Shown: positions 1 to 64,000 of the stretch, in pieces
Layout: each line of letters opens with the position of its first letter
Position numbering within the stretch: the stretch's first letter is position 1
NCBI GenBank assembly: GCA_022706885.1
Contig: JAKJBR010000001.1
Coordinates: forward strand, 118,138-182,137
Length of the DNA stretch: 64,000 nucleotides
Direction of reading: 5' to 3'
From: Bacillota bacterium
Lineage (GTDB): Bacteria; Bacillota; Clostridia; DUPQ01
Program-made: the position numbers and the translations under genes
Notes under the pieces: generated by a model
What the model saw: only the letters and a program-made list of their open reading frames with translations
Databases searched by the model: none
What the model was told of the DNA's origin: nothing

Positions 1-569
1 CATTGAAAAAATGCAAGGCCGATATAATGAGGGCATTTGAGATAATGGAGGAGACATTCAGATACGGCAAAATGTTGCTTATCTGCGGTAACGGCGGATC
101 GGCTTCCGACAGTGAGCATATAGTGGGGGAACTTATGAAAGGATTCAATAAAAGAAGACCGATTGAACCCAACCCCATGCTGGACCAATCAATAAGCGAA
201 AGGCTTTCGGAAGGACTGCCGGCAATCTGCTTATCCAGCCATACCTCGCTCATAACCGCCATAGGAAACGATGCCTCATTTGAAATGATTTATGCTCAGC
301 AGGTTTATGCTTTCAGAAAACTTGCGGGAGTCATACTGTGCATAAGTACCTCAGGTAATGCAAGCAATGTCAATAATGCGGCAATTACCGCAAGGGCGTG
401 CAGAATACCGGTAATAGGTTTAACCGGAGAAACAGGCGGGCAGCTTAATTCGCTGGCCGATGTGTGCATAAAAGTTCCCGCTTCAAAAACATACAAAGTT
501 CAGGAACTGCACCTTCCGGTATATCACTGCCTATGTGCCATGCTGGAATGTGAATTTTTTGAAGATTAG
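1..569 (+). CDS. SIS-domain sugar-phosphate isomerase (GmhA/DiaA-like phosphoheptose isomerase), 5' end runs off window
   Basis: ORF 3..569: LICGNGGSASDSEHIVGEL and ISTSGNASNV SIS motifs; alignment to GmhA indicates about 20 N-terminal residues lie upstream of the window. Confidence 0.65.
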   Translation, partial: LKKCKADIMRAFEIMEETFRYGKMLLICGNGGSASDSEHIVGELMKGFNKRRPIEPNPMLDQSISERLSEGLPAICLSSHTSLITAIGNDASFEMIYAQQVYAFRKLAGVILCISTSGNASNVNNAAITARACRIPVIGLTGETGGQLNSLADVCIKVPASKTYKVQELHLPVYHCLCAMLECEFFED

Positions 570-610
570 GATATAATGAAAAGGATGTATAACCGAAAGG
601 AAGAAATTAA

Positions 611-1264
611 ATGAAAAAACTGCAGGTAATAGAAAATGTAATGAAAAGCGGACTCATAGTTGTTGTGAGAGCGCAAAGTGCCGAAGAAGCATACAGGATA
701 ACAGACGCATGTTTAGAAGGCGGAGTCAAACTGATAGAGATAACATTCACGGTTGACGGAGCTCACCGCATAATAGAGGAGTTGTCGAAAAAGTACGATG
801 AAAAAGACTTGATACTGGGAGCGGGAACGGTTATGGACGAGGAGACTGCAAGAATAGCCATACTTTCCGGAGCTAAGTATATAATCGCACCACATCTGGA
901 TTTGCCTACAATAACCATGTGTCACCGTTACAGAGTTCCTGCAATGCCGGGATGCATGACACCGAGAGAGATAGTAACGGCTACCGAAGCGGGAGTGGAT
1001 ATAGTTAAGATATTCCCCGGAGAAGTATTGGGAACCAAGTTCATAAAAGCGGTAAAAGGTCCCATGCCGTATCTCAATCTTATGGTTAACGGAGGAGTGG
1101 ACGAAAATAATGCAAAAGACTGGATAAAAGCGGGAGCATGCGGAGTGGGAGTGGGCGGAAATATAACAAAGTATGCCAAGACGGGTGAGTATAAAAAGAT
1201 GACCGCCATAGCCGGACAGATATTGGAAAGTATAAAGCAGGCCAAGGAGGAGTTGAATGGGTAA
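611..1264 (+). CDS. eda: 2-dehydro-3-deoxyphosphogluconate (KDPG)/KHG aldolase
   Basis: 217 aa, typical Eda length and TIM-barrel aldolase sequence ([10 protein letters not shown]...[10 protein letters not shown]...IFPGEVLG...[10 protein letters not shown]); RBS upstream. Confidence 0.85.
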
Positions 1265-2285
1265 GATAGTTACTTTCGGAGAAATAATGCTGAGACTGAA
1301 ATCTCCTTACGGAGAGAGGCTTTTACAGTCGGATAAACTGGAAGCCACTTTCGGCGGAGGAGAAGCCAATGTAGCAGTTTCCTGTGCCAATTTCGGAATG
1401 GATACATCATATGTAACGGTTCTGCCGGATAACGACATAGCAAAAGCATGCGTCAGGCAGTTAAGAGGATTCGGAGTAAATACAGACGACATTTATTACA
1501 GAAACGGACGTATGGGCATATACTTTCTGGAACCCGGAGCGGTACAGCGACCCTCAAAAGTAATATATGACAGAGAGTATTCCGCCATATCCCTGGTAAA
1601 GCCGGGAGATATTGATTGGAAAAAGGTATTTAACGGGGCTTCATGGTTACATGTTACAGGTATTACCCCGGCATTGACGCAAAACAGTGCGTTGGTTACT
1701 TTAGAAGCGGTGACTGCCGCAAAGCAGGCGGGACTTACGGTATCCATAGACCTTAATTACAGAGGAAATCTGTGGAAATACGGTAAAAAGGCATCGGAGG
1801 TAATGCCCAGCATAGTTAAGTTTACAGATGTCTGTGTTGCAAATGAAGAGGATGTACAAAAAACCCTGGAGATACACAACGATGCCGATGTTACAAAAGG
1901 CGAGTTGGATGATTACAAATATAAGGAGCTTTCCGATAAAGTTCTGTCGACCTATCCCAATATAAAGGTCATTGCCATTACCTTGAGAGAAAGCAGAAAT
2001 GCAAATATAAACGGATGGGGAGCATGTATAAACGACAGAAAAGATTTTTATGTAAGCAGAAAATATGAGATTACGGATATTGTGGACAGAGTAGGAGGAG
2101 GAGATTCTTTTGCTGCAGGACTGATATACGGACTTAACACATATGGTGACAGCAAAAAAGCACTGGAGTTTGCGGTTGCCGCAAGTTGCTTAAAGCATAC
2201 CGTGTACGGCGATTTTTCACGATTCACTGTGGCGGAAGTGGAAAGACTTATGAAAGGAGACGGTTCGGGAAGGGTACAAAGATGA
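1257..2285 (+). CDS. kdgK: 2-dehydro-3-deoxygluconokinase (PfkB-family sugar kinase)
   Basis: 342 aa; N-terminal FGEIMLRL...[10 protein letters not shown] and C-terminal [14 protein letters not shown] motifs of the ribokinase/KdgK family; 8-nt overlap with eda. Confidence 0.8.
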
Positions 2286-3964
2286 CATACAAGGATAAGT
2301 ATAATGATTGGTTAAAAAAAGCCGATTCCGATACTATAAAGGAATTGGAAGCTATTAAAGGAAATGAAAAAGAAATAGAAGACAGATTCTATAAAACTCT
2401 GGATTTCGGAACTGCGGGATTGAGAGGCGTAATGGGTGCCGGAACCAACCGCATGAACAAGTATGTAATAGGACAGACCACACAGGCTCTTGCCCGATAT
2501 GTTATAGAGCAGGGCATGGAGAAAAGAGGAGCGGTTATAGCGTATGATTGCAGGATTAAATCCGATGAATATGCAAAACAGTCGGCAACGGTATTGGCGG
2601 CAAACGGAATAAAAGTTTATCTGTACGAGAGTCTGAGATCTACACCGCAACTGTCCTATTCGATAAGGAAACTGAATGCCGCAACCGGTATAAACATAAC
2701 CGCCAGCCATAATCCCAAGCAGTATAACGGATATAAAGTGTACTGGGAAGAAGGATCACAGATATTGGACGACATAGCTGATGCTATAGCCGAAAACATT
2801 TCCCGAATAGATCCTTTTAACGATGTTAAAACCGTGGACTTTAATCAGGCGGTTAAATCGGGACAGATAACAATGCTCGGTAAGGACATGGATGATATGT
2901 TCATAGAAGAGGTTCTGTCCTTAACTTTGAATGACGATATAGACAAGGATGTTAAAATTGTTTATACACCTCTGTACGGTACGGGATTGGTTCCGGTAAC
3001 AAGGATACTCAGAGAAAGAGGATTCCACAATGTGACCGTAGTGGAAGAGCAAAAAGAACCCGACGGAACATTCCCCACCACTCCTTATCCCAATCCGGAG
3101 AATGTTAAGGTTTTTGAAATACCTCTGAAATATGGCAAAAAGACGGATGCCGATATGATAATAGCATCCGACCCCGATTGTGACAGGATAGCCATGATGA
3201 TTAAGAATGACAACAATGAGTTTGTCTTCTGCACAGGCAACCAGACGGGTGCATTACTTGCGGAATACATGTTGTCGCAAAGAAAGGAAAAAGGACTGTA
3301 TTCGCCGAAAGATGCTGTTGTGCAGTCCATAGTAAGCGGCTCGGTTGTGCCCAAAATAGCAAAGCATTACGGAACACATTTCTTTGAAACGCTCACCGGA
3401 TTCAAATATATATGCGGTCTGGCAAATCAATTTGAAAAGACCGGTGAATACAGATATGTATTCGGTTATGAAGAAAGCATCGGATACTGTATAGAAACAT
3501 TTACGCGAGATAAAAACGGAGTCAGTGCGGCCATGATGATGTGTGAAATGGCGGGATATTACAAAAAGCGCGGTATAACTCTTTATGAAGTGCTGACCGA
3601 AATATACGAGAAATACGGTTATATGACGGAAAACCAGATATCTGTGGAATATCCCGGTATTAAAGGGGCAAAAATCAAAAAGCATGTAATGTCGCAATGG
3701 AGGAAGAAACCTCTTCTGAAAATCAGCGGCATTAAATGTTCGGTATGCAAGGACTATATCAACGGATATGAAGGGTTGCCCGCTCAGGATGCCCTTAAAT
3801 ATGAGTTTGAAGACGGTTCCTGGTATGCTTTAAGGCCTTCGGGTACCGAACCGAAACTGAAAGTATATATAAATGCAATGGGACGCTCAAGGAAAGAAGC
3901 CGACGACCTGGTGAAAGTATTCACCGAGGATATATCGGACTATTTGGCAAAGTGCGAGAAATAA
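2282..3964 (+). CDS. phosphoglucomutase/phosphomannomutase (alpha-D-phosphohexomutase family)
   Basis: ORF 2186..3964; start placed at in-frame ATG 2282 ([10 protein letters not shown]) overlapping the kdgK stop; TASHNP active-site motif and GTAGLRG motif. Confidence 0.85.
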
Positions 3965-3968
3965 CGGA

Positions 3969-5432
3969 TTATCTGGCACAGAGAGCGGTCATGTCGGAAA
4001 TCTTTTGAGCAAGCGATTCGGTAAGCATATTATCGGTAATTCTGTAAGTCCAGTTTCCGAAAGCTACGGAAGGGAAATTAATACGGCTTTTTGAACCCTG
4101 ACACAGCCAGTCCTGTATGGGTACAACAGCGGTATTTGCCACGGATTTCATTGTTTCAAAAATCAAGTCGTACACATGAACACGCGACCTGTTTAAGTAT
4201 TTTCTTAAGAAGTCTTTGTTTTTTCTGTCCAGCTTTTTATACCATCCGAGTATTGTATCGTTATCATGTGTGCCGGTATATGCAATAAGATTTTTCTTAT
4301 AGTGCATGGGAAGATTGTCATTGGAAGGCTCTCCGGAAAAACCGAACTGCAGCACTTTCATTCCGGGATAACCGGTTTTTTCCAGTAATCTTCGCACATT
4401 GTCCGTCAACACTCCCAAATCCTCGGCAATTATGCCCATATTACCTCTGGATTGGTTTATCGCATCAATCAATTTCATTCCGGGGCCCTGATGATATACT
4501 CCCGTTGCAGCGGTATCGGAGCCGGCGGGGATGGAGAAGTATCGCTCAATCCCTATAAAATGATCTATGCGTACATAATCATAAAGTAGAGAAGCCATAC
4601 CTGTTCTTTGTTTCCACCAGTAAAAATCCTCCTGCTCCATGGCATCCCAGTCATAGAGAGGATTGCCCCACAACTGACCCGTCGCGGAAAAAGCATCGGG
4701 AGGAACTCCCGCAACCGATGTAAGATTTCTGTCCTCATCGGTCAGGAACAGATAATGTCTGGACCACACATCGGAACTGTCCGGTGATACATATATAGGT
4801 ATATCGCCTATTATCATTATGCCCTTTTCATTTGCATATTTTTTTAATTGTGTCCACTGGTTAAAAAACTCAAACTGTAAGAACTTATGAAACAATATCT
4901 TTTCCGAAAGCTCAGTTCCGTATCTCACCAAAGCATCGTTATGCCTCATCCTTATATCTTCCGGCCAGGACTGCCATTCTTTTCCGTCAAAATGTTCTTT
5001 CAACGACATGAATATTGCATAATCATTAATCCAATATGCGTTATCCCGGCAAAAGGCTTTAAATGAGAGATTTTCTTTATCAAACCTGTTAAAAGCCTTC
5101 TCCAACACCTTATTTCTCTTCCTATATAACAAGCCGTAATCGACCTTGTCGGGATTTTCGCCCCATGGCTCGTTCTGATACTCTTCTTTAAGCAGCAGAT
5201 CTTTGCTCTCCAAAATATCCAAATCTATAAAGTAACTGTTGGATGCGAAACTGCAGAAAGACTGATAGGGAGAATCACCGTAACCGGTAGGTCCCAAAGG
5301 AAGTATCTGCCAGTATTTTTGTTTTGCCGAAACCAGAAAATCTACAAACTCATATGCCGCTTTACCCATGGTCCCTATACCGTAAGGTGAAGGAAGACTG
5401 AAGACGGGAAGTAATATTCCGGATGCTCTCAT
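3969..5432 (-). CDS. malQ: 4-alpha-glucanotransferase (amylomaltase, GH77)
   Basis: 487 aa; N-terminus ILLPVFSLPSPYGIGTMG and overall GH77 sequence pattern. Confidence 0.9.
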   Translation of the reverse strand: MRASGILLPVFSLPSPYGIGTMGKAAYEFVDFLVSAKQKYWQILPLGPTGYGDSPYQSFCSFASNSYFIDLDILESKDLLLKEEYQNEPWGENPDKVDYGLLYRKRNKVLEKAFNRFDKENLSFKAFCRDNAYWINDYAIFMSLKEHFDGKEWQSWPEDIRMRHNDALVRYGTELSEKILFHKFLQFEFFNQWTQLKKYANEKGIMIIGDIPIYVSPDSSDVWSRHYLFLTDEDRNLTSVAGVPPDAFSATGQLWGNPLYDWDAMEQEDFYWWKQRTGMASLLYDYVRIDHFIGIERYFSIPAGSDTAATGVYHQGPGMKLIDAINQSRGNMGIIAEDLGVLTDNVRRLLEKTGYPGMKVLQFGFSGEPSNDNLPMHYKKNLIAYTGTHDNDTILGWYKKLDRKNKDFLRKYLNRSRVHVYDLIFETMKSVANTAVVPIQDWLCQGSKSRINFPSVAFGNWTYRITDNMLTESLAQKISDMTALCAR

Positions 5433-5639
5433 AATAAACCTCTTAACAATGAATATATCCGAGATTACTTAGTTTGTAAAGTGTTCTTTATACTATTTAA
5501 TGCACAGTAATTTAACTTCAATCTAAGCATTAAGTCAGTTATATTAAAGATTGAACAGCAAGTTTTGCTAATAGATTTGTGATATTAACAGCTAAACTTG
5601 TTAATACAGCCGTTCTATATTTAACAGTTAATTGATAGA

Positions 5640-5993
5640 TTATTTATCTTCCTCAACCATTCTGTAAACTTTACCGATAGGTACAGTAAACATCAGGCCT
5701 ACACCGCTGCAGGTACAACCTCTGACTGTTTCACGAACGGCGGATACGGCCTTTTCCACCATCTGTTCATCTTTCAGGACGGTGAAAATTGTTTTGCTGT
5801 AAGGATGAGTATTACCCAGCATCATTCTTAATGTGCCGAACATAGGTATATCCTCATTTTTGGTATGAGCAATTGCTCTGCCCATTCCCTGGCTGTCTAT
5901 AATTGTGGCGCCGCCTATACCTTCTCTTAAAAATCCTGCAAGGATATCTTCCAAGCAACAGGTTTCATTTAATACTATGAACAAAACGTACAT
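5640..5993 (-). CDS. PII-like (GlnB/nitrogen-regulatory P-II superfamily-like) small signalling protein, immediately downstream of the antiporter gene
   Basis: 117 aa; ferredoxin-like fold pattern (M..L.IVL....LEDIL..L.E.GI.G.T..D..G.GR ... GVGLMFTVPI) reminiscent of PII proteins; 4-nt gap to upstream CPA gene. Confidence 0.5.
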   Translation of the reverse strand: MYVLFIVLNETCCLEDILAGFLREGIGGATIIDSQGMGRAIAHTKNEDIPMFGTLRMMLGNTHPYSKTIFTVLKDEQMVEKAVSAVRETVRGCTCSGVGLMFTVPIGKVYRMVEEDK

Positions 5994-5997
5994 AATC

Positions 5998-7257
5998 TCA
6001 CCCCTTATCTATTATACATGATTCACTTTTTTGTGAAGATACTTTACTTTTCTTTTTGCCTTTTCTGCGAGGCTTTCTGATCTTTTCTTCAATTCCTATC
6101 TCTCCCGCCTTCTTAAGCGCTATCTTTGCGAATATCGGTCCGCTTGTTTCATATATGAGAACGGAGAACATGATAATGGTATTGATGGCTACCGCATAAT
6201 CGGGAAGTTGCTGACGCACCAGTACCATAAGTCCTATGGATATGCCGCCTTGCGGAAGCAGTCCCAAACCCAGATATTTTCTTACAGCAGGTTCGGCTTT
6301 CACCATGGCTGCACCTGCCCAGGCACCCGCTATTTTTCCTAAACCTCTTGCCAGAACATAGGCAATACCCATCAGACCGACCGTTTTAAGTATCGAAAGA
6401 TCCAAGCTTGCACCGGCAAGTGTAAAGAAGAGTATATATATCGGCGCCGCAAAGCTGTTTACCGAATCAAATACTCTTATGGAGTTTTGCTGTATATTAA
6501 CTAAAACCGTACCCATAACTATACAGGTAAGCAGCGGAGACATATTCAAAAGAAGAGAGATTCCGGTCGCTACACCTATGGCTGCCAATGCTATTGCCTG
6601 AAGTTCGTCTCTTCCCGAGGCTTTTTGTGAAAGCCAGGATAATAATAAGCCCAACACGAAACCGATACCGACAGATCCCGCTATTTCAATAAGAGGACCG
6701 AATATCATGGAAGCAACCGATAACTGCTGCTTATATGTAACAATCTTAGCAACCGACAAGGCAATACCGAATACCACTATTCCGAAGACATCATCAAGAG
6801 CTACTACGGGGAGAATGGTTCTTGTGAGCGGACCCTTGGCGTTATACTGCTTCATTACCAATAATGTTGCTGCAGGAGCGGTAGCAGCCGACATGGAAGC
6901 AATTACTATACTGAATGCAAAAGGTTGTCTGAAAACAAAGAATAAAATGCAAAAAACCAATAACACCGCACCTATTACTTCCATAAGAGTGATTATGAAA
7001 ATGGATTTACCTATCTTTTTCATTTCTTTCAAGACAAATTCATTTCCTATACTGAAAGCAATAGCTGCCAATGCCAGTTCGTTTATAATGTTGAAGGATT
7101 GAACATCCGCGGGGCTAATAAAGTTAAAGAATGAAGGACCTAAAAGCAACCCGAATACCAGATAGCCGGAAACATTAGGCAACTTGACCAGTCCGGCTAC
7201 CCTTCCTCCTATTATTCCTACGACAAGAACAATAGCAATCTTCAGCAAAACATTCAT
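5998..7257 (-). CDS. cation:proton antiporter (CPA/Na+-H+ exchanger family)
   Basis: 419 aa polytopic membrane protein; N-terminal GYLVFGLLLGP motif typical of CPA1/CPA2 exchangers. Confidence 0.8.
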   Translation of the reverse strand: MNVLLKIAIVLVVGIIGGRVAGLVKLPNVSGYLVFGLLLGPSFFNFISPADVQSFNIINELALAAIAFSIGNEFVLKEMKKIGKSIFIITLMEVIGAVLLVFCILFFVFRQPFAFSIVIASMSAATAPAATLLVMKQYNAKGPLTRTILPVVALDDVFGIVVFGIALSVAKIVTYKQQLSVASMIFGPLIEIAGSVGIGFVLGLLLSWLSQKASGRDELQAIALAAIGVATGISLLLNMSPLLTCIVMGTVLVNIQQNSIRVFDSVNSFAAPIYILFFTLAGASLDLSILKTVGLMGIAYVLARGLGKIAGAWAGAAMVKAEPAVRKYLGLGLLPQGGISIGLMVLVRQQLPDYAVAINTIIMFSVLIYETSGPIFAKIALKKAGEIGIEEKIRKPRRKGKKKSKVSSQKSESCIIDKG

Positions 7258-7329
7258 ATAAGACCTCCCACAGTATATATTTCATATGCAGTCCATCATG
7301 TTTTTTGGCAACAACTTAACAAAGCGCAT

Positions 7330-7480
7330 AAAAATCATCATGTACTACATTGCTTGGTGCAATCCTATGGGATTAGCTGTCGGGTTTGGGCCACCAAGCT
7401 GCCCATCTTATCCAGATTCACCCCTTTTCGGTTGGTTCCCCCACTATCAAAACAGATATTCGGATATCCATAAAATAGTA
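7330..7480 (-). ncRNA. candidate cyclic-di-AMP (ydaO/kimA-type) riboswitch in the 5' leader of the CPA antiporter gene
   Basis: Minus-strand reading contains GUGGGGGAACCA ... AAGGGGUGAAUC ... ACCCGACAGCUAAUCC, resembling the conserved GGGGGA-CCA / GGGG-GAAUC / ACCCG-CCGA blocks of ydaO-type c-di-AMP riboswitches as I recall them; leader is 330 nt; boundaries approximate. Confidence 0.45.
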
Positions 7481-7508
7481 ACACAGAAAGCAGGTTAAGT
7501 CAATGACG

Positions 7509-7535
7509 GAGCACTATTGGTGCTCTGTGCTTTTT
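7509..7535 (+). terminator. terminator-like hairpin (GAGCAC-tattg-GTGCTC followed by TGTGCTTTTT) with no obvious upstream plus-strand gene
   Basis: 6-bp perfect stem plus U-rich tail read on + strand; lies between the riboswitch candidate and the lipoprotein gene. Confidence 0.35.
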
Positions 7536-7587
7536 ACAACATTTTTAAAGTTTCTTTCAATAAAAAAACACAAAATCCGCTCTATTT

Positions 7588-8670
7588 CTACTTTTCCAAT
7601 TGAGCTAATACTTTAGCAACGGAATTGATTGTTGTGTCGCGATAACCGTAAAAGGTTAGAGAATTAACACTATCATAGAACTCAAGAATAATGAATATTT
7701 TGTTATACCTGTATACTTCTGTTGACGGACGGCCGAAAACACAATCGGTAGTATAAACAAACCCGTTGTTGTCGTCTGTCAAATCGTCTACAAAGGTAAT
7801 CTTTACCTTGTTGCCTTGGACAATACCTTGAGTATATTTTGTTAAAGCCAGATATTTACCGTATTCTTTAACGGTTTCCTCCAATTCATCCATCAGATCT
7901 ATTTCAAATAAAGGAATCTCGGACTTTGTATATTCTTTGAATTGACTTGTAATATTCTCTTTATAGTACTCATTAAATGCTTCTTGTATATAGTCGAAAT
8001 AAACAGGCATATGTATTTTAGGAATATAGAAACTGTCATCTTCATTATATGTATTCTTATCCATCTCGGAATAGTTGTCTTTCAGCAATGATGAAAACTC
8101 CTTAATGAAATCGGTTTTCTCTTCTGCTGTGAGAGAGGGGTTATAGAACTCAAACACTACATAGCATTTTTTGTACTTATACATCGACATGGTGTATTTA
8201 TCATTGTCGGAAGAATCAAAATATCTGGAATAAAGGCTGCATGTATTAGTGAACAAATATCCGCCGTTATCAAAAGTCTTATCCTGTACTATGCTTATGA
8301 TAATCACATTGTTCTTTACTTTAATAATACCTTGAAGAAAATGAGCTACAGCCATTATTCTACCATCATCAGTTATGCCGTCACCGTCATATCTGTTTGT
8401 TATCGGCATAAAAGGTTCCGACATGACCACAGTATATTCAAAAGGGTGTATCAACTGCTCTTTATAATGTTCGTTTAGTATTTCTTCATATGCACCTACA
8501 ACGGCAAGCTTGTACTTAACACTCAACTCATCATCCTCCTCAACATCATCGGTAACAACCGGAGGTGCGGAAATTTCTTCATTAGGGTTTGGTTGCACAT
8601 TATTATTACAACCGACCAATATTAAGAGTGACAATAAAAGCAACAAAAACTTAAATCTCTTTTTCAACAT
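7588..8670 (-). CDS. hypothetical lipoprotein
   Basis: 360 aa; signal peptide with lipobox LLILVGC; no recognisable catalytic motifs. Confidence 0.55.
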   Translation of the reverse strand: MLKKRFKFLLLLLSLLILVGCNNNVQPNPNEEISAPPVVTDDVEEDDELSVKYKLAVVGAYEEILNEHYKEQLIHPFEYTVVMSEPFMPITNRYDGDGITDDGRIMAVAHFLQGIIKVKNNVIIISIVQDKTFDNGGYLFTNTCSLYSRYFDSSDNDKYTMSMYKYKKCYVVFEFYNPSLTAEEKTDFIKEFSSLLKDNYSEMDKNTYNEDDSFYIPKIHMPVYFDYIQEAFNEYYKENITSQFKEYTKSEIPLFEIDLMDELEETVKEYGKYLALTKYTQGIVQGNKVKITFVDDLTDDNNGFVYTTDCVFGRPSTEVYRYNKIFIILEFYDSVNSLTFYGYRDTTINSVAKVLAQLEK

Positions 8671-8691
8671 TCATACCTCTTCTCTTAAAAA

Positions 8692-9375
8692 TCAGTACTT
8701 CATGAACATAAGGAATATACTGAATGCCAGCATTATCTGTCCCAAATAGTAGGTAACCAGGTTTAAGACACGAGCCCTTAATGTCCTGCCTTCGGTTAGA
8801 ATACCGCGTGCTATCAGCCAGTCGGAAAACAGGAAAAGTACCGCACCCAGCACAACGGTGATACCGTGATAAAAACCGAAAGGTTTTGCAAATGCCAGTG
8901 AAACGGCTTTTACCGTCATAAAAGATATAGCGCTGCTGTACAGCAACATAGGTATTTTAAGCTCTTTAGCATCGTAGTTCATAAACCTGTAAACGAGCAG
9001 GATAGAACCCTCAAGCCCTATAAAAAGCAGAATATCCAACCAGGTAATTGGAACCAATATGGAAAAAGATACTATATAGCAGATTTGCGCAATAAAGAAG
9101 AATGCCACCCCTATAAGAAAGCTGTTCTTTATCTTTACCTCACTGATAAGGAAGAAGTCACCGAATATGGAAAAGAAAAGACCTGCGCACAAAAACAGCG
9201 CGGTTGCAGTGTAATTGCCGGTAAGTATAACCGACACAACGGCTGTAGCAAAAAACATAATGCTCGGAGCCGTCTTGGTTATCTTCTCACGAGGATTTTC
9301 CTTGAATATAATGTGATACAGATAAACGCACAACATTATGAAAAAAATTGCCAAACAAATAAATACACCTGTCAT
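8692..9375 (-). CDS. YhhN-family (lysoplasmalogenase-like, TMEM86) integral membrane protein
   Basis: ORF 8692..9717 trimmed to internal ATG at 9375 (MTGVFICLAIFF) because upstream part overlaps the NUDIX gene on the other strand and is low-complexity; polytopic, C-terminal LFLFSDWLIA motif typical of YhhN. Confidence 0.6.
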   Translation of the reverse strand: MTGVFICLAIFFIMLCVYLYHIIFKENPREKITKTAPSIMFFATAVVSVILTGNYTATALFLCAGLFFSIFGDFFLISEVKIKNSFLIGVAFFFIAQICYIVSFSILVPITWLDILLFIGLEGSILLVYRFMNYDAKELKIPMLLYSSAISFMTVKAVSLAFAKPFGFYHGITVVLGAVLFLFSDWLIARGILTEGRTLRARVLNLVTYYLGQIMLAFSIFLMFMKY

Positions 9376-9505
9376 ATTAACCTCTACCCAAATAGATTTT
9401 AACCTATACAGGCATATAAATGCAAATACTAAGCAAACTATTTTATATACACAATCATTTATAGAATCTTTTAGATGGTATAATGTATCGGTGAAGGTAA
9501 AGATT

Positions 9506-10042
9506 GTGGATATAAAAGAGAAAATAACGGATAGAAAAGTTATGTATAAAGGGAGAATTCTGGAGGTGGAAAAAGTAACCGCACTTCTTCCCGACGGAAA
9601 GGAAGTGTACCGGGATGTGATTCGGCACAGCGGTGCCTGTGCCATAGTGGCGCTGGACGAAGATATGAACATCATACTGGAGAAGCAGTACAGGATTGCT
9701 TTTGACGATATTCTCATTGAATTACCTGCAGGAAAAAAAGAAGAGGGCGAAGAGCCTTTGCAGTGCGCTGTAAGAGAACTGGAAGAAGAAACCGGTTATG
9801 TAGCCGATAAAATGACTCATATGATTACGGTAGCATCATCACCGGGTTTTTCCGATGAAGTGGTGCATATATTTTTAGCGGAAGGTCTTACCCGGACACA
9901 AATGAAATGGGATCAGGAAGAGCGGTTGATAGTATGGAAAGAACCGCTATCCGATGCTAAAAAAATGGTTATGGAAGGCAAGATAAAAAACGGACTGGCG
10001 GTTGCAGGTATATTGACTGCATGTCAGCTAAAGGGGATATAA
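9506..10042 (+). CDS. NUDIX hydrolase (ADP-ribose pyrophosphatase-like)
   Basis: Nudix box GKKEEGEEPLQCAVRELEEETG; start uncertain (GTG 9491/9506 or ATG 9542); stop overlaps next gene start (TAATG). Confidence 0.75.
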   Translation: MDIKEKITDRKVMYKGRILEVEKVTALLPDGKEVYRDVIRHSGACAIVALDEDMNIILEKQYRIAFDDILIELPAGKKEEGEEPLQCAVRELEEETGYVADKMTHMITVASSPGFSDEVVHIFLAEGLTRTQMKWDQEERLIVWKEPLSDAKKMVMEGKIKNGLAVAGILTACQLKGI

Positions 10043-10833
10043 TGATAAAATTTTGTCCTTTATTCAGCGGAAGCAGCGGGAACGCTATTTATCTTAAATA
10101 TAGGGATACATCGATACTGATAGATGCGGGGTTGTCTAAAAGAAAGATTACCCAGGCTATAGCGGATATCGGTGAAGATGCATCGGAATTGGATGCAATA
10201 TTAATAACGCATGAACACTACGACCATATATCCGGTATAGGTGTTATGGAAAGAGGATATAACATACCTATATATGCAAATACCTCTACGTGGAAAGAAA
10301 TGCCGAGAATATTCGGAATAATAAGAGAGGAAAACAAGAAAACATTTGAAACGGGAAAGAGATTTATTATTAAAGATATAGAGATAATGCCTTTTTCCAT
10401 ACCGCATGATGCTGCCGATCCGGTAGGATTCAGTTTCTTTTTAGACTCAAAGAAAGTCACGTCAGTGACGGATATAGGACATCTTACTGAAAGCATAGCG
10501 GAAAACATCAAAGGCAGTGACCTGCTGTTATTGGAGTCCAATCATGATTTGGATATGCTCATAAACGGTCCCTATCCATGGCCGTTGAAGAAAAGAATAA
10601 GGGGAGAATTCGGTCATTTATGCAACAAGGACTGCGGAGATATAGTTGTTAAGTTCATAGAGTTCGGGCTAAAGACCGTTGTGCTCGGACATATGAGTGC
10701 ACAGAACAATGTGCCTCAGCTGGCATATGATACCGTAAGGAAGTGCATAGAAGAGAACGGTTATGTAATCGGCAAAGACATAAATCTGGATGTAGCTGTA
10801 AGGGAAGGCAATAACAGAGTGTTTTTATTATGA
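10042..10833 (+). CDS. MBL-fold metallo-hydrolase (YycJ/WalJ-like)
   Basis: ORF 10021..10833 trimmed to ATG 10042 (MIKFCPLFSGSSGNA); HxHxDH motif ITHEHYDHISG. Confidence 0.75.
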   Translation: MIKFCPLFSGSSGNAIYLKYRDTSILIDAGLSKRKITQAIADIGEDASELDAILITHEHYDHISGIGVMERGYNIPIYANTSTWKEMPRIFGIIREENKKTFETGKRFIIKDIEIMPFSIPHDAADPVGFSFFLDSKKVTSVTDIGHLTESIAENIKGSDLLLLESNHDLDMLINGPYPWPLKKRIRGEFGHLCNKDCGDIVVKFIEFGLKTVVLGHMSAQNNVPQLAYDTVRKCIEENGYVIGKDINLDVAVREGNNRVFLL

Positions 10834-11288
10834 AGATAAATATAATCTGTGTGGGAAAATTAAAAGAAAAATATCTAATTGAAGCACAAGACGAGTATAT
10901 TAAAAGACTGTCAAGGTTTTGTGATGTGAAGATAACGGAAGTAAGTGATGAAAAAGACGATATTCCCGATGCCATGGAAAAAGAAGGAGCAAGAATACTG
11001 TCAAAAATTCAACCCAAAGACTATGTGATATGTCTTGCGATAGAAGGCATGAAATTTGACAGTGAAGCTTTTTCCGAGAAAATCATATCTGTATTTGATT
11101 TATCAAACCCCGTTATTGATTTCGTGATAGGAGGAAGCCTCGGTCTTTCGGACAGTGTAAAGAAAAGAGCGGATATGCTTCTGTCCTTTTCCGACATGAC
11201 TTTTCCTCACCGGTTGATGAGAGTAATATTGTTAGAACAGCTATTCAGAGCATTCAAGATAGCAAACAATGAGAGTTATCATAAGTAG
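10830..11288 (+). CDS. rlmH: 23S rRNA (pseudouridine1915-N3)-methyltransferase, SPOUT family
   Basis: 152 aa; MKINIICVGKLKE...YIKR N-terminus and C-terminal FPHRLMRVILLEQLFRA characteristic of RlmH; ATGA overlap with upstream MBL gene. Confidence 0.85.
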   Translation: MKINIICVGKLKEKYLIEAQDEYIKRLSRFCDVKITEVSDEKDDIPDAMEKEGARILSKIQPKDYVICLAIEGMKFDSEAFSEKIISVFDLSNPVIDFVIGGSLGLSDSVKKRADMLLSFSDMTFPHRLMRVILLEQLFRAFKIANNESYHK

Positions 11289-11301
11289 AAGGATTTAAAA
11301 A

Positions 11302-11439
11302 ATGTTTAAACAAAGACCGCAGAATCAAAAGGATGAGAGCAAAGTATTTGAAGACTTATTATCAGCAAGTGAAAGCAGTATGGATTTCTGGTTTAATGAT
11401 GTAGATGATGAGCAGTGGAATGATGAGAAAAACGATTAA
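11302..11439 (+). CDS. candidate small acidic protein (45 aa, MFKQRPQNQKDESKVFEDLLSASESSMDFWFNDVDDEQWNDEKND); 3' half is part of repeat A
   Basis: ORF below track threshold found by eye; RBS-like GAAGGA upstream; its 3' portion plus 21 nt downstream recurs at 22357..22422. Confidence 0.3.
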   Translation: MFKQRPQNQKDESKVFEDLLSASESSMDFWFNDVDDEQWNDEKND

Positions 11440-11460
11440 ATAACTATTTACACTTCTTGA
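11380..11460. repeat. direct repeat copy A (atggatttctggtttaatga...ataactatttacacttcttga), left boundary of GC-rich island
   Basis: about 90% identical to 22357..22422 apart from a 15-nt indel (cagtggaatgatgag). Confidence 0.8.
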
Positions 11461-11552
11461 GATACGGTTTGTCAAGGGGATTTTTTACCCCTTACATTAA
11501 AACGCAAGAAGTATACAGTTGAGTATTTCGGTTCAATCTGACTCCAATGGTT

Positions 11553-12074
11553 TCATTCATGTGATCTCAACGCTTCCTTCAGCATTGAATGGATGTTTAA
11601 TGATTCCGGCAGATCATTCATGCCGCGATGCACCCATTCTTCTATAAGTCCGGAGATCATACCTGCGAGAAGAGCCCGTATATAGGCCACATTGTCATCT
11701 TCATCTGGTGAGGGGCCACAGCAATAGAATATGTGATCACGTAATAAATAAGTCAAGTTATTCTGATTAAGAAGGAGCAGCAGTTCCTTCTGTTTTTTAA
11801 ATTCATCCAACAGTGACGGCCAGAAGTTTTCATAGAATTCCTTTTCCGGCTTTTGGGAAAACTCCTGCCACCATTCATTGGTACAGGCGGCGAGATACTT
11901 AACAAGAATATCCTGTTTGGAGTTGTAGTTTCTATAAAAAGAAACTCTGCCGACACAGGCTTTTTCACAAAGCTCCGTAACGGTGATTTTGTCAAATGAC
12001 TTAGTTTTCATGAGGCCAATCAAGGCACTGGTAAGGCTTTCAAGTACAAATTCGTGTGATGTTACTGCTTTCAT
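11553..12074 (-). CDS. TetR/AcrR-family transcriptional regulator
   Basis: ORF 11553..12164 trimmed to ATG 12074 (MKAVTSHEFVLESL...KITVTELCEKACVGRVSFYRNY HTH); GC-rich codon usage. Confidence 0.7.
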   Translation of the reverse strand: MKAVTSHEFVLESLTSALIGLMKTKSFDKITVTELCEKACVGRVSFYRNYNSKQDILVKYLAACTNEWWQEFSQKPEKEFYENFWPSLLDEFKKQKELLLLLNQNNLTYLLRDHIFYCCGPSPDEDDNVAYIRALLAGMISGLIEEWVHRGMNDLPESLNIHSMLKEALRSHE

Positions 12075-12225
12075 AGTGATACAAATTCCCCGTTTTGTTT
12101 CTTTTTTTGACGAAGCAATCCTTTCTCTTGATTTCAGGAAAAAGGATTGATACACTTGCACCATGAAACAAATGTATCAGTTGGCTGGGCGCTTGTCAAG
12201 CATAATATAATATCGGGAGGTTTCT

Positions 12226-13707
12226 ATGAGAAGCAAGGAGAGCAAACCAAAAATCGATAAGTCTTTATGGCTTACAACAAAAAGCGAAAGAATCAACTAC
12301 TATGTTGGCGATTTGGGGCGCACATTGGAGGGCTATATCGTCACGGCGTTTATGACGCTCTTTCTGTTATTTCAGGGAATCAACCTGATCTCGATTTCCG
12401 CGGCAATCCTGGTTGTCAAGGTCATCGATGCGCTCGACGACGTAATTTTCGGTTTCTTGATCGACAAACTCAATATCAAAAAGAGCCGACTTTTTGGAAA
12501 AATAGCCGGTGAAGGCAAATACTTGCCTTGGTACCGCGCGACCTTCTTCCTGTTCCCGATTTTTACGGTCCTTTTCTTTCTTATGCCGCAGGGCGTGCCA
12601 AACGCCGTGAAGATCGGTTGGTTTATGGTGACCTATCTTCTGTATGATATCAGTTATACGCTTGTTGAGGTCCCCATGAACTCAATGATTGTGTCGCTGA
12701 CGGACAACACCGAGGAGCGTAACTCAATCCTTCAGACGAAAGGCATCATCGGCGGCATTGCGACGGTTTTAGCCGGCATCATCTGGACATTCCTTATTAG
12801 CGAACATGTAGGAATCTCCATAAGACTGGTTGCGATTGTTTCGTCTGTCATTTTCTTCTTCATGATGCTACCGCTGGCGACAAAAGTGAAGGAACACAAT
12901 ACCGAACTGAAAAACACCGAGGACGAAAAGAGCACGGAGCGTTACAATTTCCGTGATATGATTAAATGCGTAAAGACAAACAAATACATGGCTGTCATCC
13001 TTCTCAGCACGCTTATTATGGGGGCTCTGGCGACGGGCAGTTCTCTCGGAACCTATGCGTCATACTATCTGTACGGTGACTCGATGATTCTTATCATTCC
13101 AATCGCGATCGCCTTTATCCCTCAGCTGATTGCCCAGCTCAATACCGATAAGTTATGCCGCAAATTCGGAAAGAAAAAGGTTTATATGGTCTGCGGGTTG
13201 ACCGCAGCTCTAATCTACGGTTCTATTTTCTTTGCCGGTTACAACAATTTTGTCGTTATTACAATCCTGCTGGTGCTGCAGGCTGCGCCGGGCAATGTTG
13301 CCAATATCGCAAAGACTTTTTTCACTCCGGATACGATTGAGTATACGCGCTATAAGACCGGAAAAGACTGCTCGGGGATTTTCTTCTCCCTCAATGCGTT
13401 CGTTAACAAGTTAACGACAAGCATCGCTTCTTCTTTGGGCGTGTTCATCCTGGGGCTTTCCGAATGGATTACTGTTGAGGCAGACAGCTTTGAGGAGCTT
13501 GCCGAGCTCAATGTAGTGCAGACCCAGAGTGCACTGGACACTCTTTGGATTGTCTTTATGCTGATTCCCGCACTTGGCACACTGCTGAGCGTTGTGGTTA
13601 TGGCATTCTATAAGCTGAAGGATGACGACGCAAAACTTATGGCTCAATGTAATGCCGGTGAGATTAGCCGCGAGGAATGCGAGACCAGATTGTCGCGGAA
13701 ATACTGA
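12226..13707 (+). CDS. glycoside-pentoside-hexuronide (GPH) family cation symporter (MFS superfamily, MelB-like)
   Basis: 493 aa, 12 predicted TM segments; N-terminal YYVGDLG...VIDALDDVIFGFLIDK motif typical of GPH sugar symporters. Confidence 0.75.
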   Translation: MRSKESKPKIDKSLWLTTKSERINYYVGDLGRTLEGYIVTAFMTLFLLFQGINLISISAAILVVKVIDALDDVIFGFLIDKLNIKKSRLFGKIAGEGKYLPWYRATFFLFPIFTVLFFLMPQGVPNAVKIGWFMVTYLLYDISYTLVEVPMNSMIVSLTDNTEERNSILQTKGIIGGIATVLAGIIWTFLISEHVGISIRLVAIVSSVIFFFMMLPLATKVKEHNTELKNTEDEKSTERYNFRDMIKCVKTNKYMAVILLSTLIMGALATGSSLGTYASYYLYGDSMILIIPIAIAFIPQLIAQLNTDKLCRKFGKKKVYMVCGLTAALIYGSIFFAGYNNFVVITILLVLQAAPGNVANIAKTFFTPDTIEYTRYKTGKDCSGIFFSLNAFVNKLTTSIASSLGVFILGLSEWITVEADSFEELAELNVVQTQSALDTLWIVFMLIPALGTLLSVVVMAFYKLKDDDAKLMAQCNAGEISREECETRLSRKY

Positions 13708-13725
13708 AAAACAGGAGACTGTATC

Positions 13726-15312
13726 ATGCTTGAAAGAGACAACGTCAGATTCTTTGATATGACTTCTGTCTCTCCGACGCAGGGAATCGAACGGAGGGCA
13801 ACGGGTCAGTATGTCAAAGCCGGCCTTGCACGGCTGTTTCCCGGTGAGGTGTTCAGAAATATATGTGTCAGTTTTAACGGGAGCGGGGAGTATCATCCAA
13901 AGGTTTCTCTGATTCAGCGTATGTTCGGCGGCGGAAAAAAGATTGAAGGCCTACCCGCATATTATGAAGTGGAACTGGAGCATCTGACCGGTAGCCATAC
14001 TGAGACGCTCATTGTTTGGTCGCCTGCAGCCTGGAACGGTCGTTTTGCGGGAACCGCCGGAGGAGGGACCGGTATCGGAGGACGAAGTTATCTGACAAAG
14101 CCGGATAACGCCCAGCGTGGTTTGACGGTCCCCTTTGCCGTCATGAACGGTTTTACTGCAGCGACGATGTTCGCGGGAAACAATGACGGCGGGTTCCACG
14201 ATTACACCATCGACCCGAAAACCGGAACGCTCAACCGTGAGTTGTACGAAAACTGGAGACTTCGGAGCACTCATAATATGACTGTTTTCGGAAAAGCTAT
14301 AGCAGAGCTTCTCCATGATCGCCCTGTCAGATGGACCTATATGAACGGCGGCTCCGGAGGCGGAAGACAATCGCTCATGGAAGTCCAGAATTATCCGAAA
14401 GACTATAACGGCATCTGGGCATCCTGCCCCGCAATCAACTGGCAGAAGTTGATGGTCTCCGGTTTTTGGGCTCAGACGCTCATGAACGAGTATGGAATCA
14501 CATTTTCAGCTAAAAAGAATCAGTTTTTCATTGACGCCGTTCATGAAGCAAACGGCGGTGCGGACAAGTATTATCGCTTGGAAAAGATCCCTGAATTTGA
14601 TTTTTATTCCTGTGTGGGGAAAAATATTGGTAGCGATTCCATTACAGAAGCCGATGCAAGATTCATGACGGAACTTTGCCGTGGCCCGAGAAAGGCTGAC
14701 GGCAGTTTCCTTTGGTACGGTTTTGCACCCGGCGTGAAGAATTGGCAGTGTGTGATTCCTATCGGCACCTATTATTATCCGATGCCATGGTCGCGGCACG
14801 TAAAGCCTTTTTTTCTCGCCCCAATCTGCGCCAGATGGATCACGGAAACACCGGGTCAGAAGTTTGATGGCATGAAGATTAGGGAATTCACCGAGCTTTT
14901 TGAAGAAGGCGTCAGAAAGTTTTCGGATAACCTTGGTGATAATCCTGCAATCGATGCATTTGTGAATGCCGGCGGCAAACTCATAATCGACCACGGTATG
15001 GACGACCCGCTGATACCGGTGGAAGGGACGCTGGACTATTACGGGAAGCTTCTCACGCATTTTGGTTCGCAGAGTGCGTTGGACCGCTTTATGAGACTAT
15101 ACATAACCCCCGGTGACAGCCATGGTAATTGCTTCGGCAACGGACCCGGAATTACCGAAAAAGATGGCATGCTTGCTCTGATGAAGTGGGTCGAAGAGGG
15201 AAAGGCTCCGGAAGAGATACGAAAAGTCAGAGTGGGCAGAAAGAACGGGGAGACGCTGGAGGAAAGCAGCCAGAGTCCTTACCGGGACGAAAGGCATAAC
15301 AATGAAGACTGA
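13726..15312 (+). CDS. tannase/feruloyl-esterase family hydrolase (no signal peptide)
   Basis: 528 aa; nucleophile motif YMNGGSGGGRQSLMEVQNYPKDYNGIWASCPA matches the GCSTGGRQGLMEAQRYP...G...PA signature of the tannase/feruloyl esterase family. Confidence 0.7.
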   Translation: MLERDNVRFFDMTSVSPTQGIERRATGQYVKAGLARLFPGEVFRNICVSFNGSGEYHPKVSLIQRMFGGGKKIEGLPAYYEVELEHLTGSHTETLIVWSPAAWNGRFAGTAGGGTGIGGRSYLTKPDNAQRGLTVPFAVMNGFTAATMFAGNNDGGFHDYTIDPKTGTLNRELYENWRLRSTHNMTVFGKAIAELLHDRPVRWTYMNGGSGGGRQSLMEVQNYPKDYNGIWASCPAINWQKLMVSGFWAQTLMNEYGITFSAKKNQFFIDAVHEANGGADKYYRLEKIPEFDFYSCVGKNIGSDSITEADARFMTELCRGPRKADGSFLWYGFAPGVKNWQCVIPIGTYYYPMPWSRHVKPFFLAPICARWITETPGQKFDGMKIREFTELFEEGVRKFSDNLGDNPAIDAFVNAGGKLIIDHGMDDPLIPVEGTLDYYGKLLTHFGSQSALDRFMRLYITPGDSHGNCFGNGPGITEKDGMLALMKWVEEGKAPEEIRKVRVGRKNGETLEESSQSPYRDERHNNED

Positions 15313-16495
15313 AACAATCAATCAGGTGATGCAAGGCTATATTGATTCACATGAACTAGCCGGTGGAGCGTTGCATGTGTTTTCAGAAGCTGAAACGATT
15401 TTCCGCGGAAAATGGGGATTAAGCGATATTGAAGCAACGAGATCCGTGGAATATGACAGTATTTTCAGACTCATGTCGATGACAAAGCCGATCGTAGCTG
15501 CCGCAGTGATGATTTGTGCAGAGAGGGGACTTATCGACATAGATGATCCTGTTTCGCATTATCTGCCGGAATTCGCGGATATGCAGGTGAATCATGATCC
15601 GAAATATGCCAACGGACCGGACGTACTTAAAAGAATACCTCTGCTTATTCCGTTTTTCAATATCAGTAAAGTGAAAACAAAACCTGCCTCCCGCGACATC
15701 ACAGTCCGCGATCTCTTAAGCCATTCCTCGGGAATGCAGCAGGGAACGGTCAGTCTGCTGAGCCTTCTGAAAGGTCTTCCGCAGTTCGGATCGCTCAGGG
15801 AAGAAGTTTCGTATTTTGCTGCTCAACCCCTGGATTTTGATCCGGGAACCGGAACGGGTTATTCACCTCTCGCCGGTTTTGATGTGCTTGGATATCTCAT
15901 TGAATGTGTGAGTGGCACACGGCTTGAAGGTTTTGTTCGCACAGAAATCTGCGATCCTCTCGAAATGTTTGATACAGGCTTTTTCCTATCAGAAGAGAGA
16001 CAGAAAAGGCTTGTCAAGGTATATAAAAGGCATGCTGGCAGCCTGAAAGATGTCACCGGAACAAAGAATGATGTGGCAGGAGCCATGCACCAGAAGGCCA
16101 TCTCTTTTGAACATGGCTGTGGCGGAATGTATTCCACTCTTGATGATTATAGCCATTTTGCACAGATGCTGCTCTGTGAAGGTTCCTATAAAGGCAGACG
16201 GATTCTGCAGCCGGAAACGGTTCGAATGATGCGAAGTGAAGCGCCTCTCGTCCATCTTGAGCCCGAACCCGGCTTTGTATGGGGACTGGGAATGAAGATT
16301 CGTCAGAATCCTGAAAAGGGCGGCAGTCCTGCGACAGCCGGAACCTACGGCTGGAGCGGGGCTTTTGGCACGCACTTCTTCATCAGCCCTATTGACAGGC
16401 TGGGCGTTGTATTTATGACGAACCGCGCCGATTTGGAAGGGTCAGGGTCCTATATCAGCAAGAGAATCGAAGAACTGGTTTTTGAAGGGGACTGA
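15302..16495 (+). CDS. beta-lactamase-family serine hydrolase (class C-like esterase)
   Basis: 397 aa; S-x-x-K motif SMTKPIVAAAV; overall PBP/beta-lactamase fold pattern. Confidence 0.7.
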   Translation: MKTETINQVMQGYIDSHELAGGALHVFSEAETIFRGKWGLSDIEATRSVEYDSIFRLMSMTKPIVAAAVMICAERGLIDIDDPVSHYLPEFADMQVNHDPKYANGPDVLKRIPLLIPFFNISKVKTKPASRDITVRDLLSHSSGMQQGTVSLLSLLKGLPQFGSLREEVSYFAAQPLDFDPGTGTGYSPLAGFDVLGYLIECVSGTRLEGFVRTEICDPLEMFDTGFFLSEERQKRLVKVYKRHAGSLKDVTGTKNDVAGAMHQKAISFEHGCGGMYSTLDDYSHFAQMLLCEGSYKGRRILQPETVRMMRSEAPLVHLEPEPGFVWGLGMKIRQNPEKGGSPATAGTYGWSGAFGTHFFISPIDRLGVVFMTNRADLEGSGSYISKRIEELVFEGD

Positions 16496-16500
16496 GAACT

Positions 16501-17556
16501 ATGATTACACCAGAAACAACAATAAAAGAAATCCGCAGCATACTGCAGGACAATCTGTTCAGCCAGTTGATCTATGACCTTTCAGAAAGGGGAGCCGGCA
16601 GATTCTCTGACGAAAACAGAACCCTGAAAGATATTCAGGTTGCAGATCCGGCATGGAATGCGGACGATATGGTTTTCGGTCTGAACACACTGTGCCGTAA
16701 TGCTGCAAGAGGAAGGGTTTTATATGATGTATACAGGTCTGATGAGACTGCTGCGTGCCCCGGAAAAGCGAATGTTAAACTGGTCCATTTTCCGGCAGAA
16801 ACTGCATGCAACTACGAAAAAGACTGCGTACGAAGAACGCTGATACTCGCCTCGGGCGGCGCTTACGGTGCAGTCTGCAATCTGCCCGAGGCATTTCCCG
16901 CAGCGGCAGAAGCTGCAGCGCTTGGAATAGACTGCCTTTGTCTGACATATCGGGTCGGGGCTTTGGCACCGCTTTTCCCAAAGCCGATGGAGGATCTGGC
17001 AGCCGCGATTCGTTTCCTTTTCAGCAATGAACAGAATCTTGATGTTAGCATGAAGCATTACGCAGTCGGGGGCTTTTCCGCGGGGGGACATCTTGCTGCC
17101 TGCGGGGGCATTAAGGAACTGGGATATCGGAAATTCAACCTTCCTGCGCCAGAAGCAGTGCTCCTTGCTTATCCCCTGCTTAATGTTTGGAAAGCCTTGG
17201 AACAGTTGCCGGAACCGTATCGCAAGCTTATGCTTAAAGGTCTTCTCGGGTCTGGAGTTGATGAATCTTATTGTGGACCTTATAACGTTAATCAGAATAT
17301 TGACTGCGACTATCCGCCGTGTTTTATTGTTCACGCAAGAGATGACGAGACGGTGGATTGTGAACTCAGCTCAGCTTTTGCTCGTGCTCTCACAACAGCA
17401 GATGTCCCCTGTGTTATAGAAAAACCTGAACACGGCGGGCATGGTTTTGGCAGAGGCGGCAAAACAGAAGCCGAAGGATGGATTAAAAGAGCAATTACAT
17501 TTTGGAAGGAACAGAGACAGAGACATGAAACTGTATCATTTACGCGTAAATCATAG
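16501..17556 (+). CDS. alpha/beta-hydrolase fold esterase
   Basis: 351 aa; GGFSAGGHLA nucleophile elbow, HARDDETVD and HGGHGFG triad elements. Confidence 0.65.
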   Translation: MITPETTIKEIRSILQDNLFSQLIYDLSERGAGRFSDENRTLKDIQVADPAWNADDMVFGLNTLCRNAARGRVLYDVYRSDETAACPGKANVKLVHFPAETACNYEKDCVRRTLILASGGAYGAVCNLPEAFPAAAEAAALGIDCLCLTYRVGALAPLFPKPMEDLAAAIRFLFSNEQNLDVSMKHYAVGGFSAGGHLAACGGIKELGYRKFNLPAPEAVLLAYPLLNVWKALEQLPEPYRKLMLKGLLGSGVDESYCGPYNVNQNIDCDYPPCFIVHARDDETVDCELSSAFARALTTADVPCVIEKPEHGGHGFGRGGKTEAEGWIKRAITFWKEQRQRHETVSFTRKS

Positions 17557-20134
17557 AACAAATCCCTGCGTTGACGGGGATATTGAGTTTTCCTGGCGCA
17601 TCAGTTCTGAACACAAGAACATTGTGCAGCGTTCTTACCGAATCCTTGTGGAAGGCGAGGAAGGAACGATGTGGGACAGCGGTACAGTGGAGAGCAGGCG
17701 GCAGAGTTTTGTCGCATATGACGGACCGAAGCTTCCCTCAAAATCTGAATATCGGTATACTGTGACCGTGTGTACCGCTGACGGTGATTCCTCCGGTGCA
17801 TCCGGACGTTTTTATACAGGTCTTGACCTTGCAGACTGGAAAGCATGCTGGGTTGAATCCACCTTTATGAGAAATCCGCATCAGATGTTCTCTGACGGTA
17901 TCGAAAACCCGGTGCTCTCTTTTACGAGAGGTTTTGAAATCCGCGGGAAACTTCGCTCAGCCGTCATGTATGCCACCTGTTATGGCGTTTATCATCTGAT
18001 AATCAACGGAGAAAGAGCGGACGACAGGGAATTTGCTCCGGAGTTCACCGCTTACAGCAAGCTTTTGTATTACCAAAGATACGATGTGTCCGGGCTGTTG
18101 CATACGGGAAAAAACAAGCTGGAGATGCTGGTGGGAGACGGCTGGTACTTCAACAGCCAGACCGTACCTGTCGGCTGCGATCACGAAAAGCCCGCAATCC
18201 TGTATCAATTGGAACTTGAATATGCAGATGGAACCCGCGAGACTGTTTTCAGCGACGGCAGTGAGGAGTGTCGCCAGACAAATATCCTGTATTCGGATCT
18301 GTTCGTCGGAGAAAAAATCGATCTGACAAAGCCTTATTCGGAGCCCTTGAGACCGGTGCTCTGTGATTATCCCTTCGATATTCTCCGGGCTCAGGCACTT
18401 GATCCGGTTAGGGCTGTTGAAATCTTCTCAGTTAAGAAGGTCATTCAAAGCCCAAAGGGCGAACTTATTTATGATTTCGGTCAGGTAATTGCCGGCAGAT
18501 GCCGAGTCTTGCTACGGGAAGAACGCGGAACGGAAGTGCGCATCCATCATACGGAAGTTCTGGATAAAGATGGCAATTATTTTGCGGCGCTATCTTCCCG
18601 CCAGCGCGACACCGTAATCTGCAGCGGGGAAAAGACTCTCTATGAACCAATCTTTACCTTTCACGGCTTTCGCTACATCATGATCGAAGGCGCAAGAAAT
18701 ATCCGCCCTGAAGATGTGACTGCCGTCCTTCTTTCCACGGAAAAGGAGAACAAAGGCAGATTCAATTGCAGCAATCCGAAGCTGAACCGGCTGTATCAAA
18801 ACATTCGGTATTCCCAGAGAAACAATATGATGTCAATCCCGACAGACTGCCCGCAGCGCGAAAAAGCAGGATGGACAGGTGATGTTCTGGTCTATAATGC
18901 CGCAAGCATGCTGAACGAAGAAATGACACCTTTCTATGAAAGCTGGCTTTCCAGTCTCCTTGCAGATCAGCAGGAAAGCGGGGCGGTACCGATTACCTGC
19001 CCCTCGACAAAAATGTATGACTTCATGCTTAGAAAGATTAGCCGCGAGTATGATAAGTCAAAGCCGGCCAAGGGGCTGGAGGATATTCTGCCCGCGGAAG
19101 GCGAATCCGCAGCAGGAGGAGAACTGCCTTCGGTTGCCGGGTGGAGCGATGTGATTATAGAACTTCCGTACAGTATGTACAGGCTGACAGGCAATGACCT
19201 GATTCTTAAGAAATGTCTGCCCGCTATGAAGAAATATGCTGATCAGGTAATCCGCACAGCGGCGACCCGCAGAGGCGGCGCTTCACTTGATGAAAACGAT
19301 CGGTACCTCTGGAATACCGGTTTCCATTTCGGAGAATGGCTTGTTCCGGGGAAGGAAAAGCCCGGATTTGAAGCCTGTAAGGAAACGACCTGGTATATCG
19401 CTCCTTTTTACGCATTCCGTTCGGTAAACCTGCTGGCAGAAATCTGTGAAAAGCTTGGCGACGAAAAGAGCGCTGCGTATTACGGAAGTATCGCCCGAAA
19501 AATGAAAGCAGCAATCGAGGCAGAAGTGCTTCCTCTGCAACACGAATATGCAGACTATATGGGACGATACATCCTTGCCCTGGCATTTGAATTGGTTGAC
19601 GGAGACCTGGAAAAGGAATACGCCGGGAAACTCATTGAATTGATTCATTCAAACGATTATCGTATAGGAACCGGTTTTCTTGCAACGCCCTACATTCTGA
19701 AAGTACTGGACAGCATCGGCCGCCACGATCTGGCATTGAAGGTCCTGATGAACCCGAACTGCCCGGGCTGGCTCTATGAAGTCAGCATGGGAGCTACAAC
19801 GATATGGGAAAGCTGGAGTGCCGTAGCGCCTGACGGAACGCCGCAAAAGATCAGCTTTGACCATTATGCTTTCGGTATTGTGGATGAATATTTCTTTTCC
19901 GTTCTTGCGGGAGTCAGACCGCTTGAGCCGGGTTTTGCCAGATTTGAGGTCAGCCCGGACCGTGTGATTGGTCTGGACCGGCTGAAACGGGAGTTTATCT
20001 GCGAGGCCGGCCTTATTTCTGTCGAATATACAGACTCCGTTCTGACGGTAACAGTTCCGCCCAATACCCGTGCAGTGATCAAATGGAACGGAGAAACAAA
20101 GGAGGTTGGGAGTGGTACATGGAGATTCGAATAA
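17525..20134 (+). CDS. alpha-L-rhamnosidase (GH78)
   Basis: ORF 17441..20134; start placed at ATG 17525 (MKLYHLRVNH); length about 870 aa and conserved PTDCPQREKAGWTGD motif typical of bacterial GH78. Confidence 0.8.
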   Translation: MKLYHLRVNHRTNPCVDGDIEFSWRISSEHKNIVQRSYRILVEGEEGTMWDSGTVESRRQSFVAYDGPKLPSKSEYRYTVTVCTADGDSSGASGRFYTGLDLADWKACWVESTFMRNPHQMFSDGIENPVLSFTRGFEIRGKLRSAVMYATCYGVYHLIINGERADDREFAPEFTAYSKLLYYQRYDVSGLLHTGKNKLEMLVGDGWYFNSQTVPVGCDHEKPAILYQLELEYADGTRETVFSDGSEECRQTNILYSDLFVGEKIDLTKPYSEPLRPVLCDYPFDILRAQALDPVRAVEIFSVKKVIQSPKGELIYDFGQVIAGRCRVLLREERGTEVRIHHTEVLDKDGNYFAALSSRQRDTVICSGEKTLYEPIFTFHGFRYIMIEGARNIRPEDVTAVLLSTEKENKGRFNCSNPKLNRLYQNIRYSQRNNMMSIPTDCPQREKAGWTGDVLVYNAASMLNEEMTPFYESWLSSLLADQQESGAVPITCPSTKMYDFMLRKISREYDKSKPAKGLEDILPAEGESAAGGELPSVAGWSDVIIELPYSMYRLTGNDLILKKCLPAMKKYADQVIRTAATRRGGASLDENDRYLWNTGFHFGEWLVPGKEKPGFEACKETTWYIAPFYAFRSVNLLAEICEKLGDEKSAAYYGSIARKMKAAIEAEVLPLQHEYADYMGRYILALAFELVDGDLEKEYAGKLIELIHSNDYRIGTGFLATPYILKVLDSIGRHDLALKVLMNPNCPGWLYEVSMGATTIWESWSAVAPDGTPQKISFDHYAFGIVDEYFFSVLAGVRPLEPGFARFEVSPDRVIGLDRLKREFICEAGLISVEYTDSVLTVTVPPNTRAVIKWNGETKEVGSGTWRFE

Positions 20135-20135
20135 T

Positions 20136-21266
20136 ATGAAAAATCATAGTATCCGACCCGGAAAGCCTTTCCTCGACACGGAAGGAATGCGCATTCAGGC
20201 CCACGGGGGGAGTATCTTTTTCGATGCTGAAACCGAGACATATTATCTGTATGGAGAAAACAAGGAATTCTCTGTTCCCGGTAGCGGTATCTGGACTTGG
20301 GGAGTTCGTGCCTATGCGTCAAGGGACTTCTACAACTGGGAGGATAAGGGATTGATAGTTGAGCCTGTGCTTGACGATCCGTTGTCACCGCTCAATCCCC
20401 GGACGGCATGTTTGGATCGGCCACATATCCTGTTTAACCAAAAGACGGAGAAATATGTCTGCTGGATGAAGATCATGCACAGAGATGACAGCAGGCGGCA
20501 GACGGTTACGATAGCGGTCGCAGACAGCTTTTTAGGACCGTATTCGATTGTACAGAGCGGGGTATCTCCGCTTGGCATGAATGCCGGGGATTTTGATCTT
20601 GTCGATGATGAGAACGGAAAAGCTTATTATTACTTTGAACGAGTCCATTCAGAGCTGATTTGCGCGGAGTTGACAGCAGATTACACAGATGTGACAGATG
20701 TCTGCTCCCATCATTTCCCGCATCCGTATCCGCCTTTTGTTCGGGAAGCGCCGGCACACTTTAAGCGAAATGGGCTGCACTATCTTATTACATCCGGAAC
20801 AACCGGGTATTTTCCAAACCGCAGCGAAGTTGCAGTGTCGGAAAGCTGGCATGGCCCTTTTACTGTTCTCGGAGATCCACATCCCGGCGATCCGACCGGC
20901 ACATCCTTTCACTCGCAGATTTCCTCGGTGTTCAAGATGCCTGGAAAGAAGAATCTGTATGTGGCGTTGGCAGACCGCTGGATGCCGAATGCGATGGAAA
21001 TACCGGCAGCCTTCTGTGAGGAGGTTTTTGAGGGCTTCTTTTCGGGCCGAGTCCCGCTCAGCGAAGGCGAGCATTTCCGGGAATCTCTGATCAGGAAATA
21101 CGGGCTACAAGGTTACCGGAGTATTCTTGTGCAGAATGATACGGACACTTCCGTCGCAGACTATGTCTGGCTTCCGCTGAGGTTTGAGGAACCGGCTCCG
21201 CAGCACCCGAATGGAATGATTTTCATAGACTGGCTGGATGAATGGAGAATTGAAGATTACTCATAA
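20136..21266 (+). CDS. GH43-like five-bladed beta-propeller glycoside hydrolase (arabinofuranosidase/xylosidase-like), cytoplasmic
   Basis: ORF 20106..21266 trimmed to ATG 20136; sequence pattern compatible with GH43 fold; family assignment tentative. Confidence 0.5.
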   Translation: MKNHSIRPGKPFLDTEGMRIQAHGGSIFFDAETETYYLYGENKEFSVPGSGIWTWGVRAYASRDFYNWEDKGLIVEPVLDDPLSPLNPRTACLDRPHILFNQKTEKYVCWMKIMHRDDSRRQTVTIAVADSFLGPYSIVQSGVSPLGMNAGDFDLVDDENGKAYYYFERVHSELICAELTADYTDVTDVCSHHFPHPYPPFVREAPAHFKRNGLHYLITSGTTGYFPNRSEVAVSESWHGPFTVLGDPHPGDPTGTSFHSQISSVFKMPGKKNLYVALADRWMPNAMEIPAAFCEEVFEGFFSGRVPLSEGEHFRESLIRKYGLQGYRSILVQNDTDTSVADYVWLPLRFEEPAPQHPNGMIFIDWLDEWRIEDYS

Positions 21267-21294
21267 GAATTATTTATAAAAGGAGACGATGTAA

Positions 21295-22092
21295 TTGGAA
21301 TGTACTTTGTTTTACACGGAACTGTCAAGAGGGATATATCGGATTTCCGACAGTCTTCACGGACCGAATTCTGACGGATTTTCAGACGCACCGGGCAGGG
21401 CAACACAGAATTCATATTTGATACAAGGACAGGAAAGGGCTGCTTTAATTGATTTGGCAGTAGATACGCCTGACTTGTTTTCCTATGCTTGTCAGCTTAC
21501 AGGCCTTCCGACACAGGTACTGTTAACCCATGGGCATCCGGATCATGTTTACAATCTTGAGTCGGTTGGTGAAGCATGGCTTCATCCTGATGATTATGAT
21601 CTGGTCCTGAAAGGGATTCCGGGAATATGTTTTCCCATACATAATGTCGTACTGAATCCGCTGAAGGACAGGCAGAAGATTGATCTGGGTGAGCGAATCC
21701 TTGAGGTTATCCATATGCCCGGGCATACACTGGGGAGCGTTCTGTTTTGGGACAAACTGTCTGGTTTTTTGTTCAGCGGGGATTCCTGTTCAAGACGATT
21801 GCTCTACGGCCTAACGCCTACGGTCCCGTTGGATGAACATTGTAAAAAAATTGCCGGGCTTGCAGAGCTTCCCATTAATCATATTTACACAGCACATGAC
21901 CGATGCGGTCTGCCCAAGGCACACTTGCTGCGGAGTTGTGAACTTATCCGACAGGAACTTCCAAAGTCGGCAACAACAGTTATCATACCAGGAATAGGCA
22001 TTATGCGAAATCTCCGATGGGGAGATGAAAATACTCTGGATTACTTTGACATGGCGGTTGAAGAGTCCTATGTTGAAGGATTGTTGAAATAA
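21295..22092 (+). CDS. MBL-fold metallo-hydrolase
   Basis: 265 aa; HxHxDH motif LLTHGHPDHV, later HMPGHT. Confidence 0.7.
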   Translation: MECTLFYTELSRGIYRISDSLHGPNSDGFSDAPGRATQNSYLIQGQERAALIDLAVDTPDLFSYACQLTGLPTQVLLTHGHPDHVYNLESVGEAWLHPDDYDLVLKGIPGICFPIHNVVLNPLKDRQKIDLGERILEVIHMPGHTLGSVLFWDKLSGFLFSGDSCSRRLLYGLTPTVPLDEHCKKIAGLAELPINHIYTAHDRCGLPKAHLLRSCELIRQELPKSATTVIIPGIGIMRNLRWGDENTLDYFDMAVEESYVEGLLK

Positions 22093-22188
22093 GAAAAAGA
22101 CAATACTCATTTCTTACAACTGCTTTCCAATTCACCACAAATGAGCCACAGTCATATGTATTTGGTGGTACAAACCACCCTTTACATA

Positions 22189-22358
22189 TTAGCTCTTGAA
22201 AACCCATTCTCTTTGAACATGGAAAGAAACAAAGAAAAGTATTGTATACACCCCTGTTTTAATCAATGTGATTATTATTTCTCTTTCGGCAGGGATAATC
22301 AAGGAAAGTAAAGTTACAAGACCTGCCGATGTAAGCATAACGGATACGGATAATACAT
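22189..22358 (-). pseudogene. duplicated fragment (about 50 codons) of the C-terminal GtrA-like region of the downstream glycosyltransferase
   Basis: ORF 22189..22470 encodes VLSVSVMLTSAGLVTLLSLIIPAEREIIITLIKTGVYTILFFVSFHVQREWVFK, about 90% identical to the true C-terminus of ORF 22406..23485; about 158-nt tandem copy. Confidence 0.55.
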
Positions 22359-22581
22359 GGATTTTTGGTTTAATGACATAGATGATGAGAAAAACGGTTA
22401 AATAACTATTTACACTTCTTGAATACCCATTCTCTTTGAACATGGAAAGAAACAAAGAATAATATTGCATCCACCCCTATTTTAATCAATGTGATTATTA
22501 TTTCTTTTTCGGCAGGGATAATCAAGGAAAGTAAAGTTACAAGACCTGCCGATGCAAGCATAACGGATACGGATAATACAT
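22201..22581. repeat. tandem duplication of about 158 nt (22201..22358 and 22423..22581) separated by repeat copy B
   Basis: Direct comparison: acccattctctttgaacatggaaagaaacaaagaa...gatacggataatacat present twice at about 92% identity. Confidence 0.8.
22357..22422. repeat. direct repeat copy B (atggatttttggtttaatgacatagatgatgag-aaaaacggttaaataactatttacacttcttga), right side of island
   Basis: Matches 11380..11460; contains the stop codon of the GT gene. Confidence 0.8.
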
Positions 22582-23485
22582 AGTATTTGATAAGACACTT
22601 TTTATAATCACACTTATGTTTGAAAACCGAACTCTTATTGAAATTGAAATTAAAAAACGAGGATAACGCTCTGGCTATTACCGTACTTATAAGAATCCTT
22701 GTATTCTCTACATAATTTGCAAATATCAACAAAGACACATAGAAAACAATGTTGTCCAAAAGGAAAGATATTATTGAACTTAGCATGAACTTGAATATGA
22801 GCCTGTATATCCTGAAAGCATCTCGAACCGCCTTGAAATGCGACCCTACATTTTTATCCTCATATACGGTAGTTATTTCCACTTCCTTAAACGGAATACC
22901 TTCGGGTTTCATCTCTAAAAGCATATTGGTTTCATATTCAAAACGATCACCCTCAACTGAAAGAAGGAAAGGAATAAGTTTTACGGGAAATACTCTCAAT
23001 CCGGTTTGTGTGTCGTTAATATTTATTCCGCATCCCGTTTTGAAAACAAAGGAAGTTATCTTGTTTCCCAAAAAGCTTTTCGGGGGAACATCCGGTTGAT
23101 GGAAATTCCTTGCTCCCAATATAACCGTTTTGTCATCGGTCATGTGCTGCGAACATTTCAATATGTCTTCAGGAAGATGCTGTCCGTCCGCATCCGCTGT
23201 GACTACACCTTTAATATCTTTGTTCCGCTGCTGAATATATGAAAAGGCTGTTTTAAGAGCAGCTCCTTTTCCTTTATTCACTTCATGCTTTAACAGAGTG
23301 CACTGTTCCGTAGAAGATACTTCATCGAATATACCGTCATACTCCGGACCGCTTCCGTCATTTACCACTATAATATCGGAAAAGCCTTGTTCAATTAATC
23401 CCGAAACCGTCGTAAGAAGTTTCTGTGAGGGGTTTAATGACGGTATAACTGCGGTTATTCCAAGACCGTTATCTTTAAATGTCAT
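22406..23485 (-). CDS. family-2 glycosyltransferase with C-terminal GtrA-like membrane domain (polyprenol-phosphate sugar synthase-like)
   Basis: 359 aa; GT2 motifs AVIPSLNPS, VVNDGSGPEY, TADADGQH; C-terminal four-TM GtrA-like region. Confidence 0.8.
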   Translation of the reverse strand: MTFKDNGLGITAVIPSLNPSQKLLTTVSGLIEQGFSDIIVVNDGSGPEYDGIFDEVSSTEQCTLLKHEVNKGKGAALKTAFSYIQQRNKDIKGVVTADADGQHLPEDILKCSQHMTDDKTVILGARNFHQPDVPPKSFLGNKITSFVFKTGCGININDTQTGLRVFPVKLIPFLLSVEGDRFEYETNMLLEMKPEGIPFKEVEITTVYEDKNVGSHFKAVRDAFRIYRLIFKFMLSSIISFLLDNIVFYVSLLIFANYVENTRILISTVIARALSSFFNFNFNKSSVFKHKCDYKKCLIKYYVLSVSVMLASAGLVTLLSLIIPAEKEIIITLIKIGVDAILFFVSFHVQREWVFKKCK

Positions 23486-23500
23486 GATTATACTCCTTAT

Positions 23501-24919
23501 TTATTCCGATAGCATCTCCGCTACTTTCCACTTATTATTATACAGTATAAACACCAGGTCAAACGAATCTTCCAGATATCGCGTTTCATAGTATGTTTTA
23601 TGTATTGCACTGAAAGACATAGTGCATGTGAAACATGTTTCACTTACCGGACGGAAATCAATAACTTTAAGATACTTATACTCCAAAGTGGAACCCATTA
23701 CCCAGTACAGGCTTGCACATGCCGACTTAAGCCTGGACTGTAAAACACTGCCTTCAACAAGATATGCGTTTAATGTGGGGAAATATCCCCATATATCGCC
23801 TGTGGCGTTGACGGTAAAATTAATATATGTTTTGGCAAAATTCAGAGCATGCTGTTCGTGAGTGTTTTTCAGCTGCTCGTCTGCGGGGTAGTGATAGAAT
23901 ATATTCTTGCTATCGGAGGCCTTCGTTACCTCCAAAGACTTTCCGTTTACATCATAACATTCAATATCCGGTTCATAATACAAATCCTCCGCTGAGTATG
24001 TGTTTAACAAAGGAACCTGCGAGTATGTCGTTATATTCTCATACCCGGGATAATATGCTTCACCGTTTTCAATATACTTTTCCGTAAGTAATACTCCGTT
24101 TATATAAACCTTAACCTCTTTCGGAGCGGTGACTTTATATGAATAAGTTTCTTTTATAACTAAAGGGTAGGCATACTCGTTTTCCGTTTTGTTAAGTTCT
24201 AAAGGCAACCCCTTGTCGTCTTTAGCCGTTACTTCCGCCTCCAGGTATATACCCGGTATCTCATATTTCTTTCCCGTAGGTCGTTTATCAAAAGGCTGAT
24301 TGACATCTTCAAAACCTGTATATGCTACGGCATTGTCCGTGATATATGATTCACCCACTTTTATATTATTGACATACACATCGGCATATTCCGGTACCGT
24401 TATACTTAATGTTTTTTGCTCAGGTAAAAGCACCCAATCCAAAACGGTAAAGCTTGCGGTCTGCCAAAGATTGAAGCCGTATTTTGCGGAATTATCACCC
24501 TTGCTTGTCAGCACAACTTTACCTAAATCTGCCGAGTCGGTATAGATTATGTAGACCGGTGATGTGTCGGCATATTGCCCCGGCATCTTACGGTATTTAT
24601 ACTCTTCATTCTTAAGAAGTGAAAAGTATAATTGATTAATGACTGTGTTTTCCTCTTCAAATTCCGATACTTCAATCTTCTTGTTTTCAGCCATCAGGGC
24701 TCTTACGGTATCGTCATTGACGGTAGAGATAAACTCGTTCATATAGTTTTCCGGTCGGGATATTTCATAGGACTTTATATATTGCCAGAAGAAAACCAAA
24801 CCGACAAACACCGCAACAAGAAAGCATATTGAATATATAATCAAGCCTTTTACGAATTTACTCTTGGGTTTTCCCGCATTGTCTTTATTATGCATAACTG
24901 CTTTATCTCTCATAATCAC
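23501..24919 (-). CDS. hypothetical membrane-anchored protein (single N-terminal TM, large extracytoplasmic domain)
   Basis: 472 aa; TM anchor GLIIYSICFLVAVFVGLVFFW; no recognised motifs; ATGA overlap with upstream gene. Confidence 0.5.
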   Translation of the reverse strand: MIMRDKAVMHNKDNAGKPKSKFVKGLIIYSICFLVAVFVGLVFFWQYIKSYEISRPENYMNEFISTVNDDTVRALMAENKKIEVSEFEEENTVINQLYFSLLKNEEYKYRKMPGQYADTSPVYIIYTDSADLGKVVLTSKGDNSAKYGFNLWQTASFTVLDWVLLPEQKTLSITVPEYADVYVNNIKVGESYITDNAVAYTGFEDVNQPFDKRPTGKKYEIPGIYLEAEVTAKDDKGLPLELNKTENEYAYPLVIKETYSYKVTAPKEVKVYINGVLLTEKYIENGEAYYPGYENITTYSQVPLLNTYSAEDLYYEPDIECYDVNGKSLEVTKASDSKNIFYHYPADEQLKNTHEQHALNFAKTYINFTVNATGDIWGYFPTLNAYLVEGSVLQSRLKSACASLYWVMGSTLEYKYLKVIDFRPVSETCFTCTMSFSAIHKTYYETRYLEDSFDLVFILYNNKWKVAEMLSE

Positions 24920-25959
24920 CTTACCAAAAATGAAGTGGGAAGAGCCCTCGGACCGGTTACCGATGCACAGACATTGAGTACCTCACCCTCATAAATCATA
25001 AGTGTTGAGGAGCCGCCGTCTAAATTGGAAGCGTTGACTGCTCCGAAATCCAGCATAATATCCGCTAAGTCGGCATATGTGGCGCCCAGGGAGTTCATGC
25101 GTCTGCCGTCAACCACCAGCATCAGAACCGCTCCGTCGGCACGTTGTCCGATTGCCGTTCGGGGATTTAATCCGCTTATGAGGTCTTTTTCAAAACTCTG
25201 CACTTTTCCGTTTATAATCAAAGGGGGTCCGAAACTGACCGCCCACTGTATCTTGGCATCCATTGCCTCCTGTGTGGTCATCATGCCTACATGCAATATA
25301 CCCTTATCATCAAAGGCGGAGACATTCAGTTTTACATCGGGGTCACCCCAGACTACTTCACCGTTACATATAACCATACCGTCGGGAGTGCCTTCATGAC
25401 CGCCTCCCAAGGGATCATAGAAACCGCCCGCATTGATACCGGCAACGGCATCATACTTTTCCACCATTTCCGTAAGCTTTAAGCCTTTTCCTCCCAATTC
25501 GTCGGGAGTTCCCACAAATACTCTTAAGGGATCTTTTACTATAAGCATAACCGCTTCATAAAGGCTTCCCTTTATTCTGACAACCTCTATATCTTTTTCC
25601 TCCGGAACGGTATCTGTAATATCGGTATCCTCCCCCGAAGGAGGTAATGAAGAGGTAGGTGTGGGTATTTCAATTAAGGAGGTATCGGTTTTTTCTTTCG
25701 GTTCTTCTACAATCTCCGAAACAGTAAGGGTTGCAAGCTCTTCATCCGACAGATATATGTCGGCCAGAAAGCCTACAGCACTTGTTTCTCTTACCGACAG
25801 CACAAACAGTTTTTTTGCGGTAGGAGAAGGGCCTTTTACCAATACATATATAACTCCCAGCAGAGCCACAACTATTAAAGCTAAAGTGGTAAAGAAAACA
25901 GCCAGAGTTTTCAATATTACTGAAACCGCCCTTTTTGCAGCACCGAGTTTGTTTGTCAT
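24916..25959 (-). CDS. phosphodiester glycosidase family protein (DUF2233/NAGPA-like), membrane-anchored
   Basis: 347 aa; N-terminal TM; C-terminal region AGINAGGFYDP...ICNGEV...PPLIINGK resembles DUF2233. Confidence 0.5.
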   Translation of the reverse strand: MTNKLGAAKRAVSVILKTLAVFFTTLALIVVALLGVIYVLVKGPSPTAKKLFVLSVRETSAVGFLADIYLSDEELATLTVSEIVEEPKEKTDTSLIEIPTPTSSLPPSGEDTDITDTVPEEKDIEVVRIKGSLYEAVMLIVKDPLRVFVGTPDELGGKGLKLTEMVEKYDAVAGINAGGFYDPLGGGHEGTPDGMVICNGEVVWGDPDVKLNVSAFDDKGILHVGMMTTQEAMDAKIQWAVSFGPPLIINGKVQSFEKDLISGLNPRTAIGQRADGAVLMLVVDGRRMNSLGATYADLADIMLDFGAVNASNLDGGSSTLMIYEGEVLNVCASVTGPRALPTSFLVR

Positions 25960-26090
25960 AACAAGTCTCCTTACTTACCCTTCATATATTATATTCACAA
26001 AGAGAGGAATTTCCAATATAATATTGGTGCCGTTAAGGGGATATGCGGCAAAGAAAAGAAAGGTATTGTTATATAAAGTATAGTTGTCTT

Positions 26091-27398
26091 ATGAAAAGGA
26101 AAGCATATAAATTGCTTATATTGATTATAGTTGCAGCTCTGTTGCTTATGCTGTGCGGTTGTGCCGAACCGGTTATTTCTCCGAGCGAGACAACAGTAGT
26201 TTTACCATCACCCACACCCACACCGACACCCACACCTACAGTTATACCGGAAACGGAAACACCGTCTGCAACACCCGAACCGACTCCCGAGCCTACAGAA
26301 GAGATAAAACCCGATGCGGAGGATATAACCAAGAAGGTGTATGTAAGTGTTGACGGGCATTATTCCGACAAGCTTTCCGATTACAGTTTCTATTCCAAAC
26401 ACAAACTTAACAAAGGATCAAAAATAGAGATATCGTCTTATGAAAAGATGCACTCTTTATACATAATATGGGACAGAATACCTGGAGAATGGACGCTTAA
26501 TATAGGTGATGAAAAATTGACGTGCGGAAAGAACGGATTTATACATGAATATATAGAGCTGCCGTGCGGTTGCACAAGAATAAGTATTGAGTTGACAAAC
26601 GATGGTGCAACAATATGTGATGTCTATGTTTTCACATACGGCAATCTTCCCGGATGGGTACAGATATGGAATCCTCCGTATGAAGATGCCGATATGCTGC
26701 TGATACCCACTCATGCCGATGATGAACATCTGTACTTCGGAGGTATGATGCCGTATTATGCCGGACAGTTACAATACAAAGTCCAGATTGCATATCTTAC
26801 AAACCATTGGGGAGAACCGTACAGGCCTCATGAGTTGCTGAACGGATTATGGACCGTAGGCATGACCGCATACCCTGTTATAAGTGAATTTGAAGATAAA
26901 TATTGTTCAAATCTGGAACATGCCAAAAGCGTATATCCTATGGAGGATGTGCTGAATTTCCAGGTGGAGCTTTTAAGAAGATTCAAACCGGAAGTGGTGA
27001 TAGGACATGACTTAAAAGGTGAGTACGGTCACGGAGCTCATATGTTGAATGCATATGCCCTTACTTTAGCGGTGGAATATGCCGCAGACAGTACAAAATA
27101 TGTGTCATCGTATGAAAAATACGGTGTATGGGATACTCCGAAACTGTATCTTCATTTATATGAGGAAAACAAGATTTTAATGAACTGGGATATTCCGCTG
27201 GAGCGATTCAACGGGCTTACAGCATTTGAAATGGCCGTACAAGGCTATGACTGTCATAAGAGTCAGCACATATGGTCCTTTGCCGTAAGACAGGGTGAAA
27301 GTCAGTACGATTGCAGATGGTTCGGATTGTACAGAAGTCTTGTCGGTCCGGATGTGGAGAAGAATGATGTGTTTGAGAATATATTATCGGGAAAGTAA
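26091..27398 (+). CDS. PIG-L/LmbE-family N-acetylglucosaminyl deacetylase lipoprotein with Thr/Pro-rich linker
   Basis: ORF 26043..27398 trimmed to ATG 26091 (MKRKAYKLLILIIVAALLLMLCGC lipobox); HADDE motif (LLIPTHADDEHLYFGG) and GHDLKGEYGHGAH zinc-site motif. Confidence 0.65.
   Translation: MKRKAYKLLILIIVAALLLMLCGCAEPVISPSETTVVLPSPTPTPTPTPTVIPETETPSATPEPTPEPTEEIKPDAEDITKKVYVSVDGHYSDKLSDYSFYSKHKLNKGSKIEISSYEKMHSLYIIWDRIPGEWTLNIGDEKLTCGKNGFIHEYIELPCGCTRISIELTNDGATICDVYVFTYGNLPGWVQIWNPPYEDADMLLIPTHADDEHLYFGGMMPYYAGQLQYKVQIAYLTNHWGEPYRPHELLNGLWTVGMTAYPVISEFEDKYCSNLEHAKSVYPMEDVLNFQVELLRRFKPEVVIGHDLKGEYGHGAHMLNAYALTLAVEYAADSTKYVSSYEKYGVWDTPKLYLHLYEENKILMNWDIPLERFNGLTAFEMAVQGYDCHKSQHIWSFAVRQGESQYDCRWFGLYRSLVGPDVEKNDVFENILSGK
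26208..26243 (+). repeat. ACACCC/ACACCG hexanucleotide microsatellite encoding a (TP)n linker
   Basis: cacccacacccacaccgacacccacacctaca read directly in sequence. Confidence 0.8.
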
Positions 27399-27484
27399 AT
27401 ATCGGTAACACTCGATTTTATAGCGCTTATTGTAACTAAAATATTAGTAAAAATGAACTTTTAATGAACTTTTCCTGCAAAGCG

Positions 27485-27512
27485 TTGACATAAATGCCTG
27501 TTATGATAGTAT
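27485..27512 (+). promoter_or_regulatory. sigma-70-like promoter (TTGACA-16-TGaTAGTAT) upstream of small ORF
   Basis: consensus -35, extended -10 read from sequence. Confidence 0.45.
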
Positions 27513-27601
27513 CAAACATATTAAAACAATCAAAATATTAACAGAAGCAATATAAGGCTTTAAGTCCGTGTATATATTTTATTAAACCGAGAGGTGAGAT
27601 A

Positions 27602-27709
27602 ATGGAAGCTAAAAAACCCAAAGTCAAAGCAAGAATAGCAGTATTCATAATTGTCGCTATCCTTATAGTTGCAGCGGCAGTGTTTCTGTTTTTGTTGCTG
27701 GGAAGATAA
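27602..27709 (+). CDS. candidate small hydrophobic membrane protein (35 aa, MEAKKPKVKARIAVFIIVAILIVAAAVFLFLLLGR)
   Basis: Below ORF-track size cutoff; strong RBS GAGAGGTGAG 6 nt upstream; own promoter; basic N-terminus plus single TM. Confidence 0.4.
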   Translation: MEAKKPKVKARIAVFIIVAILIVAAAVFLFLLLGR

Positions 27710-27771
27710 AGATCCGTTCCTGCATGAAAGACGGAAAGCTTGTTCCGGAAGAAAAAACCGATTGAGTGTTA

Positions 27772-29973
27772 TTAATTCTCCAACAACTTGATAAACTGCT
27801 GCTTGTTGACCGCTTCTTTTTCCTTTAACGTATTTGTTGCTTTTATAACTCTCTCCCTATGTTTAAAACTCTCTTCCATTGCATTAATAACGGAGTGTTC
27901 CGTTACATCGGAAAGTTCCAAGCATGCCGAGCTTTCTATATAGTTCATGAAACCCGATACTTTTACATCATAGGATATTCCCACTACGGGAACATAATTT
28001 GCGGCTGCGAATATCAATGCGTGAAGTCTCATTGCTACAACCTGTTCCATCTTTGACATGAATGCCACTACCTGCTCGGTGGGATATTTATTGCGAATTA
28101 AATAGTAAGGTGTATCTAACAGTTCCGCCGTCTTTTCCGACACAGATAAATCCTTGGGATATTCCATAGGGAAGAATATTGTGGTAAATCCGTATTTGTT
28201 ATACATATGCTCGCAGGCTTTTGCAACGGCTTCATTCCTGTTGAAGTTTTTCCAGCTTCTAAGTGCCAGACAGATGTATTTTCCGTCTGCGGGTATATCT
28301 TCCGAAATGAATATCTTATGGGTGTTGCTTTTATCGGCGGTCAGGTTTATTGCGGGGTCTGCGGAAACGGTGATTTGAGGTTTTGTTACTCCTAAAGATT
28401 GCAACTCTTTTTCCGACATATGATCGCGTACCGTTATTACATCCACATAGTTATCAATTATCTTTCCCGACAGCTTTCTGTTGAACGGTCTGGATACAGG
28501 CCCTATTCCGCAGCCGAACATTATAACCTTACAGCCCAGTTTCTTGGCAAGATAAAGAGTAAAGGTGTAGAAGAAAAGCGATCTTGATGATGTCACATCC
28601 TGAATAAGGGAACCTCCTCCGCTTACAAATATCTTGGATTTTCTTAACAGGAAAAACAGCTTTATAACATTAAAGGTGTATATGGTCTGAACTCTGTCGA
28701 TTGCTCTTTCTTTTTTAGGCCTTAAGGTCATTACACATATATCCATATCCGGATCTATATTCCTCATACTGGATAAGGTTGTGTATTTTATTGCCTCATC
28801 ACCGGCATTACCTCGCCCGTATGCTCCGCATATAACTACCTTGTTGCGCTCCTTTTCGTTAAAGTGTTTGAGTATAAGCGAATAGATATCTTCCTGTTTA
28901 TTCTTCATTGCCTTTAGCGAGAAGTTGGCTTTTGTATGCTCATAGGAAGCTTTTTGCATGGTTATGCGTTTATTCTTGTCTTTTGACAGTTGATACAGAT
29001 AATTGCCTAATGTCTCATAATCCTTGGGCTCGAAAATGTATCCGGTAACTTTCTGGTCAATCAGTGAAGATGCTCCTCCCACATTACTGGAAACGGGGAT
29101 GGCTCCCGCCCGGATTCCTTCGGTTAAAGAGTAAGGGAAAGTTTCGCTAAGTGAGGATATTACATCAATGTCTATTACACTGAAAAAGCTGTCCACATCG
29201 TCTATCCAGCCCAAAAAGTGCACCTTTTCACTTACACCCAGTTGATTTGCCAAATCCGTAAGTTTTTGCTTTTCTTCGCCGTCTCCGCCGATAAGAAGAC
29301 GCATATTAGAATTATCGGCATGAGCTTTTGCAAAGCCTTTTATAAGGGTGGGTATATCCTTTATTTTGGTAAGACGTGCCGCTATCCCTATAATCAACTC
29401 GTCGGGATTATACGGTATGCCATATTGTTCAAAATATTCCTGCCTGGATATCTTAGGCATTTCTTTTTCAAAATCAATGCCGTTGTATATGGAAAACATG
29501 TTATATGCCTCAAAGCCTCTGGATATCAGGGTTCTTGCAAACTGTTCGGTAACGGCAATGTGAAACTTTATTATTCTCAAAGCCAATGTATTGAACAGAC
29601 CTATAGTGGCCTGTTTGAACAAGTTATGCATATAGTCTTTTCTGTAATCGGAGTGTATAGTGGTGGTAACACACGCATTTCTGTGCCTTTTAAGAAAAAG
29701 TCCCATCATGTTGGCTTTGGCTCCGTGACAGTGAACTATGTCCGGTTTAAATTTGTCATATTCAATAAAAAGGGCATGAATATCTTTGAGAAGGAAAGCA
29801 CTTTTAATTTCCGTCACATCAATGCCTTCGGCTTTGGCGCTTTCGGCAAAATCTCCGTATCGGAAAGATACCAGTTTAAGAGTATTGGTACGGGAAAGCT
29901 CTTTTGCCAAAGAGATTATATGGGTTTTTGCTCCTCCTATATCACCGCCGCCGGCAAGATGCATTATCTTCAT
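27772..29973 (-). CDS. bifunctional GT4 glycosyltransferase / polysaccharide pyruvyl transferase (CsaB-like) fusion
   Basis: 733 aa; N-terminal GT4 (MKIMHLAGGGDIGGAKTH...) and C-terminal pyruvyl-transferase domain (ICGAYGRGNAGDEAI...FVSGGGSLIQD...FGCGIGP). Confidence 0.75.
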   Translation of the reverse strand: MKIMHLAGGGDIGGAKTHIISLAKELSRTNTLKLVSFRYGDFAESAKAEGIDVTEIKSAFLLKDIHALFIEYDKFKPDIVHCHGAKANMMGLFLKRHRNACVTTTIHSDYRKDYMHNLFKQATIGLFNTLALRIIKFHIAVTEQFARTLISRGFEAYNMFSIYNGIDFEKEMPKISRQEYFEQYGIPYNPDELIIGIAARLTKIKDIPTLIKGFAKAHADNSNMRLLIGGDGEEKQKLTDLANQLGVSEKVHFLGWIDDVDSFFSVIDIDVISSLSETFPYSLTEGIRAGAIPVSSNVGGASSLIDQKVTGYIFEPKDYETLGNYLYQLSKDKNKRITMQKASYEHTKANFSLKAMKNKQEDIYSLILKHFNEKERNKVVICGAYGRGNAGDEAIKYTTLSSMRNIDPDMDICVMTLRPKKERAIDRVQTIYTFNVIKLFFLLRKSKIFVSGGGSLIQDVTSSRSLFFYTFTLYLAKKLGCKVIMFGCGIGPVSRPFNRKLSGKIIDNYVDVITVRDHMSEKELQSLGVTKPQITVSADPAINLTADKSNTHKIFISEDIPADGKYICLALRSWKNFNRNEAVAKACEHMYNKYGFTTIFFPMEYPKDLSVSEKTAELLDTPYYLIRNKYPTEQVVAFMSKMEQVVAMRLHALIFAAANYVPVVGISYDVKVSGFMNYIESSACLELSDVTEHSVINAMEESFKHRERVIKATNTLKEKEAVNKQQFIKLLEN

Positions 29974-29980
29974 AAAGTCC

Positions 29981-31090
29981 TCACTTTAAGTTTTCGGGGT
30001 TAAGACAGTGAAGTTCTTCCACCGTGAATATACCGTTTTTGCGTATTAACCTGTCATCAAACATGATTTCTCCTCCGCCGTACTGTTCGGTCTGTATGCA
30101 CACCAAATCCCAATGAATGGCGGAATCATTGCCGTTGGGTGCTTCGTCATAGCAGGCACCGGGGGTAAAATGGAAAGATCCGCATATCTTTTCATCAAAC
30201 AAAGTGTCTTTCATGGGATCTAATATATACGGATTTACACCTATTGCAAACTCACCTACATACCTTGCGCCTTCGTCGGTATCTAATATCTTGTTTAAAT
30301 GCTCGGTATAGTTGGCTGTAGCTTTTACAATTTTACCTTTTTCAAATTCCAGACGGATATTTTCAAATGTCTTACCTTCACTGACCGAAGGAGTGTTAAA
30401 GGTTACATAACCGTTTACCGAGTCTTTTACCGGAGCGGTAAATACTTCTCCGTCGGGTATATTCATTTCACCGGCACATTTTATAGCGGGAATATTCTTT
30501 ATGGAAAAAGTCAAATCGGTACCTTCTCCCTTTATATGCACTTTATCGGTTTTGTTCATAAGTTCCACCAGATTATCCATTGCGTCACTCATTTTTTGAT
30601 AATCCAGCGTACATACATCGTAATAGAAATCGGTAAACTTTTCGGTATTCATTCCGGCAAGCTGAGCCATGGACTCATTGGGGTACCGCAGCACACACCA
30701 CTTTGTATATTTGACTCTTCGGTCAAAGGAAGGCTTCAATATTTTAGATGCCAGGGACAGTTTTTCCGAAGGAACGGTACTTATCTCATATATGTTTTTA
30801 CTTGCCCGTATGGCTATATATGCATCCATCTTCTTCATGAAGTTCAGGTCCCGCTCGTTCATTATTTCCAGCTGCTCTTCCGTTATATGCTCATACAGTT
30901 TCGGGGACAGGGACGAGTCGGATATCTGTACAAAAGGCAGAGCTTTTGCCTGATATGCCTTTTCCACCAGCCTCTTAACCAGGTCGTTATCGATCTCGGA
31001 GACGGAAATGAGTATCTTCTCTCCTTCTTTAAGTCTGCAGGAATAGTTGATTAATAAATCTGCCAGTTTTTCGTTTCTCGGATCTTTCAT
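29981..31090 (-). CDS. M29-family aminopeptidase (AmpS/PepS-like)
   Basis: ORF 29981..31153 trimmed to ATG 31090 (MKDPRNEKLADLL); aminopeptidase T-like sequence pattern. Confidence 0.7.
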   Translation of the reverse strand: MKDPRNEKLADLLINYSCRLKEGEKILISVSEIDNDLVKRLVEKAYQAKALPFVQISDSSLSPKLYEHITEEQLEIMNERDLNFMKKMDAYIAIRASKNIYEISTVPSEKLSLASKILKPSFDRRVKYTKWCVLRYPNESMAQLAGMNTEKFTDFYYDVCTLDYQKMSDAMDNLVELMNKTDKVHIKGEGTDLTFSIKNIPAIKCAGEMNIPDGEVFTAPVKDSVNGYVTFNTPSVSEGKTFENIRLEFEKGKIVKATANYTEHLNKILDTDEGARYVGEFAIGVNPYILDPMKDTLFDEKICGSFHFTPGACYDEAPNGNDSAIHWDLVCIQTEQYGGGEIMFDDRLIRKNGIFTVEELHCLNPENLK

Positions 31091-31203
31091 TTTTTCTTCT
31101 TTCTTATCAACAAAATATATTTGAATATATATTATCATAAAACATAACATCATTGATTGTAAATAAGGCGAGTATCCATTAAACTTAACATAGCAGGAGG
31201 TAT

Positions 31204-32079
31204 TTGCGCATGAAGAAATGTGATATTTTAGTTCCGATATTCACACCGTTTAAAAAAGATCAGACCGTGGATTATAAGGCGCTGAAAAAACTTGTAAGAT
31301 ATGTGTTGGATAAAGGAGCCGACGGACTGTATACAACCGGCAGTTCCGCGGAGACCTTTCTTCTGACTGAAGAAGAAAGAATGAAAACGCTGGAAGTAGC
31401 CGCAAAAGAAGCAAACGGAGCGACTGTTGTGGCACATGTGGGCACACCCGGTACGGCGTTAGCCGTAATGTATGCGAAACATGCAAAAAGCATGGGCGTT
31501 GATGCGGTAGCTTCGGTTCCTCCGTTCTATTACTTACACGGACATAAGGCTATAAAAAAGTACTATACCGATATAGCGGATGCATGCGGCTTAAAGATGA
31601 TGATATACAACATTCCCGGTGCTACGGGTGTGGATATGTCGGTAGACCAGATAAACGATTTGTTGTCCGATGACAGGATTTACTCCATTAAATATACCGC
31701 TGCCGATTACTATGTGTTAAACAGAATAGCGGTTGCATCAAAAAAACCGATATACAGCGGCAAGGATGAAGCTTTCGCTTCCGCTTTAATGGCGGGAGCA
31801 ACCGGTGCTATCGGAACAACAATGAACATATATCCGCAGGCTTTTGTACAGATAAAAGCCGCCTTTGACAAAAAAGACATTGCTTCGGCACAAAAATTAC
31901 AGACAAAACTGAACAACATTATACAACCCATGATTGAAAGCGGTGCGGTTATTCAGGCTATGAAATATGTGTCAAAACTTGCGGGAATTAATTGCGGAGA
32001 GGCAAGAAGGCCTTTTAAGAATCTTACGGCGGAAGACAAGAAAAAACTGGAGCAGGCAGTAAGGGATAATGCGTTCTAA
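31204..32079 (+). CDS. nanA: N-acetylneuraminate lyase (DHDPS/NAL family)
   Basis: 291 aa; close pattern match to E. coli NanA as I recall it (DGLYTTGSSAETF, AHVG, DAVASVPPFYY, YNIPGATGV, AQKLQTKLNNII, ARRPF). Confidence 0.75.
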   Translation: MRMKKCDILVPIFTPFKKDQTVDYKALKKLVRYVLDKGADGLYTTGSSAETFLLTEEERMKTLEVAAKEANGATVVAHVGTPGTALAVMYAKHAKSMGVDAVASVPPFYYLHGHKAIKKYYTDIADACGLKMMIYNIPGATGVDMSVDQINDLLSDDRIYSIKYTAADYYVLNRIAVASKKPIYSGKDEAFASALMAGATGAIGTTMNIYPQAFVQIKAAFDKKDIASAQKLQTKLNNIIQPMIESGAVIQAMKYVSKLAGINCGEARRPFKNLTAEDKKKLEQAVRDNAF

Positions 32080-32749
32080 AAGAAAAAAGAAAAAGAAAAA
32101 CAGATTACAAAAGGCAATAGCGATTATTTTACTGATTTCGGCACTGCTGTTTACGTCATTACAGCTTTATGTAATGCTTTATCCTCTGTCCGATATATTT
32201 GACAGTGTTGAGCAGTTGGGAAAGATTGAAAGACCTCAGGCCGTTCTTGTACTGGGAGCGGGGGTATATGCAAGCGGGAATCCTTCACCCGTACTTAAAG
32301 ACAGGCTGGATTACGCATATCAGGTATATGAATACTATGACGGAAAGATTGCTGTTATAGTGTCGGGGGACAACGGCACCGTTGAGTACAACGAAACGAA
32401 GGCCATGTATGATTACCTTATATCCAAAGGTGTGAACGCAGACGATATCTACAGAGATTATGCGGGATTCAACACTTATGACAGCATATACAGAGCGGGC
32501 TATATCTTCAAAGTGCAAAGCATAATAATATGCACACAGAGATTCCATATTTACAGAGCATTGTATATAGCAAAAAGGCTGGGCTTTAAAGCATACGGAT
32601 ATGCAGCGGAGAACAAGAGCATATACAATATGACGTATAATCATATAAGGGAGAGTTTAGCCAGGATAAAGGCCGTTCTGGAAACGGATATTATGAAAAG
32701 ACAGCCCAAATATCTCGGTGACCCCATACCGGTAAAACAGTACGAGTAG
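32069..32749 (+). CDS. SanA/YdcF/ElyC (DUF218) family membrane-anchored protein
   Basis: 226 aa; N-terminal TM; DUF218 core VLVLGAGVYASGNPSPVLKDRLDYA...VSGDNG. Confidence 0.65.
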   Translation: MRSKRKKKKKNRLQKAIAIILLISALLFTSLQLYVMLYPLSDIFDSVEQLGKIERPQAVLVLGAGVYASGNPSPVLKDRLDYAYQVYEYYDGKIAVIVSGDNGTVEYNETKAMYDYLISKGVNADDIYRDYAGFNTYDSIYRAGYIFKVQSIIICTQRFHIYRALYIAKRLGFKAYGYAAENKSIYNMTYNHIRESLARIKAVLETDIMKRQPKYLGDPIPVKQYE

Positions 32750-32806
32750 TGATTTATGCAGTTATATAAGCAGTGTATATGCACCGTGTTTTAAAGAGGT
32801 GGCAAA

Positions 32807-34546
32807 ATGGAAGATTTCAGATACATTGACAGAGGAAAACCTATACCCAGGGAGCAGTATACCGACCAGCCGTATGTCGTGGTTGCGGATGACGGAGCAT
32901 GGGTCTGCGTTCTGACAACCGCATACGGACAGGAAGGAGCGGCCGGAACACATGTTGGTATAACCGTAAGTTATGACCGGGGCAATACCTGGACCGATCT
33001 GTACTTTCCGGAAGGCGATGATTTAAGAGAGTCGGCTTACGGAGTGTTGCTGAAAACATCGTTTAACAGGATTTACTGTTTCTATAATTTCAATAAAAAC
33101 AACTTAAGAAATCTGATATGCAGAAAAGAGCGTCTGTCTCACAGAGTGGATATGCAGGGAGCTTTCGTATTCAGATACTCCGATGACTCGGGAAAGACCT
33201 GGTCGGAAAGATACGAAGTACCTATAAGAGAAACAAAGATAGACAGAGAAAATCCGTACGGAGGGAAAGTTCGCATGTTCTGGACCGTGGGCAAACCTTT
33301 TATACTGGACAATGACGGCTACGTTATAATCCACAAGATAGGCGATATGCTTACCGTATCCGAAGGCTGGCTGTTAAGAGCGGTTAATATGAACATTGAG
33401 AAAGATCCCAATAAGCTTGTGTGGGAAACACTGCCCGACGGCGATATAGGACTTATTACCCCTAAGGGCGGCGGATTGATTGCCGAAGAACAATCCATGG
33501 TTGTATTAAGCGATAAAAGTATTTACTGTGTATACCGTTCTATAGACGGTCATCCGGTGGAAACATACAGTCGAGACAAAGGACATACATGGGAGCAACC
33601 GCAATACAAAAGGTATGCCGACAATAGATTGATGAAACATCCGAGAGCGGCAAACTTCGTATGGAAGTGTAAAAACGGCAAATACCTGTACTGGTACCAC
33701 AACAACGGAAGCAAATGGTATGAAAACAGAAATCCGGCATTTTTATGTTCCGGTATCGAATATGACACAAAAGAAGGCAGGAGGATAAAGTGGTCGCAGC
33801 CGGAAGTGCTTTTATATCATGAAGATCCCGGTGTCAGAATGAGTTATCCGGATTTCATAGAGGATAGCGACAAATACTACATTACCGAAACACAAAAACT
33901 CGATGCAAGAGTGCATGAAATACCGGAAAAATTCCTGCAAAGCCTTTGGAATCAGTTTGAGTCATCGGATATAACCGATGAGGGGTTACTTTCAGAAAGC
34001 GAAGGCAAATCGGTAATTGATATGCCGGAACTTCCCGTATTCTGTATCACCGACAGGAAGAGTCACATATTTGCAACAAAGAGTACCGAAAGCGGAGTTA
34101 CCTTCGAGCTTATATACAAAGCGGGAACGGGAAAGAGAAAGATATTAGACAGCAGGGATGCTTCGGGAAAAGGAGTGCTGATAGAACAGATATGCGACTG
34201 CAGAATTAATATATTAATGAATGACGGTGTAAATACCTGTTACCGGAGTTCCGATAAATATATGCTGAAACCCGATCAGATAAACCATATAGCCATAATA
34301 ATTGACGGAGGTCCCAATATAGTTTCCTATGTCATCAACGGAATGTACAATGACGGAGGTCAGGACAGAATATTCGGTTTCGGTCGGTTCAGCACATACT
34401 TCAAGGATATGAACGGAAAAACAAAAGCATGTGTGTGTAAGAATGTTTTGAAGTTAAGAATATATGGCAGAGCACTTTTGACTTCCGAAATTATATCCAA
34501 CGGAAGAGGCTACAAAAAAGGGGGTAAATATGAAAAATACGATTGA
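32807..34546 (+). CDS. BNR/Asp-box repeat sialidase-like glycoside hydrolase with C-terminal lectin-like region; no signal peptide
   Basis: 579 aa; three S-x-D-x-G-x-T-W Asp-boxes (SYDRGNTW, SDDSGKTW, SRDKGHTW); adjacent to nanA. Confidence 0.55.
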   Translation: MEDFRYIDRGKPIPREQYTDQPYVVVADDGAWVCVLTTAYGQEGAAGTHVGITVSYDRGNTWTDLYFPEGDDLRESAYGVLLKTSFNRIYCFYNFNKNNLRNLICRKERLSHRVDMQGAFVFRYSDDSGKTWSERYEVPIRETKIDRENPYGGKVRMFWTVGKPFILDNDGYVIIHKIGDMLTVSEGWLLRAVNMNIEKDPNKLVWETLPDGDIGLITPKGGGLIAEEQSMVVLSDKSIYCVYRSIDGHPVETYSRDKGHTWEQPQYKRYADNRLMKHPRAANFVWKCKNGKYLYWYHNNGSKWYENRNPAFLCSGIEYDTKEGRRIKWSQPEVLLYHEDPGVRMSYPDFIEDSDKYYITETQKLDARVHEIPEKFLQSLWNQFESSDITDEGLLSESEGKSVIDMPELPVFCITDRKSHIFATKSTESGVTFELIYKAGTGKRKILDSRDASGKGVLIEQICDCRINILMNDGVNTCYRSSDKYMLKPDQINHIAIIIDGGPNIVSYVINGMYNDGGQDRIFGFGRFSTYFKDMNGKTKACVCKNVLKLRIYGRALLTSEIISNGRGYKKGGKYEKYD

Positions 34547-35495
34547 TATAACGGAAAAGGTAATGATTAACGGGATACAACAGAAGATTCATATTATAGG
34601 AACAGACAGCGTTAATCCCGTTGTACTCTTTATCCACGGAGGACCCGGTGTAGTGGACAGACATAACGTAATGAAGCATATGTTAGATATAACTGACAAA
34701 GTGACAATAGCGGGATGGGACCAAAGAGGTACCGGCGGAAGCTATAAAGGGGCAAAGAAAGAGGATATGAATTTGGATACCTTTGTGGAGGACGCAAGGG
34801 AGATTACGGAATATCTTTGTAAAAAATTCAATAAAGACAAGATATACATACAGGGACATTCATGGGGATCCTGCGTAGGCACAATGCTGGTATACAGATA
34901 TCCTGAGAATATAAAAGCGTATTTCGGACAGGGGCAACTTGTGAACGGGATAAGAAATGAAGAGAAAAGTTATGACTACGTGCTGGAAAAAGCAAAGGCT
35001 GCCGGTAATGAGAAAGATGTGCAGAAGCTTCTGGAAATAAAAAGACCGGTAGAGGGGCTTTATGCAGGCGATCCGATAAAGGGATTGATGGAACAGAGAA
35101 AACTTTTATCAAAATACGGCGGTGCAACATTCAAATGCTCATCAATGTGGAAGAGTACCGTTAAACCGATACTTTTCTCAAAGGAGTACACATTGTGCGA
35201 CATAGCCGGCGTTTTAAAAGGCTACAGTTTTTCTCTGAAAAACATGTGGGAAGATATAGTTAAGCTGGACTTTTCCCAAGAGTATACAAAGTTTTCCGTT
35301 CCCATGTTTTATCTGATAGGAGCTTCCGATTACAATACACCGTTTGAACTGTCGTATGAATACTATAAAACCGTAGAGGCTCCGCTTAAAGACTATATAT
35401 GGTTTAACCGATCAAGCCACAGTCCGTTAGCGGAAGAGCCGGAGAAGTTCAGTAAAACTCTTGCGGAAAAAATACTGCAGGTGGAAGCGATGTAG
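34530..35495 (+). CDS. alpha/beta hydrolase, prolyl aminopeptidase (S33) family
   Basis: 321 aa; FIHGGPG and GHSWGS motifs. Confidence 0.7.
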   Translation: MKNTIDITEKVMINGIQQKIHIIGTDSVNPVVLFIHGGPGVVDRHNVMKHMLDITDKVTIAGWDQRGTGGSYKGAKKEDMNLDTFVEDAREITEYLCKKFNKDKIYIQGHSWGSCVGTMLVYRYPENIKAYFGQGQLVNGIRNEEKSYDYVLEKAKAAGNEKDVQKLLEIKRPVEGLYAGDPIKGLMEQRKLLSKYGGATFKCSSMWKSTVKPILFSKEYTLCDIAGVLKGYSFSLKNMWEDIVKLDFSQEYTKFSVPMFYLIGASDYNTPFELSYEYYKTVEAPLKDYIWFNRSSHSPLAEEPEKFSKTLAEKILQVEAM

Positions 35496-35613
35496 GTCAG
35501 GGCAGGAACTTGCTTTACATGCACAATATAGCAATAGGCGATAAGATAAAATGTTTAAAAAACACTCATTCAGTGATAAAATAGGCAATACAAAATGAGC
35601 AGGACGGGAAATA

Positions 35614-35880
35614 ATGCTAATATACGGCAAACTTATCAAGAACAATTTAATACTGGTTGAAGAAAAAGCCGAATGTGTCAATCCCGACATGAACTTTCAG
35701 CAAAGACTCACAAACTGTCTTGTGGACATATGCAAGAAGATGGATATACAGGTTCCGGTATGGATGAGTAAAAACACCAAAGAGCTTGCGCGATTCAACA
35801 AGACATTTTTCACCGATGAGCAGTTTATGGAGAAAGTATACTTTGACCGATTTGAAATAGAGATGAAGAGGAAGGATTAA
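35614..35880 (+). CDS. hypothetical protein (88 aa)
   Basis: ORF with RBS; no recognisable motifs. Confidence 0.35.
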   Translation: MLIYGKLIKNNLILVEEKAECVNPDMNFQQRLTNCLVDICKKMDIQVPVWMSKNTKELARFNKTFFTDEQFMEKVYFDRFEIEMKRKD

Positions 35881-35881
35881 G

Positions 35882-36664
35882 ATGAAGAATAAAATATTTA
35901 AAACATTAACTCTTGTTTTATTGATATCGTTGCTTTGTACGACCTTAACCGGATGCAAAATACAGCTTAGCGAAGATGAATATACGGTCGGTGAAATACC
36001 GAAAGGGTCCTACCGCCTGGTATACTACATAGTAAACGAAGATCAGAATATTGACGGAGACCTCACATTCAAGTATGTAACAGACGGGAACATAACAAAA
36101 ATGCAGTCATATGCGGAGTTTGACATGTGGCAATACAGAGCACAGGTCATATTCGATACCGATACTCTTATTCCGTCTTCTTCGTACAAATCCAATGTTT
36201 TCTATTCCGGAAAAGAAAAAGACTGGTCGGTAAGAACCGACTATACGAAAGAAAAGGCAACTATAAAAGCGATTCAGGAAGACAAGCAAGCGGATAAGGA
36301 AGTAGCAAAGCCTGCACGATATCTTGACAATGAAATGATTAACCTGACACTCGGGTTAATTGAGATTGAGCAAGGCGATAAGGTGTACATAAATGTGCTT
36401 GTAAACGAAAGTGCAATGTTTGCTCCTTATGGAGTAACCAATCAGACGATGGAAACAATTACCGTTAACGGTAAGTCTTATGAGTGTGTCAAGTACTCTG
36501 CCAAGTATGCGGGATTTTCCTTATTCACGGCAAGAGAAAGCTATTTTTGGTATACAAACGACCGAGACAGAAGATTGGTGAAATTTGTAAGCGGCTCTCA
36601 GATAATGACTTTAAAAGAAATTATAGAGGTGCCGGCTGATGACCCGTGGTTATTTGGTGAATAA
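35882..36664 (+). CDS. hypothetical lipoprotein
   Basis: 260 aa; lipobox LTGC. Confidence 0.5.
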   Translation: MKNKIFKTLTLVLLISLLCTTLTGCKIQLSEDEYTVGEIPKGSYRLVYYIVNEDQNIDGDLTFKYVTDGNITKMQSYAEFDMWQYRAQVIFDTDTLIPSSSYKSNVFYSGKEKDWSVRTDYTKEKATIKAIQEDKQADKEVAKPARYLDNEMINLTLGLIEIEQGDKVYINVLVNESAMFAPYGVTNQTMETITVNGKSYECVKYSAKYAGFSLFTARESYFWYTNDRDRRLVKFVSGSQIMTLKEIIEVPADDPWLFGE

Positions 36665-37233
36665 TGAAACCTGATGATTTTTTACAATGGCTGCATGTTA
36701 TAGAGAAGATGAAATGCAATTTTCGGCATTCAAAGACATCCTGCGGAAGAGAGGAATCGGTTGCGGAACACTCCTACCGGCTCATACTTATGGCATATGT
36801 ATTAAAAGACACTATACCCGATGTGGACATGGACAGAGTTGTGGAAATGTGTATTGTTCATGACATAGGCGAAGCGATAACGGGGGATATACCTTCTTTC
36901 AGGAAAACAAAAGAAGATGATAAAAAAGAAATGGAGCAGGTGCTGGAATTTATACGGCAGCTTCCGGAAGAACGCTATCAGCATATCAAAGAACTCTTTT
37001 CCGAGATAGAGCAAAAGAAGACAAAAGAGGCGATAGTCTTTAAAGCATTGGATAAAATGGAAGCGGTTATACAGCATAATGAGGCGGACATATCTACCTG
37101 GTTGGATATAGAGTATGAGCTGCAGAAAACCTACGGCACAGAAGAAGCACAGGTTTGTGAATTCTTAAAGACCCTAAGAAATCAGGTACTGAAAGATACC
37201 GAAGAAAAGATAGAGAAAAGTAAAAGAGAGTAG
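36664..37233 (+). CDS. HD-domain phosphohydrolase (YfbR-like)
   Basis: 189 aa; HD motif CIVHDIGEAITGD and upstream H..EH; start overlaps previous stop. Confidence 0.7.
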   Translation: MKPDDFLQWLHVIEKMKCNFRHSKTSCGREESVAEHSYRLILMAYVLKDTIPDVDMDRVVEMCIVHDIGEAITGDIPSFRKTKEDDKKEMEQVLEFIRQLPEERYQHIKELFSEIEQKKTKEAIVFKALDKMEAVIQHNEADISTWLDIEYELQKTYGTEEAQVCEFLKTLRNQVLKDTEEKIEKSKRE

Positions 37234-37387
37234 TTTTTTACATATTGACTTTTTGCAATATTTCGTGATTAACGGAATGAGATTCCGAAAAAATTGTCGG
37301 AATTCTTTCTTATAGTATAAAAAAAAGCATTTTTGTCAGTAGACATATATCGGCAATAACAATAGCATGATACTCGAAAGGAGTATT

Positions 37388-38560
37388 ATGAAGAAATTTA
37401 CATCTTTATTGCTTGTCATATGCTTAATACCGGCAGCCGGAGTATGCGGTGTTAATGCTCAGGCTGCAGGTTCACGGTTTAGCGATGTGCAATCATCCCA
37501 GTGGTTTTTTGAACCGGTCATACAGTTGTACGGAATGAATATTATAAACGGATATCCCGATAACACATTCAAACCCGACGGCAATGTCAAAGCCGATGAG
37601 TTGATAAAAATGATAATAAAAGCGCTGGGTTTTGATATAGGTAATGCTGAAGGTTACTGGGCTCAAAATTACATAGATAAAGCAGGTGATATTAAGCTTT
37701 TGGAAGGATTTGACGGTGAATATCAAAAAGAGATTAACAGAGGGCAGGCAGCCTTGCTTATCTCCAATGCCATGACATACCTTAAGGAGCCGGAATTTTA
37801 TTCGGAAAAGATATATCCGTTTGATTTGGGCGCATATACACCTGATAAGTATAAAGAGCATATAAAAAAGTGCTACAATGCGGGAGTTATTAACGGGTTT
37901 GAAGATTTCACTTTCCGATTCAATGAGACGCTTACCAGAGCACAGGCCTGCACCTTATTAATCAAGCTTATCGATAAAACAAAGAGAGATACCTCGGTGA
38001 GATTCGATTGCTCGTTTTTGGATAATACAACCAAAGATAATGTGCAATACAAGGGTGTTACATATGAGGAATTATCCGATGTTATAAAATCCACTCTAAC
38101 AGAAGTAAAGGATGATATCGGGTATATAGTGGTGGAAAAAAGAGTTTATGAGACCAAGAATACATATGAGATCCGATACCACAAATCCGCCATAAATACC
38201 AACCCCACATATTGTTTGTTTGCTTTCAGGTTTTTTGGAGGTCCGTCGGGATATACCGAAACACAGTGGGGTTACGATACAATGTTTTTAAAGTTGGAAC
38301 TGAAGAAGTTTAACTGGGATGACGGTATACCCGATAGCTTCTATAAGAGTAAAGTTAAAAATGCACTGTGTGCAGCTTTATCCGAACATAATCCTTATGA
38401 TATAGCGGATTATGTAATAGACAGATATGTATTTTTACGTGCTTTAAAACCTTGGGATGCATATAACCTGTTGGAAGACAATTCCAATGAAACATTGAGG
38501 TATGTCTTTTTCACTATGCACAATGTAATAGGCAATTTTACTTTTTCAAATAAAAAATGA
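37388..38560 (+). CDS. S-layer-homology (SLH) domain cell-wall-anchored protein
   Basis: ORF 37367..38560 trimmed to ATG 37388; signal peptide; SLH-like segments FSDVQSSQWFFEPV...GYPDNTFKPDGNVKADEL. Confidence 0.6.
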   Translation: MKKFTSLLLVICLIPAAGVCGVNAQAAGSRFSDVQSSQWFFEPVIQLYGMNIINGYPDNTFKPDGNVKADELIKMIIKALGFDIGNAEGYWAQNYIDKAGDIKLLEGFDGEYQKEINRGQAALLISNAMTYLKEPEFYSEKIYPFDLGAYTPDKYKEHIKKCYNAGVINGFEDFTFRFNETLTRAQACTLLIKLIDKTKRDTSVRFDCSFLDNTTKDNVQYKGVTYEELSDVIKSTLTEVKDDIGYIVVEKRVYETKNTYEIRYHKSAINTNPTYCLFAFRFFGGPSGYTETQWGYDTMFLKLELKKFNWDDGIPDSFYKSKVKNALCAALSEHNPYDIADYVIDRYVFLRALKPWDAYNLLEDNSNETLRYVFFTMHNVIGNFTFSNKK

Positions 38561-38610
38561 AAAGGTAAGTATAGAGCAAAATAAATAGCGCAACTTATGG
38601 AGAAGATAAC

Positions 38611-41136
38611 ATGAAAAGAGCTATCCTGTCTTTGATTACGATAATTTTACTGTTAAGCATGTGCATTAACGCATTTGCATATTGTGAAAGTTTTGAGAGA
38701 ACCGGAAAACACATAAATGTCGCATATGTTTCCGATGTACACACTCCGCAAGGTCATCAATGCGGATATATTTGTCAGGATTGCGAGTTGATTACCGTGA
38801 CGGGATATACAACACTTTCAACATGTTGTCGGTGCACCGGTAATCATAACTACTATACACTTTCTGTCGGATCTCATACCGCTTACGGGCATTTGGTAAA
38901 ATTGAAGTGCTCAACCTGCGGATACACGACCTCCTACTATAAAAAAGATGACAGCTGCTGTGATTGTGTCGGTCATATTCGAGGTCTCATGGAAATAAAC
39001 ACGGAGCATACGCAGGGACTGGGCCATTATTACACCGTTCCCTGTAAGGAATGCGGAGCGATTATAAAAAGCGGATATACAACACTGGCGTCATGTGCTA
39101 TCTGCAATTGCAGTCATTCCTATACAACAAGCATATCCGATTATCATACGTCCGGATCGGGACATTACTATACCAAGAAATGCAGTAAATGCGGCTATGT
39201 TTGCGATTCGGGATATACAGAGAAATCCGACTGTTGCGAATGCAGAGGATACCATAATTACAGTTACAGCGTATCTCCTGCTCATACAACATACGGACAC
39301 TATGTTACACAAAGATGTTTTGACTGCGGACATAATGCCGACTATTACACGACAGTACCCACCTGCTGCTATTGCAGAGGTTATCACAATTACTCATATA
39401 CCGTATCACAGGAACACACTGTTGACGGGCATAAAAAGACCGGTACCTGTTCTGCATGCGGGCATATCACCGTATCTTATACAACACTTGCCGACTGCTG
39501 CCTGTGCAGGGGATATCATGATTTTTCCGAATGGTCGCCGGTTTCAAAAATACATGAGGAACAAGGACATCGACAGAGCAGAACCTGTAAAATTTGCAAA
39601 CAAACGGAAGACAGGTTTACTACATACAGACCGTGTTGCTTATGTCACGGACATGATATGCAGAAGACATCGAATATAGGGGAGCATACCGATTTCGGGC
39701 ATGCCGTCATATACAGATGCATAACATGTGGATATGAAGAAACAATATACGAGGACATGTTCGGCTGTTCTTTATGTTCCAATACTCCCACAAATCAGGA
39801 GGAGTTTATGCTATGGATACAATATTTAGGAATACCTGTAAAAAGTGTAAACGGTAACTATACCGTATCCTTCACAATGTACCGTGATTACGGATATATT
39901 GTTTACGGTAATCCTCAAGATGTAGTGAATAATCATTGTGTAGCAGGTGAATATCAGTTCTTGGGATATACGTTTGATGAAGACCCTTTTACCAATATAT
40001 CTTATCAGAACACCGAAATGGGTCCCGTTAATGCTAATCAGTGGATATATGCCGAAATATCCGGAGCGGTCGAATCGTGGGACAGGCTGGAGCCTTCGGT
40101 GCAAAAACCGTATATGCTGCACACAAATCTTATAGGGCACGGAGCGGTGAATTTTACCGCAAATGATATAGGTATGGCTAAGACAAGGGTGCAGAACGGC
40201 GCATCCTGGCTCAGTACCGGTTCCATCTATACCTTCAAAACCAACGGATATTATGCCACTTTCAAGGTTCCTTCAATGGGTGTTCCCGATGTAAATCTGA
40301 ATGCCGCTTTTACTGAAGAAAGGCTTACCTATTCCGCTGCCGATGTACATAAGAAAGGATATATCAATGTAAACTTCACCATAGACAAACCTCTTAAGGA
40401 AATTGACTATATAAAACTGTCGGTACAGGGAGGTAACAGCATTATTCTGCAGCCTCATGAAAGAAACGGGCAACTGGAGCTGGACATACCGATTCAGAGT
40501 GTCATGCCGGCAAGGTATAAGGTGAGGGTATTAATAGAAGTTAAGAGCATATTTAACGATGTTCATATAACAAGAGAGTATTGTTCTGTAGACCTTTATA
40601 AAGAAGAGACTCCGTATAACCCGACTGATCCCGTACAGCCGGAGGAAATAATATCCGACCTGCCGGAAGATATTCCGTATCAAGCGAATTATGATATTCA
40701 CGTTACCGACATTTCATTGACGGGTTACTGGAATATATGGCATCTGAATGAAAGATTTACCTCACTGGAAAGAGTTCGCTTAAATGTGGCGGTTGAGGGA
40801 AGAGTAACAAAACTGTCGGTCATATTCAGTGAAGAATTGAAAAACCGCACATACCGGGACAAATACGGAAACACCTATGATTATAAAGAGCTTTTAGGCA
40901 GTTATGACATGTGCCCGAATGATATATGTTATGAAGGATTATGGGAGAACGGCTACACATTGAATACGGAATATATACTTCCTCTGTGTCCCGATACCGT
41001 TGATTCTTCCGGTAACAGAATAAAGGATAAGTATTTTATAAAAATAATAGCCGAAAACGAGAATAAGGAGCACACAAAGGAATACCTGATTGATATTACC
41101 GGCAACATTTATGATTTTCTGTATGTGCAGCCATAG
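38611..41136 (+). CDS. secreted protein with eight tandem about-45-aa Cys/His-rich modules followed by about 450-aa Cys-poor C-terminal region
   Basis: 841 aa; signal peptide MKRAILSLITIILLLSMCINAFA; modules follow HT-x2-GH-x5-C-x2-CG-x6-8-YTT-x3-CC-x-C-x-G-x-H-x-Y; nucleotide repeats 38710..39800 generate spurious overlapping ORFs on other frames. Confidence 0.7.
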   Translation: MKRAILSLITIILLLSMCINAFAYCESFERTGKHINVAYVSDVHTPQGHQCGYICQDCELITVTGYTTLSTCCRCTGNHNYYTLSVGSHTAYGHLVKLKCSTCGYTTSYYKKDDSCCDCVGHIRGLMEINTEHTQGLGHYYTVPCKECGAIIKSGYTTLASCAICNCSHSYTTSISDYHTSGSGHYYTKKCSKCGYVCDSGYTEKSDCCECRGYHNYSYSVSPAHTTYGHYVTQRCFDCGHNADYYTTVPTCCYCRGYHNYSYTVSQEHTVDGHKKTGTCSACGHITVSYTTLADCCLCRGYHDFSEWSPVSKIHEEQGHRQSRTCKICKQTEDRFTTYRPCCLCHGHDMQKTSNIGEHTDFGHAVIYRCITCGYEETIYEDMFGCSLCSNTPTNQEEFMLWIQYLGIPVKSVNGNYTVSFTMYRDYGYIVYGNPQDVVNNHCVAGEYQFLGYTFDEDPFTNISYQNTEMGPVNANQWIYAEISGAVESWDRLEPSVQKPYMLHTNLIGHGAVNFTANDIGMAKTRVQNGASWLSTGSIYTFKTNGYYATFKVPSMGVPDVNLNAAFTEERLTYSAADVHKKGYINVNFTIDKPLKEIDYIKLSVQGGNSIILQPHERNGQLELDIPIQSVMPARYKVRVLIEVKSIFNDVHITREYCSVDLYKEETPYNPTDPVQPEEIISDLPEDIPYQANYDIHVTDISLTGYWNIWHLNERFTSLERVRLNVAVEGRVTKLSVIFSEELKNRTYRDKYGNTYDYKELLGSYDMCPNDICYEGLWENGYTLNTEYILPLCPDTVDSSGNRIKDKYFIKIIAENENKEHTKEYLIDITGNIYDFLYVQP

Positions 41137-41156
41137 CATATGATGATATAATTTCC

Positions 41157-41738
41157 ATGATGAATATTTGTGTATTCGCCTCGGGCGGAGGTTCCAACAT
41201 GCAGGCGGTAATAGATGCCTGTAAGAACAGGAAGATCAATGCAAAAGTAGTACTGGTTATTTCCAACAACAGTGATGCCTATGCTTTGGAGCGCGCAAAA
41301 AAGGAAAAGATAGATAATTATCATGTAAGCGAGTACAAATATAAAGAAGGTTTTATTGATAAGCTGTTGGAATTGTTGGCAAAGTATGAGATTAATCTGG
41401 TACTGCTTGCAGGCTATATGAAGAAATTGCCTAAAGAGATTGTGGAGAGATATAAAGTGCTGAATATCCATCCGGCCCTTCTTCCCAAATACGGAGGCCG
41501 GGGCATGTACGGAGAAAGAGTACATAAAGCGGTACTGGAAGCCAAAGAAAAAGAATCGGGCTGTACCGTTCATGTGGTGGATGAACACTATGATAACGGT
41601 AAGATACTAAATCAGATAAAAGTTCCCGTACTGGAAGACGATACCGTGGAGACATTGGCAAAAAGGGTATTGGAACAGGAACATATCATATATGTCGACA
41701 CCGTAAAGAAAATATTGACAAAAGAAATAGAGATATGA
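41157..41738 (+). CDS. purN: phosphoribosylglycinamide formyltransferase
   Basis: 193 aa; SGGGSN and NIHPALLP motifs. Confidence 0.85.
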   Translation: MMNICVFASGGGSNMQAVIDACKNRKINAKVVLVISNNSDAYALERAKKEKIDNYHVSEYKYKEGFIDKLLELLAKYEINLVLLAGYMKKLPKEIVERYKVLNIHPALLPKYGGRGMYGERVHKAVLEAKEKESGCTVHVVDEHYDNGKILNQIKVPVLEDDTVETLAKRVLEQEHIIYVDTVKKILTKEIEI

Positions 41739-41744
41739 GGAGAT

Positions 41745-41990
41745 ATGTACAGATATAAAACAAAAGGAACATGTTCAACCGAGATAACTTTTGAGATACA
41801 GGAAGGAAAACTGAAGGATGTGAAATTTACGGACGGATGCAGCGGGAATCTTCAGGGTATAAGCAAATTGCTTGAGGGTATGGAAGCATAGAAAGCCGTA
41901 AGCCTGTTGAAAGGCATTAAATGCGGTTATAAAGAAACATCCTGCCCCGATCAGTTGTCCATAGCGATAAGTAAGGTGTTGGAACACTGA
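41745..41990 (+). pseudogene. TSCPD-domain small protein gene interrupted by in-frame TAG at 41889..41891
   Basis: Translation MYRYKTKGTCSTEITFEIQEGKLKDVKFTDGCSGNLQGISKLLEGMEA*KAVSLLKGIKCGYKETSCPDQLSIAISKVLEH; both halves conserved (GTCS, GGC.GN.KGI, TSCPDQL). Confidence 0.55.
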
Positions 41991-41997
41991 ATCCTTT

Positions 41998-43383
41998 TTA
42001 TTTTACCATTCCCAACAGTTGTCGTACCCGTTTTTGCAGATGCTTTTCAATTGCCGTCAATCGCTCTTCCGGCCAGTTAACGGACGGATGCCTCTTGAAG
42101 GTAAAACCGATTAAACGACGCAACTGCTGTGCCTGTGCTTTTCCCGCAACTTCTCTGCAAATGTCTTCGAATGTTACATCCGGATAAGCGGGTAGACGGG
42201 TTTTAGCATATTGGTCAAGGTTTTTGATGTCTTTAGGCATAGCATAATTAAACAGTGAAAGTCCGTGGTCAAACAGAGGTGCAGGGGCAATCAATGCACC
42301 TGAATGATTATCTCTTAAGACTCCGAAATTTCCGAAGTGTCTGTCCTCATTGTAGATTACCGCGTCAAATACCAGCATGCTGTGTACCGCTTGGAGAAAA
42401 TCTTCCCCGATTGAAGAATAGTATTTTAATACCGCTTTCAAACCGCCCGATGTTACAATGCGTCCTACCGGTACAAAAGCGGTATCAATATCACAAAACA
42501 ACTTGCATTTTGAAGCTAAAATACCTTTCCAGTTCTCCAATTCATACTGCACGGCATTTAGACCCATGGTCTGTGCAATTTGGCAAGCATAATATTCACT
42601 GTAAGGCTCGTTTCCCGTATTAGCGGCACCGAATGTGCCTCCCTTATACAAGTAAATACCGTCATTATCAATAAGGCGCCATGCTTTAGGCAACATTCCG
42701 GCAGTAGTCAGCTCCGGCGAGGTTGTGAAACCTCCGTGACTTTGCTCTATACCCGTATAGGCAACCAAAGAAAGAATTTCCGAAAAACGGTTTTCATAGA
42801 GGTTATACTGAGCAAAGGAACCTTCAAAGCCCTCCGGGACTACCCAAAAACTGTCGTTAAGCGACAAGCCCTTGCAAATATCAATAATACCTTTAGTATC
42901 ACCTTGAGACAGATTTAAAGTTTTCAAGATCTCTTTCACAAAGGTACGGTTTTTAGGAATCACTCGTTTCTCCAACCATCTCAAAATGCCTTTATCAGAC
43001 AGTTCCAATCCAAGCGGGAGTAAGTGAAGTTGTTCCTTGTCAATAGAAATAATATGTGCTGTCAATCCTTCAATTCCTCTTTTCTCAAGAGAGAAAGTGA
43101 GTAATACTTTGTCAAAGAGCCGTAACTCGTAGTTGTTTTTCATATGGGAAAGTACTTTCGTTGAAGGTGCTGTCAGTTCAATTTTCAGCTCCAAAACCGA
43201 AGCCACTTGTAGTAAAAGGTCCAATGAAGGACTGTGACTTCCGCTTTCCAAGCGTGATATGGCGGAACGGTGCATACCTAAAAGTTCAGCTAACTGACTT
43301 TGTGTGAGACCTTTAGCAACCCGTGCTTTTGTAATCTGTTTGATAATATCCTGACGAAAGTCTTTAATATTATTGTCCGTCAT
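41998..43383 (-). CDS. HTH (XRE-type) - HipA-like Ser/Thr kinase fusion (HipH/YjjJ-like toxin)
   Basis: 461 aa; N-terminal HTH GLTQSQLAELLGMHRSAISRLESG; C-terminal HipA catalytic loop VIYNEDRHFGNFGVL; own promoter TTGACA-17-AATAAT at 43402..43430. Confidence 0.7.
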   Translation of the reverse strand: MTDNNIKDFRQDIIKQITKARVAKGLTQSQLAELLGMHRSAISRLESGSHSPSLDLLLQVASVLELKIELTAPSTKVLSHMKNNYELRLFDKVLLTFSLEKRGIEGLTAHIISIDKEQLHLLPLGLELSDKGILRWLEKRVIPKNRTFVKEILKTLNLSQGDTKGIIDICKGLSLNDSFWVVPEGFEGSFAQYNLYENRFSEILSLVAYTGIEQSHGGFTTSPELTTAGMLPKAWRLIDNDGIYLYKGGTFGAANTGNEPYSEYYACQIAQTMGLNAVQYELENWKGILASKCKLFCDIDTAFVPVGRIVTSGGLKAVLKYYSSIGEDFLQAVHSMLVFDAVIYNEDRHFGNFGVLRDNHSGALIAPAPLFDHGLSLFNYAMPKDIKNLDQYAKTRLPAYPDVTFEDICREVAGKAQAQQLRRLIGFTFKRHPSVNWPEERLTAIEKHLQKRVRQLLGMVK

Positions 43384-43493
43384 TAAAATGCCTCCTGCTC
43401 TATTATTGCAAAATGTAACAAATTTGTCAACAAATTACAAGAAACATTTAATAACAGTTCTACGTGGTAACAAATATGTAGACAATTATTTGA

Positions 43494-43658
43494 TTAAATT
43501 GTAAATGCTATTCCTACCTTAAAAACTTTTCGTGGTTTTTTATTATTTTCCATAAAACCAAGCACATCTGCAAGACGACAAATCTTTTCAAATGTATCTC
43601 GGACAAAACCAAGAGCATTGGCTTGTCTGTTCAGTTCTGCTTTACTAAAGTGCAGCAT
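43494..43658 (-). pseudogene. N-terminal remnant of AbiEii-type nucleotidyltransferase toxin (about 25 homologous codons then unrelated sequence)
   Basis: MLHFSKAELNRQANALGFVRDTFEKI resembles the N-terminus of AbiEii toxins as I recall them, then diverges and stops after 54 codons; start overlaps AbiEi stop by 14 nt as in intact abiEi-abiEii operons. Confidence 0.4.
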
Positions 43659-44409
43659 GATAATCTACTCCTTTATTTATCACCGTATTTATATCCTTTG
43701 GTGCCATAAGTCTCCATTCCGGATGATATACATATCCTATATGTTCCTTTGTGAGATAGCGGTCGGATTTAGGTATACGATCTGCGCAGATGCGGAAGAA
43801 AGCATCCGATAGACCGTAAGACTCGCGAAAGTGTTTCAGGATAAAACCGGTTTTTTGGTAGAGAAAACCATTTTGATATTCATTCAGAGTAAATAGCAGT
43901 TTTTCTTCATTTAGGGTAGGTATCAGATCAAGGCAGCGGAGAAGCTCCTCCAGTCCCGCAATCTTATCTACATCATTGATACTGTCGATAACCGTCTGTT
44001 CTACTCCTGTAACACGGACACCTCCTATTATTTCCGTTTGCACAGTTCCTTTAGGTGAAACACGGCGGAAAGTTATTCCATCGTATTCAAAGTCCTTGAA
44101 ACGACTGCCTGTCATAACATAAACCTCATAAAATACTTGATTTGCATACCCATATACTTCAAAGGCACTATGATGTGAAACGGACGCATCGGGAAATAGG
44201 CGGCTGCCTATTCCGTAACGCGATAAGATTGGTTGCTTGTTCTCTATGCTTATCGCAACGTAAAAGTTATGCCTGACCCGTTCTATATATCCTTTTTTCT
44301 GATATTGTTGTAATATGGTGGCTGCTGTATTATCCCCCAATTGTAAAGCCTTAGCAAGCTCACTACGGGAAAAGCAACCCATTTCTACCATATTCTCATA
44401 GTATTTCAA
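43645..44409 (-). CDS. AbiEi-type antitoxin/transcriptional regulator (type IV TA, winged HTH)
   Basis: 254 aa; N-terminal GCFSRSELAKAL...KKGYIERVRHNFY wHTH pattern typical of AbiEi. Confidence 0.55.
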   Translation of the reverse strand: MKYYENMVEMGCFSRSELAKALQLGDNTAATILQQYQKKGYIERVRHNFYVAISIENKQPILSRYGIGSRLFPDASVSHHSAFEVYGYANQVFYEVYVMTGSRFKDFEYDGITFRRVSPKGTVQTEIIGGVRVTGVEQTVIDSINDVDKIAGLEELLRCLDLIPTLNEEKLLFTLNEYQNGFLYQKTGFILKHFRESYGLSDAFFRICADRIPKSDRYLTKEHIGYVYHPEWRLMAPKDINTVINKGVDYHAAL

Positions 44410-44518
44410 AAGAATATACCTCCTGTATTTTTAATTATTGCACAAAAAGACTTAAACAGCAATATAGTTGTGCAATTATTAAAAAGGGGAGGAAATAAAA
44501 AAAGCGGTAATTTTGCCG

Positions 44519-45058
44519 CTATTCTATAACCGTTAAAACATCTTCCAAGGATTTTCTTTTCTTCGGACGGAGTTTGTCCGAGTCGTCTTTATAGCCTACC
44601 GCTATAACCAGCCTTATCCTGTCGGACTTTTTAATATTCAGCAGTTCTTTAATGCCGTTTTCATTAAACCAACCTATTATACAGGTGGATAATCCCAAAG
44701 CTTCAGCCTGCAATACAAAATGTGCCACGGATATCCCTATATCCATTGAGGAAAAATCCTGATCCTTTAATCGCTCTCCCATAGATGCCATTGCATTGGT
44801 AGGTTTTTCGGTAATAACCGCAAAAGCGGGTGTTTTGGTTGTAAATCTGTTGGCGCCGGCGGACTGTAAATGCCTTACCAGTTTAGTTACTGTTTCACTC
44901 TCGGTAATAAGGGTATAATGCCACGGCTGACCGTTACATGCCGAAGGTGCTATGGCCGCAGACTTTATGCACTGCATAAGTTTTTCTTTTTCAACTGGTC
45001 TGTCCGAATAGTTTCTGCAACTCTGTCTTTTTGATGCCAATTCGTAAAAATTATCCAT
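44519..45058 (-). CDS. nitroreductase-family protein
   Basis: ORF 44519..45073 trimmed to ATG 45058; KRQSCRNY, APSACNGQPW motifs. Confidence 0.75.
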   Translation of the reverse strand: MDNFYELASKRQSCRNYSDRPVEKEKLMQCIKSAAIAPSACNGQPWHYTLITESETVTKLVRHLQSAGANRFTTKTPAFAVITEKPTNAMASMGERLKDQDFSSMDIGISVAHFVLQAEALGLSTCIIGWFNENGIKELLNIKKSDRIRLVIAVGYKDDSDKLRPKKRKSLEDVLTVIE

Positions 45059-46691
45059 TATAAGCCTCCTCAATCATACTTTCTTCCCAGGTTTCGGGGG
45101 CCACATATCCTAAAAGATTGACAACCGTAGCCGCCACATTGGCCAATCCGAAATCGCCTTCTTTCAGTGCATAACCCTTGTCTTTTCTGTTGTCATAGAT
45201 AATGAACGGAACTTTGTTAAGAGTATGACTGGTTTTGGGCACCGGTTTTCCCGTTTTTCTGTCTATTGATATGATGCCTTTCTTTGTCTCGTACATCTCC
45301 TCGGCGTTTCCGTGGTCTGCCGTTATTATGGCTACTCCGTTCAATCGGTCCACAACCGGCAACATTCTTGCCAGACAAAGGTCTACCGATTCCACACCTA
45401 TTACAGCCGCATCGAAACTGCCCGTGTGACCTACCATATCCCCGTTGGGGAAATTCATTCTCAGGAACTTATATTCTCCGCTTTTCAACGCTTCCAGAAG
45501 CTTATCGGTTATAAGGGCGCATTGCATCCAGGGACGTTGCTCAAACGGTATCTTATCCGAAGGTATTTCAACATATGTCTCACCTTCAAATTTGGCGGAA
45601 TTGTTTCCGTTCCAGAAATATGTGACATGTCCGAATTTCTGTGTTTCGGATATTGCGAACTGTTTAATTCCTTTTTTGGAGAGATTTTCTCCCAATGTGT
45701 TTTTTATATCCGGAGGGCTGACCAAATAGTTCTTGGGTATATGAAGGTCTCCGTCATATTCCAGCATACCCGCATAAATGACATTCGGTACTCTTACTCT
45801 GTCGAATTTGTCAAAGTTCTTTTCTTCAAATGCTCTGCTTATTTCAATAGCCCTGTCTCCGCGGAAGTTGTAGAATATAACACTGTCGTTATCTTCTATT
45901 GTTCCCACCGGTTTATTGTCTTTTGTTATTACAAATCCCGGAAGAAACTGATCCACCACATCGGTTTCCGCCCTGTATGTCTCTATAGCTTCCTTGGCGG
46001 AGGAAAATGCGCGTCCTTTTCCCAATACATGAATTTCCCAGCCTTTTCTTACCATATCCCAGTCGGCTTCATATCTGTCCATGGTAATATTCATTCTGCC
46101 GCCGCCGCTTGCAATTTCAACATCAAAACTTTTACAGCGCAAAGTATCAAGATACTCTTCAAAAGGCTCCACATATTCCAGGGCCGATGTTTCTCCGACA
46201 TCTCTTCCGTCCAATAATATATGCACACGCGCTTTTTTAACTCCTTCGGCTTTTGCCTGTTCCAACATTGCTTTAAGATGAGCTATATTGGAATGAACAT
46301 TGCCGTCGGAAAACAACCCTATAAAATGTATTGTAGAATTATGCTTTATGCAATTGTCTTTAAGTTTAAGCCAGGTTTTCCCGCTGAAAATGGTTTTCTT
46401 TTCTATGGCTTCAAAAACCAGTTTTGCTCCCTGACTGTAAATCTGTCCGGAACCCAATGCGTTATGACCTACTTCCGAGTTGCCCATATCCTCATCACCC
46501 GGTAATCCTACCGCAACACCGTGAGCCTTTATGGTCGTATGCGGATATTTGTCCATCAACATCCTCAATGTAGGAGCATTTGCAGCCGCTACGGCATTTC
46601 CTTCTTTTTTATCCGATAACCCCACTCCGTCCATTACGATAAGAAGAAGCGGTCCTTGTATTTCTTTGAATTCAGAGCTTTTTTTAAGCAT
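45051..46691 (-). CDS. gpmI: 2,3-bisphosphoglycerate-independent phosphoglycerate mutase
   Basis: 546 aa; LLLIVMDGVGL, NSEVGHNALG, alkaline-phosphatase-like core. Confidence 0.9.
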   Translation of the reverse strand: MLKKSSEFKEIQGPLLLIVMDGVGLSDKKEGNAVAAANAPTLRMLMDKYPHTTIKAHGVAVGLPGDEDMGNSEVGHNALGSGQIYSQGAKLVFEAIEKKTIFSGKTWLKLKDNCIKHNSTIHFIGLFSDGNVHSNIAHLKAMLEQAKAEGVKKARVHILLDGRDVGETSALEYVEPFEEYLDTLRCKSFDVEIASGGGRMNITMDRYEADWDMVRKGWEIHVLGKGRAFSSAKEAIETYRAETDVVDQFLPGFVITKDNKPVGTIEDNDSVIFYNFRGDRAIEISRAFEEKNFDKFDRVRVPNVIYAGMLEYDGDLHIPKNYLVSPPDIKNTLGENLSKKGIKQFAISETQKFGHVTYFWNGNNSAKFEGETYVEIPSDKIPFEQRPWMQCALITDKLLEALKSGEYKFLRMNFPNGDMVGHTGSFDAAVIGVESVDLCLARMLPVVDRLNGVAIITADHGNAEEMYETKKGIISIDRKTGKPVPKTSHTLNKVPFIIYDNRKDKGYALKEGDFGLANVAATVVNLLGYVAPETWEESMIEEAYNG

Positions 46692-46819
46692 ATTCTATCC
46701 CTTTCCGTAGTACTTCCGTACCTCTTTAAAATTATATCATACCGCAATATGCCAATCAATTACGGCTGTTGGATATAATATAGAAGGAATATACAATGTT
46801 TTATTAACAAATATATCTC

Positions 46820-46845
46820 CAATTGTGAACAATTGTGAACAATTT
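46820..46845. promoter_or_regulatory. perfect tandem direct repeat CAATTGTGAA x2 (plus CAATTT) upstream of candidate promoter for paralog cluster
   Basis: read directly; promoter candidate TTAACA-16-TGtTAGAAT at 46857..46884. Confidence 0.4.
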
Positions 46846-47021
46846 AAGTAATTTATTTAACAGTTCTCTGTTTTATGTTAGAATGAACCGTGTGTAGCAG
46901 CAGTATTAATAAAAAATATATATAGAAGAAGAAAAAGAAACAGAGTATTGTTTGGATAGTTAAGTCTTGAAGATACAGTATATATGCAATTTTATTGTAT
47001 TTAAATCGGAGGTCTGACAGA

Positions 47022-48746
47022 ATGGAAAACAGGAAAAAAAGATTTGCTATTTTGATTATCGCAGCTGTAATTATAGTTATTGCGGCTTCACTGTTGTTTT
47101 TATTCCGTGACAGATTATTTAAAAAAGACAACTTTGTTGTTACAACATTTAACAGCGATATTGTAATAAAAAGAACGGATGCGAATGAATCGTTGGATAT
47201 GCCTTACAGATATACCAAAGCACTGATGGATAACTTATTTATATTCAGACAGGAAATTGCCGGCATCAATATAGCATCCGTAAAGTATAACATGAGCGAT
47301 AACTATATCAATTGGCATACACCGGAGGGTGTTTTAACAGATACCGACAGAGGTAAAGGTAAGCAGGTAATAGATGAGGTAAAGTATTTCAAGGGTATAT
47401 CCACTTTAAGTTCGATAGTTGCCGACAAGGAAGACTGCAAGATATCCATTTATGAAGGCTATTCCGAAGATTTACTGATGCATGATTATCAAAACTTTGC
47501 CATTATACCTTCTTCCATGAGTAAGTATTTTGATAAGGATTTGCCTGCCGATGAAAAGGTGTTGAATATAAGGAATATGAGATACGGCAGCATGTTGCAT
47601 TTTACGATAATAGGGGAGTACAAGACTGAAGAAGAGTATGATACCTTGTATGTTACGTATACCGGCTTAAGTACCTTAATCCGTGCCGGCAGAGCCGATA
47701 TTCTAAACCATGTTGACTGTCTGGAAATTGATGTGAATGAGGACAAGGATCTTAATAAACTTATGCGTTTCTTAAGCGAATATTACGCGGATGCACAGGT
47801 GCTTTCCCAGTATACGGAAAGGAATAATATATATAACGACCCTTATCAATATATGTTTGTTCACTCAATGGGTATAGAACCTATTGAACTTAAAGAGAAT
47901 GTAATCTATGAAAAGAACATAATAACCATATCCAGAATGGACGGGAAGGAAGATCTTGAAATGTCGCATGTGTATGCCGATGCGATAATAAAAGGGTATA
48001 ACAAATATTCACAATGCATAACCGATTTAGATATAAGTACGGGAGTAAAAGGAATTAATCCGGCAGATTATCCTCCCGGTTCGGAAGCTTTCTGGAATCA
48101 GCCGGTATATCAGTTGCTTTTAAAATATGACACGGTATACGAGGCTAAACTGAAAGAAACGCTGGGGGACTTTCCCTGTTATCATCAGGCCGTTACAAGT
48201 ATAAATGAAATATTAAGGATGAAAAAAGACTGCAAAGTTACATACTATCTGAACTATATGAACAGTGACCTTATTGTACCCAGACAGAAGGACTTGTTGG
48301 GCAAAATAAAAGGCTATGCCATAGTTCCCAAACCTTTGCATGAGGCAACATCCGATCTTCCCAATTTTAACAATCACATTGTTGAAGTATATGAGAGCAG
48401 GGTATATGTCGGTATAGGCGGAGTTGACCCCAGTCAGATAGACAGATCTCCTCATTTTAGAGCCCAATTTAAAATAATAGGGTATTACGAGACAACCGAT
48501 CCGTATGATACCGTGTTTGTAACATATGTCGGATGCAACGAGAAGTATAAAAGTGCAGCATTCAAGAACGAACATATAGAGTCTATAACCATGAAGACAA
48601 AAGGAGATGTGGAGATAAGTCCGTTGATTAATTTTTTGAAGTTGTATTTTGCACCTTCGGAAAACGCCGCTGAATATGCAGGCAGTACAAATGAATTGGG
48701 TTTGGCGTATGAATACAGTTTTACAATGAAGGAGATTGCGGAGTAA
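47022..48746 (+). CDS. paralog 1 of a membrane-anchored, internally duplicated extracytoplasmic protein family of unknown function
   Basis: ORF 46995..48746 trimmed to ATG 47022 (MENRKKRFAILIIAAVIIVIAASLLF TM anchor); shares KYCKGITSL..IVADK, NEPYQYMYV, KYSQYITDI.ISTG, GYAIVPK, IGYYETTD.YDTV.VTY.G motifs with the next two genes. Confidence 0.7.
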   Translation: MENRKKRFAILIIAAVIIVIAASLLFLFRDRLFKKDNFVVTTFNSDIVIKRTDANESLDMPYRYTKALMDNLFIFRQEIAGINIASVKYNMSDNYINWHTPEGVLTDTDRGKGKQVIDEVKYFKGISTLSSIVADKEDCKISIYEGYSEDLLMHDYQNFAIIPSSMSKYFDKDLPADEKVLNIRNMRYGSMLHFTIIGEYKTEEEYDTLYVTYTGLSTLIRAGRADILNHVDCLEIDVNEDKDLNKLMRFLSEYYADAQVLSQYTERNNIYNDPYQYMFVHSMGIEPIELKENVIYEKNIITISRMDGKEDLEMSHVYADAIIKGYNKYSQCITDLDISTGVKGINPADYPPGSEAFWNQPVYQLLLKYDTVYEAKLKETLGDFPCYHQAVTSINEILRMKKDCKVTYYLNYMNSDLIVPRQKDLLGKIKGYAIVPKPLHEATSDLPNFNNHIVEVYESRVYVGIGGVDPSQIDRSPHFRAQFKIIGYYETTDPYDTVFVTYVGCNEKYKSAAFKNEHIESITMKTKGDVEISPLINFLKLYFAPSENAAEYAGSTNELGLAYEYSFTMKEIAE

Positions 48747-48809
48747 AAATTATGCCGTAATTTGTGTTTTACATAAGGATTTACAAACAACCGATTGGAG
48801 GGTAAAAAC

Positions 48810-50624
48810 ATGAAAAAAACAAATATGATTATAGCTGTCGCCTTAACAGTTATAATAACTGCATTGCTGTTGGCATCTTGTGACGGTCTGTCAAAAAAAG
48901 AAGAGGGTTTGATTGATGCAACATTCAGCAACGATATAGTTATAAAAAGGGTTGACGGGAAGCAACCGGCAAATATACCGTATAAGTATACAAAAGCCCT
49001 GCTTTCGGACAATATAGCATATATTGACGGAGTGGAGGCTGTAAATATATCTTCTCGCAGATACAACATAAAGGATAATGATATAAGTGTGCGCGGAGAC
49101 AGGGATTTGTTTGTTTCTTCGGAGGAGGAAAAAGCTGCGGAAGTTATGGGCTCGATAAAGTACTGTAAAGGTATAACTTCCCTCTGCACGATAGTCGCCG
49201 ACAAAGGAAAAAGTAAAGTGGAGTTTTATGCAGGATATTCCGAGGAGTATCTTACAAGTGTAGATAAAGCTTATGTAATTATTCCGTCTTCCATAGGTGA
49301 GCTTATAAACGAAGAGATACCTGATTCCGACAAAAGAATAGTACTGGAGAAAGGCGCTTTCGGTATAACATATTTCACTATAATAGGGGAGTATGAAGTA
49401 AAAGACAGGAGCAAAAATAAAGGTGAGCCCGATACCCTATATCTGTCATATGCGGGATTTGGTAACTTGATTAATATGGGTGAAGAGATTGACATAAGCT
49501 TTGTTGATTGTCTGGAGATTGACGCAGATGAGCAAGCCGATCTCACAAAACTTACCTACTGTCTTACCACATATTTTGCCGATGCAAACACGCTTTCTCA
49601 ATATGAAGGCAGGATAAACATGTTTAACGAGAATTACTCATATATGTATGAAAACTCCGTCAACATGAAGTCGTTGGATTTATCACCCGATACAGATTGT
49701 GAAAAGAAAATAATAACCGTTTCCAGAATAGACGGAAAAAGTGATTTGGATATGTCCTATGTATATGCAGATGCGTTGGTAAGAGATTACAATAAATACT
49801 CACAATACATAACCGATATAAATATAAGTACCGGTTTGGGAGGACATGATCCTTATGAAAATGCAAAACTTGAGTCAATAGACAAAGGCGGTGGTTTTAT
49901 ACAGACAAATTTTATTCTTGATAATGCTGACGGTCTGAATATAAGTTTTGCTTCAAGCTCAACCGGTTTTCGCGATGCGGTAACCAATATGATTACACAG
50001 AATCGTAAAGATGCCTTGGCAGATGTAGGAAAAGGGAAAGCTTGGAAAAAACACGTTCAATATCTTTTGCATCAGCCTATAACCAGCATAAGTGAAATAG
50101 AAAAAATGAAGAGCAACAGCGAGGTGACTTTTTATACGAACTATACAAACAGGGATCTTGTTGTGCAAAGAAAGGAAGATTATATTGAGAGTACCTTTAA
50201 AAGCGACGGTGATATAAAAGGATATGCGATAATACCTAAGACAATGCATGATGCCGCAAGCGCTCTTCCCGATTTAAAAACCCATATTTTATACCTGAGC
50301 GAGAAAAATGATGCTGTGGAGAGTAACCAGAAAGTATTAGTCGGTTTTAAGGTAATAGGCTATTACGAGACAGATGACAGATATGATGTGGTATATATAA
50401 CATATGCGGGCAGTAATGATAAGTATACAAAGGAACGTTTCAGAAATGACTATATTAACTCTGTAACCATAGAAACAAAAAAAGATACCGACATTACACC
50501 GTTGCTGGAATATCTGGAGCAGTATTTTGCACCGGCAACCGATACATCAAAATATGCGGGAAAGAAAAATGCATTGGGCAGGGATTATGAATATTGCTAT
50601 ACAATTAAAAGCAATGCGGATTAA
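48810..50624 (+). CDS. paralog 2 (lipoprotein form) of the same family
   Basis: ORF 48795..50624 trimmed to ATG 48810 (MKKTNMIIAVALTVIITALLLASC lipobox). Confidence 0.7.
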   Translation: MKKTNMIIAVALTVIITALLLASCDGLSKKEEGLIDATFSNDIVIKRVDGKQPANIPYKYTKALLSDNIAYIDGVEAVNISSRRYNIKDNDISVRGDRDLFVSSEEEKAAEVMGSIKYCKGITSLCTIVADKGKSKVEFYAGYSEEYLTSVDKAYVIIPSSIGELINEEIPDSDKRIVLEKGAFGITYFTIIGEYEVKDRSKNKGEPDTLYLSYAGFGNLINMGEEIDISFVDCLEIDADEQADLTKLTYCLTTYFADANTLSQYEGRINMFNENYSYMYENSVNMKSLDLSPDTDCEKKIITVSRIDGKSDLDMSYVYADALVRDYNKYSQYITDINISTGLGGHDPYENAKLESIDKGGGFIQTNFILDNADGLNISFASSSTGFRDAVTNMITQNRKDALADVGKGKAWKKHVQYLLHQPITSISEIEKMKSNSEVTFYTNYTNRDLVVQRKEDYIESTFKSDGDIKGYAIIPKTMHDAASALPDLKTHILYLSEKNDAVESNQKVLVGFKVIGYYETDDRYDVVYITYAGSNDKYTKERFRNDYINSVTIETKKDTDITPLLEYLEQYFAPATDTSKYAGKKNALGRDYEYCYTIKSNAD

Positions 50625-50704
50625 TTATTAACACGCATTATTCCGTAACTTGTGTCGTATTTAAATAAACAGCGTTAGTGAAAGTATTTGAGGGCATTAA
50701 GTGT

Positions 50705-52429
50705 ATGGTGAAAAAGAAAAAGACAGGTTTGATTATTACTGTCACTGTAATCGTTTTAGCGGTTGTAGCAGCATTGTTGTTTCTTTTTCGCAACAGACTT
50801 TTTTGCAATATCGGACATTTCAATGTCACAACTTTCAACAGCGATATAGTTATTAAAAGGTCGGATGCACAGGAACCGCTGAATATGCCGTACAGATATT
50901 CCAAGGCTTTATTGGATAAAAGGTTGGTGTTCAGAGAGGAAATAGAAAGACTCAACATAACCACCGTCAGATATGAAATAAGTAATACGGGTCTGACTTT
51001 GTATAACTGTAAGGAGGTTTTGAAAAATCCGGAAAGCGGAGTGACAAAGAAAGTTATAGAATCAATAAAGTACTGTAAAGGTATAACTGCATTAAGCGGT
51101 TTAACTGCTGATAAAGCGGACAGTAAAATCACAATTTACCGAGGTTACTCTGCGGACCTTCTGGAACAGAGTTTACATAACTATGTAATAATTCCCTCTA
51201 CCCTTAGCGAACATATAGATTCTCAATTATCCGATAATGAAAAGGTATTGTTCCTTGCAAATTCCGGCACAAGCAGTCTGGCATATTTCACCATAATAGG
51301 GGAATATGAAACCAAGCACAGACATGACACTTTTTACTTTTCCTATTCAGGATTGAGCAATGTGGTGCTGGGAGGGAAAGAAGATATTGCCGATCATATC
51401 GACTACATGGGGATTGATGTAAACAATAAAGCGAACCTTGTAAAATTCTCATATTTCCTGAGCGAATATTTTGCAGACTATAATGTGCTTTCACAGTATG
51501 AAAAAAGAATAAACAAATTCAATGAACCTTATCAATATATGTATGTAAACAATGTTGATATCCTGCCGATAAATCTTTCGGAAGATTCCGGTTTTGAAAA
51601 GAATATAATAACCGTAACCGGAATAGACGGTAACGATAATCTTCAGATGTCGCATGTATACGGTGATGCATTAATTGAAGACTACCATAAATATTCGCAA
51701 TATATAACGGACATAATAATAAGCACAGGGGTAAAAGGAGAGGATTGGTCTAAGTACCCGCTAAATGTAAAGATTCCCTGTTACGGTATTAATTTCGGAG
51801 GTTACGGATTGGAAGGCTTTTATGTGAAATATACGGAATACTACCAATCACACGGTATGGATAGTCCTTGGTACCATCAGGCTGTTACAAGTATAAGAGA
51901 AATTAAAAGTATGAAAAAAAATTGTGATATAACATTTTATACCAACTATACCGAAAAGGACCTTGTTGTTATCAGAAAAGAAGACTATGTGGAGCCCAAG
52001 GATCACTTGGACAGCGGCATAACGGGATATGCAATTGTGCCTAAAATGATATGGGAATCGGTCCGCAACCATCCCGATATAGACTACCAGATTATAAGGT
52101 TGTTTGAGCAACCGAAAAAAGAAGACAACCCTTCGGACAGAATGAGATTCGGATTTAAAGTAATAGGCTATTATGAAACCGCTGACGAAAGTGATACGGT
52201 GTATGTTACATATGGCGGGTATAACAGGAAGTATGTAAAGGAGCCTTTCAAAAACGAGTGCATCCGGTCTATGATTATAGAAACAAGAAGCGATGCCGAC
52301 ATTACTCCGTTGCTGGAATATCTGGAGCAGTATTTTGCACCGGCATCCGATACATCAAAATATGCGGGAAAGAAAAACCTATTGGGAATGGAGTATGAGT
52401 ACTGTTATACTATTACCAGTGAGCAGTAA
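50705..52429 (+). CDS. paralog 3 of the same family
   Basis: ORF 50678..52429 trimmed to ATG 50705 (MVKKKKTGLIITVTVIVLAVVAALLF TM anchor). Confidence 0.7.
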   Translation: MVKKKKTGLIITVTVIVLAVVAALLFLFRNRLFCNIGHFNVTTFNSDIVIKRSDAQEPLNMPYRYSKALLDKRLVFREEIERLNITTVRYEISNTGLTLYNCKEVLKNPESGVTKKVIESIKYCKGITALSGLTADKADSKITIYRGYSADLLEQSLHNYVIIPSTLSEHIDSQLSDNEKVLFLANSGTSSLAYFTIIGEYETKHRHDTFYFSYSGLSNVVLGGKEDIADHIDYMGIDVNNKANLVKFSYFLSEYFADYNVLSQYEKRINKFNEPYQYMYVNNVDILPINLSEDSGFEKNIITVTGIDGNDNLQMSHVYGDALIEDYHKYSQYITDIIISTGVKGEDWSKYPLNVKIPCYGINFGGYGLEGFYVKYTEYYQSHGMDSPWYHQAVTSIREIKSMKKNCDITFYTNYTEKDLVVIRKEDYVEPKDHLDSGITGYAIVPKMIWESVRNHPDIDYQIIRLFEQPKKEDNPSDRMRFGFKVIGYYETADESDTVYVTYGGYNRKYVKEPFKNECIRSMIIETRSDADITPLLEYLEQYFAPASDTSKYAGKKNLLGMEYEYCYTITSEQ

Positions 52430-52484
52430 AAACGGCGATTATGACAGACTTTGCCGTAAATCACATTAATCGGAGGAAAAGAAA

Positions 52485-53027
52485 ATGCTTAAACTACAGG
52501 GAAAATCCATATATTTAGCAGCACTGGAACGTGCAGACTGCCGCAAACTTTTTGAGGACAACGAATACGATTTTGAGAATCCTACCGATATTCTTTACAT
52601 CGGTTATTCTGTAGAAGGAGCCGACAAGTGGTTTGAGGAGATACAGGCGGCACAGGGAAAGACACATGTGCGACTGGGAATCTTTCTCAATGACGGTACT
52701 GTGATAGGAGATATCGCCATGCAGAATATCGATAATCGTAACCGTTCCTGTTCCATCGGCATGGGCATACAGAAGTTGGAAAACCGTAACAGAGGTTATG
52801 GCAAGCAGGCAGTCTCGCTGATACTTGAGTACGGTTTTTGCAACCTGGGTCTTGAACGCATTACGGCAGGCACATTGGACTGCAATATTTCAGCAAAGAA
52901 GTCGCTGGAGAAGCTGGGATTTGTCTTGGAAGGACGCGAGCGCAAGGCAATCTATTTCGGCGGCGTGCGTCATGACCGGCTTTGTTATGCTATGCTTGCG
53001 GAGGAGTATAATGGAAAGCAGCATTAA
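52485..53027 (+). CDS. GNAT-family N-acetyltransferase (RimJ/RimL-like)
   Basis: 180 aa; acetyl-CoA binding motif RNRGYGKQAV. Confidence 0.75.
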   Translation: MLKLQGKSIYLAALERADCRKLFEDNEYDFENPTDILYIGYSVEGADKWFEEIQAAQGKTHVRLGIFLNDGTVIGDIAMQNIDNRNRSCSIGMGIQKLENRNRGYGKQAVSLILEYGFCNLGLERITAGTLDCNISAKKSLEKLGFVLEGRERKAIYFGGVRHDRLCYAMLAEEYNGKQH

Positions 53028-53784
53028 AAAGTTCTGGAATGACGGTTCCGATGAGTACTATAACAGAGCATATAACATAAACAACAATGCGATAAGGATA
53101 AAAGCCGACCCGTGGTGGGCGTTTCCCGTACCTGTCCGTAATATGATTCAAAATGCGTTTAGCAGTATGAAAGGTATTAAGGTGCTTGTACCGTCAAGCG
53201 GAGACAACGGAGCGGTTTTTGCCTTTCATTTGCTCGGTGCAACAGTTGTCTCTGCGGACATTTCGGAGCAGCAACTGGGAAATGCAAAAAGGATTGCCGA
53301 CAATGAACGCTGGGATATTGAATTTATTCAAGCCGACACTATGAAGTTAGACGGAATGTGCGATAGTGAATTTGATCTTGTCTACACATCAAACGGCACT
53401 CATATCTGGATAAATGACCTACAAGCTATGTATTCAAACTTCAACCGTGTGTTGAAGCCGAAGGGAAAGTATATTATGTTTGAAACTCATCCTTTCAATC
53501 GACCGTTTGACGATTCAGGTGCAAAAATAAAAGTGAAAAAGCCGTACAACGATACAACAGGAAACCATTGGCGAATTATGGATATATTTAATGCCGTTAT
53601 CAGCCAAGGCTTTTATATTCTGCATCTTGAGGAATTTCACGCAGAACCCGGGGCACACGACTTATGGTTTTACAAAACTATTAAAGAAGCCGAAGCGGAC
53701 GGAAACAGGAAATATGATATAAAGCATAATCCGTTCGCGGCTCTGCCGGCATGGTTTGGGCTTTCCTCAATAAAAAGATATTAG
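53011..53784 (+). CDS. class I SAM-dependent methyltransferase
   Basis: ORF 52825..53784 trimmed to ATG 53011 (MESSIKKFWNDG), overlapping GNAT stop by 17 nt; motif I VLVPSSGDNG and VVSADISEQQ. Confidence 0.65.
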   Translation: MESSIKKFWNDGSDEYYNRAYNINNNAIRIKADPWWAFPVPVRNMIQNAFSSMKGIKVLVPSSGDNGAVFAFHLLGATVVSADISEQQLGNAKRIADNERWDIEFIQADTMKLDGMCDSEFDLVYTSNGTHIWINDLQAMYSNFNRVLKPKGKYIMFETHPFNRPFDDSGAKIKVKKPYNDTTGNHWRIMDIFNAVISQGFYILHLEEFHAEPGAHDLWFYKTIKEAEADGNRKYDIKHNPFAALPAWFGLSSIKRY

Positions 53785-53827
53785 GACGAACTTTATTAAA
53801 TAGCACTATTACTATTACCGAAATTTA

Positions 53828-53856
53828 TTGACATTACAAAGATGTGTTGATATACT
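53828..53856 (+). promoter_or_regulatory. sigma-70-like promoter TTGACA-17-TATACT for tyrS leader
   Basis: read directly. Confidence 0.5.
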
Positions 53857-53882
53857 TCGGATAAATTAAAAAGGAGCGCCAA

Positions 53883-53966
53883 ATGGCAGTAAACAGAAAA
53901 CACAGTTCAAATATGTATTATTACAACTATTACTACTTAAATAGGCTTGGGCTGTTATTGTCGTAA
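53883..53966 (+). CDS. candidate tyrosine-rich leader peptide (27 aa, MAVNRKHSSNMYYYNYYYLNRLGLLLS)
   Basis: RBS AGGAG 7 nt upstream; six Tyr codons in seven consecutive positions; followed by intrinsic terminator before tyrS. Confidence 0.5.
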   Translation: MAVNRKHSSNMYYYNYYYLNRLGLLLS

Positions 53967-53993
53967 TTCTTTTGTAGAAACAATTAATGATTA

Positions 53994-54022
53994 GGCTCAG
54001 GCAAACGCTTGAGTCTTTTTTG
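53994..54022 (+). terminator. intrinsic terminator/attenuator hairpin (GGCTCAGGC-aaac-GCTTGAGTC + TTTTTTG) in tyrS leader
   Basis: stem-loop plus U-tract 18 nt before tyrS ATG. Confidence 0.6.
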
Positions 54023-54040
54023 ATGTAAGGAGAAACAGGT

Positions 54041-55213
54041 ATGAATAATGGAAAAACAATGGAAATTCTAATGAAAAATGCGGTCAATGTTTTCAATGAA
54101 GAAGAACTTCGCACAAAGCTGAGCAGCGGGAAATCCCTGAAGGTAAAGTTCGGTGCCGATCCGTCCAGACCGGATTTGCATCTGGGACACACGGTGCCTT
54201 TGAGAATGCTGAAAGTGTTGCAGCAGGCAGGACATCATATCATATTTGTGATAGGCGATTTTACCGGCATGATAGGAGACCCGTCGGGCAGAAGCAAGAC
54301 AAGAAGTCAGCTGTCTTATGAAGAAACCGGAAAGAACGGTCGAACATATTTTGAGCAGGTAACAAAGATATTGGATCCGTCGAAAACAGAGATAGTATAC
54401 AACTCGGAATGGCTGGGAAAGATGAGGTTTACCGATGTTATTGAATTGGCCGGGAAGTATACTCTTGCAAGGATAATGGAAAGAGAGGATTTTTCCGCAA
54501 GGTATTCGAATAATCAACCGATAGGTATTCATGAGCTTTTATACCCTCTTATACAAGGATATGATTCGGTTGCGGTTAATGCCGATATTGAAATAGGAGG
54601 AACCGATCAAACATTTAATCTTCTGGTGGGCAGAGAACTGCAAAAGGATTACGGGCAGATTCCTCAGGTAGTTATGACTTTCCCGCTTATTGCGGGATTG
54701 GACGGAGTGGAGAAGATGAGTAAATCTTTGGATAACTATATAGGTATAGATGAGTCGGCGGAGATAATGTATGAAAAGTGCATGCGGATTCCCGACGGAT
54801 TGCTTACTGACTATTTCAGACTTACAACGGATATTTGTGAAGCAGAGTATACCGATATTATTTCTGAGGATATAAGAGAAGCCCATAAAGTATATGCAAG
54901 AAAGATAGTGGAGATGTACCACGGAAGAGACTGTATTAATGCGGCGGAAGACAGATATAACAGTATTGCCGCAAAGGCAATTCCGGACAATATAGAGGTA
55001 TTTCATATTGAGGAGCATGAGACGGGCATTATTGATGTTCTTGTAAAAACAGGTTTAGCAACATCCAACTCGGAAGCCAGAAGACTGATAGCGGGCAGAG
55101 GTATTAAAATTGACGGTATAACTGTTAATGACTTTAGTGTCAGATTAAAAGGTAAGTTTGTTATATGCAGAGGGAAGAATAAGTTTATTGAAGTAAGAAT
55201 GAAGATGATATAA
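54041..55213 (+). CDS. tyrS: tyrosine--tRNA ligase
   Basis: 390 aa; class I HIGH-like motif HLGH and KMSKS motif; C-terminal S4-like domain. Confidence 0.9.
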   Translation: MNNGKTMEILMKNAVNVFNEEELRTKLSSGKSLKVKFGADPSRPDLHLGHTVPLRMLKVLQQAGHHIIFVIGDFTGMIGDPSGRSKTRSQLSYEETGKNGRTYFEQVTKILDPSKTEIVYNSEWLGKMRFTDVIELAGKYTLARIMEREDFSARYSNNQPIGIHELLYPLIQGYDSVAVNADIEIGGTDQTFNLLVGRELQKDYGQIPQVVMTFPLIAGLDGVEKMSKSLDNYIGIDESAEIMYEKCMRIPDGLLTDYFRLTTDICEAEYTDIISEDIREAHKVYARKIVEMYHGRDCINAAEDRYNSIAAKAIPDNIEVFHIEEHETGIIDVLVKTGLATSNSEARRLIAGRGIKIDGITVNDFSVRLKGKFVICRGKNKFIEVRMKMI

Positions 55214-55310
55214 TATGCAAAAGGAGATAATGAGGTATAAATGAATCGGTTTATGACACTTTCCGACAGTATTGAGATATAATAGTTTATAGCAAAGAGA
55301 GGTAAAAAAC

Positions 55311-56135
55311 ATGAATGAAACATTAAGCAAACTATGGGATACTCTGCTTGAAGCATCTGCTACGGCGGGTTTGAGGATACTGCTGGCAATAGCGGTACTG
55401 ATTGTAGGTCTTCTGCTTATCAAATACCTTGTGAAGTTTATAGTGAAATCCAAAGGATTCAATAAAATTGACGTAACGGTACAGACATTTTTAAAAAGCG
55501 CTCTGGCTATTACATTGAAAGTGCTTCTTATTATCTCCGTGATAGGAATACTGGGTGTTCCGCTGACATCAATAATAGCGGTGCTTGCTTCTGCCGGACT
55601 GGCAATAGGATTGGCATTACAGGGAGCACTGTCCAATTTTGCCGGAGGGATAATGATACTGGTATTTCGTCCTTTCAAGGTAGGAGATTTTGTAGACAAC
55701 GGAACGCATATGGGTTATGTCGATTCAATAACCATATTTTATACAAGGCTGCTGACAAAAGATAATAAACTTGTAACTGTTCCCAACAGTACCATGACTA
55801 CCGCATCTATAACCAACTTCAGTGCAAAAGAGTTGAGACGCGTGGATATAGAGTACAACGTTTCATATAAAAACGACATAGATAAGGTAAAAAGTGTTTT
55901 GACTTCAGTAGCGGAGAAACATCCTTTAGTTCTTAAAGATCCGGCTGTAACATCCGGAGTTTATGCTCATGGTCCTAATTCACTTGTGTATGTATTAAGA
56001 GCATGGTGTAAAGCCGACGATTATTGGACGGTATATTTTGACATGAACGAAAACGTAAAGAAATCATTTGATGAGCAAGGGATTGAGATACCTTTACAGC
56101 AGGTGGTTGTGGATATAAAGGATAAGAATAAATAG
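55311..56135 (+). CDS. small-conductance mechanosensitive channel (MscS family)
   Basis: 274 aa; three TM then ALQGALSNFAGGIMILVFRPFKVGD pore/beta-domain signature. Confidence 0.85.
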   Translation: MNETLSKLWDTLLEASATAGLRILLAIAVLIVGLLLIKYLVKFIVKSKGFNKIDVTVQTFLKSALAITLKVLLIISVIGILGVPLTSIIAVLASAGLAIGLALQGALSNFAGGIMILVFRPFKVGDFVDNGTHMGYVDSITIFYTRLLTKDNKLVTVPNSTMTTASITNFSAKELRRVDIEYNVSYKNDIDKVKSVLTSVAEKHPLVLKDPAVTSGVYAHGPNSLVYVLRAWCKADDYWTVYFDMNENVKKSFDEQGIEIPLQQVVVDIKDKNK

Positions 56136-56223
56136 GATTAATTTGGTTATAGAAGAAAGCATAAGTAGTCGGTGGCATGTGCTGCCGATTTCTTCGTAAA
56201 AGATAATAAGAATAATTGCTTAA

Positions 56224-56661
56224 TCAGCATCTGTCGATAGCATCCTTCAAAAGCAATATGGCTTCTTTATATCCTTCAAATCCTTTTCCCGTAACGGTTT
56301 TTATACATACATTTGCAGTGTAGGAATGTTTCCGGAAATCCTCACGTTTTGTAATATCGCTTAAATGCACTTCCACAGCCGGAAGCCCCACGGATTTTAT
56401 TGCATCGGCAATGGCTATACTTGTATGGGAATATGCTGCGGGGTTTATGACTATGGCATCGGAAATCATATATGCATCCTGTATTTTATCGATGATATCA
56501 CCTTCATGGTTGGATTGAAAAATCTCACATTGAATATTGTTTTGCGTACAGATATCCTTTATGTATCTTACTAAATCCGCATATGTTGCATGACCGTATA
56601 TTTCCGGTTCTCTGATACCCAGCATATTCATATTGGGTCCGTTTATAACTAAAAGTTTCAT
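56224..56661 (-). CDS. aroQ: type II 3-dehydroquinate dehydratase
   Basis: 145 aa; LVINGPNMNMLGIREPEIYG and HLSDI motifs. Confidence 0.9.
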   Translation of the reverse strand: MKLLVINGPNMNMLGIREPEIYGHATYADLVRYIKDICTQNNIQCEIFQSNHEGDIIDKIQDAYMISDAIVINPAAYSHTSIAIADAIKSVGLPAVEVHLSDITKREDFRKHSYTANVCIKTVTGKGFEGYKEAILLLKDAIDRC

Positions 56662-58166
56662 AAGCCTAACACCTCATATATTTTTAAATGTGCTTTATCT
56701 GTATCGTCACAGTCTATTTGATAATCCGACCAGCCGAGATAATTATTCTTTCTTGCTTTGTAAAGCTCTTCCAAAGTGTTTTGCTGCGACAGCGGTCTGT
56801 CGAGTGTGGAAAGCAGTGATAAATCTCTTTTCAGAAAAACGACAATACCGTTCTGGCGTAAGAGATAGCGGTTTCTTTCTCGGGTTACAACACCGCCGCC
56901 TGTAGATATTACACAGTTGCTTTGTTTAGTTACTTTTTCCAGCACCTTTGTTTCAATGTCCCTGAAGAAAACTTCTCCTTTGTCTTTTATAATGTCCGAT
57001 GCACTCTTATTATATGTTGCGGCTATTACCTCATCGGTATCTATAAAGGCTCTTTCAGTCAGTTCTGCAAGAGCTTTTCCCGCAGTGCTCTTTCCGCTTC
57101 CCGGCATTCCTATGAGTACTATGTTCCCGGTTTTCTTAGCTACCTTTTCAACTACTCTTTCAATTACGGAATCATCGATTACGGAATCGGTAAACAGTTC
57201 GGCGGCTTTCTTTGCCTGTGCCACAAGCATGGAGAGTCCGTTATATGCTTTTATACCAAGTTTGGATGCCTCATACATCAATCTTGTTTGAGCGGGATTG
57301 TATATGAGATCGAAAAGAGCAATACATTTTTTGAAAGAGGAGATATCTATAACGGTTTTGCCGTTGTCAGGGTACATTCCCACCGGTGTGGAGTTAATAA
57401 TTATATCGCTGTCATAGTGATTGCTTATATTTCCGTAATTTTCCTGACCGCTTCTGGATACCGTTACCAGACAGCCTGCGTTCATGTCCCGTATTGCCGC
57501 TTTGATTGTGGCAGCGGAGCCTCCGTCACCCAGAAGGAGAACCTTTTTACCTTCCGGATTTATGCCGCTTCTTTCAATCATATATCTAAAACCGTAGTAA
57601 TCGGTATTATCTCCTATAAGACTGTTTGCTCTCCATATAACGGTATTGACACTGCCGGTTCTTTTTGCAATAGGTGTCAGTATATTACAGTATTTCATAA
57701 TATCTTTTTTATAGGGTATCGTTACGTTAAAACCGTCAAGGTCGCTGTTATGTACAAAATCATAAAGCTGATCGGGCTGCTTTTCATAAAGCCCGTATTC
57801 ATAATCGCCCAGATGAGAATGTATAAGCGGGGAGTAACTGTGCTGTAATCCGGCACCCAATAAACCGAACTTCTTATTGGAATATCCGAACGCAGACGGC
57901 TTAGAAATATTCAGCTTTTCCTGATAAGATTTGCTTGTATCAAACAATGTATTGAAGAGTATTTGTGTATAGGAGACCAACTCTTCGTCCGTCTTGGAGA
58001 TAATATCTGAAAGTTTGGCTTTTTCCAATTCACTGTTAAGTATGGGTATGTTGTGTACTTTTTTATACTCTGCAATGTCTTTTACAATGCCCATTCTTTC
58101 CTGAAATAATTGTAAAAGTTTATCATCAATTTTATCTATTTCTTTTCTCAAATCGTCTAAATTCAT
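56658..58166 (-). CDS. trifunctional fusion: chorismate mutase (AroQ-class CM_2 domain) - shikimate dehydrogenase (AroE) - shikimate kinase (AroK)
   Basis: 502 aa; N-terminal CM domain (LRKEIDKIDDKLLQLFQERM), central AroE (NVTIPYK, LLGDGGSA), C-terminal P-loop kinase (GMPGSGKST). Confidence 0.8.
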   Translation of the reverse strand: MNLDDLRKEIDKIDDKLLQLFQERMGIVKDIAEYKKVHNIPILNSELEKAKLSDIISKTDEELVSYTQILFNTLFDTSKSYQEKLNISKPSAFGYSNKKFGLLGAGLQHSYSPLIHSHLGDYEYGLYEKQPDQLYDFVHNSDLDGFNVTIPYKKDIMKYCNILTPIAKRTGSVNTVIWRANSLIGDNTDYYGFRYMIERSGINPEGKKVLLLGDGGSAATIKAAIRDMNAGCLVTVSRSGQENYGNISNHYDSDIIINSTPVGMYPDNGKTVIDISSFKKCIALFDLIYNPAQTRLMYEASKLGIKAYNGLSMLVAQAKKAAELFTDSVIDDSVIERVVEKVAKKTGNIVLIGMPGSGKSTAGKALAELTERAFIDTDEVIAATYNKSASDIIKDKGEVFFRDIETKVLEKVTKQSNCVISTGGGVVTRERNRYLLRQNGIVVFLKRDLSLLSTLDRPLSQQNTLEELYKARKNNYLGWSDYQIDCDDTDKAHLKIYEVLGL

Positions 58167-58191
58167 TTTATCCCTTTATATAATTTTTAAA

Positions 58192-59283
58192 TTATTCCCA
58201 TATTCTGTATGATGCATACATGTCTAAAATTGCTATTGCAGCCGCCGCTTCCACACAGGCAACCGCTCTGGGCACGATACATGCATCATGTCTTCCGCCT
58301 ACCTTTATTTGCTCACTGTTATTGTTTGCCATATTGACACTTTCCTGCTTAATACCTATTGACGGAGCGGGCTTTACGGCCACTCTGAATATCAACGGCA
58401 TCCCGGAGCTTATGCCTCCCAATATGCCGCCGTGGTTGTTTGTCCGCGTAAGAATTTTGCTGTCTTTGATATAGAAAGGATCATTGTTCTCGGAGCCCTT
58501 CAGATTGGCGCAATCAAAACCGTTACCGAACTCTATTCCTTTTACTGCGGGTATTGCAAACACGGCCTTGGAAATGTTGTTTTCCAGACCGTCAAACATG
58601 GGCTCGCCTATTCCTGCGGGAAAGTTATATACCCCACATTCTATTATTCCGCCTAACGAATCATTCTGTTGTGATGCTGTACGAATGCGCTCCTGCATAA
58701 GTATGCCTTTTTGCCTGTCTATAACGGGAAAGTCATTGTTTAAGAGTTTTTCAATATTCTCTCTGTTATCTTCTGCAGGATTGAAAGATATATCTTCCGT
58801 ATCGTATATCTTTTTTATGTGTGCATGTATGCTTATACCGTACTTTTCCAGTATCTGAAGACAGATACCTCCCGCTATACATAAAGGTGCGGTCAGTCTT
58901 CCCGAGAAGTGTCCTCCTCCCGAAGTGTCCTGAAAACCTTTGTATTTTATATGAGCCGTATAATCGGCATGAGAAGGTCTGGGGATATCCTTAAATGATC
59001 GGTAGTCTTCGGGATTTATATCTTTATTGTAAATAATTGCACATATCGGGGCGCCGCATGTAGTATTTCCCATCAGTCCGGAAAGAAACTCTATTTCATC
59101 CTTTTCTTTCCTTTTTGTGGAGAACGGTTTATCTATGGCACTTCTTCTTTGCATAAAAGCGGTGAGTTGCTGCATATCTATTGAAAAACCGGCAGGCAGA
59201 TTGTCGATAACCACACCTACAGCTTTTGAATGAGATTGTCCGAATATAGTGACTGTTATGTTTTTTCCGAATACCGATGACAT
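58192..59283 (-). CDS. aroC: chorismate synthase
   Basis: 363 aa; GQSHS, GRHD motifs. Confidence 0.9.
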   Translation of the reverse strand: MSSVFGKNITVTIFGQSHSKAVGVVIDNLPAGFSIDMQQLTAFMQRRSAIDKPFSTKRKEKDEIEFLSGLMGNTTCGAPICAIIYNKDINPEDYRSFKDIPRPSHADYTAHIKYKGFQDTSGGGHFSGRLTAPLCIAGGICLQILEKYGISIHAHIKKIYDTEDISFNPAEDNRENIEKLLNNDFPVIDRQKGILMQERIRTASQQNDSLGGIIECGVYNFPAGIGEPMFDGLENNISKAVFAIPAVKGIEFGNGFDCANLKGSENNDPFYIKDSKILTRTNNHGGILGGISSGMPLIFRVAVKPAPSIGIKQESVNMANNNSEQIKVGGRHDACIVPRAVACVEAAAAIAILDMYASYRIWE

Positions 59284-59287
59284 TTTA

Positions 59288-60550
59288 CTAAATCCTTTCC
59301 GTTATACCGCCTATAGACGCAAAATCCCGGAAAAAGGCGGGATATGATTTGTTTACCGCATGCGCCTCTTTGATTATTACGGCATTTTCACACACAATAG
59401 ATGCTATTGCCGCGGTCATGGCAATTCTGTGGTCATTATGGGAACAAACTGTTCCGCCGTTCAACATTTCTTTTCCTGTTATAACCAGGGAATCGGGTTT
59501 TTCCGTTATATCAGCACCTAACGTTTTAAGCATATCACAAGTGGAAGATAATCTGTCACTTTCTTTTAACTTAAGCCTTTTTGCATTGAATATATTGGTT
59601 GTTCCTTCGGAAACAGCTGCCAAAAGAGCAAGTACGGGGACAAGGTCGGGTATTTGTGATGCATCAATATCAGTGGCATTTAACCGGTTCTTTTTGACGG
59701 TTACAGTATCTTTATTAACTGTAACATATGCTCCCGTTGTTTTAAGAATATCGATAATTGTTTTGTCGGTTTGTCGGGAGTGTATATTCAATCCGGTAAC
59801 GGTAATTGCTCTTTCAGAGAAAGCTCCGGCACAAAGGAAGAATGCCGCATTGGACCAGTCTTTTTCAATACTCATATTTCCTGTCGGTGTATAAGTAGCA
59901 TTGCCGGGTACTTCAAAACCTTTCTCTGTTTTAATAATCTTTACATTGTATTGATTCATGACATCAGCAGTCATATCAACATATCCTGAAGACTGAAGGT
60001 CGGAGGTTAGCAGGATGCCGCTTTTATTCTTCAGAAGAGGAAGTGCCAGAAGAAGACCGGATATATATTGAGAAGATACATCACCGGGTAATTGATATAT
60101 ACCGCTTTTAAGCTGCCCTTCGGTAAGGAAAGGTACGGTTCCTTCTAAAGATAATGTGCAGCCTTTTCCGATAAGCTGATTATATAAAGGTGTTATGGGT
60201 CTTTTGGATAACCCTTTTTTCATGATAAAGGAAGACTTTGCTCCCAATGCACAGGTAACCGGAAGAAGGAAACGAAAAGTGGAGGCCGATTCATTGCAGT
60301 CCAAAAGGGCATTTATTCTTACGGTTTTTATCGGATTTATATAAAACCCGTTTTTTTCAGCGGTAATGTTTGCACCCAATGAGTTAAGGCATTGAACGGT
60401 AGCATTAATATCGGAAGAGGTGTCGGTTACTTCAACAAAGTTAGGTACATCTGACAATGCCGAACATATGAGATGTCTGTGTGCATGTGATTTTGATGTA
60501 ATCGCCTTTACGGTACCCCCCGGATTCTTTACTGTAACCGATATATCCAT
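59288..60550 (-). CDS. aroA: 3-phosphoshikimate 1-carboxyvinyltransferase (EPSP synthase)
   Basis: 420 aa; SKSHAHR motif and overall fold pattern. Confidence 0.9.
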   Translation of the reverse strand: MDISVTVKNPGGTVKAITSKSHAHRHLICSALSDVPNFVEVTDTSSDINATVQCLNSLGANITAEKNGFYINPIKTVRINALLDCNESASTFRFLLPVTCALGAKSSFIMKKGLSKRPITPLYNQLIGKGCTLSLEGTVPFLTEGQLKSGIYQLPGDVSSQYISGLLLALPLLKNKSGILLTSDLQSSGYVDMTADVMNQYNVKIIKTEKGFEVPGNATYTPTGNMSIEKDWSNAAFFLCAGAFSERAITVTGLNIHSRQTDKTIIDILKTTGAYVTVNKDTVTVKKNRLNATDIDASQIPDLVPVLALLAAVSEGTTNIFNAKRLKLKESDRLSSTCDMLKTLGADITEKPDSLVITGKEMLNGGTVCSHNDHRIAMTAAIASIVCENAVIIKEAHAVNKSYPAFFRDFASIGGITERI

Positions 60551-60551
60551 T

Positions 60552-61613
60552 TCAACCTCTATATTCCGTTGCGGTTTGTATTATGTCGGTCAAGTCTGAC
60601 ATATCGGTTTTTTCTATAGTGCATTTACCTATGTCCCGTATAAGTATCAGATTTATGTGGCCGCTGCTTCTTTTCTTATCCGCCGTTATTGCGTTTGCGA
60701 TATCTTTTGCGCCGTATAACAAATCGGTATTAAAACCGTGGAGGTTCAGCATATCTGTTATCTTTGTTAAAACTTCCTTACTGCATAACCCTTGTGTATA
60801 GGAAATTTTAGATATTAAATGCAGTCCCTTTGCAACCGCAGCACCGTGCGAAATTGTATAACCGCTCAGAAGTTCAACAGCATGAGCTATCGTGTGTCCC
60901 AGATTAAGAAGTTGTCGCATACCGATATCCGATTCATCTTTTTGTACAATGTCTCTTTTTATTTTTACACATTCGTATACGATGCTTTCGATATCGCTTT
61001 TTAGAGGTTTTTTTATACGGTTAAAAAGCTGATTGCCCGATAATATCCCGTATTTTATAATCTCGGCATATCCGTCTTTAAATACTTCATCCGGTAAAGT
61101 ATCCAATAATGAAAGGTCGCATATTACCGCTTGCGGCTGATAAAAAGCACCTGCGAGGTTTTTGCCTTCTTTTAAATCAATTCCCGTTTTTCCTCCTATT
61201 GAGGAATCCACTGTTGCAAGCAATGTGGTGGGAATGTGTAAAAGCGGTATACCGCGCAGGTATGTAGCCGCAGCAAAGCCGCCGAGGTCACCGGGAACCC
61301 CGCCACCGAAAGCGATAAGCATATCCGATCTGGAAACTCCTTTAGTTGCCATATCATTGAGTACCGCTATGTAATTGTCGGTGTTTTTGGATTGCTCCCC
61401 GTGCGGAATAATATACCTGAATACCGACAGCCCGTTGCTTTCCAAAGAGTCGGTTAATATAGAGCCGTATAGCGAATCCACTATGTCATCGGTTACGATA
61501 TAGACAATATTACCTGTTAAGAAAGGCTTAATATATTGATATGCTTCCGACAGAATGTTTTTATCTATTATTATGTCGTATTTCTTTGAACCTGCTACAG
61601 TTATTTTTCTCAT
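60552..61613 (-). CDS. aroB: 3-dehydroquinate synthase
   Basis: 353 aa; GGGVPGDLGGFAAATYLRGI nucleotide-binding motif. Confidence 0.9.
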   Translation of the reverse strand: MRKITVAGSKKYDIIIDKNILSEAYQYIKPFLTGNIVYIVTDDIVDSLYGSILTDSLESNGLSVFRYIIPHGEQSKNTDNYIAVLNDMATKGVSRSDMLIAFGGGVPGDLGGFAAATYLRGIPLLHIPTTLLATVDSSIGGKTGIDLKEGKNLAGAFYQPQAVICDLSLLDTLPDEVFKDGYAEIIKYGILSGNQLFNRIKKPLKSDIESIVYECVKIKRDIVQKDESDIGMRQLLNLGHTIAHAVELLSGYTISHGAAVAKGLHLISKISYTQGLCSKEVLTKITDMLNLHGFNTDLLYGAKDIANAITADKKRSSGHINLILIRDIGKCTIEKTDMSDLTDIIQTATEYRG

Positions 61614-61718
61614 CTTGTATCCGCCATGTCACTATTATACATTATCATCTAACGGTTTGAAGTTATGTTTATTAACAAACCGTATAATGATAATATGATT
61701 ATGTTCTTAGCAGGCTCT

Positions 61719-61748
61719 ATAAAAAAGAAAGTAGCATGTGCTACTTTC
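61719..61748 (-). terminator. intrinsic terminator (10-bp stem GAAAGTAGCA/TGCTACTTTC plus U-tract on minus strand) downstream of rubredoxin
   Basis: read directly; A-run on + strand precedes hairpin. Confidence 0.6.
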
Positions 61749-61766
61749 TTCGAGTTGATGTTTATA

Positions 61767-61925
61767 TTATTCTTCTTCAAACTCCTCTTTGGAAACTCCG
61801 CATATCGGGCATGTCCAGTCTTCCGGAACATCCTCCCATTTTGTGCCGGGATCTACACCGTTATCCGGATCGCCATCCTTTTCATCATAAACATAACCGC
61901 ATACCATGCAAACATATTTTTTCAC
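61767..61925 (-). CDS. rubredoxin (52 aa, GTG start)
   Basis: Not in ORF track (below cutoff); translation [52 protein letters not shown] has both CxxCG knuckles; RBS GGAGGAGG upstream. Confidence 0.7.
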
Positions 61926-61964
61926 GGGAACAACCTCCTCCACAATTATATTTATGACTATACA

Positions 61965-62357
61965 CTATTTTACGGCAGTTTTCCACAGTCCGTGCAGATT
62001 GCAGTATTCATATGCCGCAATTACCTTGTCGTCATCGGTGATTGCAAATGTTGCCACGGGTTTTTCCCCTGGAAGAAGGGATTTACGTTGTCCGCCTTTT
62101 GCCGTTTCCAGATAAATCCACATGATATAGTGTTCTTTTACCATGGGATGAGCTACGGTGGATACTTCCACAACTACATTGTTGCCGTTCTGTTTTATTA
62201 CAGGCAGGTGTTTTTCATTTGCACCGTCGGTTGTATTTGCAACCAATTGCTCCATATTCACTCCGCAACAGACAATGGGCACACCCGAGTTATAAATCAT
62301 TCCTATCATATTTCCGCAACGTCTGCAGATAAAAAATCTGTTCTGATCTTTTTTCAT
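61965..62357 (-). CDS. desulfoferrodoxin (2Fe superoxide reductase)
   Basis: 130 aa; N-terminal desulforedoxin-like CRRCGNM...CCG and C-terminal SOR domain with HPM...H...C..H ligands. Confidence 0.8.
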   Translation of the reverse strand: MKKDQNRFFICRRCGNMIGMIYNSGVPIVCCGVNMEQLVANTTDGANEKHLPVIKQNGNNVVVEVSTVAHPMVKEHYIMWIYLETAKGGQRKSLLPGEKPVATFAITDDDKVIAAYEYCNLHGLWKTAVK

Positions 62358-62513
62358 TGTATTTCTCCTTTCTATTTAGTACTTAGTACTATTAGACTTT
62401 TATTATATCACAAACATATAGTTGTCTATAGGTTATTTGCAAATATATTTTGTACACAAAGGTTCCCGGTATTCATAGTTTCATAATTTCCATAATTGTT
62501 ACCAATGTACTCA

Positions 62514-62571
62514 TTGACTTGATATAATCAGTATTATAGAATACTCAGAATATTAGCTGATTGAGGGATTT
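62514..62571 (+). promoter_or_regulatory. promoter TTGACT-17-TAGAAT with perfect palindrome AGTATT-atag-AATACT (62530..62545) overlapping the -10; whole segment repeated at 63940..64000
   Basis: read directly. Confidence 0.5.
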
Positions 62572-63921
62572 ATGAACGAGTATCTGCATGCAATAAAGAT
62601 AAAGTGGCGGAATTCCGCTTTTGCAAGAACATTTAACCTTACTGATGAAAAGGCTAAAGGAAGAAGTTGTTTTTTAACTTCGTCCATACTTGCCTCTTTA
62701 GCTGCACAGTTAAGCGGAGGAGTGTTTTATACCGGTTTTCTCTTAAGTTTCGGAATTAATATCGTTAATATAGGGATAATAACCTTTGTTCCCGTTGTTA
62801 CAAGGTTGCTGTCGATATTCTCTCCTTTTATTTTGGAAAGATTCCGTTCAAGAAAAGTTTTTCTTACTGTAATGGGTATATTGGCCAACATAATAAATAT
62901 ATTAGGTGTAACGCTACTACCTAATATTATTACGTCGGAAACGGGAAGAGTAATAGGATTCACATTATTGGTAACAATATCTTCAGCAATATCCGCAATA
63001 ATCGATCCCGGTTATTCCGCCTGGCATGCACCGTATCTTCCAAATGAGATAAGAGGGGATTATTTCACATTAAGCTCCGGAGTAAACAGCTTTTTGACGC
63101 AGGGCGTGGTATTGATTCTTTCATTGGTAGCAGACTCCTTTGCGGGCAGCCCCAGGCAATTGGAAATAATAACGGGATTCCGTTATGCGGCATTGGTATT
63201 GGCTGTAATGCATATACTGGTATTGGCTATACCTAAGGAGTATCCTTATGAGCAAAGCGGCAGCAAGATAAAATTAAGCAATATATTCGTTCTGCCTTTT
63301 AAGAGTAAAAAATTTCTGTGGACTGTTATCCTGATAGGCTTTTACTATCTGGGAGCAAGTCTTACAAATGCCTCCATTAACATCTTTTTACTTCAGGATG
63401 TAGGTGTAACCTATTCTCAGATTAACCTTATAAATGCCGTATATTTCATGTTTTTTATCTTTTTCGGAAAGATGTGGAAAAAGGTTCTTAAAAAGTATTC
63501 CTGGTTTAAGACTCTTGCAATTGCAATGCTTTTACAGGGACCGACATTCATTATGTATGCTTTTGTCACAGCGGAAAACTATACCTGGCTCTGGTTTACG
63601 GTAAGACTGTTGCAGCATGTGCTCGGTGTAGTTTCCAATACGGTTATTTCTTCAATGCTGTATGTAAATCTTCCGGACACGGACAGGACATATTATGTTT
63701 CCTTCTATAATATAGTAATACATATGTCCTCTTTCTTAAGCATGATGCTGGGCACCATGTTCCTTTCATGGATGGGAGACAATGTCTTGAATGTTTTCGG
63801 TTTTAAAATGGCGGGTGTTCCCGTATTGCTTGCCATAACCGGTATAGCGGAGGTTATTGTGGGAATTCTTTCCTGGAAGTTTAATGATAAGCTGCTTCCC
63901 GATGATATATCAAGGAGATAA
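62572..63921 (+). CDS. MFS-superfamily transporter
   Basis: 449 aa, about 12 TM segments. Confidence 0.65.
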   Translation: MNEYLHAIKIKWRNSAFARTFNLTDEKAKGRSCFLTSSILASLAAQLSGGVFYTGFLLSFGINIVNIGIITFVPVVTRLLSIFSPFILERFRSRKVFLTVMGILANIINILGVTLLPNIITSETGRVIGFTLLVTISSAISAIIDPGYSAWHAPYLPNEIRGDYFTLSSGVNSFLTQGVVLILSLVADSFAGSPRQLEIITGFRYAALVLAVMHILVLAIPKEYPYEQSGSKIKLSNIFVLPFKSKKFLWTVILIGFYYLGASLTNASINIFLLQDVGVTYSQINLINAVYFMFFIFFGKMWKKVLKKYSWFKTLAIAMLLQGPTFIMYAFVTAENYTWLWFTVRLLQHVLGVVSNTVISSMLYVNLPDTDRTYYVSFYNIVIHMSSFLSMMLGTMFLSWMGDNVLNVFGFKMAGVPVLLAITGIAEVIVGILSWKFNDKLLPDDISRR

Positions 63922-63939
63922 TAGTTACCAATATTCCCG

Positions 63940-64000
63940 TTGACTTGGTATAATCAATATTATAGAATGCACAGGCATTTACTGATTGAGGAATTTATGA
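63940..64000 (+). promoter_or_regulatory. second copy of the promoter/5'UTR module; ATG at 63997 starts a gene that runs off the window
   Basis: about 85% identity to 62514..62574 including -35, -10 and RBS. Confidence 0.45.

Follow-up and report, generated by a model that had tools for sequence, protein, structure and literature searches.

The 64,000-nucleotide stretch of DNA analysed here (the window) encodes a secreted protein in which eight consecutive, diverged modules of 44–46 aa, spanning aa 37–395, share a Cys/His pattern that represents a family absent from current domain libraries. The anatomy of the protein, the conservation of its Cys and His residues, the co-occurrence of additional ligands with a neighbouring module, a confidently predicted module fold, the absence from the libraries and the pairing with an SLH gene are all established below; from these we infer that the modules bind metal, which metal this is, how the ligands are divided among sites, that the array is a rigid rod serving as a stalk, and that SLH domains tether the protein. 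The reading put forward, to which we give about an even chance, is that of a new zinc-ribbon-like extracellular repeat forming a metal-stapled stalk on a surface-associated secreted protein.

Layout of the protein

The open reading frame occupies positions 38611..41136 (all features described here lie on the forward strand) and encodes 841 aa plus a stop codon, in exact agreement with the initial annotation, which had also called a signal peptide and eight tandem modules of ~45 aa. A Shine–Dalgarno sequence, GGAGAA, was read directly at 38599..38604 with its GGAG 8 nt before the ATG, and a protein identical to the product is present in the public collection (P0001). The signal peptide (aa 1–23, MKRAILSLITIILLLSMCINAFA, running from MKR to NAFA and followed by Y; 38611..38679) is the sole hydrophobic segment and has its equivalent at the N-terminus of relatives; its AFA-Y end may be read as a signal-peptidase-I site. 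A scan of the 841-aa protein revealed neither an LPXTG motif nor a second transmembrane segment.

Following an N-terminal cap that contains Cys25 and His34 (aa 24–36; 38680..38718) and is conserved in P0002–P0004, P0008 and P0031, the array comprises module 1 (aa 37–81; 38719..38853), module 2 (aa 82–125; 38854..38985), module 3 (aa 126–171; 38986..39123), module 4 (aa 172–217; 39124..39261), module 5 (aa 218–261; 39262..39393), module 6 (aa 262–307; 39394..39531), module 7 (aa 308–351; 39532..39663) and the terminal module 8 (aa 352–395; 39664..39795). The repeat pattern of the Cys4 template drawn up at the outset stood, with five Cys per module rather than four, yet the template is not uniform across all eight: module 3 has a variant tail (C-x2-C-x-C-x-H), and module 8 has a plain CxxC as its second knuckle (knuckle 2), without the extra Cys and the trailing His. 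The protein's only CxxCH (aa 342) lies in module 7, and CxxCG occurs six times in the protein, CPxCG never. The expression H-x4/5-H-x5-C-x2-C-x12/13-C-x2-C matched the protein eight times, whereas none of 20,000 shuffles that kept the composition of the repeat region gave more than one match, and a six-frame translation of the whole window held no match outside the array.

The C-terminal 446 aa are beta-rich, as first described, but Cys-poor (5 Cys) rather than Cys-free. They open with an Athe_2463-type domain (~aa 396–554; 39796..40272), the most conserved part of the family, in which aa 422–551 match NCBIfam NF047340; the AF2 model is poor over this part (pLDDT 30–60) and cannot support a statement on its fold. 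It is followed by a first beta-sandwich domain modelled entirely as strands (~aa 555–665; 40273..40605; pLDDT 85–90), by an acidic Pro-rich linker (~aa 669–693; 40615..40689; pLDDT <50), in whose place P0006 and P0007 have longer linkers rich in Pro and Thr, and by a second beta-sandwich domain (~aa 695–827; 40693..41091; pLDDT 65–88). For both sandwiches, the Foldseek matches were tandem Ig/FnIII-like surface proteins. The extreme C-terminus (DITGNIYDFLYVQP; 41092..41133) is conserved in the family alignment, with its T, G, N, Q and P invariant in 12 of 12 aligned members.

The array is genuine: an assembly artefact of a shorter array is ruled out by the divergence of the module DNA and by independent occurrences of the protein. 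Pairwise identity among the module DNAs is only 32–60%, and Tandem Repeats Finder detected no array at the DNA level, so both a recent duplication and an assembly artefact can be rejected. The same eight-module protein recurs, 100% identical, in a cluster of 40 ENA sequences, an independent metagenome-assembled genome (MAG; L004) encodes a likewise 841-aa, eight-module protein with 97% identity in the C-terminal half, and orthologues at 77, 66 and 49% identity hold the module register.

A module absent from domain libraries

When the complete protein, its repeat region and the individual modules were compared with Pfam, NCBIfam and PHROGs, only sub-threshold matches resulted (to DUF7695, Mutator, Lar, SCAND3, UBR and desulfoferrodoxin knuckles), which bears out the initial impression that the module is not a described domain. 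Single modules showed no match to a TFIIS-type ribbon in Pfam even at E ≤ 10, and PDB sequences searched by phmmer and by profile, using the whole protein and the module alignments as queries, yielded nothing significant, although every weak PDB match was a zinc-knuckle protein. A literature search by exact phrases in unhyphenated spelling found nothing on DUF7695, and nothing on zinc ribbons that are extracellular or arranged in tandem.

When 1.84 billion representatives were searched exhaustively by profile, the module was recovered in only 18 proteins, whose named sources are all uncultured Clostridia. Array copy number among relatives is seven or eight. A sister repeat of HPH type belongs to the wider superfamily. 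Some of the proteins pair the module with an S8 peptidase, an M23 peptidase, S8 plus RHS, or CARDB domains, and it sits between or after these unrelated extracellular domains, singly inside the peptidases and the RHS protein. Such proteins are annotated merely as ‘hypothetical’ because the module is invisible to Pfam and NCBIfam; if confirmed, it would be a new entry among the catalogued extracellular repeat domains. Its immediate reach is modest, since the family has few members and is restricted to uncultured lineages.

Conserved putative ligands follow the presence of a neighbour

Across 62 modules taken from 16 proteins, the core H-x4/5-GH-x5-C-x2-C-x12/13-C-x2-C does not vary, and its H, GH and two CxxC elements are likewise invariant in 36 modules of five orthologues. 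The repeat region, 372 aa long, contains 42 Cys and 27 His (in place of the ~32 and ~28 in 360 aa counted originally). Across three orthologues, 40 of the 42 Cys (95%) and 25 of the 27 His (93%) are conserved, compared with 55% of the other residues, and the four that are not conserved are exactly those outside the module template. Together with two knuckles in the AF2 model and the zinc-knuckle nature of the PDB matches, this conservation upholds the first impression that the module looks like a repeated metal-binding knuckle.

Every module with a successor 13–16 aa on carries a further ligand pair after or inside knuckle 2 (CC...H, C-x-H or H-x-H), with the exception of one P0009 module that has a single His only, whereas all 15 terminal or single modules (15/15) end in a plain CxxC without the extra Cys. 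First modules are preceded by a Cys at −18/−19 and a His at −9/−10. In a MAFFT alignment deepened with paralogues as non-overlapping two-module windows, which stayed in register, Cys25 fell in the same invariant column as the second Cys of CCxC. On the strength of this alignment, it is proposed that the Cys25/His34 cap stands in, at module 1, for the extra Cys and trailing His of a preceding module.

Because the neighbour rule and the cap supply the missing ligands, the conserved Cys (40 of 40) and the conserved His (24 of 25) can be fitted into 16 four-ligand sites. An alternative partition, into a Cys4 ribbon plus a Cys1His3 site, accounts for the ligands equally well and is hinted at by the weak match of the CxxC-x12-CxxC spacing to uS14 type Z. 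The degenerate modules of P0010, which keep the His pair and knuckle 1 and have lost knuckle 2, are neatly predicted by neither partition.

Predicted fold and closest known systems

From a 20-row in-register alignment that mixes paralogous modules, AF2 predicted the module with high confidence (pLDDT 91.6) as a small three-stranded antiparallel sheet (strands 13–22, 25–32 and 38–44) with two knuckles and a short helix at knuckle 2. The His pair lies at the tip of a hairpin, adjoining the end of strand 3 and knuckle 2, and the tail of the preceding module lies beside knuckle 1. The pTM is only 0.61, which makes the placement of modules relative to one another less secure than the fold of each.

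The closest systems are the C-terminal zinc ribbons of TFIIS, Rpb9, RPA12 and RpoM (C-x2-C-x24-C-x2-C; Pfam PF01096), in which two CxxC knuckles flank a three-stranded antiparallel sheet, as AF2 predicts for the module, and whose 24-residue spacing equals that from knuckle 2 of one module to knuckle 1 of the next. They were the top matches, at non-significant scores (profile matches to 1qyp at E 0.078 and RPA12 at E 0.29; Foldseek matches to 4c2m_I/X at E 0.26–0.32), and membership in this family is not supported by superposition on a solved ribbon. TFIIS-type ribbons are single cytoplasmic domains of nucleic-acid machinery with one Cys4 site, whereas the modules in the window have two predicted sites per unit and invariant His residues, lie in head-to-tail arrays that would interlock, and are secreted. 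To our knowledge, zinc-ribbon-type knuckles are almost always such single cytoplasmic domains; here, a related mini-fold is found outside the cell in head-to-tail arrays whose neighbours seemingly share metal ligands.

The uS14 type Z protein (CxxC-x12-CxxC) and rubredoxin have the same spacing of knuckles within a module and a CxxCG (profile E 0.3–0.5, non-significant), but lack the His pair, the extra Cys and His and the tandem repeats; unlike in these proteins, a common metal for both knuckles of a single module is disfavoured by the arrangement of strands in the AF2 model. Assignment to the rubredoxins also finds no CPxCG, no Pfam match and a PDB rubredoxin at E 0.4 only. DUF7695 (PF24749) is the sole curated model that touches the module, matching the module 3 knuckles of P0002 with 24.3 bits (E 2.5e-5), short of its gathering score of 25; the window protein gave no match at E ≤ 1 and module 3 alone 13.9 bits, and the model covers the knuckles only, with the His pair outside.

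A conserved core paired with an SLH protein

A small family in the Clostridia has as its conserved core the C-terminal half of the protein, with the Athe_2463-type domain and two beta-sandwiches. The window protein itself scores below the NF047340 cut-off of 36 (27.2 bits, E 4.7e-6), but its homologues P0006 and P0007 pass it (42 and 45 bits) and align to its entire C-terminal half (33–36% identity, ~80 invariant columns), and its homology to Athe_2463 is therefore transitive. Athe_2463 of Caldicellulosiruptor bescii, in which the same domain is found, is likewise secreted and has no reported Cys/His array. It is co-expressed with its operon partner Athe_2464 (PMC5865380). Since P0006, P0007, P0025, P0026, P0028 and P0029 have the core without the array, the latter is an optional, lineage-specific addition to the core.

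Directly upstream lies a gene for a secreted 397-aa protein (37367..38560) that carries SLH domains at its N-terminus (Pfam SLH, E 1.1e-20) and, at its C-terminus, a conserved domain of no assigned type. Pfam found no SLH domain in the 841-aa protein; they are present in this partner instead. An SLH homologue is directly upstream at all nine loci with upstream sequence (9/9), with Cys modules or not, and the partner in the window is 32% identical to that of L003 over 365 aa (E 2e-59). No terminator-like site was seen in the gap between the SLH gene and the open reading frame; one is present at 37281–37304, upstream of the SLH gene. A gene for a CsaB-like pyruvyl transferase lies 9 kb upstream. 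The module offers a handle on an unstudied surface gene pair of anaerobic Clostridia, SLH plus Athe_2463.

Working model of a metal-stapled stalk

In the model we favour, each unit would be a three-stranded antiparallel sheet with two CxxC knuckles and a His-turn-His hairpin tip, as predicted by AF2, and would coordinate two metal ions tetrahedrally, with Zn2+ the likeliest, for a total of 16 in the chain. Neighbours would have one of these sites in common, in which ligands of unit n+1 are joined by the extra Cys and the trailing His that unit n contributes; for unit 1, the latter pair would come from the Cys25/His34 cap. The strand topology of the AF2 model favours a putative site X of Cys2His2 type, formed by His-x4-His and the second CxxC of the same unit, and a putative site Y of Cys3His type, formed by the first CxxC together with the extra Cys and the trailing His donated by the preceding unit. 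Ligands interdigitated in this way (C-C-x-C-x3-H) would fasten successive units to one another in a rigid rod. This rod would serve as a stalk or spacer and keep the N-terminus distant from the anchored core; the same module would apparently be a spacer in other secreted proteins too. The SLH partner would most likely tether the core to a pyruvylated cell-wall polymer. If confirmed, this would be a metal-stapled rod that replaces the usual Ig/FnIII or Pro/Thr linkers.

Alternative roles of the array

A stalk is a default reading for repeat arrays, and a binding role may also be compatible with the data. One such role is the reversible capture, buffering or storage of Zn, Ni, Co or Cu at the 16 Cys/His sites, to be handed to importers. 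Dense, conserved soft-metal ligands on a secreted protein speak for it, and it could be of use in sulfidic digesters, with their shortage of free trace metals; the nearest genome, the MAG L004, carries an isolate label that we take to belong to a biogas-reactor series. A precedent exists in the Pht proteins (PhtA/B/D/E), Gram-positive surface proteins with several repeated Zn motifs per chain that pass Zn to AdcAII (PMC3842936). However, Pht proteins use an HxxHxH motif in another fold without Cys and their genes are operonic with the adcAII zinc importer, whereas the window protein has no HxxHxH and its locus no transporter nearby. Neither a metal transporter nor a metal-responsive regulator was found among the neighbouring genes, leaving the scavenging role suggested initially without support from gene context. 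Closed four-ligand sites buried at the ends of mini-sheets are, furthermore, typical of structural, slowly exchanging metal, and storage is implausible for the single modules of peptidases and the RHS protein. We regard metal capture as unlikely, though deserving some weight.

An adhesive or ligand-binding array is judged about equally unlikely. Here the modules would bind a polysaccharide, a surface protein or a partner cell, the array would provide multivalency and the metals would merely stabilize the fold. Module-bearing proteins also hold lectin-like, CARDB and cohesin-like regions and degradative enzymes. Tyr and Thr are abundant in the modules (9.7 and 12.4%), and one Tyr is nearly invariant. 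Athe_2463 is induced ~16-fold on xylan and xylose (PMC5865380), and in relatives the SLH and Athe_2463 genes are immediately preceded by a SigI/RsgI pair, a sensing system of cellulolytic clostridia (PMC6056542); the window's lineage, however, lacks this pair. The Pfam and NCBIfam scans revealed no resemblance to any CBM or adhesin family. A common ligand-binding face is argued against by the variation of surface positions among paralogous modules, which are 30–45% identical and, outside the ligands and the one Tyr, poorly conserved there.

It is improbable that the array is, beyond a structural stalk, a functional multi-metal device on the Gram-positive surface, either a regularly spaced series of ~16 redox-active Fe or Cu centres that would pass electrons through the wall or S-layer in syntrophic digesters, or a high-capacity Zn/Ni/Co antenna for uptake from sulfidic surroundings; it would then define a new extracellular metalloprotein class of interlocked zinc-ribbon-like units.

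Even less weight falls on a metal-free scaffold stabilized by disulfides, as in eukaryotic Cys-rich extracellular repeats, for which the extracellular site and the even number of conserved Cys (40) can be cited. The three His per unit are conserved like the Cys and obey the same neighbour rule, which disulfides leave unexplained; metal sites typically show such CxxC spacing and CxxCG knuckles, and the number of Cys per unit is odd (5). The hosts are strict anaerobes of reducing habitats, which rarely make extracytoplasmic disulfides. Because of the invariant His and the closed four-ligand accounting, this role, one of those listed in the initial annotation, is disfavoured.

Least probable of all is a redox wire of Fe (rubredoxin-like) or Cu sites relaying electrons across the wall or S-layer, to which the rubredoxin-like CxxCG knuckles, weak profile matches to rubredoxin and a cytochrome c family protein, the regular site spacing suggested by AF2 and a syntrophic habitat suggested by the MAG source would lend themselves, but which is opposed by the lack of any rubredoxin or Fe-S family match, by the absence nearby of redox partners, cytochromes and quinone-linked genes, by an estimated ~15–25 Å between mononuclear sites, which makes them poor relays, and by the presence of the module in peptidases; nothing positive emerged for the redox-active adhesin that had been proposed.

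Several further candidates were rejected, namely a multihaem c-type cytochrome (the CxxCH at aa 342 being the only one), Pht-like triads (for lack of the motif), an HNH or His-Me nuclease (different ligand order, no Pfam match), a RiPP or SCIFF-like precursor (the protein is secreted and 841 aa long, with no maturase nearby) and a phage origin (no PHROG match, housekeeping neighbours). The genes nearby encode a DUF3108 protein, an HD hydrolase, the SLH protein and PurN.

Eight Cys/His modules in a secreted protein

A single open reading frame occupies exactly 38611–41136 (+) of the window, with a GGAG ribosome-binding site 8 nt ahead of its ATG, and encodes a protein of 841 aa (hereafter the window protein). 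Its sole hydrophobic segment is aa 1–23 (MKRAILSLITIILLLSMCINAFA/Y), and neither an LPXTG motif nor a second transmembrane segment was found in it; the sequence is read as that of a secreted protein of the signal-peptidase-I type. Eight modules of 44–46 aa each follow in a row at aa 37–395, and the module template proposed in the initial annotation was right in substance. Its counts required revision: each module has five Cys rather than four, and the total is about 42 rather than about 32. The repeat region (aa 24–395; 372 aa) contains 42 Cys and 27 His, while the C-terminal 446 aa, previously described as Cys-free, are instead Cys-poor (5 Cys and 9 His).

The motif H-x4/5-H-x5-C-x2-C-x12/13-C-x2-C was matched eight times in the window protein and at most once per shuffle in 20,000 composition-preserving shuffles, and translating the window in all six frames gave no further match. 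An assembly artefact, which the initial annotation had named as a possible refutation, was ruled out and the array upheld: the DNA of the modules has diverged (32–60% identity between modules), Tandem Repeats Finder reported no array there, an independent metagenome-assembled genome (MAG) carries a close copy (841 aa and eight modules; 97% identity over the C-terminal half), and the module register is kept in orthologues at 77, 66 and 49% identity. Among public sequence clusters, one of 40 sequences also contains a protein identical to the window protein.

Putative ligand pairs before a further module

Across 36 modules from five orthologues, the H, G-H, C-x2-C and C-x2-C columns are invariant, and the identical seven columns remain so in 62 modules from 16 proteins. 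Three orthologues are identical at all but two of the 42 Cys and all but two of the 27 His, versus 55% of other residues, the four exceptions (C51, C198, H241 and H285) being exactly those residues outside the template. A further regularity, missed in the initial annotation, concerns the second Cys of C-C-x-C (the 'extra Cys') and the trailing His, which are present only if the next module begins 13–16 residues on. The pair preceding a further module takes the form CC...H, C-x-H or H-x-H, with the exception of one module with a single His only (in P0009; P numbers denote homologous or module-bearing proteins from public collections), and terminal or single modules have a plain CxxC and no extra Cys (15 of 15 in the set). 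Ahead of first modules, a Cys is found at about −18/−19 and a His at −9/−10. In the window protein this N-terminal cap consists of Cys25 and His34; it is kept in P0002–P0004, P0008 and P0031, and Cys25 was aligned by MAFFT to the extra Cys in an invariant column.

As the extra Cys and trailing His occur only before another module, they are read as functionally part of the next unit. Counted there, and given the pair rule and the conservation of Cys and His, 40 of 40 conserved Cys and 24 of 25 conserved His would fill exactly 16 putative four-ligand sites, a total independent of how the ligands are partitioned.

Predicted fold and partition of the sites

The cap and modules 1–2 (aa 24–125) were modelled by AlphaFold2 from an in-register alignment whose 20 rows were two-module windows taken without overlap from six proteins, with a mean pLDDT of 91.6 and a pTM of 0.61. 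In the modelled unit the C-C-x-C (or cap) segment comes first, as a short helix; strand 1 extends up to the first His and, after a tight turn, strand 2 runs from G-H to the first CxxC (knuckle 1), followed by strand 3, a short loop and the second CxxC (knuckle 2), which opens the next short helix. From the strand pairing, the two His would flank the hairpin tip, near the end of strand 3 and the start of knuckle 2, and the tail of the previous unit (extra Cys and His) would lie at the opposite end, beside knuckle 1. The ligand positions along this pairing thus favour a predicted site X formed by the two His and knuckle 2 (Cys2His2) and a predicted site Y formed by the previous tail and knuckle 1 (Cys3His).

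An alternative partition combines a Cys4 ribbon from both knuckles with a Cys1His3 site. On paper its ligand balance is just as good, but the chain would then have to come back about 20 Å in five residues without a strand. Likenesses to known proteins are weak and opposed on this point: the alignment to the TFIIS/RpoM ribbon spans knuckle 2 of a module and knuckle 1 of its successor (24-residue spacing), in agreement with site Y, whereas uS14 type Z aligns from knuckle 1 to knuckle 2 (12-residue spacing), in agreement with the Cys4 and Cys1His3 alternative. Degenerate modules of P0010, which retain the His pair and knuckle 1 and have lost knuckle 2, are explained well by neither partition.

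Relation to catalogued domains and distribution

Whether searched whole, as its repeat region or module by module, the window protein had no Pfam family above threshold, and the sub-threshold matches were all zinc-knuckle models; DUF7695 reached 24.3 bits on the orthologue P0002 (gathering score, 25) and 13.9 bits on module 3 of the window protein. NCBIfam and PHROGs returned nothing for the array, and neither the protein nor the module profiles had a significant match among PDB sequences, in line with the earlier description of the module as undescribed. Foldseek with the confident module model found no PDB match at E≤0.001, the best (E=0.26) being A12.2, a subunit of RNA polymerase I with two zinc ribbons. 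Although the module is similar to zinc ribbons, the tests for a sequence, profile or structural match to that class came out negative; it is best filed as zinc-ribbon-like, being extracellular and tandem, with two putative sites per unit whose ligands neighbours would share.

When 1.84 billion cluster representatives were searched exhaustively by hmmsearch, the module profile matched 18 proteins (E≤1e-3; E≤1e-10 for five), in clusters of 1–3 members that are metagenomic throughout. The architecture of the window protein recurs in P0004, P0008, P0016 (partial) and P0031. In other secreted proteins the module lies downstream of an S8 subtilase (P0010, Mobilitalea sp.), within an S8 plus RHS/YD protein (P0021, Lachnospiraceae), ahead of an M23 peptidase (P0013), ahead of a region without a Pfam match that we read as a cohesin-like C terminus (P0009 and P0011), with a sub-threshold ricin-like lectin match (P0012) or in single copy (P0024).

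Two secreted proteins with CARDB, P0019 and P0023, contain a sister repeat many times over, E(A/S)HPHKEY-x-C-x2-C...Y-x-G...CC-x-C-x-G-H, in which H-P-H replaces H-x4-H and which alternates with C-x6-C-x2-C-G units. Pfam does not detect this repeat either, and with it the extracellular Cys/His knuckle repeats may form a wider superfamily.

The C-terminal core and its SLH partner

The C-terminal half (the core) aligns end to end with array-less proteins of 504–511 aa with a signal peptide (P0006, P0007, P0025, P0026, P0028 and P0029; 33–36% identity, about 80 invariant columns). Among 185,579 species genomes it matched 11 loci (nine full-length and two weak), all in uncultured MAGs labelled mostly Clostridia or Clostridiaceae except Caloramator australicus (one of the two weak matches); the nearest genome is Clostridiaceae bacterium AS08sgBPME_331 (97%). 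The NCBIfam Athe_2463 domain (cut-off, 36 bits) scored 42 on P0006, 45 on P0007 and 27 on the window protein. Athe_2463, secreted by C. bescii and of unknown function, increases about 16-fold in abundance on xylan and xylose, and its operon neighbour Athe_2464 is co-expressed with it (PMC5865380). AlphaFold2 modelled the Athe_2463 part poorly (pLDDT 30–60) and two beta-sandwich domains well, the latter with generic Foldseek matches only, to tandem Ig/FnIII-like surface proteins (RbmA, integrin legs, Enterococcus WxLIP and S-layer HPI). The extreme C terminus (aa 828–841; window 41092–41133) reads D(I/M)TGN(I/T)Y(D/E)xL(Y/H)xQP, is kept in 12 of 12 aligned family members, always 0–2 residues from the protein end, and may be a sorting or partner-docking motif.

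A gene for a homologous SLH protein adjoins the core gene upstream at every locus with upstream sequence, array present or absent (the window and, in relatives, L001, L002, L003/L008, L004, L005, L007, L009, L011 and L012). In the window this partner (37367–38560, +; 397 aa, secreted) is homologous to that of L003 beyond the SLH domains (E=2e-59; 32% identity over 365 aa), the alignment extending to aa 334. Its aa about 215–397 have no Pfam match, and a candidate role of its C-terminal half is docking of the Athe_2463-type protein. The array is grafted onto this conserved, uncharacterised surface gene pair.

Two genes, one for a sigma factor like SigI and one for an anti-sigma factor like RsgI, lie directly upstream of the pair at L003/L008, L007, L009 and L010–L012 (2880–4783 in L003), forming in relatives a four-gene cassette of SigI-like, RsgI-like, SLH and Athe_2463 genes, which at L009 occurs together with seven Cys/His modules; no SigI/RsgI-like pair is present within the entire 64-kb window. 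At 27772–29973 (−), 9 kb upstream of the window protein gene, a 733-aa fusion of GT4/GT1 glycosyltransferase domains and a CsaB-like polysaccharide pyruvyl transferase is encoded, and L001 keeps it at the same relative position. Anchoring to pyruvylated wall polymer is established background for SLH domains and CsaB, and the nearby fusion fits such anchoring.

Possible role of the array

The most likely reading, which we put at even chances, takes the array for a row of small units stabilised by metal, in which the putative metal is probably Zn and interdigitated ligands (C-C-x-C-x3-H) would staple each unit to the next, yielding a stiff stalk carried by a putatively SLH-tethered Athe_2463-type surface protein. 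A structural spacer is argued for by five observations: the array is optional, its copy number varies (7 versus 8), paralogous modules share little surface conservation, the module is found between unrelated extracellular domains, and the gene neighbourhood contains no metal-transport or redox genes. Pht-like metal capture or buffering by the array appears unlikely, as does, to the same degree, multivalent binding or adhesion. A scaffold held by disulfides only is highly improbable, as the His are invariant and bound by the ligand-pair rule and the hosts are anaerobic; least credible is a redox wire, the window protein having a single CxxCH and no match to Fe-S proteins or rubredoxin, with redox partners absent nearby. 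The module family is rare, confined to uncultured lineages and touches no established open question; the structure of the array is unusual and cleanly testable.

Other genes in the window

The block at 12226–22092 (+) has a GC content of 0.46–0.50, versus about 0.40 elsewhere, and encodes an MFS sugar transporter, a tannase/feruloyl esterase, a beta-lactamase-family protein, a BD-FAE esterase, a GH78 alpha-L-rhamnosidase, a GH43 protein and a metallo-beta-lactamase-fold protein; the block probably represents an acquired island that serves the use of plant polysaccharide side chains. At 41998–43383 (−), a 461-aa protein joins an Xre-type HTH (E=3.6e-15) to a HipA-like kinase C-terminal domain (sub-threshold, 25.5 versus 30.5 bits) and may be a one-polypeptide HipA-type toxin/regulator.

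Follow-up and report, generated by a model that had tools for sequence, protein, structure and literature searches.

An orphan AbiEi, a truncated abiEii and a single-chain Hip-type kinase gene: probable toxin replacement in a Clostridia genome

The islet described here is a 2.5-kb insert, at ~41991..44518 of the window (the whole 64,000-nt stretch of DNA analysed), between two convergent housekeeping loci, a nitroreductase gene and a TSCPD-purN pair. It carries an intact abiEi, the first 38 codons of abiEii, and a gene for a 461-aa protein that joins a DNA-binding domain to a Hip-type kinase. The most parsimonious history is that abiE was acquired at this site and its toxin gene was then replaced. 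The full explanation, which adds to these two steps a solo, cis-regulated Hip-type kinase and an orphan AbiEi kept by selection, is given a probability of roughly 0.7.

Layout of the islet

The principal features, listed in the direction of transcription of abiEi, are as follows.

44503..44520, minus strand: intrinsic terminator of the nitroreductase gene (AGCGG-loop-CCGCT followed by a T-run; terminator scan), the left edge of the islet
44428..44485, minus strand: abiEi promoter region with an inverted repeat, 18-nt arms at 44428-44445 and 44468-44485
43645..44409, minus strand: abiEi, intact, 254 aa, TTG start, encoding an AbiEi antitoxin/repressor that is now an orphan
43494..43658, minus strand: abiEii remnant, a 54-codon ORF whose codons 1-38 (43545..43658) are the AbiEii N-terminus
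43539..43545, no strand: left breakpoint of the replacement, where abiEii homology ends, ATGGAAAAT / AATAAAAAACC
41998..43383, minus strand: gene for the 461-aa single-chain protein (HipB-like HTH, HipS-like N-subdomain, HipA-CtkA-like Ser/Thr kinase)
41991..42000, no strand: right edge of the islet; kinase stop at 41998..42000, with the convergent TSCPD stop (41988..41990) 7 nt away

All the contigs examined from this species, representing 17 distinct loci, show the same arrangement, and the trio of abiEi, remnant and kinase gene recurs in strain L030 at 97.6% identity (2.4% divergence). A G+C profile shows that the composition of the islet matches its flanks, with no compositional island. 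The initial annotation had taken the region for part of a rapidly evolving defence island, a description that does not suit 2.5 kb of flank-like G+C amid housekeeping genes, an identical arrangement at 17 loci, and genes under strong purifying selection. The locus is better described as a tidy, fairly ordinary case of defence-gene turnover.

Truncation of abiEii beside an intact abiEi

The abiEii-like ORF overlaps abiEi by 14 nt, as the initial annotation had read from the letters; the ORF coordinates bear this out, and the same overlap is seen in the intact operons L026 and L029. A profile search proposed as a check on this ORF was favourable: the remnant matches the PADLOC AbiEii model (E=1.9e-8), with residues 4-41 aligned to profile positions 3-40 of 306. 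When intact AbiEii proteins are searched against the 64-kb window by tblastn, the single segment recovered is residues 1-40 at 43658..43539 (E=2e-15), with no second AbiEii remnant. Alignment to L029, L025 and L026 raises the number of homologous codons from the ~25 first estimated to 38, 32 of which are identical to those of the syntenic relative L029; codons 39-54 are an unrelated read-out into inserted DNA. The break is placed at ~43543 by blastn, in which homology to L029 ends at ~43542, and by multiple alignment with L029, L025 and L026.

What has been deleted is codons 39 to ~320 of abiEii, including NTase motifs I-IV, so that of the AbiEii (DUF1814) NTase only residues 1-38 are left and everything from motif I onward (G50/G51 in relatives) is absent. 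These motifs (G49/G50, D67/D69, K173/R180, D192) are required for AbiEii toxicity (PMC3985639). Judged by its sequence, a remnant without any NTase motif cannot be toxic. Neither Pfam nor NCBIfam gives a match to the 54-aa ORF. The remnant stops at residue 38, the very position at which the Pfam AbiEii domain (PF08843) starts, so the PADLOC full-length model and direct alignments were needed; the PF08843 search suggested at the outset would have spoken wrongly against the finding.

The neighbouring AbiEi is complete, and the picture of a truncated abiEii next to an intact antitoxin gene thus stands. It matches PADLOC AbiEi models over its full length (E=7e-96 and 1e-93, residues 1-249), as expected of a ~250-aa AbiEi with a winged HTH and a C-terminal antitoxin domain. 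Among its relatives at 76-80% identity, the partner AbiEii is complete in L025, L026 and L042, split in L043, and interrupted by the contig end in L029. The Pfam searches recommended initially were less informative, with AbiEi_4 at only 19 bits and HipA_C at 25.5 bits, both below cutoff; PADLOC and fold comparison confirmed the two families. Upstream of abiEi, the arms of the inverted repeat are 94% complementary, lie 22 nt apart and are near-identical in L030. AbiEi proteins autorepress via inverted repeats (PMC3985639, PMC7319586), and this one is predicted to be, and likely is, the AbiEi operator. The sole result of an Rfam scan, a sub-threshold match to mir-315 at the abiEi promoter, is spurious and reflects only the promoter hairpin.

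History of the locus

The site is empty in L031, a related MAG, in which gpmI-nitroreductase is directly convergent on an intact 82-aa TSCPD gene and purN, with the nitroreductase stop 3-6 nt from the TSCPD stop; the nitroreductase end of L031 has no hairpin like that at the left edge of the islet. On the right, homology to this empty site resumes at 41970. In L029, abiEi-abiEii occupies the same site beside the nitroreductase gene, and its abiEii, of at least 136 codons, extends past the break seen in the window. Because the L029 contig breaks off at abiEii codon 136, the full toxin of this sister lineage and its right junction lie outside view; a metagenome scan with the L029 AbiEii fragment found no closer contig, only relatives at 75-87% in other contexts. 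It is the empty site of L031 together with the abiEi-abiEii pair of L029 that makes a two-step history the most parsimonious. The suggestion that a cassette replaced most of abiEii is thereby upheld by synteny, and the recommended search for intact abiEi-abiEii in relatives was productive, yielding the intact operons L025 and L026, the syntenic L029, and the left breakpoint.

In the first step, a mobile two-gene abiEi-abiEii module would have landed in a near-zero intergenic gap. In the second, abiEii past codon 38 would have been replaced by a compact solo-kinase cassette running from promoter to stop, with insertion and deletion occurring as one event or two. The DNA homology shared with the L018 cassette begins at the promoter (43440) and ends 12 nt short of the stop (42010), with none outside these limits. 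A search for a recombinase or for flanking direct or inverted repeats that would explain movement of the cassette gave no convincing candidate. The A-rich microhomology AAAATAA present at both junctions is low-complexity sequence.

An alternative is that the rearranged trio was acquired whole from elsewhere, the toxin having been replaced at some place other than the present locus. In its favour, abiE and the kinase cassette are each mobile and turn up in many different surroundings, and the spacer upstream of abiEi is ~110 nt in the window vs ~259 nt in L029. However, the closest AbiEi (80% identity) is that of L029, which has abiEi-abiEii at the very same site with abiEii continuing past the break, and the trio is found at no other locus among the species contigs and 80 abiE loci. 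Acquisition of the trio as a unit is distinctly unlikely.

A single-chain Hip-type kinase

The 461-aa protein is divided as follows.

43168..43383, minus strand: HTH, residues 1-72 (approximate boundaries)
42829..43134, minus strand: HipS-like N-subdomain, residues ~84-185 (approximate)
42001..42726, minus strand: kinase core, residues ~220-461 (approximate)
42325..42351, minus strand: catalytic loop NEDRHFGNF, residues 345-353, with D347, H349 and N352
42268..42270, minus strand: Mg-binding D372 (LFDHG), from sequence and homologue alignment

The HTH is a Pfam HTH_3 domain (E=3.7e-15, residues 19-69). Pfam HipA_C (PF07804) scores 25.5 bits vs a cutoff of 30.5, over residues 327-388 only, so relatedness to HipA had to rest on fold. 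The fold search assigns an XRE HTH like that of HipB, a HipS-like N-subdomain, and a core with the HipA/CtkA kinase fold. The loop has the D-x-H-x-x-N of the HipA superfamily, accompanied by the Mg-binding Asp, and aligns with HipA TDGHAKNF and HipH NSDMHAGNL. Among 42 homologues at 64-100% identity, D347 is conserved in at least 90%, and H349, N352 and D372 are conserved in at least 90% or invariant. An invariant block, T221-S222-P223-E224-L225-T226-T227-x-G229-x-L231-x-K233, resembles the HipA Gly-rich loop; it falls in a region where the AF2 model is of low confidence (residues 198-230 and 250-258, in the vicinity of the putative loop, have pLDDT <50), and no tool aligns it. The initial reading of a 461-aa XRE-HTH/HipA-kinase fusion with an intact catalytic loop therefore holds, with the relation to HipA resting on fold. 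The kinase gene has been under strong purifying selection since the truncation (omega 0.044, p=3e-10).

The same reading had placed the kinase in the HipH/YjjJ family, as a toxin swapped into a rapidly evolving defence island. The two proteins share a layout, an N-terminal HTH and a Hip-type kinase in a monocistronic gene (PMC8262856), and their catalytic loops align. Beyond that loop they do not align: the NCBIfam YjjJ equivalog (NF007297) scores 13 bits vs a cutoff of 401, and against E. coli HipH, BLASTP gives E=0.2 over 37 residues and hhalign a probability of 0.9%. The HTH of HipH is not of the XRE type, HipH scores 75 bits with HipA_C vs 25.5 here, and the 461-aa protein has an additional HipS-like subdomain and is nearer to CtkA. 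Combined with the housekeeping neighbours and unremarkable G+C, these differences leave membership in HipH/YjjJ highly improbable.

A search found 7077 relatives of the 461-aa protein, a large and mostly clostridial family that is uncharacterised; source annotation calls them only 'helix-turn-helix domain-containing protein'. In the five homologues whose surroundings were examined, the gene stands alone each time, in unrelated contexts that lack AbiE and share no conserved neighbour. Some members lie among core genes in several genomes, one adjoining rplM-rpsI in Vescimonas. Such neighbourhoods, the bare HTH annotation, the omega of 0.044, and the many substrates of E. coli HipH in metabolism and cell division (PMC9948734) could point to a non-toxin, that is, a housekeeping transcription factor whose signalling domain is a kinase or resembles one. 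The distribution of the family is patchy and context-free, however, and extends to a conjugative element, Campylobacter and Helicobacter plasmids, and phage contigs; the kinase core matches the PADLOC defence candidate PDC-M03A (E=4e-15), and the nearest solved folds are all HipA, HipT or CtkA toxins/effectors. A housekeeping role is accordingly judged unlikely.

Control of the kinase gene

Four elements lie upstream of the kinase gene.

43467..43485, minus strand: the upstream one of two 19-nt direct repeats, TTGTCTACATATTTGTTAC (repeat search), and a candidate operator to which the HTH of the kinase protein itself would bind
43415..43433, minus strand: second copy of the repeat, overlapping the -35 box and forming a near-palindrome
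43430..43402, minus strand: kinase promoter TTGACA-17-AATAAT (11/12, extended -10 TG), which ranks first among the sites of the region
43391..43396, minus strand: RBS AGGAGG, 7 nt before the ATG (read from sequence)

The promoter and RBS proposed initially to drive the kinase are thus supported; the promoter does not abut the truncation point as had been thought, but lies ~110 nt downstream of the break. Promoter-like sites as a whole occur at chance level (9 vs 7.5 expected), but this one is conserved in the homologous L018 cassette, which also has an element similar to the upstream repeat copy on its 5' side. Four further homologues (L018, L021, L023, L041) have paired TGTTAC/TGATAC/GTTATC half-sites across their core promoters. 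The 461-aa protein would then be a Hip module in one polypeptide, in which the HipB-like HTH autorepresses through the two repeats over its own promoter and the HipS-like N-subdomain serves as a cis lid or inhibitor. By analogy with known Hip toxins, the de-repressed or triggered kinase would phosphorylate a translation factor or another essential target and so arrest growth.

A terminator scan found none between the remnant and the kinase promoter, and transcripts from the abiEi promoter may read through into the kinase gene, hence some regulatory link. A stronger proposal is that AbiEi and the kinase are a functional hybrid pair, in which AbiEi represses the kinase, drives it by read-through, or neutralises it, for example through inactivating autophosphorylation. 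AbiEi is reported to induce toxin autophosphorylation (preprint 10.64898/2026.01.19.700257) and autophosphorylation switches off HipA kinases (PMC8262856), so an AbiEi could in principle trans-regulate a single-chain Hip kinase; strong purifying selection on abiEi since toxin loss and the lack of a terminator in the abiEi-kinase interval are also consistent with this. The pairing is not recurrent, however, with the kinase in 0/80 abiE loci and AbiEi in 0/5 of the kinase contexts examined, and the kinase's promoter, operator-like repeats and HTH are all conserved in solo homologues. Its absence from all 80 abiE loci makes the adjacency look accidental. A functional pair is very unlikely, and there is only a slim chance that the orphan AbiEi has been re-wired specifically as a trans-regulator or read-through driver, making a hybrid TA pair out of two unrelated systems.

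Retention of the orphan AbiEi

Under toxin replacement with a self-contained kinase, AbiEi would be unneeded for its own toxin and kept by selection. Comparison with L030 shows 13 synonymous and 2 non-synonymous changes in abiEi (omega=0.041, p=1.7e-7), and the gene has therefore been under strong purifying selection since abiEii was truncated; this omega rules out a decaying leftover. Most likely the orphan persists because it is a repressor that regulates itself, because it protects against AbiEii toxins that enter from outside, or for both reasons. An omega of ~0.04 after toxin loss is a clean measurement that bears on the persistence of orphan antitoxins, for instance as anti-addiction factors or regulators.

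Comparison with known systems

AbiE is an abortive-infection TA system of Streptococcus agalactiae and Lactococcus, classed as type IV. A 2026 preprint has reclassified it as type VII. The islet retains the full-length AbiEi, the 14-nt overlap of a bicistronic operon, the inverted repeat at the promoter and the first 38 AbiEii codons, but the toxin (codons 39 to ~320) is gone and AbiEi, although orphaned, is under purifying selection. Across related genomes, three stages of TA turnover are visible at one site: empty, filled with abiEi-abiEii (abiEii to codon 136), and with the toxin replaced by a different, putative toxin gene.

HipBA and HipBST (E. coli K-12 HipA, E. coli O127 HipBST, Shewanella HipAB) have their parts in separate genes, whereas here three are fused into one. 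No HipB or HipS gene adjoins the kinase gene, whose neighbours are abiEi and the TSCPD gene; HTH and HipS-like subdomain reside in the same 461-aa chain, and similarity to HipA in sequence, compared by BLASTP and hhalign, does not extend beyond the catalytic loop and one helix. CtkA has been described as a secreted, host-directed kinase. CtkA of Helicobacter pylori (JHP0940, PDB 3akj) lacks both the HTH and the N-subdomain of the 461-aa protein. Neither CtkA nor Clostridia is mentioned in the 2021 Hip kinase phylogeny. The PADLOC PDC-M03A models match the kinase core (residues 225-390), but PDC-M03 is an uncharacterised multi-gene candidate system, given a single passing mention in the literature, and no match to its B component came from the three islet proteins scanned.

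HipH/YjjJ of E. coli K-12 (clade X of the Hip tree) is a parallel in architecture, as a monocistronic gene joining an N-terminal DNA-binding domain to a Hip-type kinase (PMC8262856), an arrangement that the 461-aa protein shares in its HTH_3 domain, fold, own promoter and five solo homologues. It is not a relative in sequence, and of the two only the 461-aa protein has an XRE-type HTH and a HipS-like subdomain. The fusion in the 461-aa protein arose independently and by convergence, and the protein is closer to CtkA and HipA than to HipH. The very large, mostly clostridial family that joins HipB-like, HipS-like and kinase parts in one chain is flagged here, its kinase being missed by standard Pfam and NCBIfam thresholds; a Hip module contained in one protein would be convenient for studying the cis-regulation of Hip toxins.

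Organization of the islet

Three minus-strand ORFs lie between a gpmI-nitroreductase pair on one side and TSCPD-purN genes on the other, arranged as the initial annotation described them, including the 14-nt overlap of the first two.

43645..44409, minus strand: abiEi, TTG start, 254 aa
43494..43658, minus strand: abiEii remnant, a 54-codon ORF, 14-nt overlap with abiEi
41998..43383, minus strand: kinase ORF, 461 codons
43430..43402, minus strand: kinase promoter TTGACA-17-AATAAT, 11/12, extended -10 TG
7 nt 5' of the kinase ATG: RBS, AGGAGG
43415-43433: 19-nt repeat, copy 1, over the -35 box
43467-43485: 19-nt repeat, copy 2, kinase promoter

The kinase promoter is the top-scoring one in a scan of the region, which bears out the earlier promoter and RBS calls. 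AbiEi is full length (PADLOC AbiEi profile, E=7e-96, residues 1-249, model of 253 positions), and Pfam and NCBIfam detect it weakly. Its promoter retains an 18-nt inverted repeat, consistent with the known autoregulation by AbiEi (PMC3985639, PMC7319586). An Rfam mir-315 match on both strands at 44417..44494, sub-threshold at 36.5 bits (gathering score 63), was rejected as an artefact of this repeat.

Loss of the AbiEii toxin body

In L025, L026-28 and L042, whose AbiEi proteins are 76-78% identical to the one here, abiEi overlaps a complete abiEii encoding 313-325 aa, and the closest relative (L029, 80% identity) carries at least 136 abiEii codons up to its contig end. These operons, of the kind that the initial annotation had suggested seeking, place the break at ~43543: in DNA and protein alignments the window gene tracks its relatives for exactly 38 codons (MLHF...GFMEN; 32/38 identical to L029), rather than the ~25 first estimated, and then continues through 16 unrelated codons to a stop. 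Directly past this point the relatives have motif I (KGGT, G50/G51) and motif II (D67/D69); toxicity of S. agalactiae AbiEii requires each of motifs I-IV (PMC3985639). A tblastn search of the whole 64 kb with two intact AbiEii proteins matched residues 1-40 and no other AbiEii sequence; ~88% of the toxin gene has therefore been deleted, not relocated.

The 54-aa ORF matches the first 40 of 306 positions of the PADLOC AbiEii model (E=1.9e-8), supporting its identity as an AbiEii N-terminus, whereas Pfam and NCBIfam profiles give zero detection. Pfam is blind to the remnant because its AbiEii domain covers an intact relative only from residue 38 onward, and the profile search originally proposed for refutation would therefore have misled.

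AbiEii is shortened in 8 of 76 evaluable relatives, some possibly through assembly errors, and toxin decay next to an intact AbiEi is not rare. In another lineage, at L043 77..1805 (GCA_963612185.1, CAVDUQ010000321.1), an intact AbiEi (76% identical) precedes two ORFs, of 118 aa and 189 aa, into which AbiEii has been split; here, independently, the toxin has decayed and the antitoxin has stayed.

History of the locus

The trio and its flanks occur in 17/17 distinct contigs of this organism examined, mostly from anaerobic-digester metagenomes, and in one NCBI MAG. Scanning genomes for the nitroreductase protein turned up L030 and L031. L030, a close strain, carries this islet too and is collinear with the window at 97.6% identity. 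L031, a more distant Clostridia MAG, is an empty site: its gpmI-nitroreductase genes and an intact TSCPD gene (82 aa) with purN point directly at each other, the nitroreductase and TSCPD stop codons being only a few bases apart. L029 has abiEi-abiEii at the same position, directly 3' of the nitroreductase gene. From these comparisons, the most parsimonious history is gain of abiE in the convergent gap, followed by replacement of the toxin body by a kinase cassette; this much of the initial interpretation, a decapitated abiEii with a kinase in its place, stands. A main but less likely alternative, gain of the already rearranged trio in one step, finds no support: the trio was found nowhere else, and the kinase or these flanks in 0/80 metagenomic abiE loci. 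Islet G+C is in line with that of the flanks and the neighbours are housekeeping genes; the locus is an islet, not the defence island first proposed.

In the flanking TSCPD-domain gene (41745..41990, plus strand), codon 49 is an in-frame TAG (41889..41891; ..LLEGMEA*KAVSLLKGIKCGYKETSCPDQL..). The resulting 48-aa call repeats across this strain's metagenome contigs wherever the contig end spares the gene; L030 has no internal stop and L031 has Glu at this codon. The TAG seems to be a recent nonsense mutation at the strain level, although readthrough is possible.

Two further neighbours, both without Pfam matches, deserve mention. An 841-aa Cys/His-rich repeat protein (38611..41136, plus strand), adjoining an SLH-domain protein, differs from L030 by 39 synonymous and 29 non-synonymous changes and may be a fast-evolving surface protein. 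Adjoining gpmI, 46995..50000 (plus strand) and its L030 equivalent hold tandem paralogues of ~574-604 aa, the copies sharing 63-70% identity at the DNA level.

Selection since truncation

L030 shares the truncated architecture, so its differences from the window postdate truncation.

Changes between the window and L030 (Nei-Gojobori estimates)
Gene; synonymous; non-synonymous; omega; p
abiEi; 13; 2; 0.041; 1.7e-7
kinase; 19; 3; 0.044; 3e-10
abiEii remnant; 2; 2; 0.26; not significant
gpmI; 8; 4; 0.13; 9e-4

Constraint marks both the orphan AbiEi and the kinase as functional genes. Their dS values (abiEi, 43645..44409, 0.082; kinase, 41998..43383, 0.064) are ~3x that of the adjacent gpmI (45051..46691, 0.024), possibly because they recombined with other alleles or because codon constraint differs.

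The kinase and its family

The kinase opens with an XRE-type HTH (HTH_3, E=3.7e-15). The nearest solved protein by sequence is H. pylori CtkA (E=1.4e-5 by single sequence, 7.9e-10 by profile).

Fold comparison of the kinase (score; extent)
HipA (4pu3_A, 5k98_A); 21.2, 21.0; 307, 319
CtkA (3akj_A); 17.9; 221
HipT (7wcf_A, 7ab3_C); 14.1, 12.8; 211, 215
HipS (7vkb_B, 7ab3_B); 8.8, 8.0; 93/102, 91/100
HipB chains; about 8.8; 63-66

The chain therefore has three parts, a HipB-like HTH (1-72), a HipS-like N-subdomain-1 (~84-185) and a kinase core (~220-461). The catalytic loop noted initially (NEDRHFGNF) is present: at least 90% of 42 homologues conserve its D347, H349 and N352, and also D372, as they do a putative Gly-rich-loop-like block (TSPELTT-G-L-K) that falls where the model is poor.

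Relatives are numerous (7077 matches in a word-indexed search; 5776 cluster representatives at E<=1e-3, including 455 at <=1e-30). Many relatives of ~375-400 aa start at query residue 84 and thus lack the HTH; plasmids of Campylobacter and Helicobacter carry such forms, as do gut phage contigs. On Campylobacter helveticus plasmid pHELV-1 (NZ_CP020479.1, 3498..7691), two HTH-less 'HipA domain-containing' genes lie near a Fic-family gene, just 5' of a TraM-recognition gene, and may be clustered kinases that serve as toxins or effectors. Full-length homologues occupy unrelated contexts without a conserved partner or AbiE: among ATPase genes, beside a relaxase gene in a conjugative element, between DUF554 and adh_short genes, and adjoining rplM-rpsI in Vescimonas.

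At the DNA level the window aligns with an 80%-identical homologue (L018) between 43440 (just 5' of the -35 box) and 42010 (12 nt short of the kinase stop), and neither flank is homologous; the mobile unit therefore spans promoter to stop. Paired TGTTAC/TGATAC/GTTATC half-sites cover the core promoters of four homologues, L018 included, one a perfect palindrome; together with the 19-nt repeats they would fit autorepression of the kinase promoter by the fused HTH.

Interpretation

The reading preferred here, with a probability of about 0.7, is that the AbiE module is inactivated with its AbiEi antitoxin/repressor retained, beside a single-chain Hip-type kinase toxin that would be independent and self-regulated. 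The other main alternatives concern the kinase. It could form a functional hybrid with AbiEi: the two genes lack a terminator between them, and AbiEi reportedly neutralizes AbiEii toxin by inducing autophosphorylation (2026 preprint 10.64898/2026.01.19.700257), but the pairing is non-recurrent; or it could be a non-toxic regulator. The initial annotation is thus confirmed in what it observed and supported in part in what it inferred. The locus illustrates toxin-antitoxin turnover clearly but holds little surprise; more useful are a measure of how far an orphan AbiEi is constrained and the recognition of a large family of HipB-HipS-kinase fusions that had gone unannotated.

The initial assignment of the kinase to the HipH/YjjJ type does not hold. 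It scores 13 bits against the YjjJ/HipH equivalog model (cutoff 401), and its alignment with E. coli HipA and HipH is confined to the catalytic loop in BLASTP and profile comparison. In E. coli HipH the HTH is not of the XRE type and HipA_C matches strongly, whereas the kinase here joins an XRE HTH to a sub-cutoff HipA_C match (25.5 bits, cutoff 30.5); the likeness to HipH is one of convergent architecture, not of family membership.

What the first reader, a model, noticed from the sequence alone, without database searches (positions are those of the whole stretch)
47022..52429. Three tandem divergent paralogs of an uncharacterised, internally duplicated, membrane-anchored extracytoplasmic protein
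Seen in sequence: three consecutive genes of about 575-605 aa share one architecture. Each has a short cytoplasmic tail, then either a TM anchor (copies 1 and 3) or a lipobox (copy 2), then a large soluble region. The soluble region is itself two homologous halves; each half ends in ...IIGEY(K/E)...DT(L/F)Y(V/L)(T/S)Y(T/A)G... or ...IGYYET.D.YD.V(F/Y)(V/I)TY.G.N.KY. Conserved blocks include FNSDIVIKR, KYCKGIT(S/A)L..IVADK, NEPYQYMYV, SHVYADA...Y.KYSQ.ITD(L/I).ISTG, GYAI(V/I)PK, and the C-terminal ITPL(L/I).(Y/F)L..YFAP...KYAG..N.LG..YEY. Pairwise identity is only moderate, consistent with diversifying paralogs. I cannot assign these to any family I know; they are not FtsX/MacB permeases, because no C-terminal TMs are present. 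Inference from their extracytoplasmic location and tandem diversification: a surface receptor, sensor or immunity-like function. The cluster may be co-transcribed with the downstream GNAT and methyltransferase, and a direct-repeat element lies upstream. This is the strongest candidate in the window for an undescribed system.
Basis: seen in the sequence. Interest (0 to 1): 0.8.

Follow-up and report, generated by a model that had tools for sequence, protein, structure and literature searches.

The report
Free-standing ABC-permease outer domains, tripled
Three neighbouring genes in an uncultured biogas-reactor Clostridia bacterium each encode a membrane-tethered surface protein made of two copies of the outer domain of a MacB/FtsX-type ABC transporter permease, without the membrane-spanning part that would couple it to an ATPase; this architecture was not described in the literature searched, the proteins probably serve as accessory modules of such a transporter encoded elsewhere in the genome, and their substrate is unknown.

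Summary
Three tandem genes (47022-48746, 48810-50624, 50705-52429; 574, 604 and 574 aa) are 38-48% identical. Each has one N-terminal anchor (TM in copies 1 and 3, lipobox Cys24 in copy 2) and two homologous halves.

That permease sits in a narrow-lineage operon with a 650-aa permease and an ATPase. In all seven transporter lineages examined, the operon carries a family gene directly upstream. The window's genome (Firmicutes bacterium ADurb.Bin099) has such an operon elsewhere.

The family is tiny: 27 hits among 1.84 billion representatives and 6 of 185,579 species genomes. It is highly paralogous, with about 12 copies per genome.

Best reading: these are ECD-only satellite paralogs acting as adaptors of a type VII ABC system. 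The function is inferred, not shown. I rate it a new variant of a known kind, of moderate interest.

The parts
47022..48746 (+). Copy 1 (574 aa; exact match to OQC01656.1, BWX78_00183). It has an N-terminal TM anchor followed by FRDRLF, then two tandem MacB/FtsX-type extracytoplasmic domains.
   Evidence: ORF and RBS; alignment; single hydrophobic segment; exact database match; internal duplication.
48810..50624 (+). Copy 2 (604 aa; OQC01657.1). It is a predicted lipoprotein (lipobox LLAS-C24) with two tandem ECD-type domains. It carries the largest insertion, in the second domain.
50705..52429 (+). Copy 3 (574 aa; OQC01658.1). It has a TM anchor plus two ECD-type domains. This is the copy that was modelled.
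50774..51556 (+). Copy 3, first ECD-type domain (about residues 24-284). It aligns to the end of TM1 plus the whole ECD (residues 39-270) of the 399-aa FtsX-family permease.
   Evidence: hhalign 96.7%, E 3.2e-10, 226 columns; N-half alone 96.8%.
51575..52426 (+). Copy 3, second ECD-type domain (about residues 291-574).
   Evidence: hhalign C-half vs permease ECD 94.7%, E 5.7e-8; N-half vs C-half 99.8%, E 2e-29.
46857..46884 (+). Promoter-like site (TTAACA-16-TAGAAT with an extended -10 TG), about 140 nt upstream of copy 1. It is a candidate promoter for the array.
   Evidence: Consensus scan only. No terminator-like site on the + strand until 53993.
46820..46844 (.). CAATTGTGAA x2.5 direct repeat, also readable as the palindrome ACAATTGTGAACAATTGT. 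It is a possible operator just upstream of the promoter-like site.
   Evidence: Function untested.

Best explanation
Each of the three genes encodes a surface-tethered protein. Copy 2 is lipid-anchored and copies 1 and 3 are single-pass TM-anchored. The soluble part is a tandem pair of domains homologous to the extracytoplasmic (Porter+Sabre-type) domain of MacB/FtsX/LolCE-class (type VII, 'mechanotransmission') ABC permeases. The TMH2-4 bundle and coupling helix that would link such a domain to an ATPase are absent.

They belong to a small, lineage-restricted and highly paralogous family whose founding context is an operon: [family gene(s)] - [650-aa FtsX/MacB_PCD permease] - [399-aa FtsX permease, the closest relative of the family's domain] - [MJ0796/LolD-type ATPase].

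Shown:
- The architecture.
- Fold and profile homology to the permease ECD.
- The operon association in other loci, and in a locus carrying the exact Bin099 permease.
- Purifying selection.

Inferred: the proteins act as extracytoplasmic accessory or adaptor modules of that transporter. They would either dock on its ECDs through homotypic contacts or bind the same class of envelope ligand. The many diverged paralogs (the window's three are 'satellite' copies) would supply different specificities. This would be comparable in logic to LptC/LptA, which are stand-alone homologs of the LptF/G periplasmic domains, or to multiple orphan binding lipoproteins serving one ABC importer. They cannot perform mechanotransmission on their own. 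The substrate is unknown.
For: Architecture:
- One N-terminal hydrophobic segment and no other TM.
- The AF2 model has a TM helix (residues 3-32), a low-confidence linker (30-42), then two alpha/beta domains.

Fold:
- Foldseek gives MacB at E 7e-4, plus LolE and LolC domains.

Sequence homology to a genuine permease:
- The family HMM hits only the 399/402-aa FtsX permeases among 827 locus ORFs.
- hhalign of family vs permease family gives 96.7%, E 3e-10, covering the whole ECD. Each half separately gives 96.8% and 94.7%.

Gene linkage:
- All seven transporter lineages examined carry a family gene directly upstream. These are L021, L022/23, L024, L029, L030-32/34/35/L006, L033 and L036/37.
- The window's genome is ADurb.Bin099. 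The permease P0075 is also a Bin099 protein, and its exact sequence lies in the L030-type operon on JGI contigs.

Co-restricted distribution:
- Family: 35 clusters, 27 representatives among 1.84e9, 6 of 185,579 species genomes.
- Permease family: 27 clusters from the same MAG lineages.

Genes under selection: dN/dS is 0.16-0.45 between strains.
Against: - The window's array has no transporter or ATPase within the 64 kb that I annotated.
- Most copies are dispersed with unrelated neighbours, including V-ATPase plus an ABC-2 exporter, SpoIID, PBP5/M50, a two-component system, GH127 and ValRS. Independent function is therefore quite possible.
- No physical interaction was tested or modelled.
- The 650-aa permease's large ECD shows no detectable similarity to the family.
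- No substrate clue was found.
Confidence: 0.55

Rival explanations
1. Autonomous surface proteins. The domain was borrowed from a permease, but the proteins now work independently of any ABC transporter. They would be ligand-binding, scaffold or envelope-structural (lipo)proteins, for example binding cell-wall, S-layer or polymer components in a polysaccharide-degrading anaerobe.
For: - Most copies, including the window's three, are not next to a transporter, and their neighbourhoods vary.
- There are about 12 paralogs per genome against one detected transporter operon.
- A flexible low-confidence linker lies between anchor and first domain, rather than a rigid stalk helix (compared with the permease model).
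Against: Every transporter operon examined keeps a family gene, and the two families share the same very narrow distribution. A fully independent function would not predict this.
Confidence: 0.27
2. Antimicrobial-peptide or toxin defence modules. The free ECDs would act as decoys or target-protection binders, alone or with the transporter, as BceB, YknZ or NsrFP ECDs bind peptide antibiotics.
For: - Many Firmicute type VII systems are AMP-resistance modules (established knowledge; reviews PMC5985334 and PMC11009047 listed).
- The second-best structural match is YknZ.
- One paralog lies directly downstream of a response regulator and histidine kinase pair (L011), which recalls the Bce module layout.
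- A multi-paralog repertoire would fit diverse ligands.
Against: - No bacteriocin or lantibiotic genes were seen near any copy.
- There are no PADLOC or PHROG hits and none on viral contigs.
- Purifying rather than positive selection acts at gene level.
- The histidine kinase in L011 is a large 622-aa kinase, not a BceS-type intramembrane sensor.
Confidence: 0.1
3. Co-sensors for signal transduction. The tethered ECDs would detect an extracellular cue and pass it to a membrane kinase or other signalling protein.
For: - The RR+HK pair immediately upstream of one paralog (L011).
- FtsX and BceB ECDs are known to act as sensing or regulatory domains (established knowledge).
Against: - This rests on a single locus; no signalling genes flank the window's array.
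- The cytoplasmic tail is only a few residues long.
- The one GGDEF-EAL fusion (P0093) removes the TM and occurs on one 5-kb contig, so it is likely an assembly chimera.
Confidence: 0.05
4. Decaying remnants: truncated or duplicated permease fragments on their way to pseudogenisation. A related alternative is a known substrate-binding or sporulation lipoprotein family missed by the profiles.
For: They look like permeases that have lost TMH2-4. A truncated 180-aa member exists in L036.
Against: - Intact 560-620-aa ORFs with their own RBSs are conserved across six or more species and many strains.
- dN/dS is 0.16-0.45.
- 51 residues are invariant across 30 sequences.
- The model is confident.
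- NCBIfam and Pfam have no SBP or sporulation family hit.
Confidence: 0.03

Closest known systems
Extracytoplasmic (periplasmic core) domain of type VII ABC permeases: MacB, YknZ, LolC/LolE, FtsX, YbbP, HrtB, YtrF, BceB (Pfam MacB_PCD PF12704 + FtsX PF02687)
   Different: - There are no TMH2-4, no coupling helix and no adjacent ATPase.
- The domain is tandemly duplicated in one chain.
- In about half the members the anchor is replaced by a lipobox.
- A flexible linker replaces the continuous stalk helix.
- Pfam MacB_PCD does not detect it.
- It therefore cannot transmit ATPase-driven motion by itself.
LolCDE-type heteromeric type VII transporter (two different permeases plus an ATPase)
   Same: The partner operon encodes two unlike FtsX-type permeases (about 650 and 399 aa) and one LolD/MJ0796-like ATPase. 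The permease TM region matches MacB and LolF.
   Different: - The host is a Gram-positive-type Clostridia lineage (it has SLH and SpoIID genes) with no Lol pathway expected.
- One permease has an ECD of about 470 aa of unrecognised type.
- The operon carries extra ECD-only genes and a small Cys-rich lipoprotein.
- The substrate is unknown.
LptC/LptA relative to LptF/LptG (stand-alone, membrane-tethered or soluble homologs of an ABC transporter's periplasmic domain)
   Same: The logic only: a transporter's extracytoplasmic domain has free-standing paralogs encoded with it, one of them anchored by a single TM helix. This is from established knowledge and is offered as an analogy for how the proteins may work.
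   Different: The fold is unrelated (beta-jellyroll versus Porter+Sabre). No bridge-forming interaction was shown or modelled here. The analogy was not tested.
FtsEX partners and Bce modules in Firmicutes (FtsX ECD with PcsB/CwlO; BceB ECD with a peptide-lipid complex; BceS)
   Same: In these systems a type VII ECD serves as a binding or regulatory platform rather than a pore (PMC5985334). One paralog sits beside a two-component system.
   Different: No coiled-coil hydrolase activator, M23/CHAP effector or BceS-type kinase is consistently linked. The window array has none of them.

Membership tests
Type VII ABC permease (MacB/FtsX/LolCE superfamily) | Four-TMH topology with a C-terminal FtsX TM bundle (Pfam FtsX PF02687) after the ECD | tested here: not met
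   Only one hydrophobic segment, at the N-terminus, in all 39 distinct members. No helical bundle in the AF2 model. No FtsX Pfam hit at E<=1.
Type VII ABC permease (MacB/FtsX/LolCE superfamily) | Extracytoplasmic domain of Porter(+Sabre) fold following TMH1 | tested here: met
Type VII ABC permease (MacB/FtsX/LolCE superfamily) | Sequence-profile homology to a bona fide member | tested here: met
   hhalign against the 399-aa FtsX-permease family: 96.7% for the full protein, 96.8% for the N-half and 94.7% for the C-half, spanning permease residues about 39-271. Pfam's own MacB_PCD model does not match.
Type VII ABC permease (MacB/FtsX/LolCE superfamily) | Cognate MJ0796/LolD-type ATPase encoded with it | tested here: not met
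   None in the annotated neighbourhood of the window array. It is present only next to other paralogs at other loci.
Bacterial lipoproteins (Lgt/Lsp substrates) | Signal peptide ending in a lipobox with an invariant Cys | tested here: met
   Met for copy 2 only (LLAS-C24). Copies 1 and 3 lack the Cys and retain a TM anchor followed by FRDxLF. About half of the family members have a G+LPP-type lipobox. No dedicated predictor was run.
   No Pfam or NCBIfam hit. The only entry is a sub-threshold YxeA match (E 0.059, 14 bits vs cutoff 29.65) on the N-terminal 6-68 residues. No SBP chains rank among the top structural matches, which are type VII ECDs.
Known anti-phage defence or phage proteins | Match to PADLOC or PHROG models, or occurrence on viral contigs | tested here: not met
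   PADLOC has no hit for the three proteins. PHROGs has only one E 0.027 noise hit. None of 65 pattern matches on viral contigs encodes a relative.
Accessory subunit of the 650/399-aa type VII transporter (proposed here) | Physical association with the transporter ECDs | not testable with these tools
   Only gene linkage (seven of seven transporter lineages) and co-distribution were available. Complex prediction was not possible.

The most novel reading that the evidence does not exclude
A modular 'satellite ECD' system. A heteromeric type VII ABC transporter would use a repertoire of about a dozen interchangeable, lipid- or TM-tethered, single- or double-ECD paralogs as substrate-specific adaptors or acceptors. 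These would dock by homotypic ECD-ECD contacts. This would be a Gram-positive counterpart in logic to LptC/LptA or to orphan binding proteins of importers, and a previously unrecognised way of diversifying mechanotransmission transporters.
Probability: 0.3. Interest if true: 0.7.

Novelty: new variant of a known kind. Interest (0 to 1): 0.48.

Why it matters
Type VII ABC systems (MacAB, LolCDE, FtsEX, BceAB, HrtBA, YtrEF, YbbAP) all work through an extracytoplasmic domain that is mechanically coupled to a four-helix bundle and an ATPase.

A family that keeps only that domain raises a new possibility. Here the domain is duplicated, tethered to the membrane, expanded to about a dozen paralogs, and retained in every cognate transporter operon examined. 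This suggests the domain can act in trans as an accessory or adaptor. That would widen the known repertoire of partners for these transporters, which are important in envelope biogenesis and antibiotic resistance.

It also gives a domain-level annotation and a testable partner to about 35 protein clusters that public databases label only 'hypothetical'.

The practical limits are that the lineage is narrow and uncultured (anaerobic digesters) and that no substrate is indicated.

Tried and rejected
- Curated libraries gave nothing usable: Pfam, NCBIfam, PADLOC, PHROGs, and PDB sequence searches with both single protein and profile. The YxeA hit (E 0.059) falls on the signal/TM region and was dismissed.
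- The AFDB50 fold library was unavailable.
- I tested whether the 650-aa permease's ECD of about 470 aa is the double-domain prototype of the family. No similarity was found (hhalign 0.3%).
- I suspected that the 3-copy versus 4-copy array difference arose by recombination between near-identical 260-bp repeats. The repeats are only about 79% identical, so the mechanism is unresolved; it is simply a clean one-gene indel.
- A cell-wall or sporulation link (SpoIID, PBP5, M50, M23 and NlpC/P60 near some copies) was not recurrent across loci.
- A link to the upstream ABC_tran+12TM_1 exporter (L001, L026) was seen in two related contexts only and lies next to V-ATPase genes. I did not pursue it as a partner.
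- A link to the GNAT and methyltransferase genes exists only in this species.
- The JGI label 'diguanylate cyclase-like' for some cluster members comes from a chimeric 838-aa call on one short contig.
- A T-box upstream of tyrS was not found by Rfam, even at E<=1.
- Literature searches found no description of free-standing MacB-type ECD proteins. This is absence within the held library only.
Full report
**1. Observation**

The region holds three co-directional ORFs. Good ribosome-binding sites precede the ATGs at 47022, 48810 and 50705, giving proteins of 574, 604 and 574 aa. Identity to copy 1 is 41% and 48% in the MAFFT alignment, and pairwise BLASTP gives 38-47%.

A hydropathy scan of 39 distinct family members finds exactly one hydrophobic segment, at the N-terminus, and none elsewhere. 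Copy 2 has a lipobox (LLAS-C24). Copies 1 and 3 keep a TM helix followed by a conserved FRDxLF.

The internal duplication is real. N-half against C-half gives BLASTP E of about 1e-16 at about 24% identity, and hhalign gives 99.8%, E 2e-29.

**2. No curated family, but a recognisable domain**

Several searches returned nothing significant:
- Pfam and NCBIfam.
- PDB sequence search with a single protein and with a 30-sequence profile.
- PADLOC and PHROGs.

An AlphaFold2 model of copy 3, built on a 30-sequence alignment, is confident (pLDDT 85.6, pTM 0.82). It shows an N-terminal helix (3-32), a low-confidence linker (30-42) and two alpha/beta domains.

The structure searches point one way:
- Foldseek agrees, with MacB at E 7e-4 plus LolE and LolC domains.

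The defining features of these transporters are four TM helices with a Porter+Sabre ECD between TMH1 and TMH2, per the review PMC5985334. The window proteins have the ECD, twice, but none of the rest.

**3. A very small, very paralogous family**

- A word-indexed search of 5.8 billion proteins found 35 clusters. All are from uncultured Clostridia MAGs, and every one that carries a source name is called hypothetical.
- An exhaustive profile search of 1.84 billion representatives found 27 hits, mostly fragments.
- Only 6 of 185,579 GTDB species genomes carry the family, and each has several dispersed copies.
- The window's three proteins are exact matches to OQC01656-OQC01658 of Firmicutes bacterium ADurb.Bin099.
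- The conspecific MAG DUPQ01 is 97.7% identical at nucleotide level. It carries 10 full-length copies and one half-size copy over six loci.
- Half-size members (about 285 aa, an anchor plus one domain) exist in several genomes.
- A distance tree shows that the three window copies are not each other's nearest relatives. Copy 1 groups with L007_8205 and L001_8052. Copy 3 groups with the L008, L009 and L030 copies. Copy 2 stands alone. The array is therefore old, not a recent burst.
- DUPQ01 has a fourth gene between copies 2 and 3 that the window lacks. This is a clean indel of about 1.79 kb.
- Between the two strains dN/dS is 0.16, 0.20 and 0.45. This is purifying selection, and it argues against both pseudogenes and gene-wide positive diversification.

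**4. The conserved partner**

Neighbourhoods of most copies differ, but one arrangement recurs.

- In L021, L022/L023, L024 and L029 the order is: [half-size member] - [small Cys-rich lipoprotein, 101-141 aa] - [full-size member] - [650-aa permease with weak MacB_PCD and FtsX hits] - [399-aa FtsX permease] - [224-aa ABC ATPase].
- Starting from the transporter side, homologs of the 399-aa permease number only 27 clusters, from the same MAG lineages.
- Their loci all carry a family gene directly upstream:
  - L030-32, L034-35 and L006 have a 604-aa member, then two 350-aa lipoproteins, then the 651/399/224 genes.
  - The distant L033 has a 293-aa half-size member.
  - L036/37 has a truncated 180-aa member.
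- That makes seven of seven transporter lineages.
- P0075, the permease of the L030-type operon, is a Bin099 protein, and its exact sequence lies in that operon on JGI contigs. The window's own genome therefore almost certainly encodes the transporter elsewhere. The operon-linked 604-aa copy belongs to the clade that includes window copy 3.

**5. Homology to that permease**

- Among 827 ORFs from all loci, the only non-family hits of the family HMM are the 399/402-aa permeases (E 1e-5 to 1e-3; 6e-11 for L033).
- Profile-profile comparison of the family (30 sequences) with the permease family (21 sequences) gives 96.7% probability, E 3.2e-10. It aligns family residues 24-284 with permease residues 39-270, which is the end of TM1 plus the whole ECD.
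- The halves tested separately give 96.8% and 94.7%.
- The ATPase is MJ0796/LolD/YtrE-like.
- In the permease model, TM1 continues as a long helix straight into the ECD (H23-60, then a strand at 62-69). The window protein instead has a disordered linker. This fits a tethered domain rather than a mechanically coupled one.
- The 650-aa permease's large ECD is not detectably related to the family.

**6. Interpretation**

Shown: the three genes encode membrane-tethered, tandem-duplicated, TM-bundle-less paralogs of the ECD of a lineage-specific FtsX/MacB-type permease, and members of this family are fixed components of that transporter's operon.

Inferred (confidence about 0.5): they act in trans as accessory or adaptor modules of that heteromeric type VII system. 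They would dock on its ECDs or bind the same envelope ligand, with paralogs providing different specificities. The window's array would be a set of satellite copies. The logic resembles LptC/LptA relative to LptF/G, but that is an analogy from established knowledge and was not tested.

Rivals:
- Autonomous surface binding or structural proteins (0.27). This is favoured by the dispersed, context-free copies.
- Antimicrobial-peptide decoys or protection (0.10).
- Co-sensors (0.05). One copy follows an RR+HK pair.
- Decaying fragments or a missed SBP or sporulation family (0.03). This is disfavoured by conservation, selection and fold.

No defence or phage signal was found.

**7. Local transcription**

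- The gaps between the genes are 63, 80 and 55 nt, and each gene has its own RBS.
- No terminator-like site occurs on the + strand between 46500 and 53993.
- A promoter-like site lies at 46857-46884, just downstream of a CAATTGTGAA x2.5 repeat/palindrome.

Co-transcription through the GNAT (52485-53027) and methyltransferase (53041-53784) genes is therefore possible. That neighbourhood is species-specific, however, so it says nothing about function.

**8. Verdict**

Its statement that the proteins are not FtsX/MacB permeases is correct for membership, but it missed that the soluble halves are exactly that family's ECD.

This is a new protein family with a new architecture built from a known domain, linked to a known class of transporter. 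I rate it a new variant of a known kind.

Interest is moderate (0.48). ECD-only satellites of a mechanotransmission transporter were not described in the literature I could search. Against that, the lineage is narrow and uncultured, and no substrate or mechanism is demonstrated.

Noticed in passing
window 50602-50705 vs L007 8113-9917: The conspecific MAG DUPQ01 (97.7% nt identity) has a fourth family gene (571 aa) between copies 2 and 3 that the window and L005 lack. This is a clean one-gene (about 1.79 kb) presence/absence polymorphism. The flanking 3' gene ends are only about 79% identical, so the mechanism is unresolved.
   Followed up: partly
L017, L019, L021-L024, L029, L033 (e.g. L024:203-559 and 1581-1982; L033:2123-2470): A small Cys/His-rich predicted lipoprotein (101-141 aa) recurs inside the transporter operons, sometimes in two copies. 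Its conserved motif is CSH..YWD...EC.ICGE.W...H.W...LGHI.G..LH...C.QCGYS.IT.EFC...H. It has no significant Pfam hit (best: CapR, E 0.031, L029 copy) and is absent from the window.
   Followed up: partly
P0093 (838 aa; one 5.2-kb JGI/Logan contig), relative of window 47022-48746: A GGDEF plus partial EAL protein is joined in frame to copy 1 exactly after its TM helix (...NLSVVQF|RDRLFKKDNF...). This is probably an assembly chimera or a one-off rearrangement. It explains the odd JGI label 'diguanylate cyclase-like' within this protein cluster.
   Followed up: partly
window 53828-54040: A near-consensus promoter (TTGACA-17-TATACT with TG) is followed by a terminator-like hairpin at 53993-54016, just before the tyrS start (54041). 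It looks like a leader or attenuator where a T-box would be expected. Rfam finds nothing even at E<=1.
   Followed up: partly
window 46820-46844: CAATTGTGAA x2.5 can also be read as the palindrome ACAATTGTGAACAATTGT. It lies in the divergent intergenic region between the iPGM gene and copy 1 and overlaps promoter-like sites on both strands. It is a possible operator.
   Followed up: no
L011:4362-8830 (DUPQ01000076): An OmpR-type response regulator and a 622-aa histidine kinase lie immediately upstream of, and co-directional with, a 617-aa family paralog. The gap is 37 nt.
   Followed up: no
L030:5733-8039 (also L034, L035): In the Bin099-type transporter operon, two tandem paralogous lipoproteins of 356 and 349 aa sit between the family gene and the permeases. 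They have no family assignment, and they occupy the place held by the half-size member and Cys-rich protein in other lineages.
   Followed up: no
window 38611-41136: An 841-aa ORF has no Pfam hit. It lies downstream of an SLH-domain protein (37367-38560) and is conserved in the same position in L005.
   Followed up: no
window 41998-44409 (- strand): A 461-aa protein with an HTH_3 domain and a weak HipA_C match lies next to a 254-aa protein with no Pfam hit. This may be a HipBA-like toxin-antitoxin-type module.
   Followed up: no
L001/L016 and L026: In two contexts a pair or single family copy follows V-type ATPase genes and an ABC_tran + 12TM_1 (ABC-2-like) exporter pair. In L026 a DDE transposase is inserted between them.
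   Followed up: no

Follow-up and report, generated by a model that had tools for sequence, protein, structure and literature searches.

How do uncultured Clostridia match the expression of their tyrosyl-tRNA synthetase (TyrRS) to the supply of charged tRNA-Tyr? For tyrS, there is a ready-made answer in the form of the T-box, a mechanism that was discovered on this very gene (in B. subtilis, whose tyrS leader is the founding T-box). T-box control is, moreover, considered the rule for the synthetase genes of Firmicutes (PMC1262725). The tyrS gene studied here, which lies in a 64-kb stretch of clostridial DNA that was analysed as a whole (hereafter the window), seems to depart from this rule, and a first-pass annotation had proposed that it is controlled by ribosome-mediated attenuation instead of a T-box. 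In our judgement, the DNA upstream of this gene is probably a leader-peptide transcription attenuator, in which a translating ribosome would sense charged tRNA-Tyr and thereby control tyrS, a reading that is grounded in sequence features, in their conservation and in RNA folding models. The evidence for it, and the other explanations against which it has to be weighed, are set out below.

The leader of tyrS in the window

The regulated gene, tyrS (54041..55213, + strand), encodes a tyrosine--tRNA ligase of 390 aa (TIGR00234, 353.6 bits, E = 1.6e-105) and has its own Shine-Dalgarno (SD) sequence (AAGGAG, 54027..54032, +), 8 nt ahead of the ATG. All that precedes it, that is, promoter, leader ORF with its SD sequence and terminator, is packed together with the tyrS start within 213 nt. 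The promoter is of the sigma-70 type (53828..53856, +) and consists of a -35 element TTGACA (53828-53833), a 17-nt spacer and an extended -10 element TG-A-TATACT (53848-53856). It agrees with the consensus at 11 of 12 positions and has the TG of the extended -10, and transcription would start from it at around 53863-65. Next come an SD sequence (AAAGGAG, 53870..53876, +), 6 nt upstream of an ATG at 53883, and an ORF of 27 codons plus TAA (53883..53966, +; the stop at 53964-66), whose product MAVNRKHSSNMYYYNYYYLNRLGLLLS is the putative leader peptide. Codons 12-18 of this ORF (53916..53936, +) read YYYNYYY, with Tyr12-14 at 53916-24, Asn15, and Tyr16-18 at 53928-36, the last three (codons 16-18) being the block conserved in relatives (hereafter the YYY block), which is found 10 codons (9 sense) ahead of the stop. 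A short SD-bearing ORF close to a promoter and upstream of the regulated gene, with a run of codons cognate to that gene (Tyr for tyrS), is therefore in place. On each of these points, i.e. a consensus promoter, a 27-codon ORF with a good ribosome-binding site and the succession Tyr-Tyr-Tyr-Asn-Tyr-Tyr-Tyr at codons 12-18, the first-pass annotation proved accurate. Chance can be excluded as the origin of the Tyr run, because no other run of at least five Tyr codons in seven exists in the six frames of the 64-kb window and because the expected number of six-of-seven runs is ~2e-5 per 213-nt leader (calculated from the trinucleotide frequencies of the window, in which the Tyr trinucleotide frequency is 0.048).

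The ORF is followed by an intrinsic terminator, the putative attenuator (AGGCUCAGGC-AAAC-GCUUGAGUCU followed by U5; 53993..54021, +), which has a 10-bp stem (53993-54002 / 54007-54016) and a T5 tract (54017-54021, or six consecutive T if 54016 is counted). Both its existence after the ORF and its position shortly before the tyrS ATG had been noted and are confirmed; the distances given at the time need minor corrections, since the stem begins after a gap of 26 nt, not 28, from the leader stop, and the U-tract ends 19 nt, not 18, ahead of the ATG. Between this terminator and tyrS, a scan for promoter-like sites found no usable promoter, the sole 9/12 match overlapping the start codon. An intrinsic terminator with no later promoter thus separates the leader ORF from tyrS, and each tyrS transcript must therefore read through it.

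As for the T-box, an Rfam scan, which the first-pass annotation had advised, was run at two levels of stringency. At gathering thresholds, the sole match of Rfam 15 in the whole window is a c-di-AMP riboswitch located elsewhere, and neither the window nor any of 42 related loci, the leaders of 11 relatives among them, gave a T-box match. The leaders of relatives match no other Rfam family either. At E<=10, the region 53600-54200 yields no T-box and none of the known amino-acid leader families (His, Thr, Trp, Leu; Leu/phe RF01743); no match reaches E<=1, and the five matches at E 2.4-7.7 are to eukaryotic snoRNA or lncRNA models, which is chance level. The conserved T-box sequence AGGGTGGNACCGCG is not found near the leader with up to three mismatches, and AGGGUGGNACCGCG, with the same tolerance, has three matches in the window vs 6.2 expected by chance, all of them distant from the leader. 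Neither of the two hallmarks, covariance model and conserved sequence, thus identifies a T-box here, in keeping with the earlier remark that neither the T-box sequence nor a specifier-loop architecture could be seen.

The leader in relatives and the selection acting on it

How widespread is this leader? A TyrRS search of species-representative genomes and JGI metagenomes produced 160 loci, among which the leader is present only within the same species, in five near-identical strains (L001 and L081-84; 98% TyrRS identity). Of these, L081-84 are contigs from anaerobic-digester or activated-sludge samples. Between strains, the leader differs only by K6Q, by one polymorphism close to where transcription starts, and by a T-to-C exchange in the terminator, which is found in L083 and L084 and turns one G.U pair into G-C. 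Some 35 clostridial relatives with 58-65% TyrRS identity are without a T-box and also without a Tyr-rich uORF, and a Tyr-codon run in L005 (1483-1503) was rejected as a leader, lying as it does inside a gene for a 493-aa lipoprotein-like protein. The impression of a species-specific element left by this 160-locus scan was dropped after a protein-database search and contig look-ups of relatives. In this large protein database, TyrRS relatives exist at 79%, 75-76% and 63-68% identity, and a homologous leader is found directly upstream of tyrS in 12 of the 12 that were retrieved (63-79% TyrRS identity; the TyrRS matches P0090 and P0117 from Treponema and other Spirochaetia are outside this set). 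The Tyr-rich ORF, which the first-pass annotation had proposed to look for in related tyrS leaders, is therefore kept in every one of these relatives.

The resemblance extends to the whole arrangement. All 12 leader ORFs start with ATG, have 26-29 codons and carry the YYY block 10 codons before the stop, as exemplified by the peptides MAASMQNNTYTHQYNYYYKSRLELLLS (L161), MAASIQNNTYTYQYNYYYKSRLGLLLS (L164), MGIATKKTSANLYQSVSYYYGNRLGLLLP (L168), MAVTTEKMNVYYYRSASYHYGNRLGLLLP (L169), MMRMNHTAYTLSVSYYYGNGLGLLPV (L174) and MIMAMQKANSYLYNASSYYYGNRPGLLLP (L178, from a genome labelled Spirochaetia by NCBI). The leader stop lies 70-78 nt ahead of the tyrS ATG in every lineage. In most lineages, a purine-rich GAGG, GGAG or AAGG precedes the leader ATG (start and SD sequence are less clear in L162 and L178), and a TTGACA-like -35 and a TGnTATACT-like -10 can be read from the sequences of most relatives at the same position (in L178, the extended -10 alone is recognisable). 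The terminator, with a core GGCUCA(A/G)G, is kept in all lineages. The upstream neighbours vary, including genes of the beta-lactamase family, for an acetyltransferase, a tRNA, a divergent PadR, PhoU or an EF-G-like protein, and the leader stays by tyrS, from which it follows that the element travels with tyrS. As regards existing annotations, gene callers place the tyrS start inside the attenuator in several assemblies, and in L176 the 29-codon leader ORF is annotated as a (hypothetical) gene.

The leaders fall into two subgroups, that of the window and a more distant one, and their homology can be assessed with models built from the distant subgroup alone, excluding the window leader. An nhmmer profile of this kind recovers the window leader with E = 3e-4, and a covariance model recovers it over its full length (53863-54030; 30.6 bits, E = 7e-4). 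No second copy of the element was found with either nhmmer or covariance model in the window or in all 178 loci, including the leaderless ones. In a neighbour-joining tree of TyrRS, the leader-bearing genes form one clade, sister to a leaderless clade, a pattern most simply read as a single origin after which the leader was inherited vertically.

The 12 lineages also indicate what selection acts upon. In the YYY block, 35 of the 36 codons specify Tyr (20 TAT and 15 TAC), the last one being CAC (His), and one to three more Tyr codons are found per leader, at positions that shift between lineages. Since Tyr is kept with TAT and TAC interchanging, and since the extra Tyr codons are mobile, selection acts on Tyr decoding and not on a nucleotide motif. 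The N-terminal half of the leader peptide drifts between lineages. The tail R-L-G-L-L-L, which is encoded by the 5' strand of a predicted antiterminator (described below), is constrained as RNA, because its changes are radical as protein and neutral as to pairing. A change of GGG to GAG replaces Gly by Glu and a G.U pair by A-U, CUG to UUG replaces C-G by U.G, AGG to GGA replaces Arg by Gly with pairing kept, and CUU to CCG, in the L178 tail, replaces Leu by Pro with a shifted pairing register.

This pattern weighs heavily on the idea that the ORF is an independent small-protein gene with a constitutive terminator, or a chance ORF, and that tyrS is expressed by leaky unregulated readthrough. 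The peptide tail is hydrophobic and a gene caller did accept the 29-codon ORF of L176 as a gene, as might be expected of a small protein, but a tail that accepts Gly/Glu, Arg/Gly and Leu/Pro exchanges while its pairing is kept does not evolve as functional peptides do, and the N-terminal half is unconserved. The ORF, moreover, stays 70-78 nt from tyrS regardless of the upstream genes, and its 3' end keeps its complementarity to the terminator arm throughout the lineages. It is also implausible that a strong constitutive terminator would be maintained before a presumably essential synthetase gene that has no downstream promoter. We therefore hold this idea to be extremely unlikely, and a leader peptide that is translated for the sake of its Tyr codons accounts better for these observations.

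Predicted structures and the position of the ribosome

What could connect the translation of Tyr codons to the terminator? RNA folding of the window leader predicts three regions upstream of the terminator 3' arm that may pair in alternative ways. Region 1 (ACAGUUCAA, 53902..53910, +), the 5' strand of a putative anti-antiterminator, pairs with 53947-53955 in ribosome-free minimum-free-energy folds. Region 2 (GCUUGGGCU GUUAUUG, 53945..53960, +), the 5' strand of the antiterminator, lies within the last codons of the ORF (R-L-G-L-L-L). Region 3 (53985..54002, +), the antiterminator 3' strand, contributes 53985-91 to an upper helix and 53994-54002 to a lower helix, the latter segment being the terminator 5' arm. 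When folded without constraint, the leader adopts helix 1:2 (53902-53910 / 53947-53955) together with the terminator. When only the RNA preceding the terminator 3' arm is folded, a long hairpin is predicted in which 53945-53953 pairs with 53994-54002 and 53954-60 with 53985-91. The first-pass annotation had suggested that 53943-53953 could pair with the terminator 5' arm, which holds in the form of 53945-53953 / 53994-54002 and is extended by the second helix. The predicted stability of this antiterminator is -16.8 (z = -2.7) to -18.2 kcal/mol, that of the terminator alone -14 to -15 kcal/mol, and both structures, which had been suspected to be mutually exclusive, are indeed predicted to exclude each other because the antiterminator 3' strand is the terminator 5' arm. 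In full-length folds, the terminator and antiterminator states differ by only a few kcal/mol, so that the outcome would depend on kinetics.

Ribosome positions were modelled by masking the A-site codon and 12 nt downstream, a footprint size that is assumed. With the A site on any of Tyr codons 12-16, the antiterminator is intact in the constrained fold (-18.2 kcal/mol). It drops to -14.5 kcal/mol with the A site on codon 17 and to -10.1 on codon 18, the modelled footprint already masking part of region 2 in stalls on these last two Tyr codons. With a ribosome at the stop codon, the antiterminator is abolished (-1.1 kcal/mol) and the terminator alone forms. Under the assumed footprint, the antiterminator, one strand of which doubles as a terminator arm, thus has its other strand covered once a ribosome reaches the stop and exposed while the ribosome is stalled on Tyr codons, and the modelling suggests that ribosome positions behave as trp-type attenuation requires.

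The mechanism that we propose would begin with transcription from the promoter at 53828-56, upon which a ribosome would load onto the leader ORF, and would then follow one of three courses. (i) When Tyr-tRNA(Tyr) is plentiful, the ribosome would reach the TAA (53964-66) and cover region 2 (53945-60), which would leave region 3 unpaired and allow the terminator (53993-54016) to form, RNA polymerase halting 19 nt before tyrS. (ii) When Tyr-tRNA(Tyr) is scarce, the ribosome would stall at the Tyr codons (53916-36), region 2 would stay free and pair with region 3 upon transcription of the latter, and the terminator would be blocked, so that tyrS is transcribed. (iii) When there is no translation, region 1 (53902-10) would sequester region 2 and termination would be favoured. 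The analysis shows the sequence elements, how they are conserved, and that the alternative helices exist and exclude each other, and from these we infer leader translation, transcription-translation coupling and the response to tyrosine.

Might a translated leader of this kind sense a different or broader signal than Tyr-tRNA charging, for instance general translation speed, or how efficiently NAY codons are decoded, which depends on queuosine in position 34 of the tRNA? NAY codons (Tyr, Asn, His), which are read by Q34 tRNAs throughout, make up 9-11 of the 27 codons in the window group, and the antiterminator would be favoured by whatever slows the ribosome before it reaches region 2. Tyr is, however, the sole invariant feature of the peptide, the non-Tyr NAY codons of the distant group are at background (2-3 of ~24) with no Asp codons among them, and the gene being regulated is tyrS, all of which makes such a sensor very unlikely. 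There is a very faint prospect that the attenuator couples tyrS not only to Tyr-tRNA charging but also to how far the NAY tRNAs are modified with queuosine, or how fast they decode.

If attenuation is the function of this leader, its alternative structures should be seen across lineages as well. In 12 of 12, the RNA that begins with the tail of the ORF and ends with the 5' arm of the terminator is predicted to form one hairpin, with an energy between -16.8 and -27.7 kcal/mol (-19 to -28 in the relatives), which equals or exceeds the lineage's own terminator in stability. The z-score is -1.7 in L178 and lies between -2.7 and -5.3 in the other 11 lineages. An 8-bp antiterminator core (CUUGGGYU / GGCUCARG) is 97% paired in 14 sequences, as against 14-64% when the partner strand is slid. 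Changes within this core are, in the same 14 sequences, exclusively one-sided and wobble-compatible, with no double compensations. In the distant subgroup, both conformations are ~91% paired and covariation measures do not exceed those of shuffles, for which reason we claim no covariation support for the antiterminator. The terminator-state structure, considered over both subgroups, is 86% paired, and 7 pairs have changed on both sides (e.g. C-G to U-A in helix 105-110 / 135-140 and A-U to C-G at the terminator base), which 0 of 500 shuffles reach. This is supportive and not decisive, because the structure itself guided the alignment and because the sequences share ancestry. RNAalifold found no structure in a MAFFT alignment of the antiterminator region of the 12 lineages, in which the two subgroups were 1-2 nt out of register at their GGCUCA(A)GGC arms, and motif-anchored pair tables and a covariance-model alignment (in which the rows of the window and L001 hold a gap that shifts one pair) were therefore used.

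The anti-antiterminator (1:2) is predicted in both subgroups, yet its form is not conserved between them. The distant subgroup has a strong predicted hairpin (GUCUGUUUC / GGAAACAGAC), the 9-nt loop of which consists of the YYY codons and which shares nucleotides with the antiterminator strand. In the window subgroup, the 1:2 helix is built differently and the Tyr codons are outside any conserved hairpin loop. The hairpin loop of the distant subgroup evokes a non-ribosomal riboregulator, that is, a leader RNA that binds a trans factor choosing between antiterminator and terminator (with an ORF that is incidental), since the tRNA-Tyr anticodon might in principle recognise UAU and UAC there, in a specifier-like manner. 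Conserved alternative helices would be equally at home in an RNA of this type, for which candidate trans factors are uncharged tRNA-Tyr acting via a highly degenerate T-box, a small molecule, or TyrRS itself (cf. E. coli thrS, which is autoregulated). We nonetheless find it very unlikely, given that (i) neither a T-box model match at E<=10 nor a T-box sequence was found, (ii) the leader has only ~150 nt and, by eye, no conserved element that would bind the tRNA acceptor end, (iii) start codon, frame and stop position are kept in 12 of 12 relatives and an SD-like element is clear in most, while the N-terminal peptide drifts, (iv) the extra Tyr codons outside the loop are maintained but mobile, which fits the counting of codons and not a single binding site, and (v) the Tyr codons of the window group are not in a conserved hairpin loop.

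Known attenuators and the place of the tyrS leader

How does the ribosome-mediated attenuator that we favour compare with systems already described? With those of enterobacteria (trpL-trpEDCBA, hisL, pheL-pheA and pheM-pheST) it shares a short ORF close to the promoter in which cognate codons follow one another, four regions (1 to 4) that pair in alternative ways (2:3 and 3:4 are predicted here to exclude each other, and the predicted 1:2 helix varies in form between subgroups), a terminator just before the structural gene, and a stop codon so sited that a terminating ribosome would mask region 2. The spacing is alike as well, for region 2 begins 17 nt from the first YYY codon, a distance similar to that in E. 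coli trpL. It differs from these attenuators by its amino acid (Tyr), its gene (tyrS) and its hosts (uncultured Clostridia), with no sequence similarity and no Rfam leader match. The comparison with the B. subtilis tyrS T-box is of another kind: the leader proposed here would control the same gene, answer to the same signal (tRNA-Tyr charging) and have the same output (antiterminator vs terminator in the 5' leader), but the sensor is a direct tRNA-RNA contact in the T-box and is proposed here to be a translating ribosome, with T-box sequence, specifier loop and model match all absent.

The Leu/phe leader of Lactococcus lactis, which we take to be a leader-peptide attenuator, is another Firmicute cis-regulatory leader, the sequence and codons of which differ from those found here, where its model has no match. 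It is listed as a leader motif under RF01743 (PMC2864571). For synthetase genes, attenuators have been predicted before trpS and leuS in Streptomyces, at a time when none were known in Firmicutes (PMC1262725), before cysS in Rhodobacteraceae (PMC8632094) and, in the form of leader peptides, before a hisS paralogue and hisZ in bacilli (PMC2965389). These predictions, too, consist of a cognate-codon uORF and a terminator and came from comparative genomics, and in the bacilli a Firmicute leader peptide likewise replaces a T-box. They differ in amino acid, gene and clade, their sequences are unrelated, and none of them concerns Tyr or tyrS. The original proposal of ribosome-mediated attenuation instead of a T-box thus receives computational and comparative support, and what has to be tempered is its presentation as exceptional for Firmicutes, because leader-peptide attenuators had already been predicted for hisS/hisZ in bacilli (PMC2965389).

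The tyrS leader probably belongs to the class of leader-peptide attenuators, as a member that was to be expected in principle and is apparently undescribed. We found no published description of a Tyr-codon leader or of tyrS attenuation, in a literature search that was short on subscription journals and in which absence is not proof. It is somewhat more than an even bet, in our opinion, that this leader is the founding example of an undescribed family of Tyr-specific attenuators that occupies the usual place of the T-box on tyrS in one clade.

What would this mean for the organisms concerned and beyond? Tyrosine would join the few amino acids for which sensing through a stalled ribosome is known or has been predicted, and one vertically coherent clade of uncultured Clostridia, together with one metagenome-assembled genome labelled Spirochaetia, would have a cognate-codon leader in the place of the T-box. 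This would add one more leader peptide to those found where the T-box is the norm for the same gene, and is notable mainly since tyrS is the archetypal T-box gene. As a compact module of ~160 nt, of which nature has provided 13 variants, the leader is directly testable or usable as a Tyr-responsive part.

Variation within the leader

The leader of the window strain differs from that of five other strains at position 53899, which is A (Lys6) in the former and C (Gln6) in the latter. This lies next to region 1 (53902-53910), which pairs with 53947-53955 in the predicted 1:2 helix, i.e. the anti-antiterminator that sequesters the 5' strand of the antiterminator. C at this position lengthens the predicted helix (GACAA with UUGUC) and takes its energy from -11.5 kcal/mol (with A) to -16.6 kcal/mol. 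Since C stabilises the modelled helix, the anti-antiterminator may be slightly weaker in the window strain than in the others.

The leader peptides also differ in codon content. Tyr, Asn and His are specified by NAY codons, which are decoded by queuosine-modified tRNAs. In the window leader (53883-53966) and its homologues in the same subgroup (L161-L167), NAY codons make up 9-11 of 27 codons, with Asn and His codons adding to those for Tyr; leader peptides of the more divergent, distant subgroup show no such enrichment.

Annotation and surroundings of tyrS

In some public assemblies, the annotation of tyrS is overextended by 11 or 17 codons (2001-2036 in locus L162, 2001-2054 in L167), the miscalled start being an ATG within the attenuator terminator. 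The true starts are at 2034 (L162) and 2052 (L167), and overlong products of 401 aa (P0005) and 407 aa (P0012) result. In another locus, L176, the 29-codon leader itself (1833-1922) is annotated as a hypothetical gene.

Within the 64-kb window, the sole Rfam family matched is a c-di-AMP riboswitch of the ydaO/yuaA type (RF00379, 66.8 bits) at 7346-7475 on the minus strand. Approximately 1 kb downstream of tyrS, beyond an mscS-like channel gene, the opposite (minus) strand carries aroQ (56224-56661), which encodes the type II 3-dehydroquinate dehydratase of the shikimate pathway.

tyrS loci in other lineages

For a large part of the sister TyrRS clade, as far as the upstream region was inspected (L002-L028, L064 and L086-L091), tyrS lies directly 3' of a large PpiC/SurA-like lipoprotein gene, and these loci have no leader, terminator or T-box upstream, which suggests that tyrS is expressed operon-style there.

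L029, from a Clostridia genome (25% GC) whose TyrRS belongs to a different clade from that of the window, has a uORF at 2937-3004 with strong initiation signals (MDYYYYYYYYKNLRKGKEKKLK followed by the stop, i.e. (TAT)8). Its TGA overlaps the tyrS ATG (ATGA), and there is no terminator. This could be an independent Tyr-codon uORF working at the translational level, or the repeat could be no more than an (ATT)8 microsatellite. No other trinucleotide repeat of at least five units occurs within that 7-kb locus, and the closest relatives (L019 and L085) are without the (TAT)8 stretch.

Finally, TyrRS proteins that NCBI labels Spirochaetia or Treponema (P0090, P0092 and P0117; locus L178, GCA_026002025.1) are 63-65% identical to the TyrRS of the window. 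The same leader is present in L178, the sole locus examined among these, which suggests that tyrS and its attenuator were transferred together between phyla, or that genome bins are mislabelled.
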